Below, piece by piece: positions 1-64,000 of a DNA stretch of 64,000 bases. The DNA comes from Azolla caroliniana. Lineage: Eukaryota; Plantae; Polypodiophyta. Below the pieces are notes generated by a model. It did not search any database. It was not told the origin of the DNA and worked only from the letters and a program-made list of their open reading frames with translations. The translations under genes were made by a program, and so were the position numbers. The stretch lies in NCBI GenBank assembly GCA_043228905.1, contig JBHGNT010000016.1, positions 4,278,001 to 4,342,000 on the forward strand. Direction: 5' to 3'. The first letter of the stretch is position 1. Each line of letters begins with the position of its first letter.

Positions 1-1729
1 CCTTACGAGCTTCACTATTAAACCAAAATATTTGTTTTGCATAGTTATAGACAAACATGGTTGATATTGATTTTTCAGATGTTTGATGTCAAGGGTTATT
101 TGGAAATTTATGTCTATATTGTAGGAGTCAAAGGCACGTTCAATGATTATTTTGCAGATTGGTTTTGCAAGACCCTGAATAGTGTCCCCGGATCTCGATC
201 TATCATATGGTAATGTTATTAATGTATCTCCCTCCCCGAGGATATCTCCAGAAGTTTTCTGAAATCACCAAAGGACATATCTGCATTGGGATTGTCCACT
301 AGCATACACTGTCCAATAATTTATATGTCAGTACTATCTCATCCTACTTTACAGAATTTTTCACTGAAGTTCTTTTGGCATGGTTGTGGATTTTCAGCCA
401 TTGGCTATCTTTTTATGTTCTTTTCTCCTTGTTGGAGACTTTGAGGGGGTTGACATAGTAGGATTTAGGGATTTGTAGGTTGGCACTTCATTTGCACTAG
501 CCTTTATCACACGATTGTGTAGGTCCATAATGATGTATTTAGAGACAAGGGATGCCATGGAACCTTGATTGACTTGTGTTGAAATGGTGGATAGTTTAGG
601 GAAAAGACGCATCAGTTTGAGGGAAATGGTAGCATTCGCGTAAGAAAAACACCCTCATAGAATGATAAATACCATACTTTTGGATTAACTATTTATTATG
701 GGGTAAATAAGCCTAAAAAATGGGAAAAAACAAAAAAATGCCATTAAAAAAATGGGAATAAAACAAAAAAAAACACAAGAATGTTTGAATAACATTCGCA
801 TTCGTTTTCCAATGTAGGAAAACAAATGTTATGCTAGACGAACACAAATTTTACGTACTATGGAACTTTCAACAAGAAGTATGATATCCAATTCATTGGT
901 AGACTCCAATATGTCAAATTCAACATTCCACGGGTATCCATTACAATTCCAAAAGCATAGATATAGAATACACAAAATAGTCTCATAGGTCACGTGTCCC
1001 TATTTGCCTATCTTTTCGTCTTTGCACATATCCTTAACTTATTTTTCCAATTTTCTACATATGCTTGCAACTTTAGAATGGCATTTTGTTGTGAGATAGC
1101 TTGATCCTCACTCATAAAGCATTATGTAACTTTGAGGTGCACCCAACTACTTTTTCAAGTATGATCCTAAACATTGGCCAGCATGCGTACAATAGGTTTT
1201 TCTCCTGAACATGTTACATCATATTCCCCAACTCGGTGTGCCCCATGCACATTCACATCTGATGTACCATAATGCATAAAAAAATAACATTGATGACCTT
1301 CTCAAGGGATGTGAGAGTTTCCATACTCTCTTCTTTAATCCTAGGGATGAGAATATTCTTTGATCAATGTTCATGTTCTTTCAATTCTTGAACATCTATA
1401 CTTTCCAAAATCTTTTTTTGATTTATCACATTTGTAATAGCCAAATTAAAGATGATATGCACACGACATACATTGACATACGTTTTATTATGCATACATT
1501 TTTCATTTCACTTACATCGCGCCTCATTTTCCAATTTTCCTCTTTCAATACTTCTTTTTGTTTGAACTTGTTTAAATGCTCACTTGTTTCTAATGAAGCT
1601 TGCTTGCATTCTCTAATCTCATGTTTAAGTTTTGCAAACGTTTTCTTACAACTCACATTCTCAATAACAATAATGTATAGTTTTGCATTCTCTTCCATTA
1701 GTGCCCTAATCTCTTCACATTGGATCATC

Positions 1730-2985
1730 TAGCAACCCCTAAGTGCTTGGGGGAAGCTGGAATATTTGACTTATCTATGTGTCGGAACAAGGGTTTAACT
1801 CATGGGAGGATTGTTGGCATAAAAGGCAGACTCCTTCCAAATTGTATCTAGGACAACGGTTAAGGTTTCATGGTGGCAATTACTGAACATATGTATTTTC
1901 ATTTAAGATTCCTGGTTCTTCGTGTGTTCAAAAGTTGGTTATCTCATGGTAGGAAGCACTCTCGGCAAAAAGAGTTACATGTGTCTTCTCAGTTATTATG
2001 TTGGCCTAGAAAGGAGAAATTGTGCACTTAGTTTAATTGTTTGCTTCATTTGGGGGTCAAAGAGGTGTGAGAGATAGTTGAGGTTCTATCTCAAAGAATT
2101 TTGAAGTTTGTTGAATCGCCACAATTATAATTATGCATCTCGCCCAATTATGGTTTTTTTTGGCAACAACTACAAAATATTGTATTGATGCAAGGTCCTT
2201 TACCTTTAGAAATAGAAGCCCAACCGTGGATTACTTGGTGTTTACGGAACTAGACACCATTTTTACAAGTGACTGCTAATCTTTTGTATCATTGCTCTGT
2301 TGAGTCTCTTCGATGGCTATCATCTAAGGTTGAAGAATGATGGAAATACATAGTTGTAATCATGGATGGTGGCAAATCTTAAAATGTAGCTAACATTGTA
2401 AATTACCACTTGTAGCGAATATCTTCATTTATAGAGTTTTGATTGGGGGCTTGCCTCTGGGATTATCTCTAAAGCCACGTGGAGTAGCAATAGGCAACTT
2501 ATTCTTTTGCAATGTTCCAATGGAAGATGACACTTATCGTTTTCTTACAATGTCCTATTGCTTGTTAGATTTGGAGTTACATTTCTCAAAATTTGGCAAG
2601 TTTTATCACAATGTTATTTGACGCCAAGACAATGGGTGTTTGCACAATTCACACAGGTTGACCCGAAATTAGACATGGAGATATTCTTGAAAAAATAAAT
2701 AAATTAGAGATGGAGATAGTTTTCCTATTTATGAGGTATTGGGGATTGCGTCAAAATTGGGATATGCGCAATGCCTTTGTATTTGATGGTAGGCATAGAG
2801 TCAAAGCATATCTATGAAAGTTGAAGTAAGTACTAATCTAGATTTTTTCTTTTATTGGAGTAAGTAGAAACCCTTTCCTCAATAGAGTGTTTGTCTTGCC
2901 TATTGGCAATTCAACATGTTCCACTACCCATGTAGTTAGGGGGGTGACCATACGCCATTGTGACACCCATTGTAAGTAGTGTTTT
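1730..2985 (+). mobile_element. Degenerate L1-type LINE, ORF2 3' portion (zf-RVT region)
   Basis: Collinear similarity to 16540-17790 (e.g. shared TTTGGGGGTCAAAGAG...TCTCAAAGAATTTTG). Remnant IGGLPLG..LK.RG....FFC....E...F..C zf-RVT-like motif and W..RNAFVF. Many stops; boundaries approximate. Confidence 0.6.
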
Positions 2986-3111
2986 TCATATGCATTTATT
3001 AATATAATTGTGTGTGTTTCACCAAAGAGAGATAGATTGATAATATTATCCGTCTTCCCTTTAACCTTATTTTTCAATCTTTCTTCATATGCTTTACGAC
3101 GGGCATTTTGT

Positions 3112-3144
3112 TGTGTGTGTGTGTGTGTGAGTGAGAGAGAGAGA
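3112..3144. repeat. (GT)n(GA)n compound microsatellite
   Basis: Directly visible. Confidence 0.9.
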
Positions 3145-3153
3145 GCCCAGATA

Positions 3154-3224
3154 TGGATGTAGCTCAGTTGGTAATGTTGCCCAATGGAGACCAGGTGGTC
3201 ATGGGTTCAACCCCTACATTGCAC
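3154..3224 (+). mobile_element. tRNA-derived SINE head or tRNA pseudogene
   Basis: A-box TAGCTCAGTTGG (3160-3171) and B-box GGTTCAACCC (3204-3213) at tRNA spacing; no good anticodon arm. Confidence 0.55.
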
Positions 3225-3462
3225 AGTGGCATCTAGTGAAATAGGGGATATCTATGGAGTAATAGAGAGGTGAGAAAATTGGGTTTCGAACCCAAGATGT
3301 AGTGCTAGTATGTAATGTAAACGATTACGATAAAAAAAGAGAGAGGGGAGAGAGGGAGAGAGAGGGAGGGAGGTTTTCGTGACTTACGATTGAATGAAGG
3401 GTCTTTGAGATGTGTGATGGATTGAAGTTCTAGAAACGTGTTTTTGGGAGAACAAAAGGAAA

Positions 3463-3640
3463 ATACTTGCGGAGCGGAGTTGTTTTGGTGTGGGTGTGTC
3501 GTGGTGTAAGTTAGGGCACGAGGAAAAGGGCAGAGAGAAATAAAGAGAAGGAACATACTTGCGGAGCGGAGTTGTTTTGGTGTGGGTGTGTGTCGTGGTG
3601 TAAGTTAGTGCACGAGGAAAAGGGCACAGAGAAATAAAGA
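3463..3640. repeat. Tandem duplication (~92-bp period) upstream of G6PD
   Basis: ATACTTGCGGAGCGGAGTTGTTTTGGTGTGGGTGTG...GAGAAATAAAGA occurs at 3463 and 3555. Confidence 0.9.
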
Positions 3641-3660
3641 TAGTGGGGTAAGTTAAGTCT

Positions 3661-3736
3661 TATGTATGTATGTGTGTATGTATGCGATGTATGTATGTAT
3701 GTATGTATAATGTATGTATGTATGTATGTATGTATG
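3661..3736. repeat. (TATG)n microsatellite
   Basis: Directly visible, imperfect. Confidence 0.9.
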
Positions 3737-3835
3737 GGTGGACATGGGGCCACTTGTCGTCATCACAATCGCCCCTGCCCACCCCTCCCCTTCAGACTTT
3801 AACACGGCTACCTGTCTCTGCCCCCCCTTCGCCCC

Positions 3836-3844
3836 AAACCCTAA
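3836..3844 (+). promoter_or_regulatory. Telo-box (AAACCCTAA) near the probable G6PD transcription start
   Basis: Exact motif ~50 nt upstream of the 5'UTR intron donor; typical of plant housekeeping gene 5' regions. Confidence 0.5.
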
Positions 3845-3890
3845 ATCAAAATACACTCCCCCAACAGAAGACTCAGATCAGAGATCAGAG

Positions 3891-4020
3891 GTAAGTGATT
3901 TCCGTTGATCTTTGTTCTCTCTGTTTCGCCATTAGATCTGGCTATGTAGATCCGAAGTTTACAGATTTCTATGATTTGGAGTTGGTTTGACCAATCTCTC
4001 TCTTTTTGCATCCCAAACAG
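3891..4020 (+). other. Probable 5'UTR intron of G6PD
   Basis: AG|GTAAGT donor at 3891; pyrimidine tract and CAG acceptor at 4020, 20 nt before the ATG. Confidence 0.7.
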
Positions 4021-4040
4021 TATTGGAATTTTGTACGAGT

Positions 4041-7000
4041 ATGGCCCCGACAGCTACTCTTGAAACAATAGATAGCTCGGTCATCGCCCCGCCTCTCCCG
4101 TGCAAGGGCTTGGCAGAGATGGGAAGTGATGGTGGAGAAATCACAAATCCTCGAGCTTCAGAGTCCTCGCTTTCTATAATTGTCTTTGGTGCTTCTGGCG
4201 ATCTCGCAAAGAAGAAGACTTTCCCTGCCCTATTCAATCTTTATCGACATGTAATGTCTCACTCCATACACTGAATGTAATTCTCTGTGATTGCTCAAAG
4301 AGCCTCAGGAATGGTTTTGTATTTCTGGATTTTACTCTATTGATTTCGAATTCTACAGGGTTTTTTACCTCATGAACAAGTGAGGATTTTTGGATATGCA
4401 AGGTCGCCTCTCACAGATGAAGCCCTGCGAGATCGACTACGTGGGTATGAGCACTGAGAAAAAATGCTCTGTATAAAAGATTTCTCATCTGATTGTAACT
4501 AATATAAACTGGTGGTAATATATTTAGAAAAACAAACATAAAGAAAAGTTTTTGTGTATCCTGCATCATACATCTAAGTTGACTACAATGCCTAATCGGC
4601 TGTGTTTAGCACATGATTCCCAGACATTCAATAACGTATAGAACTCCTCTACCAAGTCCAGGCCCATGGAAACTCAGGTACTGGGTACTCCATTATTTTT
4701 CACTATCTGTACAAGACAACATTGTTGACTCCTACATTGAACTGACCTCCTTGATATATTGAAAGTTATATAAATCTGAGACCATTTTACCAAGAGCTGG
4801 GGAATCTATGGCATATACGAACCTAGAATAGTGCTATTGAAGAATGGATGAAGATAGATATTTCTTCACTTAGATTTTTAACCCATCACGAAATATGGAG
4901 GTTCAAGTCTCTATGAAGAGCACTCATGCTTGACTCATTTTTCTTGTATGAGCTCATTGTAATGATGACATTCCAGTGACAACCAAGCTAGTATTGAACT
5001 GGCCTATGGAATGTCTAGAGGGCAGTAAAACCTAATTGAACCACCTTCACCTAAAATTTACTGGCAGAGAAATCTTATATAAATGAAAAAGAACTCCTTA
5101 GAGAATAGACTCACTAAGATTAAATTGTCTTGAAGACGGAGGTTGACACTCTGCTAGCCCCAAAGACTACATACCTTTGGATGTTCCTTCATTGATAATT
5201 GATAGAGAATGATGTATAAGATAGTGTCCCCAAGCCGTTTCAGACTATCCAACAAGTGAAATTCCTATGTGCAGTCCATTGAACATAGTAGAAAAAAGAG
5301 AAAGTAAGCTGCAGTACTTGTATATTTAGCACTCTTAAATACCACTCCATCAATTTAAAGTAGCATTTTGAGTGGTACACAGAGAAAGGTTTATCTTGAG
5401 GAAGGTAAGTCTTTCTCATGCTTTTTAAGTTGTTCAAACCCATCTTGAAAAGTTCGAAACATTCTTATTTGATGCACATATCATCACACACACAATGCCC
5501 AATTCTAACTGAATTAACCATATGCTGATCCATGGGCCATTCAGCAATGACTTATCTTGTTTAGCATCCATTGGGACTCATCTATTTCATACTGGCCATG
5601 CGAGGTGTTCTTTGAGCCCTTAAAGATTCAGAAGAATGATTGATTGCACGCAATCCATCGAGAAATGATGGATCTTAATTTACTTGATTATTTTGTGGGA
5701 GGTCCGCATTAATATTGAAATTCATGGATATTAAGCATAGAACAAATTTTCTAGCTGAATATGTTCAATTTATTTGATTGAGGCCATTCTCCCTGGGGGA
5801 AAGCCCTTCTTTGGAATGGGACCCTGTGGGGATTCTGTAGAAACCACATTCTTAATTAAAGAGATATGAATTCTTTAAAGGGGGTCTTTATTCCATGCAC
5901 ACAGATACCTAAAGGTGGGACGTACAGACCCAACGACAAATCCAGAAACTATTGTAACTGCGTTTCTCGACTTGGTAAGTGCTCTTAATTGAAGAATCAT
6001 ACTGTAATCTGGTGGCATCTTGATATGATGGCTCGTGTCTGTTACTTTCTGCAATCATGCACAGGTTAGCTATGTCTCAGGCTCATATGATACTGAAGAA
6101 GGGTATGTTAAACTGGAAGCAGCCATCACAGAACAGGAGGATAGAGAAGGAGAGAATGCACAAACCCGAAGATTATTTTACCTTGCTTTGCCACCGTCTG
6201 TGTATCCGGTTGTAAGTGAGATGATCAAGAAATATTGTATGAACAAACGTAAGTGCACTATGAATGGTCTGCATGTGCTTATGGAAAATTTAGCTGAAAA
6301 TGAACGTGCATAGAAATATGGACATGGGATGTAAACTGTAGGTGGGTGGACCCGGATAGTGGTAGAGAAACCTTTTGGGAAAGATTTAGCATCGTCAGAT
6401 GAATTGAGTGATCACCTAGGGAAGCTTTTTACGGAGGATGAAATATACCGGATAGACCATTACTTGGGCAAGGAAATAGTTCAGAATCTGGTAATTAAAC
6501 TTTCTACTGGATTACAGTTACAATGTCTTTATAAATGTAGTGATTCTTAACTTGAAAACAGTAACTTTGCAGCTTGTCATGCGCTTTGCAAATCGTTTTT
6601 TTCTGCCACTTTGGAATCGGGACAATATTGACAACATTCAGGTAGCTCCAAGCTTTTAGTAGAAGATCTTCCACAGTTTGTTCAAATTAAATGAACACTT
6701 TCCTTGCTGATAAATTATAATGTGTATGGTTGTATTTCTTTACTTATATCAATATTATCTAGTGGAAGTGTGTAAGGATCTTCTTGTTCAAAGAAAACTG
6801 AGTAGTTTTTGTTTTCTAACAAATACTGTAAGAAAATATGCAGATAGTATTTAAGGAAGACTTTGGAACTCAGGGCCGGGGAGGCTATTTTGATGAATAT
6901 GGGTAATTTCTTTCCCTTCAAATGAAGTAATTTGTTCCTAAATGATTCTGTAAGGGTGATATATTATTTTGTCAAAATGTAAAACCTATCAAATAACTTT

Positions 7001-7098
7001 GTAACAAAATTGTTAACTTTTCTCACACAGTATAGTTCGGGACATTATTCAAAATCATCTTCTGCAGGTAATTTTATTCATGCCTTACAAATTTTGTA

Positions 7099-7134
<36 letters not shown>

Positions 7135-9090
7135 ACTTTTATTGCTTATATGAAGTCATTATTCATGAGCAGGTCCTGTGCTTAGTGGCTATGGAAAAAC
7201 CCGTGTCTTTAAATCCAGAAGATATAAGAGACGAGAAAGTCAAGGTATATACAGAATGGAGACAATAATAGCTCACATCAGTAGGGCTTGGTTGTATGTA
7301 TGCATAAGGTTAACACAGGAAACACTATATAATCTATCCAGGTATTGAAAGCTGTTCAACCTATTAGAGATGATGAAGTGGTCCTTGGACAATATGATGG
7401 TTACCTGGATGATCCAACTGTACCAACGGGTTCCAACACTCCAACTTTTGCAACTATCATCCTCCGCATTCATAATGAACGATGGGATGGTGTGTTCTTC
7501 CTACAGATTTGATGCTATACATTGTGTTGTTGTATGTGGTTTTATTGCTAGCAAAATGCTGGCATAATTATGACTATCTTTAAATTATAAATCTAAATTT
7601 ATATTATTTATGATTATTTGGATCGAAGGTGTTCCCTTCATCTTGAAAGCTGGGAAGGCACTTGACAGCCGAAAAGCAGAAATCCGAGTGCAATTCAAGG
7701 ATGTACCTGGTGATATTTATAAATGTATGTGTTTTATTTTAAAAGGCTTTTATATTGAGTGCACTTAAGATCTAGGTTCTAACCATATACGGTGGTGGTA
7801 TCATCTTTAACGATGATGTGGTGGTATTCTTTGTTTTAACATCATGGACAGGCCAAAAACAAGGACGGAATGAGTTTGTAATGAGGTTACAACCATCAGA
7901 GGCCATGTACATGAAACTTACGGTATTACCATTAGCACAAAGAAGTTAGTTTTACGTTTTTTGAAGTATCCAGTAATGTTTAGTTATGCTTTTGATTGTG
8001 AAATTGTGTATTAATACCATGCATATAGGATGTGTATACAGATTATTAGTTGCACTAACTGAATCCTTTTTGTGAATGCTATGTAGGTTAAGCAACCTGG
8101 GTTAGAGATGTCGGCAACCCAAAGTGAACTTGATCTATCATATCAACAGCGGTATCAAGATATTGTTATTCCAGAAGCTTATGAGCGACTGATACTTGAT
8201 ACGTAAGCTCTGCATTCAATATGGATAAATTTTTGACAGCATATACTGTTAACGACCCTGGAAGCAAGATTTTGATGCATACCAAGTATACACTTGAAAG
8301 GATTTTCCTTTGTAGTGTTTGTGTCTTATTCTGTTTGTTTTCTCAATCGTGCAAAACAGAATCCGTGGAGATCAGCAACATTTTGTGAGAAGAGATGAAC
8401 TACGGGTAAGTGGTAAAACAAAGTCGGAAGTGAGGTGCATATCTGTGTCCATTTATTCCTTTATAGAAGCAGATGTATTGTGTTGGAATTATCCCTAAAT
8501 GTTATGCTTCTGTCGATAACAAAACCCCTCCTACGCCACATTTTCCCCTTCAACTCTGTAGATTGAAGATTAAAGTAATGCTACCATATCTGCTAAAGCG
8601 AACATGGATTATTATCCTTGCCTGCATTATCTATAGGAGGAACACAGGGATATTTTGTGTGTAACATACTAACATACATAATGGGTTCAGTGTTCACTAG
8701 GACACAAACATATACATGCTCTTCATCATCAGTATAGCATCCCTAAATATCCTCTTGAGCATAACCAACAGAAAATGTGACAGTAGGTCACTGAAATAAA
8801 ACAGTTCTGTTGTGTATGTGATTTATCATTGCTGAAAATGCTGTTGTGTACCATGACTAATCTCTTGATGAAAATTTAAAAAGGTGTGCTAACGTAAAAA
8901 ACCTTAATAGGCGGCTTGGGAGATATTTACACCTTTGCTACACCGAATTGACAATGGAAAACTCAAGTCAATAGTCTACAAAGAAGGTGGGAGAGGGCCA
9001 GTAGAATCCGATGAACTTACAGAAAAGGCTGGCTATGTGCGCACACATGGCTATATTTGGATTCCACCCTCCTTGAAATCTCAAGTGTGA
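4041..9090 (+). CDS. G6PD: Glucose-6-phosphate 1-dehydrogenase, cytosolic type (530 aa, 15 coding exons)
   Basis: Exons 4041-4250, 4359-4444, 5905-5974, 6065-6248, 6342-6490, 6573-6641, 6844-6902, 7031-7067, 7173-7244, 7342-7489, 7629-7724, 7852-7922, 8087-8202, 8360-8405, 8911-9090; all GT-AG and phase-consistent (1593 nt). Motifs [40 protein letters not shown]; C-terminal [10 protein letters not shown] is typical of plant cytosolic isoforms. Confidence 0.96.
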
Positions 9091-9215
9091 GTTGAATTTT
9101 TGTGAAGTAAGAAAATAGCGTTTGTAATAAGTAAAATGCTGTCATATTTCTATATCTAATTGACAGATTTTGTCAATCTTAACCTTATATTGACCCTTGA
9201 CTAATGTGTAGGAGA

Positions 9216-9292
9216 GTGTATAAAAATGTATGAGAAGCTATTTTAAATTTGCATGTATAAAATGTATGAGAAGCTATTTTAAAATTGCATAT
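9216..9292. repeat. Short tandem duplication downstream of the G6PD stop
   Basis: TGTATAAAA(A)TGTATGAGAAGCTATTTTAAA.TTGCAT occurs twice. Confidence 0.8.
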
Positions 9293-10115
9293 GTCATCTG
9301 TACTTGCATGAGTTCTTTGGTTTGGCTAGAGGTGGGGTGCCTACGTATAGTATGGGCACATTTCATATTAATTTTAACGTATTAATATGGGTTAATACCT
9401 CCCAAACTGGAGTTATGCTAAATACGTTTTTCATGATTGTGGAATATGTTTAAAAACACATGAAATATGTGTTTTATATACAGTATGTCAAATTTGTCAT
9501 GTCATTCTCAAAACAAAGTTATAGTGACTAGTCTAAAATAGTTTGCATTTATGATTGATTTTATAATTTTAAACAATGGATCATGCTATGTTGCACCTTA
9601 AGTTGATCACTTCAATAGTGGTATTTAAGATGTACGAGTCTCGTAAAGCAATTTGAGTAAGTCCAACACCAAATATGGCTTACTTTGAAAATAACAAGAT
9701 TGTGTTAAACAACTATAATAATGTATTCAAACTATTTCATGTAGGTATTAACTTTTAAGGAACAACACAACATCATTTAGGCATCAACAAGCAATGCAAG
9801 AAGTCCATATGTTTATTATCAATGCAAACTTTTTTAACTACCTACAAAAAATGCACCAAACTCTTCAACTTCAACTTTTTTTAAACATGTAAAAAATGCA
9901 CTTAAATATTCAATTAAAAAGGATGAAAATGTGACTTAAATCTTTTTTTTTTTATATGTAAGTCTTTATCTCTAACATTTGAGAGGCTGTAACTTGTAAT
10001 TATATGTTGGAAATAGAGTATGCTTAGGACATGAAAGGAGGGAAGGAAAAAGGGAAAGTATTTGTTAGGGATAATTATCAGATATATTTGAATAGTAGGT
10101 GTATATTTTGGGTCC

Positions 10116-10490
10116 TTTTTTTTTTTTCCAAAAAAACACTACTTCCCATTAGTTAGCAAAAGAATTACATCGAAGAACAGCCATAATCAAAACAGCATAA
10201 TCCTCACCTAACTATTTACAACAAGAGTAACCCACTGCCTCTTTTTACATAGTGACCACCATGGTGACCACATATTCACAACGAAGCCAATGGCGGAAAC
10301 AACCATCTTGGTGCTTGGTAATTCCATTTAGGACCAGACGCTGAATTAACCATCATAGGAGAGCGACCCCATTTCAGCAAAAACTTTGAGCGAGCCCTGT
10401 CTGCTGCATCCGAGTTCCCTTCAATTGAGTTGTACTGTCCGCGCAGCCAAGATACCAGCTCGAACCAAATGTTTAGCAACACCTCACCGC
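10116..10490 (-). mobile_element. Probable 5'-truncated LINE 3' end with poly(A) tail
   Basis: Open minus-strand 68-aa segment (10276-10482) with W-rich LINE-like C-terminus, ~150-nt 3'UTR and a T12 run at 10116-10127; more GC-rich than the flanks. No TSD found. Confidence 0.4.
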
Positions 10491-12284
10491 TTGGGAGTTT
10501 GGAGTTTGGAGTTTTGTTTTTAAGACAAGTAAATGTATGTGTGAGTATTTTGTATTGTAGTATGGCAAAGTATGGTATTAAACCAAAATATAATCAATTT
10601 GGCAAGGTAGCTTTAAGACAATATGTATAGTACCATCAATGAGGTATTTTGCATGCTTAAATGTTAAACATGCATCTGTTTACGACCTTTGAGGGGGTGC
10701 TTTCGTGGGATATTATCTTCACTTTGCATAACATGTTTTGAATTTATTTAGGTTGATGCTTGAAGGGCTATTTCTATGTAATTTATCTATACTTATTTTA
10801 GTTCAAGGTTTTGATTTGGGGGGGTGGGGGGGGGGGGGTGTAAATACTAAACAGGACGAGAAAAGAATTCAACACATAAACTAGCCCTTCAATCCCTTCA
10901 CTTTGACTTCACCTTAAGCCTTTTTGAATTCTTTGGTTGGATTAGGAAGTATCAAAGAAGCTTACCTTTTGCTGTAAGCATCAAGTTTACCGTATTGTGT
11001 ATTGTTGCATCCAATTGGGAAACATAATGCAATATGAGGTGGTGTTAACCCCCTAAATGCTGGCAATGGACTTTGTTTGGCGCTTTCTTTATGCACACTA
11101 TGAACATTAGTTTTTGGATGTGAGGCTAAATATAGTGAAGAGCTCTTTGATAACAATTGGAAGGGTTCATAGGTGGTTCCACTTTCTCTTTTAAATTTCT
11201 TTATCAAAAGTATCTTGGTTTAGTGTTCGTCCCATGTGCATCCAGATTTCGCTCATCATCATTGTTCAAGTCATAAATTATGTGATGCTAGATCGTGAAA
11301 CCCAATTATATAGATCAACCCATCACTTCATATACAACAAGGCATCAAGTAATAATCTATGTAGATTATAAGGTTATACATACATTCTTCATCACACTCA
11401 CTTGATGCCTCTATATGTCCATTGTCTCCTCTTTAATGTTTAGTTGCACTCAATCTTATTCAACACTAATTCATCTTCACACAAGATATGTTCTTCCTCA
11501 AGTTATGTCATTTCCATTTTTTACAATTTTTTTGCCACACTTCCAAAGAGTTTTTCCAACTCAAAAGGTGATGCATTTTCCACCACTGGAATGACTTGGT
11601 TGGACCAAATAGTTACTCTCAAGATAATCATGTGTTAATCACAACGTGAACACATTTCCTTTGTTGGTGTCCATCAAATGATTGTTAATATTTTCACACC
11701 TTCGGTTCACCTAATTTTTAAAATTAGCCCTCTCTAGCATAAAGGAACAAGTAGCATGGAATGGAGGGCTATGATTCTTTATCCACATTATCTACCTTTT
11801 GTTTCCTAGATCTTGTTATTTGATATATAAAAGGATACAATACACATGTGCGTATGTGTTTTCCTACCTTACAATTTACTCATATAGGCAACTTTTAGCA
11901 TTGCCATTAGGTATCACTAATAGCGCATCTCCATGTATCATTTAGGGCATGGCTTGACCCAGGGTGGGAGTGGAGGGTTATGATCATGTTGAGATTTCCA
12001 ATGTTAGTTCATTATCCTCCATTTCCAAGATCATGTTTTTCGGGGCAGGGTTTTGTATGGGATATGCATATACAAGGGTATTATTAGTACAGATCACACA
12101 CATAGGGTCATTCGCTGTTTGGCTAGCTACAAATTCGGAGAAATCCCAAATGATCTACCACATTGCTCCTCGAACCATACATGATAGTTGCCCATCATAC
12201 GGTTCTCTAACCCTACAACACCCGGATTAGATATATATCCTAGAGCCCCGCCTCCACTTTTTCAGCCTTTCCACACGTGCACAC

Positions 12285-12296
12285 GTCCACACGCGC

Positions 12297-12330
<34 letters not shown>
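12285..12330. repeat. (CA)n microsatellite upstream of HISN2
   Basis: Directly visible. Confidence 0.9.
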
Positions 12331-12332
<2 letters not shown>

Positions 12333-12502
12333 ACCAAGTTAGAGATTTGAACCCAGCACCATGCCAACTAAATTCCTTCACTAAGACAGAAATGAGTAAA
12401 AAAGATGGATCTTACTTACACTTTCAAGTTTCAATATCTACTGGTTTTAGTCCCCTGTTTTTTCTTCTGTTTTTTGCCACTTACAACAGGGAGAGGTTCA
12501 AA

Positions 12503-12647
12503 ATGGCTATGCTAGGCTCTTTCTTCTCCATGTTTTCCGCAGATTTACAGTGTAGGTTGTTGTTCTGCCCTTCTTCCATGTAAGTGCCTTCCCATTTTCC
12601 ACTACCGTGACTTGTGATCTCTGTTCTTGAATGACAGAAATTCTCGT

Positions 12648-12680
<33 letters not shown>

Positions 12681-15433
12681 TATGAATAGGCCCTGCTCCA
12701 AATGGAATCTTGTATTGTATGATTGTAGAAGAAGAAGAAAGGATGATGATCATATGATGAAGATGGATCCTGCATTATATGAGTCTAGAGGAAGAATACG
12801 AAGAGGAGGAAATGGTGGTGTTCATGTCGTCAAGATGAAACCTGTTATGTCCCTCTCCACTAAGGACGAGCTCGCACCTCTTGCACGTGCGCGACCTGTT
12901 TCCACGCCAGAGGCAAGTCTCTGATTTTGCATAATTTCAATATAAATTCTCCTTTTTTTAGCTAGTACCATGAAATGCCTTACTTGATTTAGGTTTTCTT
13001 TTGCGTCTTTTACCCATCCGTGGTTTGTCTATAACTTCAGAGTGCAAAGTGATTCAGAGATTTGTAATCCAAACGGCTCTATTTATACTAGGTTTAGTAA
13101 GGATGGTATAACTTCTAGAAGATAGACATAAATAGATGATGCCATCATTGATTATGATTGACATATGCTATGCCATATGTAGGCAATGATCACAGAATAT
13201 TTGTAGAAAATTTCTTTCTTTAAACTTGCAGGCAATTAATTACTTTTATTCCATGTTTGTGACATCCTGTGCGCATTAAACCTCCAACCACTATGCCATT
13301 TGACATATTATTGAGTACTTTTGTCCTCATAACTATTCCCCGACCCAACCAGTTGTGTTAGGTTCCAAGAATTTAGGATTAGAATCGGAATCACATGATT
13401 GCAATTAATAGTATTAACGGAAAGTTTTTGTATTTATAAACCAGGTTCTGTTTTTACCTTGCTCTTTTTGTCTTGTTATCGTGTGTAATGTCATGTTGGA
13501 CATACTGCATGCCATGGTGTAGAACACTGTTTAGAAATGATGAATTGATGACGGTGGGAGTATTAAAATTGTAAACCAATGTAGAAAAATATATAAGTGT
13601 GGCCCAAGTATCAGATTATGACATTAGACCATAACGTACAGGTGCACAATTAATATAACTTCAACAAGATAATGTTGTATTACATAAATAATTCAAGCAT
13701 TGTTATATACCTCATATTGGCATCTTTACGCATGATGGAATATGGATTTATTTCTTTTTCATAAGTAGCCAATGTAAGCGCAATAAATAAGGGAAAATGC
13801 TGAAAAATTGCAAGGAAAGAGTCACATGAATGAAGGAGAAGGGTGTGACCAAATCATCTTTGTGGGTTTGGCACATTTTCTGCCTTCTTTTTCCCTTTAT
13901 CTTCTTTTACTTTGTGACAGAGCATTTGTCCATCAGTATGTACCATAACTCAGTAGTATCATATAAATAATATTCTGGAGTCTTTGACTTGAAAACTCTT
14001 GATATTATCGAGAGAGAAAATGAAGAAGTTTAGGATCATTGTGAAAAGAGATTTGAGGTTCTTGAAGTGTGCTATTATAAATTTCAAAAACAATTCTGAA
14101 AAATTGCACTTTAAACCAACATTTCATTGATTATTTTCTGCTTAGAGTGATGTGAATGCTTCATTGTGCAAAAGCTCAGATTAATGAAGATCATATGACC
14201 ATGAGTATGCATTTATTTTATAGGTGCAAAAAGTACTGGATTCAATCAAATGGGATCAGAATGGTTTGGCCGTTGCCATTGCACAACATATCAATACTGG
14301 AGCAATTTTAATGCAAGGTTTTGTAAATTCTGATGCAGTGTCTGCAACGCTAGCATCTGGTCGGGCCACATTCTATAGTCGATCTCGTTCCTCACTTTGG
14401 ACGAAAGGAGAAACATCATCAAATTTTATCAATGTGAAAGATGTGTTCATGGATTGCGATCATGATTCAGTAAGTTTTGTTCTGACTACTTTGGCCATTA
14501 TAAACTACTTTGACGTTTTTTGCATTATCCAGGCATTGGGCATGTAAAAATCTTTGGGGCTTTTCTGAACAGAGCAGATAATTTATTTGGGGCTTCCTGA
14601 TGGACCATCATGTCACACTGGAGCTGAGACTTGCTATTTTACCTCAGTCTTTAAGGATTCAAACCAAGATGATCAGGTTAGTGAAGTATTTGTTTTGGCT
14701 TATATGCTTCCATATCATAACAATGTATGTAATATCTCTGAACTGCCCTGCAGTCCAATCCCCAACAGGCATTGACTACATTGTATTCTTTGGAGCATAC
14801 TATCAACAAAAGACGGAATGATTTATTGGCATCCAGGGCAGATGTGAAACCATCATGGACACAGAAGCTCCTAAAAAACCCGAGTCTTCTGTGCTCAAAA
14901 ATACGGTCTCTCTTTCTCTTTCTCTTTGATGTTTTCTTTTGTCATAAGAGGTACTTGTATTCATACGCAATATTAAGAATACCACCCTCATGATCACTGT
15001 CAAAACATTGAATGCACTAGACCATGGGAAAGGAAAAAACCAAAGAGAAAAAAAAGCAAAAAACGCAAAGAAAAAGACAAAAAGCAAAAGCCAAAATGCA
15101 AATAAAAAAAGAGCTAATGCCAGATGTGTACTTATCTATCCACATGCTAATTTTTGTTTGTCAAACATGGCAGCATTTACTTATTCATAGGTGTGCAAGT
15201 AAAAAAACATTGAAAATAGTGTTTTCCTCTGGTGTAGGGAAGAAGCCGATGAACTTTGCCGAACCGTTGAGGAAAATGAAGGCAAAGTGCGAACTGCATC
15301 TGAGATGGCAGATGTCCTCTATCATTCTATGGTTCTCCTCTCTGTACAAGATGTGAAATTCGAGGAAGTTTTAGAGGTTCTAAGAGCTCGATTTTCTAAA
15401 TCCGGAATTGAGGAGAAAAATAGCAGAAAATAG
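12503..15433 (+). CDS. HISN2: Bifunctional phosphoribosyl-AMP cyclohydrolase / phosphoribosyl-ATP pyrophosphatase (HisIE), plastid-targeted, ~330 aa, 6 exons
   Basis: Exons 12503-12579, 12690-12912, 14224-14469, 14578-14676, 14754-14905, 15238-15433 (993 nt, phase-consistent). HisI motifs FYSRSR..LWTKGETS, DCDHDS, GPSCHTG..TCYF; HisE motifs KIREEADEL, EMADVLYH. The two N-terminal transit-peptide exons are less certain. Confidence 0.93.
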
Positions 15434-16199
15434 ACCGAGTTGTTCTCTGATAGAAAAAGCACCAGTTTTGTTCGCTCAATTACTATGGTTACTTTGTGCT
15501 TTGTTTCTGAAGAAGTGATCTACGTTTAAAAATAAATAAGCAGCAATTATTTGTTGTTTATTTCATCGGAAGGTGAAAAGCTCTGTAGTATCATCAGATC
15601 TCAAAACTGTCTGTAATTTTGTTTTGATGGGAAATGTTTAATTGGTTAGGAAAAATAAAAATAGTGAGATTATTGAGAGTAAACTCGATATACAGAAGAG
15701 AAGTTGTATTGCTCGAATGTTGTAACTTAATGTTCAATGTAGCTTCATATGAAATTAATGGAGTCAAAGCAGGGTAACTAAATTCATACCTAGTAACAAT
15801 GTGAATCAAAGTAGGTTCATATCGTGTAATAATGTGGAAGATGATGAATAAGCATGATGGTGATTATACTGTGAAAATATTAGGGCTTCTTGAAATGCAG
15901 TGGAGGATTATTGTTTTTCAAAATGGTGGCATGTGGACATAGTAAATATCGGTTCTAGTGTTTTCTAGGTTACTTTGATATTTAATTGTTGTGTAATTAT
16001 TCATGTTGCACCTAAATGACGTACATCAGGTTATTTTAGAATGTTGATTGTTGGATGTTGATTGTTGGGTCCTCATGTGTGCGATATTGCTTCAATTATT
16101 ATTATTTAGAACCATGGTGATGTCCTTGTCCACGAACCAATTGGCTAATGGATTGAATGGATGTCTAAAAGTTAAGGGATAAGTTCATGTTTTGGAAGT

Positions 16200-16565
16200 A
16201 AGGATCTTCACCATTTCATGTATGCCAAAATGTTGTACAATGTATTATGGAACCTATGATATTATATTACTTGGTGTCATGGACACAAAACTGTGCATTT
16301 TGTTTTGCAACCTCGTTAATATTTGTTATGGAGAAAGAGGGATATTGGTTGCATGGAATCATTAAGTAACCCCTAAGTGCAATATAGGAAGTCACAATCT
16401 TCGCTATTTCACATACGTGGGAAGGTTGTACAAAGTATTAATTGCTTGCTATTGTTGCCATGGAAAGAAAAATGTGCATTTTGTTTTGCAGCCTCTTTGA
16501 TATTTGTTATGGAGAAAGGGATATGGGTTGCATAGAATCTTCTAGCAACCCCTTAGATGCAATTT
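16200..16565. repeat. Diverged tandem duplication (~180-bp period)
   Basis: TGTGCATTTTGTTTTGCA.CCTC.TT.ATATTTGTTATGGAGAAAG at ~16292 and ~16473. Confidence 0.75.
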
Positions 16566-17790
16566 TAGACTTATTTATGCATATTATGGATCATTGATTT
16601 TCATTAATGCAAGAGCTGTGTTTAGACTCACAACCATGGATATCTATTGTGTAATATTTAATTGAGAATGAGGGTATAACACATGGGAGGATTCATTGTG
16701 ACAATAATTGATGGACGTTTTCCACTTTGGATTCCTCTCTCTTCATGTGTTCAACACTTGGTTGTCTCATGGAAAGACTAACTCTCGTTATTTTTATAGA
16801 AGCCATCATCTAGTAGAAAGCCCTGTAACTTTTTGCAAAAAGATTTACTTGTGTCTTCTCTGTTATTATGTTGGCCTACAAAGGAGAGATTGTATTCTCA
16901 GTTTAATTGATTATTTTATTTGGGGGTCAAAGAGAAGTGAGATATAGTTGAGGCTCGATCTCAAAGAATTTTGGAGTTCGTTGAAGTGCAACAACTATTA
17001 TGCAGCTTGCCCAATTATGGGTTTATCTGACAACTACAAAATATTACATGGTCCTTCACCTCTACAAACATAAGAGCAATCATGGGTTGATTAGTGTTGA
17101 CGACATAAGTCACCGTATTTACAAGTAACTACTAATCTCGTGTATCATTGCTTCGTTGAGTCTCTTCGATGGTTATCATGAAAGGTTGAACAAGAATGAA
17201 AAGTGCATAATTCTTATTATGGATGGTGATAGATCTTAAAACATAGTTGGCATTCTAAATTGCGACTTGAAGTGAAGGTCTTCATTTGGAGAGTGTTGAT
17301 TGAGGGTTTACTACCTTCGAGATTAGTTCCAAAGAGACATGGACTAGCAATGGGCAATTGCTTCTTTTGCTTTGTCCAAGTGGAAGGTAATACACATAGT
17401 TTCATACAATGTTCAATTGCTTGTCAAATTTGGAGTGACATTTCTCGAATTTGGCAAATTTTATTACGGTGTTATTTGATGTTAAGACAATGGGTGTTTG
17501 CACAATTGATCCAAAATTAGAAATGGAAATCATTTTCCTATTTTGGAGGTATTAGGGACTGCATTATGATTGGGATATGCCCAATGCTTTTGTATTGATT
17601 GGTAGGCATGGAGTGAAAGCATATTTACGAAAGTTGAAGGGAGTACTAATGTGACAATTTTCTTTATTGGTGCAAGTAGATATTCTTTCCTCGATACAAT
17701 GTTCGCCTTGCCTATTGGCAATTCAACATGTTCCACAATTTGTGTAGTGGTGACCAGACTCCATTATGATACCCATGTAAGTAGTGTTCT
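16540..17790 (+). mobile_element. Degenerate L1-type LINE, ORF2 3' portion (zf-RVT)
   Basis: ORF 17260-17520 VKVFIWRV...LP...RHGL...CFFC...E...H.FIQC.IA.QIW matches the zf-RVT pattern; homologous to 1730-2985. Confidence 0.7.
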
Positions 17791-17899
17791 CCACACACAT
17801 TTTTATGATTGTGTGTTTTCATTCATACATACATACATATATTGTGTGTGTGAGAGAGACATAGGTAAACATGGAGTCGGCTATGATGCATGATGATTC

Positions 17900-19620
17900 C
17901 ATTTTATCAATGTTCAATGAGATGTGGTGTTTTCAAACTACTTTGCTACTTGTTTGTAGGTTTGGGATCATTCATTTGACATGCAAAAATCCTTCTTTGG
18001 CAATCGCCATTCCGTTTCAACTCTTCAATCTTGCTTCAATGTCACTTTGATTCTCCCATTGAGCAAATTGCGGTGAACGTTTCTCAACAAGTGGATTGCA
18101 TGAGATATAATTCTACGAAACATTAAGAGCCCAAAGACAATGAGGTTATCTTCAATAGTTTTCATAAGGCCCCTTTAGGTATAATGCGTTATTAATACAT
18201 GCACCACGATATGAGGAGCTTTTGGATATCCAAAGTCAATTGCAAGGCATTATTTTTCAATTGTAATTGTCAACGTTACCATCATGCTAAGATGTGACAA
18301 CTTAAGCATGGACTAATCAATGCCAATCACATTTGTTTTCTCAAGCATCTAATGTAGTAAATGTGAAACAAGGGGATGTCATTGTAGTGGATCCAGCTAC
18401 AATAGTTGCTATATGTGTTCATTACTTTAAGGAGTTTCTTGGCTCACAATTGTTCATGATGCACCAAAAGTCTAGGTCCTGTCGTGCACCCTTGACCTCC
18501 TATATAAATTCACTTTCTCTAATGTAGCTCAATTGAATACATGCATCATGCTATGAAGAACTTTTGGGTATCCAAAGTCAATTGCAACACATTATTTTCA
18601 ATTGTAATTGTCAAAGTTATCATCATGCTAAGATGTGACAATTCAAGCATGGACTTAAAGGTAATCAATGCCAATCGCATGTGTTTTCTCAAGCATCTAA
18701 TGTTCTAAATGTGAAACAAGGGGATGTCATTGTAGTGGATCCGGCTACAATAGTTGCTATATGTGTTCATTACTTTAAGGAGTTTCTTGGCTCGCAATTG
18801 ATCATGATGCACCAAAAGTCTAGGTCCTTTCGTGCGTCCTTGACCTCCTCCTATATAAATTCACTTTCTCCAAAGTAGGCCAATTGTATACATGCACCAC
18901 GATATGAGGAGCTTTTGGATATCCAAAGTCAATTGCAACACATTATTTTCAATTGTAATGTCAAGGTTATCATTGTGCTAAGATGTGACAACTCAAGGAT
19001 GGGCTTAAAGGTAATCAATATCAATCACGTTTGTTTTCTCAAGCATTGCATCATATCTATGATTCAATCTAATGTGGTAAATGTGGAACAAGGGGATGTC
19101 ATTATAGTGGATACGACTACAATAGTTGCTATATGTGTTCATTACTTTAAGGAGTTTCTTGGCTCACAATAGTTCATGATGCATGAGGTTATTAAAGAAC
19201 CATGAATGTTATGATGTTGTTGGATGTATTGTGCATGACCCCTCAGTAATGAATCATAGGAAGATCTCACTGAGGATAAGATGGATATGGATTTAAGTAG
19301 CTTCTTAACAGAAAGAGGCCTAATTGGGATGACTTGACACATGAGGTTTTCAAGCAATATTTCAACATTTTAAAGGGACCCAAACTTTGATGTTCCAACT
19401 TGTTGGGATTTGGTTGTACGCCTCAAGCTAGAAAGGTTGGCTTCATGAAATTAGGCCCAAAGGTAGCATCACTTGAGACGTTTCATCAATGGTAACCTAT
19501 TGTTTGGAAAGGGGGGTTGTACAATACATTCACAAAGGTCTTGGCAAATAGATTAGAAAAGTATTTGTCAAAGTTAATACCCAACCCAATATGGTTTCAC
19601 GTGCTTTATCTGTGAGCTTT
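17900..19620 (+). mobile_element. Degenerate L1 LINE ORF2 (pre-RT and RT start)
   Basis: Remnants DP..IVAICVHYFKEFLG and LYNTFTKVLANRL...LI...Q.GF, typical of the LINE RT N-terminus; heavily disrupted. Confidence 0.55.
18195..19180. repeat. Three tandem ~345-bp copies inside the LINE remnant
   Basis: ATACATGCA.CA.G.TATGA.GA.CTTTTGG.TATCCAAAGTCAATTGCAA starts at ~18195, ~18537 and ~18888. Confidence 0.9.
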
Positions 19621-21801
19621 CCAATTTGTGGTTTCCTTGAGGAAGAATAAAGGTCTCAAGTATATCATAGTGAAACTCCAATTAATAAGTTTGCAAAACA
19701 AACAATAGTACTTTTAGTGACATGCAACAACTATTGTCGTTTCAACCAACAAAGTGTCTTTTTTCTCTTTGGTGAAGCTGACAATTAAAATCCACCTTGT
19801 AGTTTAAACCAACAAAATGTAACAAAAGAGAAAGCACACTCTTGTTTTGTGGCAAAAAGCTCCCTAAAGAAATGGAAATGTGGGCCAGTCTATGTAAGCA
19901 CTAGTGGAGAATTATGGGCTTCAAGGCACTCCATTGATGTCGGATCTAACTAGCAGACAACGATGATAATTGAGGTCAAGCTCACGAGGGGATAAAAATC
20001 AACGGTTTGAAATAATCGACAACTAAATGGGGACCTTTGGAGAGCATGTGACCACAAAAAGAAAACCAATGATCATGCATTGTCCCAAAGGTAGTGCTCT
20101 ACATCACATGTAATCTCTCGTTAGACAATCAATAGCAAATATATTTAATAATCAGGCATGACTATTTGAAAACATTAAATATGGATGTAGGTTTTTCACG
20201 ACAAAAGGCAAATTATGAGATCAATTAGATGTATGATGGTTCAAAATCAAGGAATGTAAACACCTATCACTTTATCTTGCATTTTTTGTATGAGATCCAA
20301 AGGAACTTTTTGAACCGGTGATGATTTGTGGGGTTTAGTAGGGATGAATAGTTCACAACAAAGAATGGTTTTATATGCTTGTGTTATTCTTGTCCTTGTC
20401 TTGTCCAATGTTTTAAGAGAGGATGGTTAAATGGTTTTATCATCTTTATTACTTTACAACCAAATTTAAGCTTGCACAAGAATTTACACAAATGATTCCA
20501 TGTGTGTGTGCACAACAATGATTCCATGTGTGTGAACCACAATGATTCCATATGTTTGTGCTTTGTGAACCACAATAAACATGCAGAATGATTTTTAATG
20601 TAAACAATTCCTCATATATTGTGAGCAAACATGCCATAATATGAAAATTGGAATATTATATTGCAAATGTTAACCTCCCATGTTGGCCCCAATACAAAGC
20701 AAAAATGTGCCAAAATGTATCCAACTACAATCTTATCACCCGCACTAGCCTTGGTTCTTGGAGAGAGTTGAGACTTCTTCAAACTTGTTCACACTAGTTA
20801 GGTGTTTAGGTAGTATCATGCCATCATCACCATAGTATGAATATATGCAATGCATGTCTAAAAACATAGCAAAGGATGAATATATTACTTCTAATGTGCC
20901 AAGATTGTCCGTACCAATTGTCAAAGTTGGACTCCTTGTTGATGACGAAAAATCTATCGTATTCTCTCTCATCACTTCTATGTGAGAGAGGGTGTTTGGA
21001 GATACAAGACGTAATCTCTCAATGCGCTAGAGGAAGCTTGCATATGTGTGCACCATACTTTTTCACAATGTTTCCCTTGAAAACCGTACACACATTACCC
21101 ATTCAACTACAATGTGGCGTCCTTGATTTCAAACATCTATTAGAGAGATTCTTGAGACATTGGGACTTGTTGCATATCAAGAGGCATATAAGGTCCAAGT
21201 ATTGAAACAAGAAGTCATGGATAAATAAATAAATAAATCAATAAATATCACAATTCACTTTGTCACCATAGATTAAATTTTGACATCTATCCCAGCATAA
21301 TAATGAGGGGGACGAGGTGGGTTTTCGGAGAATGGGGGGTGGGGGGGGGATCAGATAAGGGTCAGGAGGTGGGTGGGCCGGGCAATTGGCAAGAGATGAA
21401 TGATAAGGTGTGTGTGTGTATACATATAGGTATAGGTAGGTGTGGGTATTAAGGTACACTAGATTTGCAATGATTCGAGATTGGACGAAAGGTAGCAAGC
21501 TAGTAGAATTTGGGTTGGGAGGGGCCGGCCGATCTAATATGCGTATGTAAAAGGGGAGGGTTGGGGGGGGGGATAGATGATTGGGTCGGGGAGAGGATAG
21601 ATAAGATCCATTGGACGGTCTCGATTCTGTTGGGATCCCTAGGTGCAATCCATGGGTCGGGTCGGGTCGGGTGGAGACAAGAGGGGATTATTTGTCCGTC
21701 TGTCCAGACAACCGAGCCGATCTGAGCTGAACCCAGCTGAACCCAGCAAAACCGAACGGAGCCGAGCCGAACCGAACCGAACCGGTGGGGGGGGGGGGAG
21801 G

Positions 21802-22506
21802 TCAGTAGGGGCGCTGGCCAATGTAGTTGCCGGGCGGGTAGTAGTTGCAGGTCATGAAGATCTTGCCGTCGGCGCAGGTGACCCGGGCGCAGCCGACGTA
21901 CCTGGACGTCTTCCACACCATCTGCGTGTAGTGGCCGCAGGCGTCGTAGAACCTGCAGCTGTTGGAGGCGTAGTCGTACCAGCGCTTCTCGCCGGCCCAG
22001 TCGCTGACGGCGTCCACCGGCGACCACGGCTTCCCGCTCCCCCAGAATATGTTCTCTCCGTACGGGCCCCCCGAGTGGTGCAGCAGGCAGTCCCCGTACG
22101 CCGCGTTCTGGTTGGCCCACCACTGCGCGTAGCCCGCCAGCTGCCGGTTCCACGCCAGCGGCGGCACCCCCACCTCCGCCCGCGCCCGGTTCTGGATGCC
22201 TAGGAACGCCTGGGGCAACTGGGAGCTCAGGTCATCGTAGAACCTGCCTCCTCCTCCTCCTCCGCCGCCGCCATTGTAGCCGCTTGTCGTGGCCGCCGCC
22301 GCCGCCTCCACCGCAGAATCTGAGAGCTGCTCAGCCTGCGCCGTCGTCGTCGCCGTCATAGAAGACGGCGGCTCCGTCCCCCCTACTGAGGAGACGGAGA
22401 CGATGAGTAGTAGGAATGGAAAACACAGAGAGATTAAGAAGAGGGTGTGAAATCGAGGCCCGAAAGGCCGAGATCTCGGCACCCGATAATCGAGCCCCAT
22501 GTACAT
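21802..22506 (-). CDS. PR1: Pathogenesis-related protein 1 family (CAP/SCP domain), secreted, intronless, 234 aa
   Basis: Hydrophobic signal segment, then QNRARAEVGVPPLAWN, HSGGPYGENIFWG, CGHYTQMVW, VGCARV.C and C-terminal CNYYPPGNYIGQRPY. Start may be 22506 or 22500. Confidence 0.95.
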   Translation of the reverse strand: MYMGLDYRVPRSRPFGPRFHTLFLISLCFPFLLLIVSVSSVGGTEPPSSMTATTTAQAEQLSDSAVEAAAAATTSGYNGGGGGGGGGRFYDDLSSQLPQAFLGIQNRARAEVGVPPLAWNRQLAGYAQWWANQNAAYGDCLLHHSGGPYGENIFWGSGKPWSPVDAVSDWAGEKRWYDYASNSCRFYDACGHYTQMVWKTSRYVGCARVTCADGKIFMTCNYYPPGNYIGQRPY

Positions 22507-22627
22507 GTATGTATGTATGTATGTATATGTGTGTGAGAATTCCTCTCAGGTGAAGAAGGGCCTGGAATGGGCAGCCTTTAAGCTTCCTAGATCAACAATT
22601 CTGATCTTCATTCCCCTACATATACAT

Positions 22628-22667
<40 letters not shown>

Positions 22668-22670
22668 GTG
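22503..22670. repeat. (TATG)n, (CA)n and (TA)n microsatellites flanking the PR1 start
   Basis: Directly visible. Confidence 0.85.
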
Positions 22671-24053
22671 TAGTGTGGGATTGATCATATATAATGATGG
22701 AAGTAGTGAGGAGGTAAGTGTAAATGTGATAGAAAAAGGAAGGAGACTGGATGTGTGTTATGTGTAATAAAGAGATTGAGGATGGTGGTTTGGGTGGTTG
22801 GGTGGATCGATCTCTTTCTTCTTTTACCCCCCTCTCCCTCCAATGTATAGTATAGATAGATATATGTACATATAGGTCCATCACATATTATAACTTAACT
22901 TTTAACTAACACACTACATATACATATGTATGTATAATAATATACACATGTACGTATTTTTTTGTTTGCTGCTTTGTTGTCTTTTTTGGTGGGGGGGAGG
23001 AGGAAGGGCCATAAAAAAGAAAGAAAAGGCTTTGGTTGGGGGAGGAGGGTTTCTTCCCTTATTCCTCTTCTTCTTTTGCCACCACCACTACCACATTCAT
23101 TCACATTTACTCCTCTCTCTCTTTCTGTCTCTATATGTATGTATGTATCTATCTCTATACAAAGTTCAAACTACTCTATTCCAATTGTTTTTTATATAGC
23201 CTTTAATACACATTTTCTACCTTTCCTTTCATTCATGTTTTATTTTCGGTCCTTTAATAAGAGAGAGAGAGAGAGAGCGAGTGAGTGAGAGTTAGAGAGA
23301 GAACACAGGCAAGTTTTCACACATCCATTCTTTAGTAGTAGTAGTAGCAGTTATAAACAAGCAAGTGTTTGTGTACGTTTTTAGTATCATACTTTTGCTC
23401 CTTCACCTTCTGTATTGCTTCAATAGATGTACATACATACATATTTCCCTCTCTCTTTTTCTCCTTGTCTTTAGATATATATATATATATATATATATTA
23501 TATTCTAGTCCTCCTTTTGAGTTGTCCCCAAGGAGAAGTGACAATGTGAATGATACATCTAGACAAGAAAGAGAGAATAGTTCACAGAAAAAAAAGAACA
23601 AGAAAGAAAAGAAAGAAAAGCAGACAAACGAATCCCAAATTGTCAATGTGACGCCAAAATTCATCCCAGCAAAATCATTGCTTATATTTCATAGAACCAC
23701 TTTACTCCAGCTCTAAATTTCACATGTACATAATAATTACACGAATGTGTTGGTTGCTTTGAAGCATTCAGTGAATGGGTTCCACTATCGAGCAATGGAT
23801 TTGTTGCTGATATTTGTACAGACTCTTTATGATGAGTCGGATGTTGTGTGCATTAAAAAGACTCTTCATTATTTCTAGGCTATGACCGTGTACCATCCAA
23901 CCAGGGTCTCCTTAAAAAATGTCTATAGACATGTTTGTCTTGAAAATGACAGTATTGCCCTTCATTGGTAGTGCGATAAACAATGAAAACAATGGTATTG
24001 TAGTGCAATCACTTGTGGTACAACCAAATTCACCTAAAAGCTAGAGTCGATCG

Positions 24054-24118
24054 CAAGTAGATTGAATCATTTTAGACATAAAGATCACAAGTAGATTGAA
24101 TCATTTTAGACATAAAGT
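24054..24118. repeat. Short tandem duplication
   Basis: CAAGTAGATTGAATCATTTT(T)AGACATAAAG occurs twice. Confidence 0.85.
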
Positions 24119-25489
24119 CTAGAATAGAAGAGAGGGGATTGATGCATGCACAACACGACTACTCCAATACTTGTTCCTTGATTCAAATGCCATTTCTCGA
24201 GAGGCTTGAAACAATTATCTTAGTGGTCAATATATTGAGGTCAAGTGATTCCCTATCATTTTGCTTGGTGAACAATATTCCGTAAAACCCATCATCTTCA
24301 TATTAAGGAATGCATGAGGAATGCATGGACATATGCTTAGCAATAAGACAATTAAGATGGAATCTGAAACAATATATGGTATTATACATTGTGCTTTAAG
24401 TGGGATTACAAGACGGGTTTGTTACAATGACAGCTATGTCTCATGTGCACCTTAGTGATCAAATGTAGATACAACTCAAAGGATGAAGTTGATATCCTAA
24501 CCTTCGAATATTGCCTAAAGTTATTTGTACACAACATGGAGTTATTTTAAACACCTAGCCCATCTACCATAATGAATGTGCACAACCTCCTATTCTTCAC
24601 ATGTGTGGATTGTTAGCAATTGTTGATATCCAATGCACTCCCACAATAACTTTATTTACATCAATTGCATTGTCAACCAATTTGATCTAAAATCCACTTG
24701 ATTGTTTTATATCGTGAACTCTCCCTTTATTCTATGTAAGCTCATGCATAACGTAGGTCCTAGTGTGTTAAAAAATATTTGCACTATCACCCTTTATTAG
24801 GCAATACTCCAACTTCACCCTCTCAATTGAAACGAGCTCTTATTTGAAGTGGCATTGGATCTCTGATATGCTTGGTGAGAGGAATAATTGACGACTCGAC
24901 TAGGCTCAATGGGCCTCAAGTCGATTGAAAAAGCAAAGTTGGAGTTGACATAAGTTGTTAAACCAATGAAGCTGAGTTGAGTCAAACAAACTTAAGCCAC
25001 TTAAGCAGAACCAAGCCTGAGCCAATTTGATCTTGAGTTGCCCTTAAGCCATGCCTTTTAGGCTTGAATAGTTTGGAAATCGCAATTGGGAAGGAAACAA
25101 GGGTGAGAGTGAAGGAAATGGTGTTAAGGTGGTGGAAAGGTTGAGTGCTTGATCTGAGCCAAGCCGAGAGGGAAATCAAATCTTGAATTCAAGTCGAGTT
25201 GCTTTGAGATGAGGTTACATTGCTTTGTTGATTCCTACTTGAATTCCTTGTGATAATTGTTAGCAATTTTTCTCTCCTATGGTAGAAGTCAACAGTCGAA
25301 GTCGAGGAAGAAGTCGGCGGTCGAATCAACAAGGCGAATATAGAATGGTCAATTGGTTTGAAGGCGATAGAGAGTTACCTATGATAATCGACTACATTGG
25401 ATGGATGCTCTAAGTTGAGACAAGGCCGACAAGTCGGGCCAACCGGATGGTCAAAGACAAGGCCGATAAGTCCGCCCGATTAATTATTA

Positions 25490-25946
25490 TGTTTAGAATC
25501 AAGCTCAACATAGTGCAACGTGTGAACACACCTTTTGAGAATCCATGATTACTCAAAGGTCAAGAGTCACACCACTACTCTCTACACATTAACTATGTGT
25601 CATAGAATCATGTTCTATGACACATAACTAATGAGTTACATATTCCCCATGACTATGAGTCTTCACATTCCCCAAGAGAGAGAGTGGTTGTTGTAAAGTT
25701 AATGAAGAGAGAGGGTGATTCTATATAAAGCACCCTCCTCATACTTCATACTAAGTCGGTTGTGACTCCTTGTAATGCTACATTTTCATTTATCATATTC
25801 TCCTTGTTAATATACATCTCCTTCTTCTTGAGTACTTCATTTTGTCTCTTATCCATCTTGTGTTTCTCTCCTCTCCTCTTTCCTCTCACACATACACATA
25901 ACACACATCTCTTCCGCTACACAAGAATCACCATTGATTCTTTACA
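25490..25946 (+). repeat. Copia-1 5' LTR
   Basis: TG...CA; about 9 mismatches to 30395-30851 by eye. Confidence 0.95.
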
Positions 25947-26118
25947 TGGTATTTGAGCGATTTGGTAGCTCGATCTAGCCCACTTGCCTCATCGTGATTG
26001 TGTGTTGTGCTCTACGTCGACGTTCAAGAAGAACCGGGTCATCACTATCGTAGTGCGACTACATAGCTCGTGTTCAAGAGAGAAGGAAAAGAAAAGAAGG
26101 AAGAAATCTACATCGACA

Positions 26119-29100
26119 ATGAATACTCAAATGGGGAGCGCTCTCCCTAGAGAGAAGTTGGATTGCAACAACTTTGCATCTTGGGAGTACAAGATGCACC
26201 AATACCTTGTCGGCCAAGGCTATTGGAGCTACATCAAAGGAGCACAAGAAACTCGGCCCGAGCCCGAAGACGCCGACTATGCAACATGGGAGCAAGCGGC
26301 AAGCCGAGTGATGTATTGCTTGGCGACATGTGTTCACGACCACATGCTCGGGTACATTCGAGAAGCCAAGACGCCGAAGGAAGCGTGGGAGAATCTATGA
26401 AAGATTTTCACCGCCAACACTGCCGCGAGAAAGCTTCAACTCTGCCAAGAGTTGAATAATATCCAACAAAGGGATATGTTCGTCACGAGCTACACCTTGA
26501 AGATCAAGGAGCTTTGTGATTCGCTCGGCTCGATAAGCGTAAACATGGAGGATGACGAGATGGTGCAAATATGTCTCGGCGGCCTTGCACCACGATTCGG
26601 CACGATGCGGACCGCCGTACTAGCACGGGAGAATCCACCCTCCTTCTTCGATCTTCAATCCATGTTGTTGGTCGAAGAAAACCATGTTTGAACAAGGAGT
26701 AATGGCTCGGCAAGCCAAATGCTCTACACGCACTTGGATGGAGGAAGAGGACGCGACCGTGCAAGAAGAGACCGATTCGGCCAAGGACGAGGCGGACGAG
26801 GCCCGATTTACAAAAACAACTCGCAATTTTGACATCAAGACGGAAGCCATTGAGGAACCTTCGGAAGAAGGGGGAGCTTCCATTCCAGTCCGAACCGACA
26901 AAGCTCGGTCGAATGCGGATATTGCGGAAAAATCGGTCACCACGAAGAAGAATGTCGTAAGAAGATACGCGAGTTGGCTTCCACTAGCCGACAACTCACC
27001 AACTATGCCATCAACTCCGACTATGATGATCGCGGCGGAATGTTCATGATGAGACATAGAGCGAATTCTATGTCAGCCTCTACTTTTACTAATGCCTCTG
27101 GTCCGGAAGACGTATGGTTCGTAGATGTCGCATATGATGTCGCATCAAGAATGGTTCCGAGAACTTTGAGAGCTGGACCGACCCAGTTATGTCGAAACCG
27201 AAGACGACACTACACACCCGATTCGGCACATCGGCAATGTTCCATTCAGAGAAGAAGGTAAGCAAACTTATATTAAAAATGTCTTGCATGTACTAACTAT
27301 CACGAAGAATTTGGTCTCCGTCGGCCAAATTGTAGAGCAAGGAATGCAAGTACGATTTAATCAAGGTGGTTGCTTCATCGAAAAAGAGGGCCGACTCATC
27401 GCACACGGACGAAGAGAGGGCCGAATGTTCATTCTCGACTCACACGAGATGAAATCGGCTATGTTTGCAAAGGGCATGAAGGCCGATTCCGACATAGAGT
27501 TATGGCACAAGTGGATTGACCATATCAACCTCCAAAAGCTCAAGGCAATGCAATCGAAAGGAGTCGTCATCGGGCTCTCAACATTCACGGAGAAAGAGAT
27601 TGAAGGCGTATGTGCGGCTTGCCAATTCGGCAAGCAACATCGGCATCCATTTCCGAAGGAGAGGAATGTAAGCAAAGGCGTACTCGACGTAATTCATTCC
27701 GATGTATGGAGACCGGCTCAAACGGCGACATTCGGCGGATGCCGATATTACGTGACCTTTATCGACGACTTCTCTAGGCACACTTGGATCTACCCGATGC
27801 GGCAAAAGAGCGAAGTGTTCAGACACTTCCAAAAATTCAAGAGTGGAGTCGAAAAAGCTACAAGTCGACACGTATGGTGCCTTCGATCGGATGGAGGCAA
27901 GGAATATTTCTCGGATGAGTTTACGATGTATCTACGGAAAGAAGAAATTCGGCGAGAGTTTTCGTGTCGACATACGCCACAACAAAACGGAGTGACCGAA
28001 CGAAAGAATCGGCACATCCTTGAAGTAGCACGGGCCATGATGAACGAAAAGCACGTGCCGAAGTTGTACTGGGCAGAAGTGGCTCACACGGCCATATACC
28101 TCATGAATCGGTGTATGATATCCGACGTGCATGACCTCACGTCGCACGAGAAGTTTTACGAAAAGAAGCCGGATCTATCGCATGTTCGGATATTTGGCTC
28201 CATTGCGTACGTGCACATCCCTGACGAGAAGCGACAAAAGCTCGACCCGAATTCGGAGAAATGTATCCTCGTAGGATACTCACTGGAGCAAAAGGGGTAC
28301 AAGTGCTACAACCCCTCAACTCGAAAATCTCAAGTAAGTCGAGACGTCATTTTTGACGAGTCCGCATCCTGGTACACACCACAGACAACTTCAACTCCGA
28401 TTCCGCTTGAGCCAGAATCTGCCGAACAAGAGATAGAGGATGAAGATCGCTTTATGCGCATGTTCGAAGAAAGTCCGATCACGACCCAACTGAGCGGACC
28501 ACAAGAGCCTTTGAGCGATCAAAGCAGGTCTCGACCAAGTCCGAAGTTGGACAAAGGGAAGGCCAAAATGCCAGAGTATGAAGACGCTCATTTCGATGGC
28601 AATGAATCGACTCACTCCCTCGATAGTGAGTTCAAAGGCCTTGACATCCGGAGAAATGGAGTGAAGAAAGCCTTAGAATCCGCAAATGAGAAGCTACACT
28701 GATCCACTCATGAAAAGAACCCCGTAAACCGCTTCGGCTACGATGAGTATATGGCATACCATTATGCCTTTATGATGAAGGTCGCAATAGTACGGGAGCT
28801 GGAAACCTTTTCTGAAGCCACGAAAGACCTGCGATGGATCGAAGCAATGAACGAGGAGATGCGTGCACTATGCAAGAATGACACATGGGATCTCGTTCCC
28901 CACTCATTGCACAGGAAGGTGATCAGATGTAGATGAATCGCTACAAAGCTCGACTCGTAGCGAAAGGATACGCACAAACACATGGCGTCGACTACGAAGA
29001 AACATTTGCCCCGGTGGCAAAGATGATGATTGTGCGGACCGTAATTGCACTCGCAATGGCAAAAGGGTGGCACCTCCACCAAATGGACGTCAAGAACGCC

Positions 29101-30400
29101 TTTCTTCAAGGAGAATTAGACGAGGCGGTGTACATGGTACAAACACCCGGCTTCGAATCGCGCATTCATCCAAAAGCCGTATGCCAACTCAAGAAGCCTC
29201 TCTACGGTCTCAAGTAAGCATCGCGTGCTTGGCATTCGAAGATTACGCAATATTTTCATCAAATCGTCTTTCGAATGTCGAAATCCGACAACTCCCTCTA
29301 CGTACAAACGACTCTAGAAGCCTAATTGTCATCATCCTATACGTGGATGATTTGGTCATTGGAGGCGAAAGTCTAGTCGACATCAACAAGGTCAAGTCCC
29401 TCCTCTCCGGAAAATTCGAGATGACGGATATAAGGAGCTCCATTACTTCCTTGGCATCGAAGTAATTCGGATTCTGATCGGCATTTCGATCTCTCAACGG
29501 CAGTACATCCTCAACTTGTTATACAAGTTCGGGATGACTGAGTGCAAATTAGTCGCTACGCCTCTTGATCGAAACCTCAAACTAGATGCTAACTCCGGCA
29601 CAGACGAGTGTGAGCCGACCCAATATCGTCAATTGATCAGGAGCCTCATCTATCTCATGATCACTCGACTCGATCTTAGCTATCCAGTCGGACTCCTCAG
29701 CCAATTCATGCAAAAACCACGCGACATTCACTTGGATTGTGTTAAGCGAGTATTACGATATTTGAACGGAACAATGTATTACGACATTCTCTACAAATCG
29801 GCCACACCAATACGACTTCAAGGGTATACAGATGCGGATTGGGCTGGCTACAAAGCCGATCGACGATTGACCTCCAGATTTGTCTTCTCCCTCGGCAGCG
29901 ATGCGATTTTGTGGAGTAGAAAGAAGCAGCCTACCATCGCTTTTTCGAGTACGGAGGCGGAATACAAGGGCGCAACAGTAGCTGCATGTGAAGCCGTATG
30001 GCTCAAGAGGATTTTGAAGGATTTGGGCATTCCCATCAAGGATCTAACTGCCATTTACTACGACAACATGAGAAGTATATATCTGGCTCGGAACCCGGTG
30101 TTCCACGCACGCACAAAGCATATCGAAGTGCACTATCACTTCATTCGAGAGTGCGTACAGGCCGGAGATGTCGACTTTCAACACATCAACACGAATCTTC
30201 AGATGACTGACATCTTCACGAAAGCCTTAGGAGTCGACAAGCTTCGGCAATTCATGTTAGACCTCAGATTGACGATTCCTGACTTGCCAAGCTTGGGGGG
30301 AGTACAAGCGAGAACCGGAGATCTTCCGAACCGGATACCAGCCGAAGCGGACATCAATAAAAAGGAACCGACCCGATTTGAGCTTGAGGGGGCGTGTTGA
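26119..30400 (+). pseudogene. Copia-1 gag-pol, disrupted
   Basis: UBN2-type gag, CGYCGK.GH.EEEC knuckle, IN (IHSDVW, FIDDFSR, RSDGGKEY, PQQNGV), RT (QMDVKNAFL, LYVDDL), RH (YTDADWAG, TKHIEVHYHF); several stops, frameshifts and small deletions. Confidence 0.92.
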
Positions 30401-30851
30401 GAATCAAGCTCAACATAGTGCAACGTGTGAACACACCTTTTGAGAATCCATGATTACTCAAAGGTCAAGAGTCACACCACTACTCTCTACACATTAAATA
30501 TGTGTCATAGAATCATATTCTATGACACATAACTAATGAGTTACATATTCCCCATGACTATGAGTCTTCACATTCCCCAAGAGAGAGAGTGGTTGTTGTA
30601 AAGTTAATGAAGAGAGAGGGTGACTCTATATAAAGCACCCTCCTCATACTTCATACTAAGTCGGTTGTGACTGCTTGTAATGCCACATTTTCATTTATCA
30701 TATTCTCCTTGTTACTATACATCTCCTTCTTTTTGAGTACTTCATTTTGTCTCTTATCCATCTTGTGTTTCTCTCCTCTCCTCTTTCCTCTCACACATAC
30801 ACATAACACACATCTCTTCCGCTACACAAGAATCACCATTGAATCTTTACA
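30395..30851 (+). repeat. Copia-1 3' LTR
   Basis: Direct repeat of 25490-25946. Confidence 0.95.
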
Positions 30852-31261
30852 TATTATTATAATTTATATGATAATAATAACATATCCCTCCTATAAATAG
30901 GAATAGCTAGGACGAAATTATTTGTAATGATGTGTATAGAGCTTCTACAATAGAGAGTAGATGTGAGTGTAGTAGAGAGTAGGAAGAGACGTGAGAGTGC
31001 GCGAGAGAGAGGCATAGTTTAGTGGAACTAGCCAAAACCCTAAGTGGGTATTCTCTAATTTTCAGAGATTTATAATATGTTTTTCCATCCTGTACCTGTG
31101 TTCATAGTGAATATCCGTTGCCCGTGGTTTTTCTTTGTTTTAGGGTTTCCACGTAAAAACCTGTGTACCATGTATTCTCTACCGGCTTGCTATTTTCTAT
31201 TTCCGCGTTTTGCATATCAGTCTATCTTTCTTGTCTATCTATGGTACATCTCTCAACAAAC

Positions 31262-31273
31262 TGGTATCAGAGC
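31262..31273 (+). promoter_or_regulatory. Copia-2 primer-binding site (tRNA-iMet)
   Basis: TGGTATCAGAGC 3 nt after the LTR-terminal CA. Confidence 0.9.
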
Positions 31274-31471
31274 TTGAGGTGCACAAATGGAAGGAGGTGT
31301 GAGTGGTTTCCTAGGAATGATGATCCTAAACTCACACAACTACTTTGAGTGGAAGATCAAGATGGACAATCTTCTGATAGTCAAAGATCTGTACGAACCC
31401 ATAGACAGAGAAGAGATACCCATAGGGGTGTTGGAGTCTGAGTGGAAACTCTTGAACATGAAGGTAGTGGC

Positions 31472-32105
31472 TATTGGGAGACAGGTCCCTCCGGATGGGA
31501 AGGGAGAAGGACAGTGCTGATAAACAAACTTGGCTGAGGCCGAAACCGGATGAGGAGTACCCGGCTACGGAGAGCCGGATGGTGTAGACCCGGTATGAAC
31601 CGGATGAGGAGTACCCGGCTACGGAGAGCCGGATGGTGCAGACCTGGTATGAACCGGATGAAGAGACATATTCGTAAATATGTTTCTGAGAGTCCATCGA
31701 GGGTATATTTGTAAATAGCCGAAAAGTCATATTAGTATAAATATGACTTAGGGCAAACGTAAAGTTGTTGTTGTCATTCTTGTTGGTGCAAGAAAAGAGA
31801 GAGTGCGTAACTATACAGAGAGAGAGAAAGAGGTCGTTTCCTCTGTTGTAACCGCCGCATGTGGCGAAGATCTGTGAGCTAGAGGTCGTTGCCTCAGTGA
31901 ACTCACTGTTGTATATTCTTACATAGTGACAATTTGCAGCCTGTGGGCTGCCGTGGTTTTTTCCCCTAGTTTGGGGTTTTTTCCACGTTAAACATCCTGC
32001 GTACTCGTCTCTTCTTTGTGTCGCGTTTTATTTCCCGTTTTCTGTGTGTCATTCTAAGCTCGGTTGTGGCCGAGCGTTGCGCATAGGTGTGTTGAGTTCC
32101 CGACA
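31472..32105 (+). mobile_element. Solo LTR (634 bp) related to Copia-3, inserted in Copia-2 gag
   Basis: TA(TG)TTGGGA...CCGACA ends; TSD GTGGC/ATGGC; removing it restores KVVA-TIRQYVD; shares blocks with the reverse complement of 60591-61289. Confidence 0.88.
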
Positions 32106-33375
32106 ATGGCCACCATCAGACAATATGTAGACTTGAGTGTCCTACAACACGTGGCTAACGACACAAACTCCTACAAAATGTCTCACAAACTGTTAGGTTT
32201 GTACGAATGGAAAAATGTGCTCAACAAAAGTTCCCTGATGAGAAAGATTGTGAGACTAAAGTACAAAGATGGAGAAAGCATTGTGGTACACATTAACACC
32301 TTCATGGGTTTGGTGAATCAACTTGCAACAACAAAGTTTCCATTAGATGATGCTATGAAGGCCTTGTTGCTGCTATGTACCCTGCTAGACAACAAGGAGA
32401 ACCTGGATGTGTCTCTTAGTACCTCATGGCAAGAAGAAAACTTGTCATTGCAAGTGCTAAAGACAAGTATCCTGAACAAGGAGACAAGAAGGAAGGACAA
32501 AGGTGTCCTATCCCAATCTAAGGCAAATGTGGCACAACATTCCGACAGAAGAAGAACCAAGCAGAGGAGCCAACAGAAGTCGCTTGCCAGATCCAAGTCC
32601 AGAGGAAAGCTCACATGCTTTTATTGCGGAAAATCTGGACACTTCCAAAATGACCGTCGACAACTTAAGAAAGACAAAGGTGCGCCAAACAATGTCGAAC
32701 CGAGAAATATTTCTGAGGAGAAGGGCACTTCAGCCGTGGCTACAAGCGAAGAAGATCTTTTGTTCATTTGCAAACAAGCGAGTGCAAAGCTTGGAAATGA
32801 AGAGTGCACCTAGGTGATTGAGTCCAGTGCATCATTTCGTATAACTCCCTCGAGAGAGTGTTTCTTGTCTTACACAATCGGTGACAATGGCTATGTAGAG
32901 ATGGGTAGTCGACATTGGAAGTGTATGCCTAACAACATCGACCGGTTGTTAGCCGACCCTGAGGGATGTTCGACATGTGCAAGATATCAGGCTGAATCTA
33001 ATATCGACCGGAAGAATGGATGATGAAGGCTACAATGGTGTAGTTTTCGAAACGACAAATGGAAGTTATGTGGGGGAAATCTCATAGTGGTCGGAGCACA
33101 GAAACATGGTACTCTATATATGATGCATGCCAAGTTGTGCAAGGATGAAGCAAACGTGGCAACCGACTCGAGTGGAGAGATATGGCACAAGAGGCTTTGT
33201 CACATGAGCGAGAGAGGCATGCATATCCTAGCCGACTAGAAACTTCCTCCAGAAGTAAAAGGAATGCACTTGGAGAGATGTGTCGACTGCTTGGTAGGAA
33301 AGCAAAATAGAGCATCATTCCACTCGAGACTACCAAAGAGAAGAGAAGTTGTATTGGAATTGGTACACACAACAT

Positions 33376-34625
33376 TGTCGCGGAGGATTCCGGCCACTAG
33401 AAGAAAAATCCGCCGGATGAGTGGGAACGGGGATGTGCACATTTTGCACATGAAAAGGGTCTTTGTATAAAACAAATGTAAATAAAGAGAATATTAATAA
33501 GTACAAGACAACATAGTTAATAGGTACTTTTATAATCCCACAAAAAGAGGGGAATGATAGTGTGTGATGGCAAAGAATCGTGGGAGAATCTTTGACAGGA
33601 AATGGCTGTAATAACAGCCTAATGTAACATCGACCCTCCGTCTCTTTGGAGCTATAAAAGGAAGGGGAGGTGTCTGTCTTGGGGATCGACCATTTTAGAG
33701 GGGAAGGTGCCGTCAGATTGCGTCTCGAAGTGCTGTAGAATTTCTGCTCTATGCATTTAGTTAGAGGGGGGTAGAGGCCTCTGCTCGTGTAGGAAGCCCG
33801 TGTGCTCCCGACAAGAGGCTCGCCAGTCAGCACGTTTGTTGAGCTTGAAGCTTCGTTTTCTGGCCTAAGGCCATTGTTGTATTCATTCTCTGTATCTAAT
33901 CGATTTCTTGGCATTATTGTGTCTGGGGTTTGTGCATGTGTGTGTGGGTTTGTTTTTGTCTGTCCGATTGCATTCATGATTGTCTCGTTATTTTTGTGCA
34001 TGGGAAGGTGTTGCTCCTTCCCTCCTCTAATTTGCACATAACTATTTGAGCCTGCGAGCCCGTGTGCTCATCTTTCGGTTTAGGGTTTAGGGTTTAGGAT
34101 CTAGTTTGAGAGGCGATTCGTGTGACCATCGGCACTGGACCGGACCGTGCTCGACACGAGCAAGGTCCTATTTATGAAGTCAGTCGACTCAAGCAACAGA
34201 GAGAAGGTTGGTCTCCTCTTGGAGACGGATGAAGGTTGACTGGGCGGTGGTTAAGAGTGTATGTAGCTATTTCAATAAGTGGCGTGATTGGAACGACGAG
34301 GGGACGTCGTCAACCAGCCCGATCACAAAGGGAGTAACAGGGGAGGTGCCGACTAGGTCGGACAAGACAAGAAGGCGAGTAGACACGGACCTGGTAGCAC
34401 CGGCTAACATTTCCAGTGGACCATCTGGAGGAGCGGCGTTGGAAGAGCTCACCAAAATTGTGAGAGACCTACAGATTGCCCATGCTCGGAGGGATGGTGG
34501 GGGTCAATCACGTGACCGGAGGCCGCATAATGGCCTTAGATGCATGTGGTGCGACGGTGTCGACCACATCCAGAGTGATTACACCAACTTCAACGAGGCG
34601 TTGAGGAACAATGTGATGTACCTGT
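33376..34625 (+). mobile_element. Truncated Ty3/gypsy 'D' of the A/B/C family: partial LTR fused to mid-gag
   Basis: Starts TGTCG; TATA block GAGCTATAAAAG as in LTR A; 34104-34625 is homologous to gag of A (DRTVLDTS, DWAVVK, ELTKIVRDLQIA, CMWCDGVDH). LTR end, PBS and gag start are deleted. Confidence 0.8.
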
Positions 34626-34903
34626 TGTTATGATATGGCAAGATTTGAACCCATGACTTTATGTTACATGGGTCGAGCTCTAGCCATTAGACTATATATT
34701 GTAATATGAAAGATATTATTTGTCTTTCCTTCTATCGTGAGTTCTACACCCTTTTCTCTCTCGTAGTACTAATTCTCATCTTTCAATACTAATTCCCTCT
34801 CTGTCTTAGTACTGTTCCTGACAGTTTGAACTTATTTGCCCGCATCCTCTTACCCCTCCTTCCTTTCATACTAATCCTCTTATCCTCCCTAGTAAAAATA
34901 ACA
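34626..34903 (+). repeat. X 5' LTR (278 bp)
   Basis: Perfect terminal inverted repeat TGTTAT...ATAACA; begins exactly where gag homology of D stops. Partner LTR not in the window. Confidence 0.75.
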
Positions 34904-35055
34904 ACTGTTAGCGCTCAGGAATACCAATATGTTTTCTCGGAGTTTTAGTGCTTAAAAGAGAAGTTTGTAGCACTAGAACAAGAAAATGATCGTTTGTTGG
35001 GGGATCTTCAACAAATAGCATTAGAAAACAACAACACGGGGAGCTGACGTTACGT

Positions 35056-35743
35056 TGTCGTGAAGAAACCCGTCCCCAGGCGCAAACCGTGTATAGCATG
35101 TGTGAACCGGCCCTTACACGTGGGCACGCTCCTTATTGTATAGTAGATAGGTAGGCACAGAATTCGAATCCTAGGTAGCAATATTCTATAGGGAGAATCG
35201 AGGAGTATCTCTGTCTGAAAGGACAAAGAGTTAATGTGATGTAAACGGGGGAAACGGCCTCCCTCCTTGAGCTATAAAAGAGAGGGAGACGGGGGAGAGA
35301 AGGGATCGTGGGGAGAGGGGACGAAGTGCTGTCGGACTGGGACCAAGTTCTTCTTCTCTGTCATTCTCCATAGCTTTCTTTTGTGCAGGTTCTCAGGAGG
35401 CTGATTCTGTCCCGTGGAACGCACGTGTGCTTCCGGCAGAATCTCCATCTTGCTCCCGTGTGTGTGTAGGTGATCAGGCGTCGGCATCCGTCTCGCCGTC
35501 CTGATCGGCTGTAATCGTTCGAGTCGCCTGCATACATACAAATACATACATATTTTTTTTATGTACATACGCTAGTGTTATCAACTCGTGTCTCCTGTGT
35601 TGATTGGGCCGCGTCCCCGTGTGCTTCTTTGTCTATACGTGAGTGAGCGTCTCTCTCTTTCTCCCTCTTTTCTCACCTATTCGTCGGTCCAAGACCCCAG
35701 TGGTCCCGCCTTGTTCTCCACGCACGCGCGTAGCAACGCGACA
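35056..35743 (+). repeat. A 5' LTR
   Basis: Direct repeat of 41474-42161; roughly 17 mostly transition differences by eye. Confidence 0.95.
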
Positions 35744-35747
35744 TATT

Positions 35748-35764
35748 TGGTGAACCCGACGTGA
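35748..35764 (+). promoter_or_regulatory. A primer-binding site, complementary to tRNA-Trp 3' end
   Basis: TGGTGAACCCGACGTGA, 4 nt after the LTR; identical in B and C. Confidence 0.85.
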
Positions 35765-35785
35765 AAGGCGGCAGAGGTATAGAAG

Positions 35786-37912
35786 ATGAGGGGGTCGGAC
35801 CTCGCAGAAGCCATGGCTTCGGCTGTGGACCGTATAGTGAATGCGCGCGAAGGCACCGGCGCCCTTGATAGGGCTATCGAGGCGGTTGTCGGTATGATCG
35901 GCCGGTTTAGTGGGAAGGATGCCACGAGCTACTTGGCATCCTACCGGGTTGAGATGGTAATGAGAGACATTCCGGAAGAGAGGCGCCTAGCCGGATTCCC
36001 TCGAGTGGCGATACCGGGCATCCATACGGCGGTGCTCGAGGTACGGGTCGAGAGCCGGACCTGGGAGGAGTTTGAAGGTCGGCTCCTCAAAAAATACGGG
36101 CTTGAAGATGCGCTTCGACTTTCGAAGCGGGACTTCATGGAGTGGGTGGAGACCCCCGACAAAGGAAGGAACGCGTCGGTGCTCCTCCGAGAGTTTGAGG
36201 AACGCTTCACGCGCCTCTCGGTGCTTGACCGGACCATTCTGGACACAAGTCGTGTCCGATTGTTTGTTAAGTCAGTTGATGAGCGGGATCGGGAGCAAGT
36301 AGGCCTCCTATTGGAGACTGATGACGGGCTGACGGCCGACTGGGCCGTGGTGAAGAGGGTCTGTGGCCGTTTCGACAAACGGCGGGAATGGGTTGACAAA
36401 GGATTGACAGGGGCGGGCTCTGTCGCAGCAAGGAAGCTCGAGCCAACACCACCAACGCGAAGGGAAGAGACCCGAGATTGGCTCGAGACCAGATCGGCTT
36501 CGACCGGCATGGTCAAGGGCTCGCCCGGGGAAGCAGACCTGGAGGAACTGACGCGGATGGTAAAGGATCTCCAGATCGCCCAGGCACGGAGGGACGATGG
36601 CGAACAGGCCCGTGACCGACGACCTCTGGCTGGAAACAGGTGCATGTGGTGTGACGCGGTTGGCCACATCCAGAAGGACTGCGGGGACTTCGCCGAGGCG
36701 ATGAGAAGCAACGTGGTGTCCCTGTGGAACGGTCGGGTGCACGCCAGCGAGACCCGAAGGCCCCTGGACCTGAACGTCAGGCGAGGAGGTATGAAAAGGC
36801 TGATGGAGGAGGCGGCGGCTCGTCACGCGGAGACCGTCCACTACTCGGCGTCAACTGGTATTCGGGTCAGAGGTAGTGAGGCCCCGAAGACGAACAAAGC
36901 CGGGTTCTGACCGATGATGCTAGAAGGCCTCGCCGGCGCACAACTAAGGAAAGAAGAGGCGGACCGCGCGGAAAAACGGGTCCGGGAGGTAACCGGGTGG
37001 AGTGACCCGGTGGAAGAAAAGACGGGCTTCGTCGAAGCCGCTTGTCAAAACTACGAGGCCCTGGTGGAGGACAATCGGGTAGGAAAAACCGGAGGGGCCG
37101 GATCCTCGCAACGATATGAAACTCGATTCGGGCAAAGGTGGAATGAGGCCGGTGTAACCGGCGCCTAGGATAATCCCAAGAAAGGCGGGTACCGGCTGGG
37201 CACAGAAATCGAAAGACCCACGGACCTGCGAAAGGTCCTGGAAAAACGAATCCTCGATAGCAAGGTGGAACTGTCGCTGAGGGAAGTGCTCGGGATCGCC
37301 AAGAAGGAGTTCCACGACTCCATCATGGACTTGGTGAAAAGGAAGAGGCTGTCGATGGAGACAGAACTGGAGAAGCTGGTGGAGGTGCGGATGACGCACA
37401 TAGAGGACATGGCGCTGGAAGACGAGTTGGCGGAGAGCCACTATTCGAGGCCACACTGGGCCAGAGCGACCACGGAGACCCCTGTGAAGATCGGAGATGT
37501 TCATGAACTAGTGGTGGCGTTGGTGGACCACGGTTCAGAAATCAATTTGATGTCCATGGACTTCTACAAGAAGGGGAAATGGCCGATCAACACCAAGCAC
37601 GGGTGGAAAATACGGGTAGCGACGCGTGCCACCGAAGAACTGCATGGTGCCTGCCCGAATGTACGAGTAAAGATCGGCGATGTCGAGATTGACCATCACT
37701 TCTTCGTGCAGGAGACGTCCTCACATCCGGTTATACTAGGAGAACCGTACATCATGGCAGCACGGATGGAGACCAAGGTGCTGGACAACGGCTCGGCCTA
37801 TGCAAGGGTCAAGAGCCAGGATGGGCGTCACTCGGTCCAGTTCCTGACGGTGAGACCGAACCATGAGCGGAACCGCGAGACCCTCGGGGGCGAAAGCCGA
37901 GAGGATTTTTAG
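35786..37912 (+). pseudogene. A gag-protease ORF (one frame, two premature stops)
   Basis: ORFs 35786, 36914 and 37265 share a frame; knuckle CMWCDAVGHIQKDC; PR ALVDHGSEIN and VILGEP; ends REDF*. Confidence 0.88.
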
Positions 37913-37968
37913 AGAGGGCTATCAAGGCGTGGGGCCGCGATAGTCCGGACACTCCGGGAAAACCCCAC
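37903..37968 (+). promoter_or_regulatory. Predicted -1 ribosomal frameshift signal of A
   Basis: G_GAT_TTT heptamer, 6-nt spacer, stem 37916-37923/37939-37946 and stem 37929-37934/37963-37968. Confidence 0.8.
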
Positions 37969-40900
37969 AAGTGTACGATAGCGAAGAAGACCTGTACCAT
38001 AGGTAGGAAATTTTGGTTCTCCGACAGCGGAGGTTGTACTATAACCAGTGTCAGTGGCAGGGAGATGAAGCGAGCGGAGGAGCGGCTCAGGGGATGTAGA
38101 GTCCTCTTCCCCGACGAGGGCATCAGCGGTGCCGTGGAGGCGGTCTCTTTTGACGATACCTTGGGCGAACTACAAAAGGTGATCGGTGAAGACCTTAGAG
38201 AAGACCGGACCGTTCCGGTGGGGTCGATAGGAATGTACGAAGTCATCGCAGACTTCGAGGAAAGGATCGGGTCGGATCGGACGGCCCGCGTGGATACGAA
38301 ATAGAAGACGGTGGATCGGAAGGTGAGGCCAGTCGCGGCTCCCTTGCCGGAGGGCAGCGAGTTGCGAATAAAGGGGGTTGCGTCGGACCCGAGTTTATGA
38401 AATCCGGCCCGCAGAGGACACACGTTCACCGACATAACGCTACGCGAGCTCAAAATCGGTGGGGGCGGCTTCCTATTGCTGGCGGAAGAGGACCGTTTTC
38501 GGGGAATGCTCGGAAGGCACGGGAAGGCTTTCGCATTCTCACCGGAGGAGATCGGGTGCGTAGACCCGATAGTCGTGGAACCGATGGTGATATTCACGGT
38601 ACCGCATGTGCCGTGGAGTCACAAATTGATTCCAGTACCTAGAGCTCACATCCCGAAGCTGATGGAGCTGTTAAAGCAGAAGGTCGAGATGGGCATCCTT
38701 GAACCGTCGAGTGCCCCATACTCGAATCGGTGGTTTACCGTGCTGAAGAAGGACGGCACGCTACACTTTATTCAAGACCCGCAGCCGGTCAACAAGGTGA
38801 CCATTCGAAACGCAGGAATCGGACCGACAATAGACGAGTTCGCGGAGGCCTTCGCCGGAAGGTCGATTTACTCGGTCGGTGATCTCTACTCGGGGTACGA
38901 TCAGTTCCTGCTAGCCATAGAGAGCAGAGACATCACGACAATGTGAACTCCTCTCGGCCTAGTACGGATGTGTACCCTACCACAAGGAGGGATGAACTCG
39001 GTGGCTCACATGGTGAACGCAATGAACAAGGTGTTGAGGGATTGTATCCCGAACATCACCATACCGTTTCTGGACGACGTCCTGATCAAGGGATGCCCGG
39101 TGGAGGAAAAGGACGAGACGATCGGACCGGACGGGTGCCGGAAATTCGTGGCGACGCACATCGATGATTGCGAGAAGGTGCTGCAGAGGTTGGAGGGCGC
39201 GAGGCTCACCTTCTCTGGGGGAAAATCGGCCTTCGGGCAATCAGAGATCATGGTCGTCGGACACCTATGCGGGTCATACGGCTGGAAATCGTCTCCGACT
39301 AAGGTAGAAGCCATCTCCGTGATGAAGGACGACTGTAGCTCGGTCACGAAGGTTCGGAGGTTCTTGGGGGCGTGCGCGTTCTACCACATATGGATCCCGC
39401 ATTACGCTCACGTCGCGGAGCTGTTATACGGGTTGCTGAAAAAAGGGCGAAAATTCGAGTGGAGAGACGAGCATACGGAGTCTGTCCGAAAGATGAAGGA
39501 AGCACTTGCCGCAGCTCTGGCGCTCCGGAAGGCTGTCTACGGAAAGGACACTCCAATTTACGTAACGATAGACACGAGTCCGACCGGGATTGGATGGGTC
39601 GTCAACCAAGAGGACGAGGACGGCATGCGTTTCCCAATCCGGTTCGGCGCGAAGGTCCTCAGCGAGCGACAACGAGGATACGCCCAGGTTAAACGCGAGC
39701 TCTAGGGTATCGTTTCGATTGTAAAGGCCGATAAAGACTACCTGATTGGGGCGGAGGTAATTATCGAGACAGACTGCCTGCCAATTCTTGGCATGGTTTC
39801 CAGATGCGCGACGCCGGACCTGGCAATGCTCAGGTGGATAGCGTACATCAAGTCCCTGAATCCGGAAATATGACAAATTTCCGGGAAAGACAATGCCATG
39901 GCCGACATGCTTTCAAGGGCGAGGTTTGAAAATGAGGGCGGCATGGTTTCGGAGGACGAGCAAGTCGGCGTGGACTTCTTCGAGGCGGCTCACGTAACAA
40001 CCGGTAGGGAATGCACTCCAACGCTTAATGATTTCGACGAGAGCGAGTACAACGGGGAGTGGCTGCAGATCGGCGGGTTCCTGAAAACAATGACACCGGA
40101 CGCGGCATGGACAACGGATGAGGCCAACCGGATTCAGAAGAAAGCCTACCGATTCTTTCTCCGGGACAGGTACATATGGAAGCACCTGAAGAAGAGGAAC
40201 GGCATCCCGCTCTGAGTGGTGGCGAAGAAGGAGGAACAGGAGGATTTGCTGACGGCGTACCACGATAGCCCTAGGGCTGGACACCGTGGAACGTGGGCCA
40301 CGTTTGAAAAGCTAAAGGGGAAGTACTGGTGGCCGGGACTATACCGGGACGTGCATCGTTTCGTGACGACTTGCGAAAGCTGTCAGGTGCACTCCATGAT
40401 CTGACACCGGGACGAGCTTCACCTGACCTACCCTCTGACCGTCCACTTCAAGTGGATGGTGGATTTGGTGACGATGCCAATGGGGGTAGGGCAGATGCGG
40501 TATCTGGTGCTGGCTCGAGAGGATCTAACGAGCCAGGTTGAAGGCCGAGCTCTGCAGAACAAGACGACTACAGCCATATGCCGTTTTTTGTTTGAGGACG
40601 TGGTATGCCGATACGGGTGCGTAGGGAAGATCGTGGCTGACCGTGGTGAGTTGGACGCAGAAGAGGCCGAGGAGCTGTTCGACCAGCTAGGAGTCAAACT
40701 TTCGCTCACCACAACGTACAATCCGGAGGCGAACGGGAAGGTGGAGCGCGGACACGGGCCAATTGTCAAAGCACTAGTACGAGCGTGCGGAGGCCAAGTC
40801 GGGAACTGGCCACGGCTGCTACCTTATGCCTTGTGGGCGGACCGGACTATGCACAGTTCGGGAACCGGGTTCATGCCGACCGAGCTTATGTTCGGACAGA

Positions 40901-41397
40901 AGCCGATCATGACAACAGAGCAAACGATCTCCTCGTGGGCCACGGTGGACTGGAGGGATGAGATGAGCCGGGAGGAACTGTTGGCGGCGCGGATTCGACA
41001 GCTCGAGCGGAGGCCGGAGGACGTAGAGCGAGCCGCGGAGAAACTTCGGGTAGCAAGAATAAGGAACAAAGCCCGGTTCGACCGAACACACCGGCTCCGG
41101 CCAAGGAAGATCGAGGAAGGCGACTGGGTGCTAGTCTACGACAGCAACCTCGACAATCAGCACAGGGCCACGCGGAAGTTTGCGAGGAGGTGGTTCAGGC
41201 CTTACGTAGTTACAGGCGCCAACGACAATGGGACGTACCATCTCGCGGAGCTCGACGGTACGAGAATGGCGATACCGGTAGCGGGGAAGAGGATCAAAGC
41301 GTTCAAGAAACGACATGACGGTGAGCCGGAGCTAGGGGGCATGGACAGCAACGACGAGCAGCCTGAGGCGGAGGACGAACCAGTAAACGAGGAATAA
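37903..41397 (+). pseudogene. A pol (RT-RNase H-integrase), -1 frame, multiple stops
   Basis: DLYSGYDQ, LPQG, FLDD; RH DTSP..IG; IN H.....GH..C..C, ADRGE, NPEANGKVERGH; acidic tail; no chromodomain seen. Confidence 0.9.
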
Positions 41398-41473
41398 AAG
41401 CAACGACCGGTTCTCTCCAGTAGGAACCCAATTTTGGCGCATACCGGTGCATGCGCGGTTAGGTGGGGGCGGA

Positions 41474-42161
41474 TGTCGTGAAGAAACCTGTCCCCAGGTG
41501 CAAACCGTGTATAGCGTGTGTGAACCGGCCCTTACACGTGGGCACGCTCCTTATTGTATAGTAGATAGGTAGGCACAGAATTCGAATCCTAGGTAGCAAT
41601 ATTCTATAGGGAGAATCGAGGAGTATCTCTGTCCGAAAGGACAGAGAGTTAATGTGATGTAAACGGGGGAAACAGCCTCCCTCCTTGAGCTATAAAAGAG
41701 AGGGAGACGGGGGAGAGAAGGGATCGCGGGGAGAGGGGACGAAGTGCTGTCGGACTGGGACCGAGTTCTTCTTCTCTGTCGTTCTCCATAGCTTTCTTTT
41801 GTGCAGGTTCTCAGGAGGCTGATTCTGTCTCGTGGAACGCTCGTGTGCTTCTGGCAGAATCTCCATCTTGCTCCCGTGTGTCTGTAGGTGATCAGGCGTC
41901 GGCATCCGTCTCGCCGTCCTGATCGGCTGTAACCGTTCGAGTCGCCTGCATACATACAAATACATACATATTTTTTTTATGTACATACGCTAGTGTTATC
42001 AACTCGTGTCTCCTGTGTTGATTGGGCCGCGTCCCCGTGCGCTTCTTTGTCTATACGTGAGTGAGCGTCTCTCTCTTTCTCCCTCTTTTCTCACCTATTC
42101 GTCGGTCCAAGACCCCAATGGTCCCGCCTTGTTCTCCACGCACGCGCGTAGCAACGCGACA
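41474..42161 (+). repeat. A 3' LTR
   Basis: Direct repeat of 35056-35743. Confidence 0.95.
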
Positions 42162-42854
42162 ACGTGTACAACAACTTGAAGTGACTATTGTATCACTACA
42201 ATAACAAGGATCAAGCACTCAAGGGACTCACAAAGAACCCAAGATCGGACTTCCTATGAAATTTGATGGGACCCGATCACAGTTCAGAGGTTTTCTTAAT
42301 TAGGAACGCTTAGTGATTCAAATGCATCCTTCTTGATATCCCACCGATGCATCACGAGTGGGAATAGTAGGCACGACTTTGGTATGGTTGGCCCCCCTCT
42401 TAGAAAAAAACTCTCCCTTGTTAAATAATTTCGAAGAGTTTATTATCGAGTTTAAAGCATGTTTTGGAGATACCGACAGTGTTCGGATGACAATCAACAA
42501 AATCCGAAGATTGTGCCGAGGTGAGCAGTCGGCCTCGGCTTATGCTGCGGATTTCCATCTTCTCGCCACTAATATTCCCTAGGATGACCAGGCATTAATG
42601 GAGCAATTTCGTTTTGGCCTACCTAATGATGTCAAGGATTTACTCTTAACTTTCCCCAAAGAGCCAAAGTCATTAATAGAAGCAATCAGTCGCGCGGTGC
42701 GTGCAATAACCGCCTTTTCGAACGACGCTCACAGATGCCAAAGACAAGATCAGAGCCCACCTACGCCTCAGTTGTAGCAAAACCTTTTCCAAAGGGGTCA
42801 TATAATGTGTCTCTAGCAAATACTCCAACTCCGATGGAAATCAACACCACATGT

Positions 42855-43501
42855 TGTCGTGAAGAAAACCGTCCCCTGGCGCAATCGGTGAATAGCGCAC
42901 ATGAACCGGCCCTTCATGTGTGCGCACTCTTAATGTATATAATAGAGAATTAGGTACAGAGAGAGATCCAGGGTAGTTAGATTCGGTAGGTAGGAAGTAA
43001 ATGAGGGAGACGGCTCCCTTCTTGACGCTATAAAGGAGAGGGAGACGCAGGGAGAACGAAAGGGCATTAAGGAGGACGAAGTGCTGTCGAACCGGAACCG
43101 AACGCTTCTCCTCTGTCTGTTCTCAATTACCCTTCTCTGCAGGTTTCGGGAGGCTCGCGCTGCTTCGAGGAACGCCCGTGTGCTTCCGGCAGCACCTCCA
43201 TCCTATTCCCATTTCGTGCGTCGACGAACAAGCATCGGCATCTGTCCGCCGGCCTGTTCGGTTGTAGCCGCTCGCGTGTTCTGTTGTGTACTCTTTATTC
43301 GTTAATATACAAACACTTGTTTCTTCCTGTCTCTGTGTCCATTCGCGTCTTCTGTGTTGACGGGCCACGCCCCTGTGTTTGTTTGCTCATACGTGACCGG
43401 GCGTCTCTCTCATCCTCTTTCCCCTTCTATCACCTGCTCTTCGGTTCAAGACCCCGGTGGTCCCGCCTTGTTTCTCCACGCACGCGCGTAACAACGCGAC
43501 A
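42855..43501 (+). repeat. B 5' LTR
   Basis: Direct repeat of 49245-49891. Confidence 0.95.
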
Positions 43502-43545
43502 TCTTTGGTGAACCCGACGTGAAGCAGGCGGCAGAGGAGCAGAAG

Positions 43546-45674
43546 ATGAGGGGGTCGGATCTTGCAGAGGCCATGGCTTCGGCCGTGGACCGGATAGTGA
43601 GCGCGCGCGAGGGCACTAGCGCCCTTGACAGGGCTATTGAGGCGATCGTTGGTATGATCGGCCGGTTCAGTGGAAAGGATGCCACGAGTTATTTGGCGTC
43701 CTATCGGGCGGAGATGTTGATGAGGGATATTCCGGAAGAGAGGCGTCTTGCCGGATTCCCTCGAGTGGCGATGCCAGGCATCCATGCGGATGTACTCGAG
43801 GTCCGGGCGGAGAGCCGGACCTAGGAAGAGTTCGAAGGACGGCTCCTGGAGAAATACGGGCTGGATGACGCGCTTCGACTTTCGAAGCGGAGCTTCATGG
43901 AGTGGGTGGAGTCCCCCAACAAAGGAAGAAATGCGTCGGTACTCCTCCGGGAGTTTGAGGAACGCTTTGCGCGCCTTTCGGTGCTCGATCGGACTATTCT
44001 GGACACAAGTCGTGTCCTACTGTTTGTCAAATCGGTTGACGCACGGGATCGGGGGCAAGTTGGCTCCTTACTGGAAACCGAAGACGGGCTGACGACCGAC
44101 TGGGCCGCGGTAAAGAGAGTCCGCGGCTGTTTTGACAAACGGTGGGAGTGGGCTGATACAGAGGACTTGTCGCAGCAAGGAAGCTCGAATTGATACCGCA
44201 GGCACGAAGGGAAGAGACCCGGGAGTGGCTCGAAACCGGTTCGCCTTCGATCGGCGTGATCAGAGGCTCGTCCGGGGGAACATCTTTGGAGGAGTTGACA
44301 CGAGCGGTAAAGGATCTCCAGATCGCCCAGGCTCGGAGGGAAGGCGGCGATCAGGCTCGTGACCGACGGCCTCCGGCAGGAAATAGGTGCATGTGGTGCG
44401 ACGAGGTCGGCCACATCCGGAAAGACTGCGGGGACTTTATGGAGGCTTTGAGAAGCCGGGTAGTGTACCTGTGGGAGGGTCGGGTGCACGCCAACGATAC
44501 CCGAAGGGCCCTCAACTGAAACGACGGAAGAGGAGGAATGAAAAGGCTGATGGAAGAGGCGGCAGCCCGGCACGTGGAGGCCGTCCACTACTTAGCGTCA
44601 GCCGGTATTCGGGTCGGGGGCAGCGGGGCCCAGAAGGAGAGCAAAGCCGAGTTCTGGCCGACGGTGCTGGAAGGCCTCGCTGGTGCCCGACTGAAGAGGG
44701 ACGAGGCGGACCGCGCGGAGAAGCGGGTCCAGGAGGTAACTGGGTGGAGTGACCCGGTCGAAGAAAAGACGGGTTTCGTCGAAGCAGCTTGCCAGAACTA
44801 CGAGGCTCTAGTTGAAGACAAACGGGTGGGTAGAAACGGAGGGACTAGACCCTCACAAAGATACAAAACCCGATTCGGGCCGAAACGGAACGAGGTCGGT
44901 GAGTCCAGTGCCCGGGATAACCACAAGAAGGGCGGATACCGGTTGGGCACAGAGATCGAAAGGACCACGGACCTACGAAAGGTCCTGGAAGAACGAATTC
45001 TCGACAGCAAGGTGGAACTGTCGTTGCGAGAGGTGCTCGGGATAGCCAAGAAGGAGTTCCACGACTCCGTCGTGGACTTGGTGAAGAGGAAGAGGCTGTC
45101 GACGGAAGTAGAACCGGAAAGGCCGGTGGAAGTGCGGACGACGCACATAGAGGACACGACGCTGGAAGACGAGTGGGCGGAGAGCCACTATTCGAGGCCA
45201 CACTGGGCCCGAGCGACCACGGAAACCCCGGTGAAAATCGGAAATGTTCAGGAACCGGTGGTGGCACTGGTGGACCACGGTTCGGAAATAAACCTTATGT
45301 CCATGGACTTCTACAAAAAGGGGAAATGGCCAATCAACCCCACAAATGTATGATAGAGGCACGGGTGGAAGATACGGGTAGCGACGCGCGCCACCGAGGA
45401 ACTACACGGGGCCTGCCCAAACGTGCGAGTCAAGATCGGCGACGTCGAAATAGACCAGCACTTCTTTGTGCAAGAAACGTCCTCGCACCCGGTCATTCTA
45501 GGGGAACCATACATTACGGCAGCGCGAATGGAGACCAAGGTGCTGGACAACGGGTCGGCTTACGCGAGGGTCAAGAGCCAAGACGGGCGTCATTCAGTCC
45601 AGTTCCTGATGGTACGACCCAACCATGAGCGAAACCGCGAGTCCCTCGGTGGCGAGAACCGAGAGGATTTTTAG
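43546..45674 (+). pseudogene. B gag-protease ORF, disrupted
   Basis: Homologous to A gag-PR; CMWCDEVGHIRKDC, ALVDHGSEIN; stops, a frameshifting deletion near 44160 and an insertion near 45340. Confidence 0.88.
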
Positions 45675-45730
45675 AGAGGGCTGCCAAGGCATGGGGCCGC
45701 GACAGTCCGGACACTCCAGGAAAACCCCAC
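45665..45730 (+). promoter_or_regulatory. Predicted -1 frameshift signal of B
   Basis: G_GAT_TTT, then GGGCTGCC/GACAGTCC and TGGGG/CCCCA stems. Confidence 0.8.
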
Positions 45731-48700
45731 AAATGTACGATAAAAGCGAAACCAAAGAATCCTTGTACCATAAGTAGGAAGTTTTGTTTCTCCAACAACG
45801 GGGGGTGTACGATAGTCGGCGTCATAGGTCGAGAAAAGACAAGGGCGGAAGAGCGACTTCGGGCGTGCAGAGTTCTCGGGCCCAGCGAGGAAATCAACGG
45901 AGCCGTGGAGGCGGTCTCCTTCGACGATACCTTGGGAATACTGCGAGAGGTGGTCGGAGAGGGCCTTAAAGAGGACCAGACGATACCGGTCTATTCAGAA
46001 GAGATTTATGGAGTCATCGCGGACTTCGGTCGGGGGCTCGAGTTGGATCGGATGGCCCGGGTTAACACGAAGTACAAGACTGTGGACCGGAAGGTAAGGC
46101 CAGTCGTGGCACCCTTACCGGAGGGCAGCGAGTTGCGAATCGAAGGGGTCGCATCGGACCCCAGTTTACGTGATCCGGCCTGCATAGGACACACCTTCAC
46201 CGACAGAACGCTATGGGAGCTCAAAATCGGTGGGGGCGGGTTCCTACTACCGGCGAAAGAAGACCGGTTTCGGAGAATGCTCGGAAAGCACGAGAAAGCC
46301 TTCGCATTCTCGCCGGGAGAGATCGGGTGTGTAGACCCGACAGTCGTGAAGCTGATGGTGATATTCACGGTACCACATGTGCCGTGGAATCTCAAACCAA
46401 TTTCGGTACCGAGAGCTCACATCCCGGAGTTGATGGAGCTATTGAGGCAGAAAGTCAATATGGGTATCCTCGAACCATTGAGTGCCCCGTACTCGAACCG
46501 ATGGTTTACCGTACCGAAGAAGAACGGGACGTTGCGCTTCATTGAAGACCTGCAACCGGTCAACAGAGTGACCATTCGGAACGCAGGAATCGGACCAACG
46601 ATAGACGAGTTCGCGGAGGCCTTCGCCGGAAGGTCGATCTACTCGGTCGGTGATCTGTACTTGGGGTACGATCAGTTCCAACTAGCCGTAGAGAGTAGAG
46701 ACATTACGACGATGCGGACTCCTCTCGGCCTAGTGCGGATGTGTACCCTGCCACAAGGAGGAACGAACTCGGTGGCCCACATGGTGAATGCGATGAACAA
46801 GGTGCTGAGGAATTGTATCCCGGACATCACCATGCCATTCTTGGATGACATCCCGATCAAGGGATGTCCGGTGGAGGAAAAGGACGAAACGATCGGACCG
46901 GACGAATGCCGGAAATTCGTGGCGACACACATTGACGACTGCGAGAGGGTGCTGCAGAGGCTAGAGGACGTGAGGATCACCTTCTCCGGGGAGAAATCGG
47001 CCTTCGGGCAATCGGAGATCATGGTCTTCGGACATCTATGCGGAGCGTATGGCCGGAAACCGTCTCCGGCTAAGGTGGAAGCCATCTCCGCTATGGAGCC
47101 CGACTGTAACTCGGTCACGGAGGTACGGAGGTTCTTGGGAGCATGCACGTTCTACCACATATGGATCCCGCATTACGCCCACGTTGCCGAGCCGCTATAT
47201 GGGTTGCTGAAAATGGGGCGAAAATTCGAGTGGCGAGACGAGCATGCGGAGTCGGTCCGAAAAATGAAGGAGGCTCTTGCTGCAGCTCCGGCACTCCGGA
47301 AGGCTGTCTACGAGAAAGGCACTCCCATCTACATAACGGTAGATACGAGTCCGACTGGAATCGGATGGGTCGTCAACCAAGAAGATGAGGACGACATTCG
47401 GTTCCCAATCCGGTTCGGCGCGAAGGTCCTCAGTGAGCGACAGCGAGGATACGCCCAGGTTAAACGCGAACTCTGGGGTATCGTTTCGGCGGTGAAGGCC
47501 GATAAAGACTATCTGATTGGGACAGAGGTGATTATCGAGACGGGCTGCCTGCCGATTCTCGGCATGGTTTCCGGATGCGCAACCCCGGACCTGGCAATGC
47601 TCAGGTGGATAGCGTACATCAAGTCACTGGATCCGGAAATACGACACATTTCCGGGAAAGACAATGCCATGGCCGACATGCTTTCGAGGGCGTGATTCGA
47701 CGACGAGGGCAACATGGTTTCGGAGGACGAGGAAGTCGGCGTAGACTTCTTCGAGGCGGCTTACGTAACAACCGAGGGGGGAAGCACTCCGGCGCTTAAC
47801 GATTTCAACGAGAGCAAGTACGACGGGGAGTGGCTGCAAATTGGGGGATTCTTAAGGACAATGATGTCGGACGCATCGTGGACAAGGGACGAGGCCAACC
47901 GGATCCGGAAGAAAGCATACCGATTCTTTCTCCGGGACGGATACTTGTGGAAGCACCCGAAGAAGAGGAACGACATCCCACTTCGAGTAGTGGCAATGAA
48001 GGAGGAACGGGAGGAATTGCTGAAGGCCTACCACGACAGCCCCTGGGCTGGGCACCGTGGGACGTGGGCCACGTTCGAGAAGCTGAAGGGGAAGTACTTG
48101 TGGCCGGGACTGTACCGGGACGTGCATCGGTTCGTGACAACTTGTGAGAGCTGTCAAGTGCACTCCGTAGTCCGACATCGGGATGAGCTTCACCCCACGT
48201 ACCCTCTGGCCATCCACTTCAAATGGATGGTAGATTTGGTGACGATGCCGATGGGCGTAGGACAGATCTGATATCTGGTACTGGCCCGAGAGGACCTGAC
48301 GAACCAGGTGGAAGGCCGAGCCCTGCAGAACAAAACAACCGCGGCCGTGTGCCGGTTCCTGATCGAGAACGTGATATGCCGATACGGGTGCGTTAGAAAG
48401 ATCGTGGCTGACCTCAGGGAGTTGGACGCCGAAGAGGCCGAGGAGCTGTTCAACCAGTTGGGGGTCAAGCTCTCACTCACCGCAGCATACAATCCGGAGG
48501 CAAATGGGAAGGTAGAGCGCGGGCACGGGCCAATCGTCAAAGCGCTAGTCCGGGCATGCGGAGACCAGGTCAGGAATTGGCCGCGACTGTTACCCTATGC
48601 CTTGTGGGCGGACCAGACAACGCACAGTTCGGTAACTGGGTTCATGCCGTCGGAACTCATGTTCGGACAGAAGCCGATCATGCCGATGGAACAGACGATC

Positions 48701-49132
48701 TCCTCTTGGGCGACAGTAGACTGGAGCGACGAAATGAGTCGGGAAGAATTGCTAGCAGCGCGTATACGATAGCTCGAGCGGAGGCCAGAGGACGTGGAAC
48801 GAGCGGCGGAGAGATTTCGGACGGCGAGGATGAAGAACAAAGCCCGGTTTGACCGGACGCACCGGCTCCGACCGAAGAAAATCGAGGAAGGCGACTGGGT
48901 GCTAGTTTACGACAACAGCCTCGACAACCAGCACCGAGCAACACGGAAGTTCGCGAAGCGGTGGTTCGGGCCTTACGTGGTAACGAGCGCCAACGACAAC
49001 GGGACGTATCACCTGGCGGAACTCGATGGTACGAGAATGGCGATGTCGGTAGCAGGGAAGCGGGTCAAAGTGTTTAGGAAACGCCACGACGACGAACCGG
49101 ATCTAAGAGGCCTGGACAGCGAAGACGAATAG
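45665..49132 (+). pseudogene. B pol (RT-RH-IN), -1 frame
   Basis: Open from the slippery site to 47695, then point stops; FLDD, WFGPY. Confidence 0.9.
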
Positions 49133-49244
49133 TCCGAAACGGAGGGCGAACCGATGGACGAAGAAACGGGACCCAGACCGGTTTTCTCCAACCAGAAACC
49201 AATTTTGGCGCATACCGGTGGATGCGCGGTTAGGTGGGGGTGGA

Positions 49245-49891
49245 TGTCGTGAAGAAAACCGTCCCCTGGCGCAATCGGTGAATAGTGCACATGAACCGGC
49301 CCTTCACGTGTGCGCACTCTTAATGTATATAATAGAGAATTAGGTACAGAGAGAGATCCAGGGTAGTTAGATTCGGTAGGTAGGAAGTAAATGAGGGAGA
49401 CGACTCCCTTCTTGACGCTATAAAGGAGAGGGAGACGCAGGGAAAACGAAAGGGCATTAAGGAGGACGAAGTGCTGTCGGACCGGAACCGAACGCTTCTC
49501 CTCTGTCTGTTCTCGGTTACCCTTCTCTGCAGGTTTCGGGAGGCTCGCGCTGCTTCGAGGAACGCCCGTGTGCTTCCGGCAGCACCTCCATCCTATTCCC
49601 ATTTCGTGCGTAGACGAACAGGCATCAACATCTGTCCGCCGGCCTGTTCGGTTGTAGCTGCTCGCGTGTTCTGCTGTGTACTCTTTATTCGTTAATATAC
49701 AAACACTTGTTTCTTCCTGTCTCTGTGTCCATTCGTGTCTTCTGTGTTGACGGGCCACGCCCCTGTGTTTGTTTGCTCATACGTGACTGGGCGTCTCTCT
49801 CATCCTCTCTCCCCTTCTATCACCTGCTCTTCAGTTCAAGACCCCGGTGGTCCCGCCTTGTTTCTCCACGCACGTGCGTAACAACGCGACA
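49245..49891 (+). repeat. B 3' LTR
   Basis: Direct repeat of 42855-43501. Confidence 0.95.
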
Positions 49892-50146
49892 ACATCGTCG
49901 CAGAACATTATCGGAACAGGAAAAGCAGCGAGGCCGAGCAAATAGACTATGTCTCTATTGTGGTGGACTAGGGCATATTGGGGTGAACTGTCCCCATAGG
50001 CCAAGAAGACAGGTAAACCAAATAGTCGCTAGTTCTAATTGTACTAAATCTGAGTCTATTTCAGTAGGAATATCTGATAGTCCTAATAGTACTAATAGCC
50101 CAAGCCTTTCAAACAAATTTGAAATCCTTTGTCAACTAGAAGAAGA

Positions 50147-50199
50147 GTTAAACAATTAAGTCCAGCCAAAATAGGAGCCGTTTGGTTGGACAACCCTAG
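50147..50199 (+). promoter_or_regulatory. Predicted -1 frameshift signal of X (gag/pol)
   Basis: G_TTA_AAC just before the gag stop, 6-nt spacer, 11-bp stem 50160-50170/50181-50191; PR follows in the -1 frame. Confidence 0.7.
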
Positions 50200-52188
50200 A
50201 TCTTTGCAACCCATTAGTGGTTCCATTCCCTCTTAGCAAGTTAGCAATGTGTTCTCAACTCAAGTAATGGTTGGTACTAAAAGTATTCCTCTAGTACATG
50301 TCTTAGCACTCTTAGATTTTGGAGCCAACTCTTGCTTTATGGATAGGAATTTTTCCCAAGCTCATCAGATATCCCTAAGAAAACTTTCTTGCCCAACATC
50401 TGTAGTAGTTATTGATAGTCATCCCATTGCTTCCAGAAAAATCGTAGAAGAGTTAGAGCCGATTCAGGTTGTCCTAGATAACTTGGTATGTGTAGTATCA
50501 TTTAATATAATTAGTAGTCCAGACCATCAAATTCTCTTGGGGTTACCATGGTTCGAATTACATAACCAAGACATAGATTAGAGAACAAGATAAATCCGGG
50601 GATCTACTCATAGGATTGCAACCATTTCGCTATGTCAATTGCGTGAGGAAGGATGCAAGGAAGCAATGTTTTTCTTCGCAGTATCAGTAAAACCTTCCAA
50701 CACCACTAAAGAGGAATCTACAGTTCAACTTCCAGAGAAGTATCGTCATTATGCCGATGTGTTCGATAAGGTACAAGCCAATATGCTTCCTCGCCACTAA
50801 CCGTATGATTGCCCCATTGATTTACAACTGGGAAAAGTGCCACCATGGGGCTCAATCTACAACTTGTCACCAATCGAGCTAGAAGTCCTTTGAGCCTACA
50901 TAGAGGAGAATTTGGCCAACGGATTTATTTGGCATTCGAAATCTCTAGCCGGCGCACCCATTTTCGTTGTCAAGAAAAAGGATGGATCACTTCGTCTCGT
51001 CGTAGATTACCGTAGCTTGAATAAGGTCACCGTCAGGAATAGGTATGCACAGTCTCCCCCTTATCTTGACAAGTCTTTTAGAACGTATCAATGGTGCAAG
51101 GTTCTTCACAAAGATTGACTTACGAGGAGCATATAACCTTGTATGGATCCAACCAGGAGATGAATGGACTACCAGGTTTCTCACAAGATATGTGCACTTC
51201 GATATATGGTCATGCCATTCGGTCTCACTAATGCACCAACAGTCTTCCAGCACATGGCAAATGATATATTCTGAGATCTCTTGGATGTTTGTTTGATCAT
51301 CTATTTGGATGATCTACTGGTTTATTCGAAGACCCAAGAAGAGCATGATTCTCATGTACTATTATTACTAAAACGGCTTCGAGAACATGGCCTTTATGCA
51401 AAACTAGAAAAATGTAGTTTCGATTGCAACTAGGTGGAATTTCTATGCTATGTCATCACCTCGGAAGGCATCTCTATGGATCCAACTAAGGTCAAAACTG
51501 TGATAGAGTGGCAGAATCCACGTTCGTTGCGAGATGTGTAATGTTTTTTAGGCTTTTCCAATTTTTACCGCAAGTTTATACAAGATTACTCAAAGCTTAT
51601 TCTGCCTCTCACACAACTTACCAAGCAGGGGCAATCGTTTGTTTGGTCTAAAGAAGCGGACTTGGCTTTTGAGAGTCTTAAGAAGGCATTCACATCAGCT
51701 CCTATTCTAGCTTATGTTGATCCAACAAAACCTTTCATCATTGAGGCAGACGTGCCAGATTTCGTCTTGGGTAGCATTCTTTCACAACAAGGCGATGATG
51801 AAAAGGTGCATCCTTTGGCTTTCCACTCACACAAGTTTTGACGCCGCCGAAATCAACTATGAAATTCATGATAAAGAGCTATTAGCAATAGTGGACTCTT
51901 TCATGCAATGGAGGCATTTTCTAGAGGGATCTTCTCATCAAGTCACCGTATTCAGTGATCACAAAAATCTTGCCTACTTCTAGAATGCTCGTGTATTAAA
52001 TTGGCGTCAAGCTCGGTGGGCCCAATTCCTCACTCGTTTCGACTTCAGAATTACATATCATCCTGGGAAGCAACAAGGGAAGGTAGATGCGTTATCATGG
52101 TGCTCATATCTAGCACCACATCCTGGTGAGCCAACCTTCGATAACCAAAAGCAAGTAATATTGGGACCGGCACGACTGCAAGCAACGT

Positions 52189-52921
52189 TGTCGTAGTATG
52201 AATCACACACTACATGAAATATGTAAAATACTATATCTGATTTAAAGTACGTATAATAAATAAAATAAAATATTAAAAATATTTATTACGTGCATATGGC
52301 AGGATTCAAACCCTGTAACCTCCATGTAGACAAACCCTAACCTTACCATTGTACTAACTTATCCTAAGTGTTCTAAATATAGATTTAATACGTATAAGAC
52401 CTTTATTTACGCCTACCTTTATTAAAAGGTAAGTCATGCATTTTTTTAGAATGCATGAATACTTTATTTATAAGAAGAATGTACACCAATAAAAAATGAC
52501 TCGTGCACATCTAACAAGCATGAGCACTATATTTAGGAAATAAAAGCATAGTGTAAAAAGGCAACTCATGCACATTTAGTGTGCATGAACACTTTAAAAA
52601 AAAAGCATGAAGCTATGCTTAGCCTCTTCCATCCTTATATAAGGAGGAGAGAAAGATGTATGGGGGGTTGTTGATTATTTTACAAGGATTGATTAATAAA
52701 TTTTTTTTCGTGGTATTCACGATTTTGCCATCTATTTCTCTCTTACATTCTAAGTATCAATTAATACACTATACTCGTGGGATTCACGAGTTTTTCATAT
52801 CTTTCTTTCCTACCATATATTTCATATTCTTAATTATCTTAGAATCTTCTTTTCTCCTAGTCCAAAACCGTGGTGGTTCCCACCCGATTCACGCAACGAT
52901 CCGGAGCCGAAAGGCACGACA
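52189..52921 (+). repeat. C 5' LTR
   Basis: Direct repeat of 58586-59317. Confidence 0.95.
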
Positions 52922-52959
52922 AAAGTGGTGAACCCGACGTGAACACGAGTGGCAAGGAG

Positions 52960-54999
52960 ATGGAAAATTAACCAGAGGCTAACAACATGATGATGATGTT
53001 CGAGCGGATGCTTCAAGAGCAATGTGCGATGTCGGAGATAGCGGCGGTAGTAGAGCGGCTCGTGCAACGGATCAGGCAATTCAACGGAAAGGACATATCA
53101 CGCTATCTTCGGGACTACAAGGCGGAAATGATACAGTGTGGGATTTCAGAAGGACTGCAAGTGACATCCTTTAACCGGGTAGCTACCGACGGGCTTCAAG
53201 CAAGTATCCACGGGCTACGACAACAAAATCCAACGTGGGAAGCGTTTGAAGATGCGCTAAAGACCACGTTCGCTATCGTGGACTCCTCCAAGGCAACGTG
53301 GAGAGGATTTGAGGATTGGGTGGAAATGTCAGACAAGGGGATGAAGGTCCTCGATGTGTTTTCGGCATTCAAAAGTCGGTTCGGGAGGTTGTTTGCGAGA
53401 GATCAAGCTATCCTCGCACCAGATAAAGTTATTATGTTCTTACGAGCCGTAGACGTCCGGGACCGGAAGGATCTTGGAGTGCTTCTAGAGGACATGACTA
53501 CCGAGAGTGGCCTTACCAAAACATGGGAAAATGTGCGGGATATCGTCGCGCGATACACATAGAGGGGGCAATGGCTTGCCAACGAAGAGAAGAGGGTTTC
53601 GGAACCGATTCCGAAACCGAGATCCGGATCGAAATACTATCAATCGCGGGCTTGGGAGACTACGACCGAGAAGGGAATCGACGCAACCACGGTAGAGCAA
53701 TTGCTGAAAGAAATGGAGAATCTGAAAATCGCGATGGTAAAGAAGTCGGATGACCGTCCCACAAGCTCGAAGTATATGGACCGTCGGTGCATATGGTGCG
53801 ATAGCACCGAACATGATTGGAGGGATTGCGACGACCACAAGGAGGCATTACGACGGGATCTTGTCTGTTACGAGGGAAATCGGATTCATTCGATGGACTC
53901 TCGGAAGCCACTCCGACCGAACTTCCGGAAAGGCAGCATGAAGAAGGTCTTAGAGGAGGAGATCGCGGTGAAAGACAATTATGCAACAACCGCGGGAATA
54001 CGTGTGGGGGAGTCAACTGCAGCAAAGGCATCTTTTTGGCCGGAAGTGTTAGAAATTTCGAAGAAAGCTGACCATGATGAAATCCGAAGCGCCGTGGAAT
54101 GTATCCGGGAAGCTACGGGATGGGAGTGCCCTGTAGATAAGAATAGCGTACATGCACTATGTCAATTGCATGAAGTGTATGTGGATGAAAAACGACGGCG
54201 CACGGATGATGCGGCCGGACCATCAAAGACACCAGAAAGTTGGAACTCCGGAGGGAAGGGAAAAGAAAAGACAATTCCGGCATTCAAGTTCGCTTCAGAC
54301 ATCGAGCAACGGACGGACATAAAGAAAGTGTTCGAGGAGAGAATCCTCGATAGCCGGGTAGAATTTTCGCTTTGGGAATTACTCGGAATAGTGAAGAAGG
54401 AGCTCCACGATCTTCTTGTGGATCTCGTGAAGAGAAAAAGACAAAGTATGGAGGAAAATGCGTCGATGGTGAATGCAAATACCGTTCTGATGAACAACAC
54501 CGAAGTGGAGGGCGAGATTCCGAATTCCCACTATACAAAGCCACACTGGGCGCGTGCAACTACCGAGACTCCGGTCCGAATCGGCAACATCAAAGAGCCC
54601 GTGCTAGCATTGATTGATCACGGATCAGAGATCAATTTGATGTCTAAGGAGTTCTACCAGAAGGGGAAGTGGCCTATTAACACCAATCATGGATGGAAGA
54701 TCCGGGCGGCCACTAAAGCAACGGAAGATCTATTTGCGGCTTGTCCGGATGTGACGGTGAAGATTGGGGATGTCGAGATCGACCAAAATTTCTTCGTACA
54801 AGACGCAGTCTCACACTCTGTGATACTTGGACAACCCTTTATCACGGCTTCACGGATGGCAACAAAGGTGCTCGATAGCGGTGCTTTCGCACGAATTCGG
54901 AGCCAAAGCGGAGGGAAATCCGTCCAATTCCTAACTGTGCCAGCAACTCATGAAAGGAACAAGAGAAAGCTCTTGTCCCAAACAAGGATGGATTTTTAG
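52960..54999 (+). pseudogene. C gag-protease ORF (one frame, premature stops)
   Basis: CIWCDSTEHDWRDC knuckle, HWARATTETPV, ALIDHGSEIN; ends RMDF*. Confidence 0.88.
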
Positions 55000-55053
55000 A
55001 GCGGATTGTTGCGGAGTGGGGCAGTGATAGTCCGAGAAGCCTTGATACCCCAC
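54990..55053 (+). promoter_or_regulatory. Predicted -1 frameshift signal of C
   Basis: G_GAT_TTT, then CGGATTGTTGC/GTGATAGTCCG (several G-U pairs) and GTGGGG/CCCCAC. Confidence 0.75.
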
Positions 55054-58000
55054 ACAGGAAGAAAACTCTCGGAGCAAAACAAGTACGAATCGGTCCGGAT
55101 GGGGCATCTACGTACACGGCCGTAACCGGAGGAATGAAGAAAGAATACTGAAAAGTGGAGGATAAGTTATGGTCGGCATCAATAATAAAAGAAGATGAAG
55201 AAATCGTGGGAATAGTCAAAGAAGTGTTCTATGGGAGCATGCTACAACGGCTTGAAGAGCTCGCGAAAGATACAAGCTAGGGAGACTGGGTAGTCCCGAT
55301 GGAATCGGTCGAGATGTACGAGATCATTGTGAAAATGGGGCCGGATGCGCTTTGCAAAGAAGAAGCAATGGTAAGTACGAAATACAAGACCGTGGAGAAG
55401 AAGGTGAAACTGGCCGTGGGACCACTACCCGCCAATAGCGAACAAAAGAGGAAAGAAGTTTCAGGAGATCCGACACTTCGGAAGTCCGTGGATATCGGAC
55501 ATGCCTTCATGGATGAGACCCGGAAGAAAATTCGGATCGGTGGAGGTGGTTTCATTTTACAAAATGAAGAAGCACGATTCCGAGGGATGTTGGAACAACA
55601 TGGGAAAGCATTTGCATTCACATCGAAGGAGATAGGGTGCATTGATTCGAAGATAGTGGAGCCGATGGTGATCTTCACGATTGACCATGTGCTGTGGAAC
55701 CTGAAGCCGATTTCGGTGCCGCGGGCGCATATTCCCAAAATCATCAACTTGCTCAAGGAGAAGGTGGCGATGGGGATTCTAGAGCCATCAAACGCTCCGT
55801 ACTCAAATCGATGGTTTACGGTTCCGAAGAAGAATGGGTCACTCCAATTTATCCAAGACTTGCAACTGGTGAACAAAGTCACGATCCGGAACTTCGGAGT
55901 TGGTCTGATAGTGGACAAATTTGCGGAAGCATTTGCCAGTCGAGCGATATACTCCATCGGAGACCTATACTCCGGATATGACCAATTCCAACTAGTCGTG
56001 GAGAGCTGAGACATCACTACCATGCGGACACCGATAGGATTAGTCTATATGTGCACACTACCACAAGGCGCAACAAACTTGGTCACACATATGATGGATG
56101 CAATGAACAAGGTGGTCCGGGACTGCATTCCGGAGATAACAATGCCATTCCTAGATGACATTCCGATAAAAGGATGCACGGTGGAAGAAAAAGACGAGAC
56201 TACGGATGATCGGGGATGCCGACAGTTCCTAATCGACCATATTCGCGATTGCGAGAAAGTGCTTCGAAAGTTAGAAGATGTGCACCTAACACTTTCCGGT
56301 GAGAAATCGGCATTCGAGCAAGAAGAAATATTGGTAGTCGGACATCTATGTGGGCCCTACGGCCGAAGACCGTCCCCAACCAAGATCGACGTGATTCAAG
56401 CTATGAAAGAAGTATGCGAGTCACAATCCGAAGTCCGAAGGTTTCTTGGAGCACGTGCATTCTACCACATATGGATTCCGCACTATGCACATATTGCGGA
56501 CCCACTCTATCACTTGTTGAGGAAGGGTAAGAAGTTTGAATAGAAACCGGAGCATACCAAAGCCGTGAAGAAGCTCAAGAAATCACTACAGACGGCAAAA
56601 GCACTAAAGAAGCCGAACTATGACCGACCGATCATAGTAACGGTTGACACAAGTCCAACCGGAATCGGATGGGTCATCAATCAAGCTGATCCGGATGGTT
56701 CGCTATATCCGATCCGATTCGGAGCAAAGGTTCTCAACGAAAGGCAACGTGGATATGCACAAGTCAAAAGAGAATTATGGGGAGTCATGTCGGCAAATAA
56801 ATCGGATCGAGATTATTTGATCAGAGCCGAAGTAGTGATCGAAACAGATTGTCTTCCAATACTCGGGCTGATGCGGTGTTGCATGATACCGGATGTGGCT
56901 ATGCTAAGGTGGATTGCATATGTTAAGTCGCTTAATCCGGAGGTACGCCACATCTCCGGAAAAGACAACGCGGTAGCGGATATGCTATCAAGGGCGCGGT
57001 TCAGAGATGACATAACCGAATCCGATAATGAAGACGTTTCTGAAGACTACTTTGCTTCGGAGCACATATGCTGGGTAAACGTAATCCGAGAATTCCGGGA
57101 AGAAGAATACGAGGGAGAAAGCTTGCTGATCAGGAAAGTGCTACAAGAAATCGAGGTATCATCGGAAAATAAAGAGAAGAGAGCCGAGATCCGAAGTAAG
57201 AAGCGGCAAGTCCGAAAGTTCTTCTTGAAAAATGGATTAATATGGAGGGAGCCGAAAAGACCGGATGGCATACCACTTCGGGTAGTCGAGACGAAAGAGC
57301 AACGAAACCGGATAATGTCTGAATTTCACGAATCTGATTGGGCTGGACATCGAGGAACATGGGCAACTTTTGTGAAAATCAAACAAAAATATTGGTGGAA
57401 AAACATGTACAAAGATATAGCGGAGTTCATGGAAAGCTGCGAGAAGTGTCAAATCTACTCCGGAGTTCGACACCGAGATGAGTTACATCCGACATTCTCA
57501 CCAACAATCAACTTCAAATGGATGGTCGATATTGTAGCCATGCCAACTGGGATCGGACAAAATAAATACTTGGTGTTAGCTCGGGAAGATCTCACTAACC
57601 AAGTAGAAGGTCGGGCGCTACGGAGGAAAACGTGTTCTGCGGTATGCCAATTCTTTTTGGAAGAAGTGTTTTGCAGGTACGGGTGCGTAGGACAAGTGAT
57701 TGCGGATCGGGGAGAACTCGACTCTGATAAAGCTAAGGAATTCTTCACCAAACATGGAGTTCGGTTAACACTGACAACGACATACAATCTGGAAGCCAAC
57801 AGGAAGATCGAACGAGGACATAGTCCAATCGTCAAAGCACTTGCGAAGGCATGCGATGGAAGGGTGAAGGATTGGCCGCATATGCTTCCGTATGCACTAT
57901 GGGCGGATCGGACGACGCATAGCTCCGTAACCGGTTACATGCCGGCAGAACTCATGACCGGACAAGCACCGGTAATGCCAACGGAAACCGCGATCGCGAT

Positions 58001-58529
58001 ATGGATAGTGCTACCGTGGAAGGAAGAGATGAGCCGGGAAGAACTACTAGCGGTCCGGATATGACAACTAGAGGGAAGACCGGAAGACGTAGCGGAAGCA
58101 ATGCGTCGAAAACAAGAAGCGCGATTCCGGAATAAAAGCCGGTTCGACACAAAGCACCGACTATGACCGCGTAAGATTGAAGAAGGAGATTGGGTGATTG
58201 TCTACGACAGTAGTTTGGATCATCAACATACAACGATGTAGAAGTTCGCAAAAAGGTGGTTCGGGCCATACGAGGTTCGGAAAGTTTTCGACAACGGAAC
58301 TTACCGACTATGCGAGTTGGATGGAACGATGCTATGAGTGCCTATAGCTGGGAAACGGGTGAAGATTTTCAAGAAGCGGACTGATGAAGAACCCTATGTG
58401 ATCCTAGACAAGACCAACAAGGAGCAATCGGACGAAGATCGCGGTGATGCGGAAAGCGAAGAAAGTGGATTACAACTCATAGTTGACTTAAGGGGAGAAT
58501 TGGAGGAAGCTTCGGATGAAGGTGAATAG
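54990..58529 (+). pseudogene. C pol (RT-RH-IN), -1 frame, point stops
   Basis: Same motifs as A/B: DLYSGYDQ, MPFLDD, ADRGE, WFGPY. Confidence 0.9.
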
Positions 58530-58585
58530 CAAGCATCGGGGACTTCGGCACATACCGGAGGATGTGCGGGTTCGGAGGGGGCGAG

Positions 58586-59317
58586 TGTCGTAGTGTGAAT
58601 CACACACTACGTGAAATATGTAAAATACTATATCCGATTTAAAGTACTTATAATAAATAAAATAAAATATTGAAAATATTTATTACGTGCATAGGGCAGG
58701 ATTCAAACCTTGTACCTCCACGTAGACAAATTTCAACCTTACCATTGTACTAACTTATCCTAAGTGTTCTAAATATAGATTTAATACGTATAAGACCTTT
58801 ATTTACGCCTACCTTTATTAAAAGGTAAGTCATGCATTTTTTTAGAATGCGTGAATACTTTATTTATAAGAAGAATGTACACCAATAAAAAATGACTCGT
58901 GCACATCTAACGAGCATGAGCACTATATTTAGGAAATAAAAGCATAGTGTAAAAAGGCAACTCATGCACATTTAGTGTGCATGAACACTTTAAAAAAAAA
59001 GCATGAAGCTATGCTTAGCCTCTTCCATCCTTATATAAGGAGGAGAAAAAGATGTATGGGGGGTTGTTGATTATTTTACAAGGATTGATTAATAATTTTT
59101 TTTTCGTGGTATTCACGATTTTGCCATCTATTTCTCTCTTACATTCTAAGTATCAATTAATACACTATACTCGTGGGATTCACGAGTTTTTCATATCTTT
59201 CTTTCCTACCATATATTTCATATTCTTAATTATCTTAGAATTTTCTTTTCTCCTAGTCCAAAACCTCGGTGGTTCCCACCCGATGCATGCAACGATCCAG
59301 AGCCGAAAGGCACGACA
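58586..59317 (+). repeat. C 3' LTR
   Basis: Direct repeat of 52189-52921. Confidence 0.95.
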
Positions 59318-61070
59318 CCGCAGATTTTCGATATGCCATTGGATTCCCACATTATCGATACCATACGTGAGGACTTGAAGACAGATGCTTTTGCTCAAGC
59401 CATTCTACCACAAATTGATCCCTCTCGAGCATCTTGTTCACAGTTGCAACAACCAGGTACGAATTACCGACAATTCGAATGTCATGATGGATTACTATTC
59501 TTTAAGAAGCTCTTGTATGTTCCTAATGGTTCTTGTCATCTTCGAGTAGTTCAAAATTGTCATGACACATATATAGCTGGGCATTTTGGTAGTGCTAAAA
59601 CGTTAGAGTTAGTACAATGATCATTCTGGTGGCCCCATATACGACGATTTGTCGAAGATTATGTTCGGACATGTGATACATGTTCCAGAGCAAAGATGCC
59701 AAGACATCATCCATATGGTTTGTTGGAACCATTACCAATTCCATGCAAGCCGTGCCATTCCATTGCTCTAGATTTCATCACAGATCTTCCAGTTTCTAAG
59801 GAATTTGATTTGATCTTAACAGTAGTAGATAGATATACGAAGATGGCCCATTTCCTGCCATGTAATAAGGAAATCCCTAATGAAGAAACCACTGAAACTA
59901 TCATGCGTGAGGTATGTCAGCATCATGGCCTCCCCGATAGTATCATCAACGACCGTGGACCCCTGTTCATCTCGAAATTCTGGAAACACCTCTTCAAAAT
60001 GCTCAAGGTCACTTGTAACCTCTCCTCCGGCTACCACCCGCAAATAGACAGACAAGCATAACGAACAAATCAAACAGTGGGACAATATCTTTGGTGTTTT
60101 CTAAGCTATCACCAAGATGACTGGATGGATATTCTCCACTCATCTACTAAGGTTATAATAATTTTGCTATAATAATTTTGCTATAATAATTTTGTCCACT
60201 CATCTACTAAGGTTACACCATTTTATGCTTATACGGGCTATCATCCCTAGTGGTGTGTATTCGAAACTCTGGAGTTACCTACAAATCCTTGTGCAGAGGA
60301 TCGTTTGGAGCAGTTACGCAAGATACATGCGGATTTATCTACTATTTACAACAAGCTCAACAAACACACAAGGATTATGCGGATTGTCATCGGCTTCCAT
60401 CTAGTTTTAACATTGGAGATCGGGTATAGCTATTATGACGACACATCAAGACTACTCGCCCATGCGATAAATTGGATTATCGGCAATTGGGTCCCTTTTG
60501 TATTATCGAAAAAATTAATGATGTCACTTTTCGTCTCGATCTACCTCCGCAACTACGAATACGTCTAGTATTTCATAGTTCTCTTCTAGATGTCGGAATT
60601 CCGTGCTCGGCCACAACCGAGGAACAGGATCGATTCACAGAAAACGGGAAATGCAACAATGCACGAAAACAATAGAGAGAAGGGCACACTGGATGTTTTA
60701 CGTGGAAAACCCTAAATGGGAAAAACCACGGGAGTGCAAGACTCCAACTATCACTATACGCGGGAATGTACAATGGCGAGCTGCAAGGCGACGACCTTGA
60801 GCTCGCTGTCCTCGCCACAGGCGGCGGTATTACACAGAGGCGTCGACCTCTTCCTTCCTCCTTCTCTCTCACTCTCTCTCGGCTGCTCTCACTTCGCTCC
60901 CTCTTAGTGGAAAACAGAAAAATGAGCAACAACAGCCTTAACTGTTTGCCCTAAGTCATATTTATACACATATGACTTTCGGGCTATTTACAAATATAGC
61001 CTCAAGGGCTCTTGGCAAACATATTCACAAATATGTCTCCGCATCCGGATCTCTCTCCGGGTACATTCGT

Positions 61071-61228
61071 CATCCGGCTCCGTAACCGGGGTCTTCATCA
61101 TCCGGCTCCGTAGCCGGGGTCTTCATCATCCGGCTCCGTAACCGGGGTCTTCATCATCCGGCTCCGTAGCCGGGGTCTTCATCATCCGGCTCCGTAACCG
61201 GGGTCTTCATCATCCGGCTCCGTAACCG
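61071..61228. repeat. 28-bp minisatellite (~5.6 copies) in the Copia-3 LTR
   Basis: CATCCGGCTCCGTA[A/G]CCGGGGTCTTCAT at 61071, 61099, 61127, 61155, 61183 and 61211 (partial). Confidence 0.95.
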
Positions 61229-61299
61229 CAACCGGGCTTGCCGTCATTCATCTCCGGACATCCCATCCGGAGGGACCGAAATCCCAACAAACTCCCCCT

Positions 61300-63999
61300 T
61301 CACTTCGGCATGGGATGTCTCTCCAGTCTGATCCTCTTCCGGCATGCTTCCAGCTTGTCGGGTGTGAGCACCTTGGTCAGCATATCCGACCCGTTCTCGT
61401 CCGTGTGGACCTTCGTCAGCACGAACTCCTTGTCTTCTATCCTTTCCCGGATCCAGTGATATCTTCGCTGGATGTGCTTCGTCCGGGAGTGATAAGCCGC
61501 GTTCTTCGCAAGGTGGATGGCACTCTGACTGTCGCAGTAGAGTCGGTACTCCTCCTGCTGGATACCGAGCTCTCTAATGAAGTCCTTCATCCATATTATT
61601 TCCTTGCCGGCTTCAACAGCCGCCATGTACTCCGCCTCCGTGGTTGACAACGCAACCGTCTTCTGCAGCCTCGACTGCCACGAAACAGCTCCACCTGCAT
61701 ACGTCATAACATACCCTGATGTGGACCGGCTGGTATCTGCATCAGCCGACATATCCGAATCGGTAAAGCCGTCGAATTCGGGCTTACCGGAGCCGAATCG
61801 GAGGCACACGTTTGCCGTGCCCTTCAGGTATCGGAGTATCCACTTGACCGCGTTCCAGTGCTCTTTGCCGGGTTTGCTCATGTACCGGCTCACCACTCCA
61901 ACTGCATATCCTATGTCTGGTCTTGTACACACCATTGCGTACATTAAGCTTCCGACGGCAGAGGCATATGGTACTTTCATCATGTCCTCCTTCTCAGCCT
62001 TTGTCTTGGGGCTTTGCTTGCTGGACAACTTGCAGTTTCCCGGGAGGGTTGACCCGACCGGTCTTGCTTCCGACATGTTGAACCGGTGAAGCACCTTTGT
62101 CACGTACTTCTCTTGTGACAGCCACAACTGCTTCTTCTTCCGGTCCCGGATGATGTGCATCCCTAGTATTTGCCTCGCCGGACCCAGGTCCTTCATTGAG
62201 AAGGTTCGGTGAAGCGCTTTCTTCAGCGTCCGTATCTTGACCTGGTCCCGTCCGACGATCAACATGTCGTCCACGTACAGGAGGAGTATTAGAGAGTCTC
62301 CTCCTTCGAACTTCTTCACAAACACGCAGTGATCAGACTGCGTTTTGTGGTACCCTTCGTCGGTCATGAAGGAGTCGAACTTCCGGTACCATTGCCGGGG
62401 AGCCTGCTTCAGTCCGTAAAGGCTCTTCTTCAACCGGCATACCAGGTGCTCCTTTCCTTTCTTCTCGAATCCTTCCGGTTGCTGCATGTAGATCTCTTCT
62501 TCGAGGTCACCGTGAAGGAATGCCGTCTTCACGTCCATCTGTTCTACCTCGAGGTCCATGCTTGCCGCTATGCTCAGCACCGTCCGGATGGAGGTCATCT
62601 TCACTACCGGGGTGAATATCTCGTCGAAGTCGACGCCCTTCTTCTGCTGAAACCCCTTCACCACGATCCTGGCTTTGTATCTCGGGGGGTTTCCGGCATC
62701 TCCCGGTTTCAGCTTGAACACCCACTTGTTTCGAAGTGCCCGCTTTCCTTTCGGCAACTCCACAAGTTCATATGTGTGGTTCTCATGCAGGGAATCCATC
62801 TCGTCCTGCATGGCACTCAACCACCTGCGGCTCTGGGTGTCATGCTTTGCTTCTTCAAAGCTCTCCGGCTCCCCTTCGTCGGTTAGCAGCACGTGCTCTG
62901 GTTCCGGAAATCTCCGGGGGGCCCTTCTCTCTCTTAGAGGATATCTCCGTTCTGGAGCTTCGGTAACCGGTTCTTCCGATTCTTCTTCATCCGAATCCAT
63001 TTCGGGATCGGGGCCGGTTCCGGTATCATTTTCATCTTCTTCGGCCGGTTCTGTTTCTTCATAGTCTTCGGCCGGATCCTCGAGTGTTAACCGGTCCCTT
63101 GCCGGTCGGGACTGCTCCTCGTAGAGTTGATCCTCACCGGTCGACTTGGAGCTCTTCATCTTCTTCTCCGACTCCCAGTCGGCGAGTGTCTTGTCCTCCA
63201 TGAAGATGATGTCTCGACTCCTGAATATCTTCTTGTCGACCGGGTCCCATACTCGGTAGCCGAACTCGTCGTCGCCGTAACCGAGGAATATGCATAGCCG
63301 GGTCTTTGGATCTAGCTTTCCTCTCCGGTCCTTTGCCACATGCACGTATGCGAGACACCCGAACACCTTCAGATGCCGGTAGGACACTTCCTTACCGGTC
63401 CACACTTTCTGCGGCGTGTCTCCGTCCAAAGGTACTGAGGGTGATCTGTTTATCACGTATGTCGCCGTCGACATTGCCTCAGCCCAAAACCCCTTGGGTA
63501 ATTTCACATGCGCCAGCATACTCCGGACCCTCTCCATTATGGTCCGGTTCATCCTCTCGGCCAGCCCGTTTAGTTCCGGCGTCTTCGGCACAGTAAACTC
63601 GAGCCGGATTCCCTTCGAGCGACAGTACTCCTAGAACTGCCCCCGGTATTCCCCTCCGTTATCCGCTCGTATCGCTTTCAGCTTCTTGCCGGATTCCCTT
63701 TCCACTCTCGCGTGGAGTTCTTTGAAGACGGACAACACTTGGTCCTTTGTCTTCAACGGCGCCGTCCACAGCTTCCGGCTGTGATCATCAATGAAAGTCA
63801 CGAAGTACTGGGCTCCGCCATGTGACTTCGTTTCTACCTGACACACATCCGTGTGCACCAACTCCAATGGTGCGCTACGTCTCGTCGGTGGCCTTGAGTG
63901 GAAGGAGGTTCGGTTCTGCTTACCGGCCAGGCAATCGGTGCACTTCTCCAGATGCACATGCTTCACTGGAATGAGGTTGTCTTCTGCAAGCCTCTTCAT
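61300..63999 (-). pseudogene. Copia-3 pol (IN-RT-RNase H), one in-frame TAG at 63631-63633
   Basis: LELVHTDV, FIDDHSR, RADNGGEY, QMDVKTAFL, LYVDDML, FTDSD, RTKHI; ORFs 63631-63999 and 61300-63591 share a frame. Confidence 0.92.
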
Positions 64000-64000
64000 C

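Follow-up and report, generated by a model that had tools for sequence, protein, structure and literature searches.

The window analysed here, the whole 64,000-nucleotide stretch of contig JBHGNT010000016.1 from the fern Azolla caroliniana, contains three related Ty3/gypsy retrotransposons, A, B and C, all of which sit inside one other gypsy element. This host gypsy element is left in pieces at 34860-35055, 42162-42854, 49892-52188 and 59318-60100, comprising gag pieces, then protease (PR), reverse transcriptase (RT), RNase H (RH) and integrase (IN), with A and B lying in its gag and C in its pol; we take it to be Tcn1-like. It has a candidate -1 signal of its own between gag and protease-pol (50147-50191), where G_UUA_AAC is followed by a 6-nt spacer that includes the gag stop, then by an 11-bp stem (z -2.1), and its -1 frame reaches the protease motif with one stop, in what is a single decayed copy. 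Elsewhere in the window are part of a fourth ORF1 belonging to the family of A, B and C (34178-34633), an intronless CAP/PR-1-like host gene on the minus strand (21802-22545; Pfam CAP, E 4e-21), a Copia-type element (25490-30852) with an LTR pair at 25490-25947 and 30395-30852, and a Copia-type RVT_2 region on the minus strand (61300-63630). The three elements of interest are:

35056..42161, + strand: element A, a full-length, decayed Phygy-type Ty3/gypsy element; LTRs 35056-35743 and 41474-42161
42855..49891, + strand: element B; LTRs 42855-43501 and 49245-49891, identity 629/647
52189..59317, + strand: element C, of a divergent subfamily; LTRs 52189-52921 and 58586-59317, identity 710/732

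Lineage and state of the elements

The three elements, of 7,037-7,129 bp, share the marks of Ty3/gypsy retrotransposons: LTRs of the form TG...CA, the same primer site 3' of the 5' LTR, and the domain order Gag-PR-RT-RH-IN. The primer site, present in 13 of 82 loci, is presumably complementary to tRNA-Trp, and no tRNA gene lies within the 64-kb window. Element A, with an LTR identity of 672/688, is flanked by an exact target-site duplication (ACGT/ACGT), and the flanks of B (ATGT/ACAT) are consistent with ACGT after CpG decay. Those of C (52185-52188 and 59318-59321) are unequal, ACGT against CCGC, with each fitting NCGN and the LTRs being 97% identical, which suggests recombination or local deletion. 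In-frame stops interrupt both ORF1 and pol in all three elements, and their LTRs are 97-98% identical; hence A, B and C are dead, but fairly recent, insertions.

Phygy elements are defined by a 4-bp NCGN target site and a tRNA-Trp primer in the available text of the 2019 plant survey (Neumann et al. 2019, PMC6317226), which gives their ORF organisation as not determined and their length as 7,656-9,968 bp, a descriptive range from one species. A, B and C resemble them in the NCGN target site, a presumed Trp-type primer site, the compact internal region, and the absence of any extra domain seen; no Pfam match to a chromodomain or an additional RNase H was found in the pol pieces of the window, or in the pol of the related loci L032 and L081. 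They differ in being 7.0-7.1 kb, below the reported 7.7-10.0 kb, although length is not a defining criterion, and in belonging to a family that is also found in a fern and in liverworts, rather than in one species. The nearest named homologues overall are from Physcomitrium, Riccia and Adiantum, and among named homologues the top scores over the protease region go to Physcomitrium proteins (51-56%), followed by those of Adiantum and Riccia. On the marks of target site and presumed primer site, A, B and C are Phygy-type Ty3/gypsy elements. As they are related by descent, the three do not constitute independent evidence for any feature they share, and independent support comes instead from related loci.

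The junction between Gag-protease and pol

The coding features around the junction are:

35783..37912, + strand: ORF1 of A, with a Gag-like region, DUF4100 and protease; stops at 36908 and 37166
37448..37879, + strand: protease domain at the ORF1 end of A, with a D-H-G-S motif and a retropepsin/Ddi1-type fold
37903..37912, + strand: putative slippery heptamer G_GAU_UUU of A (37903-37909) and ORF1 stop UAG (37910-37912)
37903..41397, + strand: pol of A in the -1 frame, with a linker of ~130 residues, RT, RNase H and integrase; several in-frame stops
45665..45674, + strand: heptamer G_GAU_UUU and stop UAG of B
45665..47695, + strand: -1 frame of B, starting at the heptamer and running for 676 codons without a stop across RT and RNase H
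54990..54999, + strand: heptamer G_GAU_UUU and stop UAG of C

In all three elements the last codons of ORF1 are GAT TTT, and the initial annotation was right that G GAT TTT TAG closes ORF1 at 37903, 45665 and 54990. The sequence GGATTTTTA is confined to the three junctions on both strands of the window, and a wider junction pattern including the start of the downstream stem has 3 matches against 0.04 expected, a number reached in 0/100 shuffles. The heptamer, which is non-canonical though tested in PEMV, lies within the overlap of the two ORFs: the -1 frame, which carries RT-RH-IN, has a stop 12 codons upstream of it in each element. From the heptamer this frame stays open for 133 codons in A, 53 in C and 676 in B, as expected from the earlier proposal that pol continues in the -1 frame, over a long stretch in B.

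On the structural model, the protease is encoded at the end of ORF1 and not in pol. The model of the ORF1 end, built on a 108-row alignment, has a pLDDT of 90.6, and Foldseek matches it best to Ddi1 RVP domains (E 2e-7), then to the XMRV, HIV-1 and EIAV proteases. By sequence, two Pfam aspartyl-protease models are matched by 17 and 16 of the 108 members, below the cut-off, a PDB sequence search gave chance-level matches only, and no protease model matched the pol ORFs scanned. The stretch of ~130 residues between slip site and RT (38000-38300; 1937-2340 in L001) is conserved across the lineage with no convincing Pfam match, and may be an unnamed domain.

Relatives came mainly from a metagenome scan, in which 103 were confirmed and 80 kept, the contigs being from one set of assemblies that may collapse many copies. 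A prokaryote genome scan yielded two loci, of which L081 (1-3841, in a cyanobacterial assembly) was added to the set; this and L082 (in a Streptomyces assembly) are probably contamination of bacterial records by plant-type retrotransposon sequence. Scans of viral contigs found no relative.

The junction is covered in 63 related loci, and in 41 of them the heptamer is followed by an in-frame stop, with TAG, TAA and TGA all used. The heptamer is out of frame in 1, present alone in 7, two of which have it in flanking sequence that is unrelated, and absent from 14, most of which are decayed or truncated, and which include the variants L032 and L037; the run of five T at the heptamer is conserved in most loci. 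Where both the protease end and the RT start can be placed (35 loci), pol is in the -1 frame in 26, in the same frame in 5 and in the +1 frame in 4. Each of the five same-frame loci has an ORF1 stop and none is continuous, and a single continuous ORF was rejected as the normal state; P0148, a distant, long-branch relative, does have one continuous Gag-PR-RT-RH-IN ORF, and represents a sister family with fused ORFs or else a mutant copy. Nine loci, which fall into some five junction types, carry a -1 ORF of 1,149-1,168 codons from the heptamer. In loci with long ORFs, no more than 2-38 codons of the -1 frame are open ahead of the heptamer. The distance from the heptamer to the conserved YKT motif of RT varies in whole codons (127-148). 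Among ORF1 proteins reaching the protease end, DF is terminal in 42/67, or 50/93 in a wider search, and others, including those of Physcomitrium and Adiantum, extend five residues beyond DF; endings with DF at or near the terminus are spread over a 33-row protease tree, long branches included.

Translation of the -1 frame from the heptamer leaves a signal in the substitutions between relatives. In the linker, which spans codon 23 to the first Met that the loci share, pN stays lower than pS in 10/10 pairs, at ratios of 0.2-0.7 that are uncorrected and come from mutually dependent pairs, and pS over the first 22 codons is below that of the linker, again in 10/10 pairs. Hence the region ahead of this Met is protein-coding, with the signal itself under extra nucleotide constraint.

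The predicted RNA structure

Stems begin 5-6 nt after the heptamer in A, B and C, where they were first described and inside the 5-9 nt expected of a programmed -1 cassette, and each can be extended into a predicted pseudoknot of two stems (S1 and S2):

37916..37968, + strand: predicted H-type pseudoknot of A; S1 37916-37923/37939-37946, S2 37929-37934/37963-37968
45678..45729, + strand: predicted pseudoknot of B, the weakest of the three; S1 45678-45685/45701-45708, S2 45692-45696/45725-45729
55002..55053, + strand: predicted pseudoknot of C; S1 55002-55012/55024-55034 (11 bp), S2 55016-55021/55048-55053

The initial annotation had also described a compensatory change from A-U to G-C in the stem of B, and a pairing of the loop with a downstream CCCCAC in all three elements. 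The change is there, but the fully paired 8-bp stem is not, since a C·A mismatch that is common among copies lies beside it. Similarly, the loop pairing holds in A (37963-37968) and C (55048-55053), whereas in B it is cut to 5 bp (TGGGG/CCCCA).

A simple ungapped scan recovered an H-type fold in 11/11 representatives, with 0-2 of 100 shuffles reaching the score. Other positions scoring at least as well as the junction numbered 5/865 in A, 98/856 in B and 0/868 in C, and 1/716, 4/779, 1/723 and 1/708 in four further elements, placing the junction in the top 0.6% of positions for 6/7 elements, B being the exception. A strict scan found no pseudoknot at the junction of the distant L081, which was also left out of the junction alignment (43 collected, 42 distinct junctions used). 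On this alignment 91% of cells of S1 and S2 are paired, against 35-48% for slid partners. Double changes occur at 7/14 pairs (5/500 shuffles), a count that ignores the relatedness of the junctions and that a slide of -3 also reaches. Rfam has no family at the junctions, and nested folding was better than shuffles in only 3/8 cassettes, with S1 in the minimum free energy (MFE) structure in 6/8.

Probable frameshifting, its alternatives and its variants

The likely mechanism at this junction, to which we give a probability of roughly 0.87, is -1 ribosomal frameshifting between Gag-protease and RT-RH-IN. Four lines of sequence evidence combine in its favour, namely the frame layout, the conservation of heptamer and stop, the coding signal from the heptamer, and the covarying stem, and these same lines support the virus-like recoding switch that had been proposed for the locus. 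A, B and C are themselves dead copies, and it is their intact relatives from which the mechanism is deduced. Most ribosomes would halt at the ORF1 stop and yield Gag-PR, and a minority would step back one base at G_GAU_UUU and yield Gag-PR-RT-RH-IN, so that the junction would read ...D-F in the 0 frame, then L in the -1 frame. Ribosomes would be stalled by the predicted H-type pseudoknot 5-6 nt downstream of the heptamer, and a stop adjoining the heptamer would help the slip in those subfamilies that have one. From the layout of the ORFs, protease would be made at one per Gag, equimolar with it, leaving RT and IN scarce. The same GGAUUUU has been tested as a -1 site in PEMV, where it has a 5-nt spacer, needs its U run and benefits from a nearby stop; against the slip, it allows only partial P-site re-pairing (available text of PMC4737148).

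The two stems of the predicted structure do not contribute equally to this argument. Covariation was proposed as a check, and S1 bears it out on the 42-junction alignment: its register is the same in 11/11 representatives, with C, L032 and L037 having a longer stem of 11-13 bp, and it carries most of the reliable covariation. The structural claim is better supported for stem 1, with its fixed register and covarying pairs, than for stem 2. The -1 shift might be real but stimulated only by the S1 hairpin, with its internal mismatches, and the adjacent stop, leaving the pairing of loop and CCCCAC incidental; we regard this as unlikely, and as a variant within the frameshift explanation that takes about a quarter of its probability. 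Beyond the concentration of covariation in S1, it would account for the MFE structures of A, B and L006, in which part of the loop is paired locally, for the aligned columns of S2 holding a single unambiguous compensatory change (U-A to C-G in L035), and for the lack of specificity in L032 and L037, whose loops pair equally well with the 3' regions of some other subfamilies as with their own. However, the 3' strand of S2, the C-run, is kept 11-16 nt from S1 while L3 changes in sequence, length and codon phase, and this strand changes together with the loop in L035, L032 and L037, such that the altered loops of L032 and L037 meet a complementary strand in place of the C-run, while the A-type loop forms only 3-4 bp with the 3' regions of these two. 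Sequencing reads also speak against an incidental S2: across three DNA runs and one RNA run, in which read recruitment favours conserved cores, the only variants of at least 12% in 37903-37950 are at 37921, 37922 and 37941, corresponding to the change and mismatch of B, and none lies in 37903-37920 or in either S2 strand. We infer that S2 would form and stimulate the slip.

Other explanations would dispense with frameshifting altogether. Pol might be made separately from an internal AUG, through reinitiation or a sub-genomic RNA, with the heptamer region in another role, and a Met ~105-111 codons in, ~23 residues before YKT, is indeed present in 12/12 aligned long-ORF loci. Yet the ~100 codons upstream of it stay open with pN below pS, nothing would account for the invariant heptamer that closes ORF1, and wider homologues have Leu (16), Val (4), Met (4) or Ile (3) at this position (n=27), such that a universal pol start at this Met was rejected on the 23/27 with another residue; we consider separate initiation very improbable. 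Less likely still, in our estimation, would be an intron spliced from some transcripts to fuse the frames, as it is at the equivalent junction of Ogre, a fellow non-chromovirus lineage (available text of PMC6317226). An Ogre-type intron was rejected on three counts. A stop-rich spacer is lacking, as 15 loci picked for their long ORFs have 0 stops over 375 nt in the pol frame against 3-20 in the others; no donor-like motif is common to at least 4/6 families; and 25 RNA reads, of low depth and 80-95% identity and all from a single polyA run of a related species, span the junction and show no joint. Three polyA runs of a related species, with 351, 215 and 663 reads over element A, gave no splice joint with RNA support among the 15 joints listed, but with 38 further joints unlisted they carry no weight here. 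An equally remote prospect is that the T5 run makes RNA polymerase or reverse transcriptase slip, with the mRNAs that gain a base then being read normally. The run is kept in most loci, but it is short, L037 has the same layout with only three T in GAT TTC, and no insertion at the run appears among the reads and contigs listed. A downstream structure at a fixed spacing of 5-6 nt fits a ribosome rather than a polymerase. Read-through of the Retand type was also rejected, with pol in the -1 frame in 9/9 loci having a full-length pol ORF from the heptamer.

Two subfamilies lacking the common heptamer retain a related cassette. L037 (4444-4518) has G_GAU_UUC, a stop five codons later inside S1, a 13-bp S1 and a different S2, and its ending matches the DF-x-x-x-PL ORF1 ends of Physcomitrium and Adiantum proteins. 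The near-intact L032 has an ORF1 of 761 codons and a pol of 1,106 codons in the +1/-2 frame, joined (2482-2560) by AG_GUU_UUU_UAC_UAG and a 5-nt spacer, one base shorter than usual, with the stems keeping their register; a protein from a second contig has the same ending. AG_GUU_UUU is the -2 site of PRRSV (available text of PMC7618472), and shortening the spacer by 1-2 nt favours -2 shifting (available text of PMC3458567). It is possible, though less likely than not, that in L032 the same pseudoknot has been retuned to -2 frameshifting through the change from GAU to GUU and the loss of one spacer base, while a one-base deletion, a +1 shift, or a restart at the AUG in the pol frame just upstream of AG_GUU_UUU are possible alternatives. 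It shares AG_GUU_UUU with the -2/-1 site of PRRSV nsp2, but the latter needs protein factors and acts without RNA structure, whereas in L032 a pseudoknot is predicted 5 nt after the site.

The arrangement can be placed among known recoding signals. It is like alpharetroviruses (Rous sarcoma virus, MAV) in having protease in Gag, which makes the viral enzyme equimolar with it (available text of PMC12789967 and PMC3185560), and like Rous sarcoma virus in a probable -1 shift into pol, at a slippery site directly before the stop, with a predicted pseudoknot as stimulator (available text of PMC12002268). In contrast, A, B and C are retrotransposons without env, use a different heptamer, and have a compact predicted H-type structure rather than a double pseudoknot; the comparison is a working analogy and not one of membership. 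With the umbraviruses and dianthoviruses, as in PEMV2, the elements share the non-canonical G_GAU_UUU, a ~5-nt spacer, a stop that lies close to the foot of the structure or directly at it, and plant ribosomes (available text of PMC4737148 and PMC5009743). The viral signal, however, combines a bulged hairpin with long-range pairing to the 3' end, whereas the partner strand in A, B and C is 11-16 nt downstream, and its product is an RdRp rather than RT and IN.

Among plant elements, Ogre and Retand of the Tat clade similarly have Gag-protease as ORF1 with RT-RH-IN downstream (PMC6317226, Additional file 5), but are much larger, have an extra RNase H, and join the two parts by an intron (Ogre) or a single in-frame stop (Retand). 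The initial annotation's generalisation that most plant LTR elements have a single ORF or place protease in pol was therefore overstated, since a Gag-protease ORF1 prevails in Ogre and Retand. Tcn1 and Selgy, from non-seed plants, have overlapping ORFs in different frames, but the break precedes the protease (GAG:o:PROT-RT), and the source gives neither frame nor signal (PMC6317226, Additional file 5). The layout GAG-PROT:o:RT is absent from that file, and a 2003 survey (Gao et al. 2003) found no gag-pol arrangement other than +1 among plant LTR elements, according to the available text of a 2016 review (PMC5009743). The cassette was unreported in the openly accessible literature searched, and is unmentioned in the available portions of PMC7466625, PMC3350952, PMC11963269, PMC2864245 and PMC13468544. 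A Gag-protease ORF1 being already known from Ogre and Retand, the novelty lies in a -1 junction that follows the protease.

It is possible, if doubtful as a joint reading, that the whole Phygy lineage, across mosses, liverworts, ferns and perhaps beyond plants, depends on an alpharetrovirus-like pseudoknot switch between Gag-PR and Pol, with L032 set at -2. Were this true, L032 would be a natural -2 site in a retroelement driven by RNA structure, where the spacer rule has been shown only on engineered mRNAs. The cassette of ~70 nt would fill, in testable form, the gap left for the Phygy ORF layout by the 2019 survey, and would explain why gene predictors split these very common repeats or invent introns in them. 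Its natural variants, with the stop adjacent or five codons later, with GAU UUC, or with GUU UUU and a shorter spacer, offer material for plant recoding studies, and the cassette itself would be a counterpart of the umbravirus slippery site that is carried by plant nuclear DNA and has its pseudoknot close by. These elements suggest that plant non-chromoviruses control the junction of Gag-protease and RT in three ways: through an intron in Ogre, an in-frame stop in Retand, and a -1 frameshift in Phygy.
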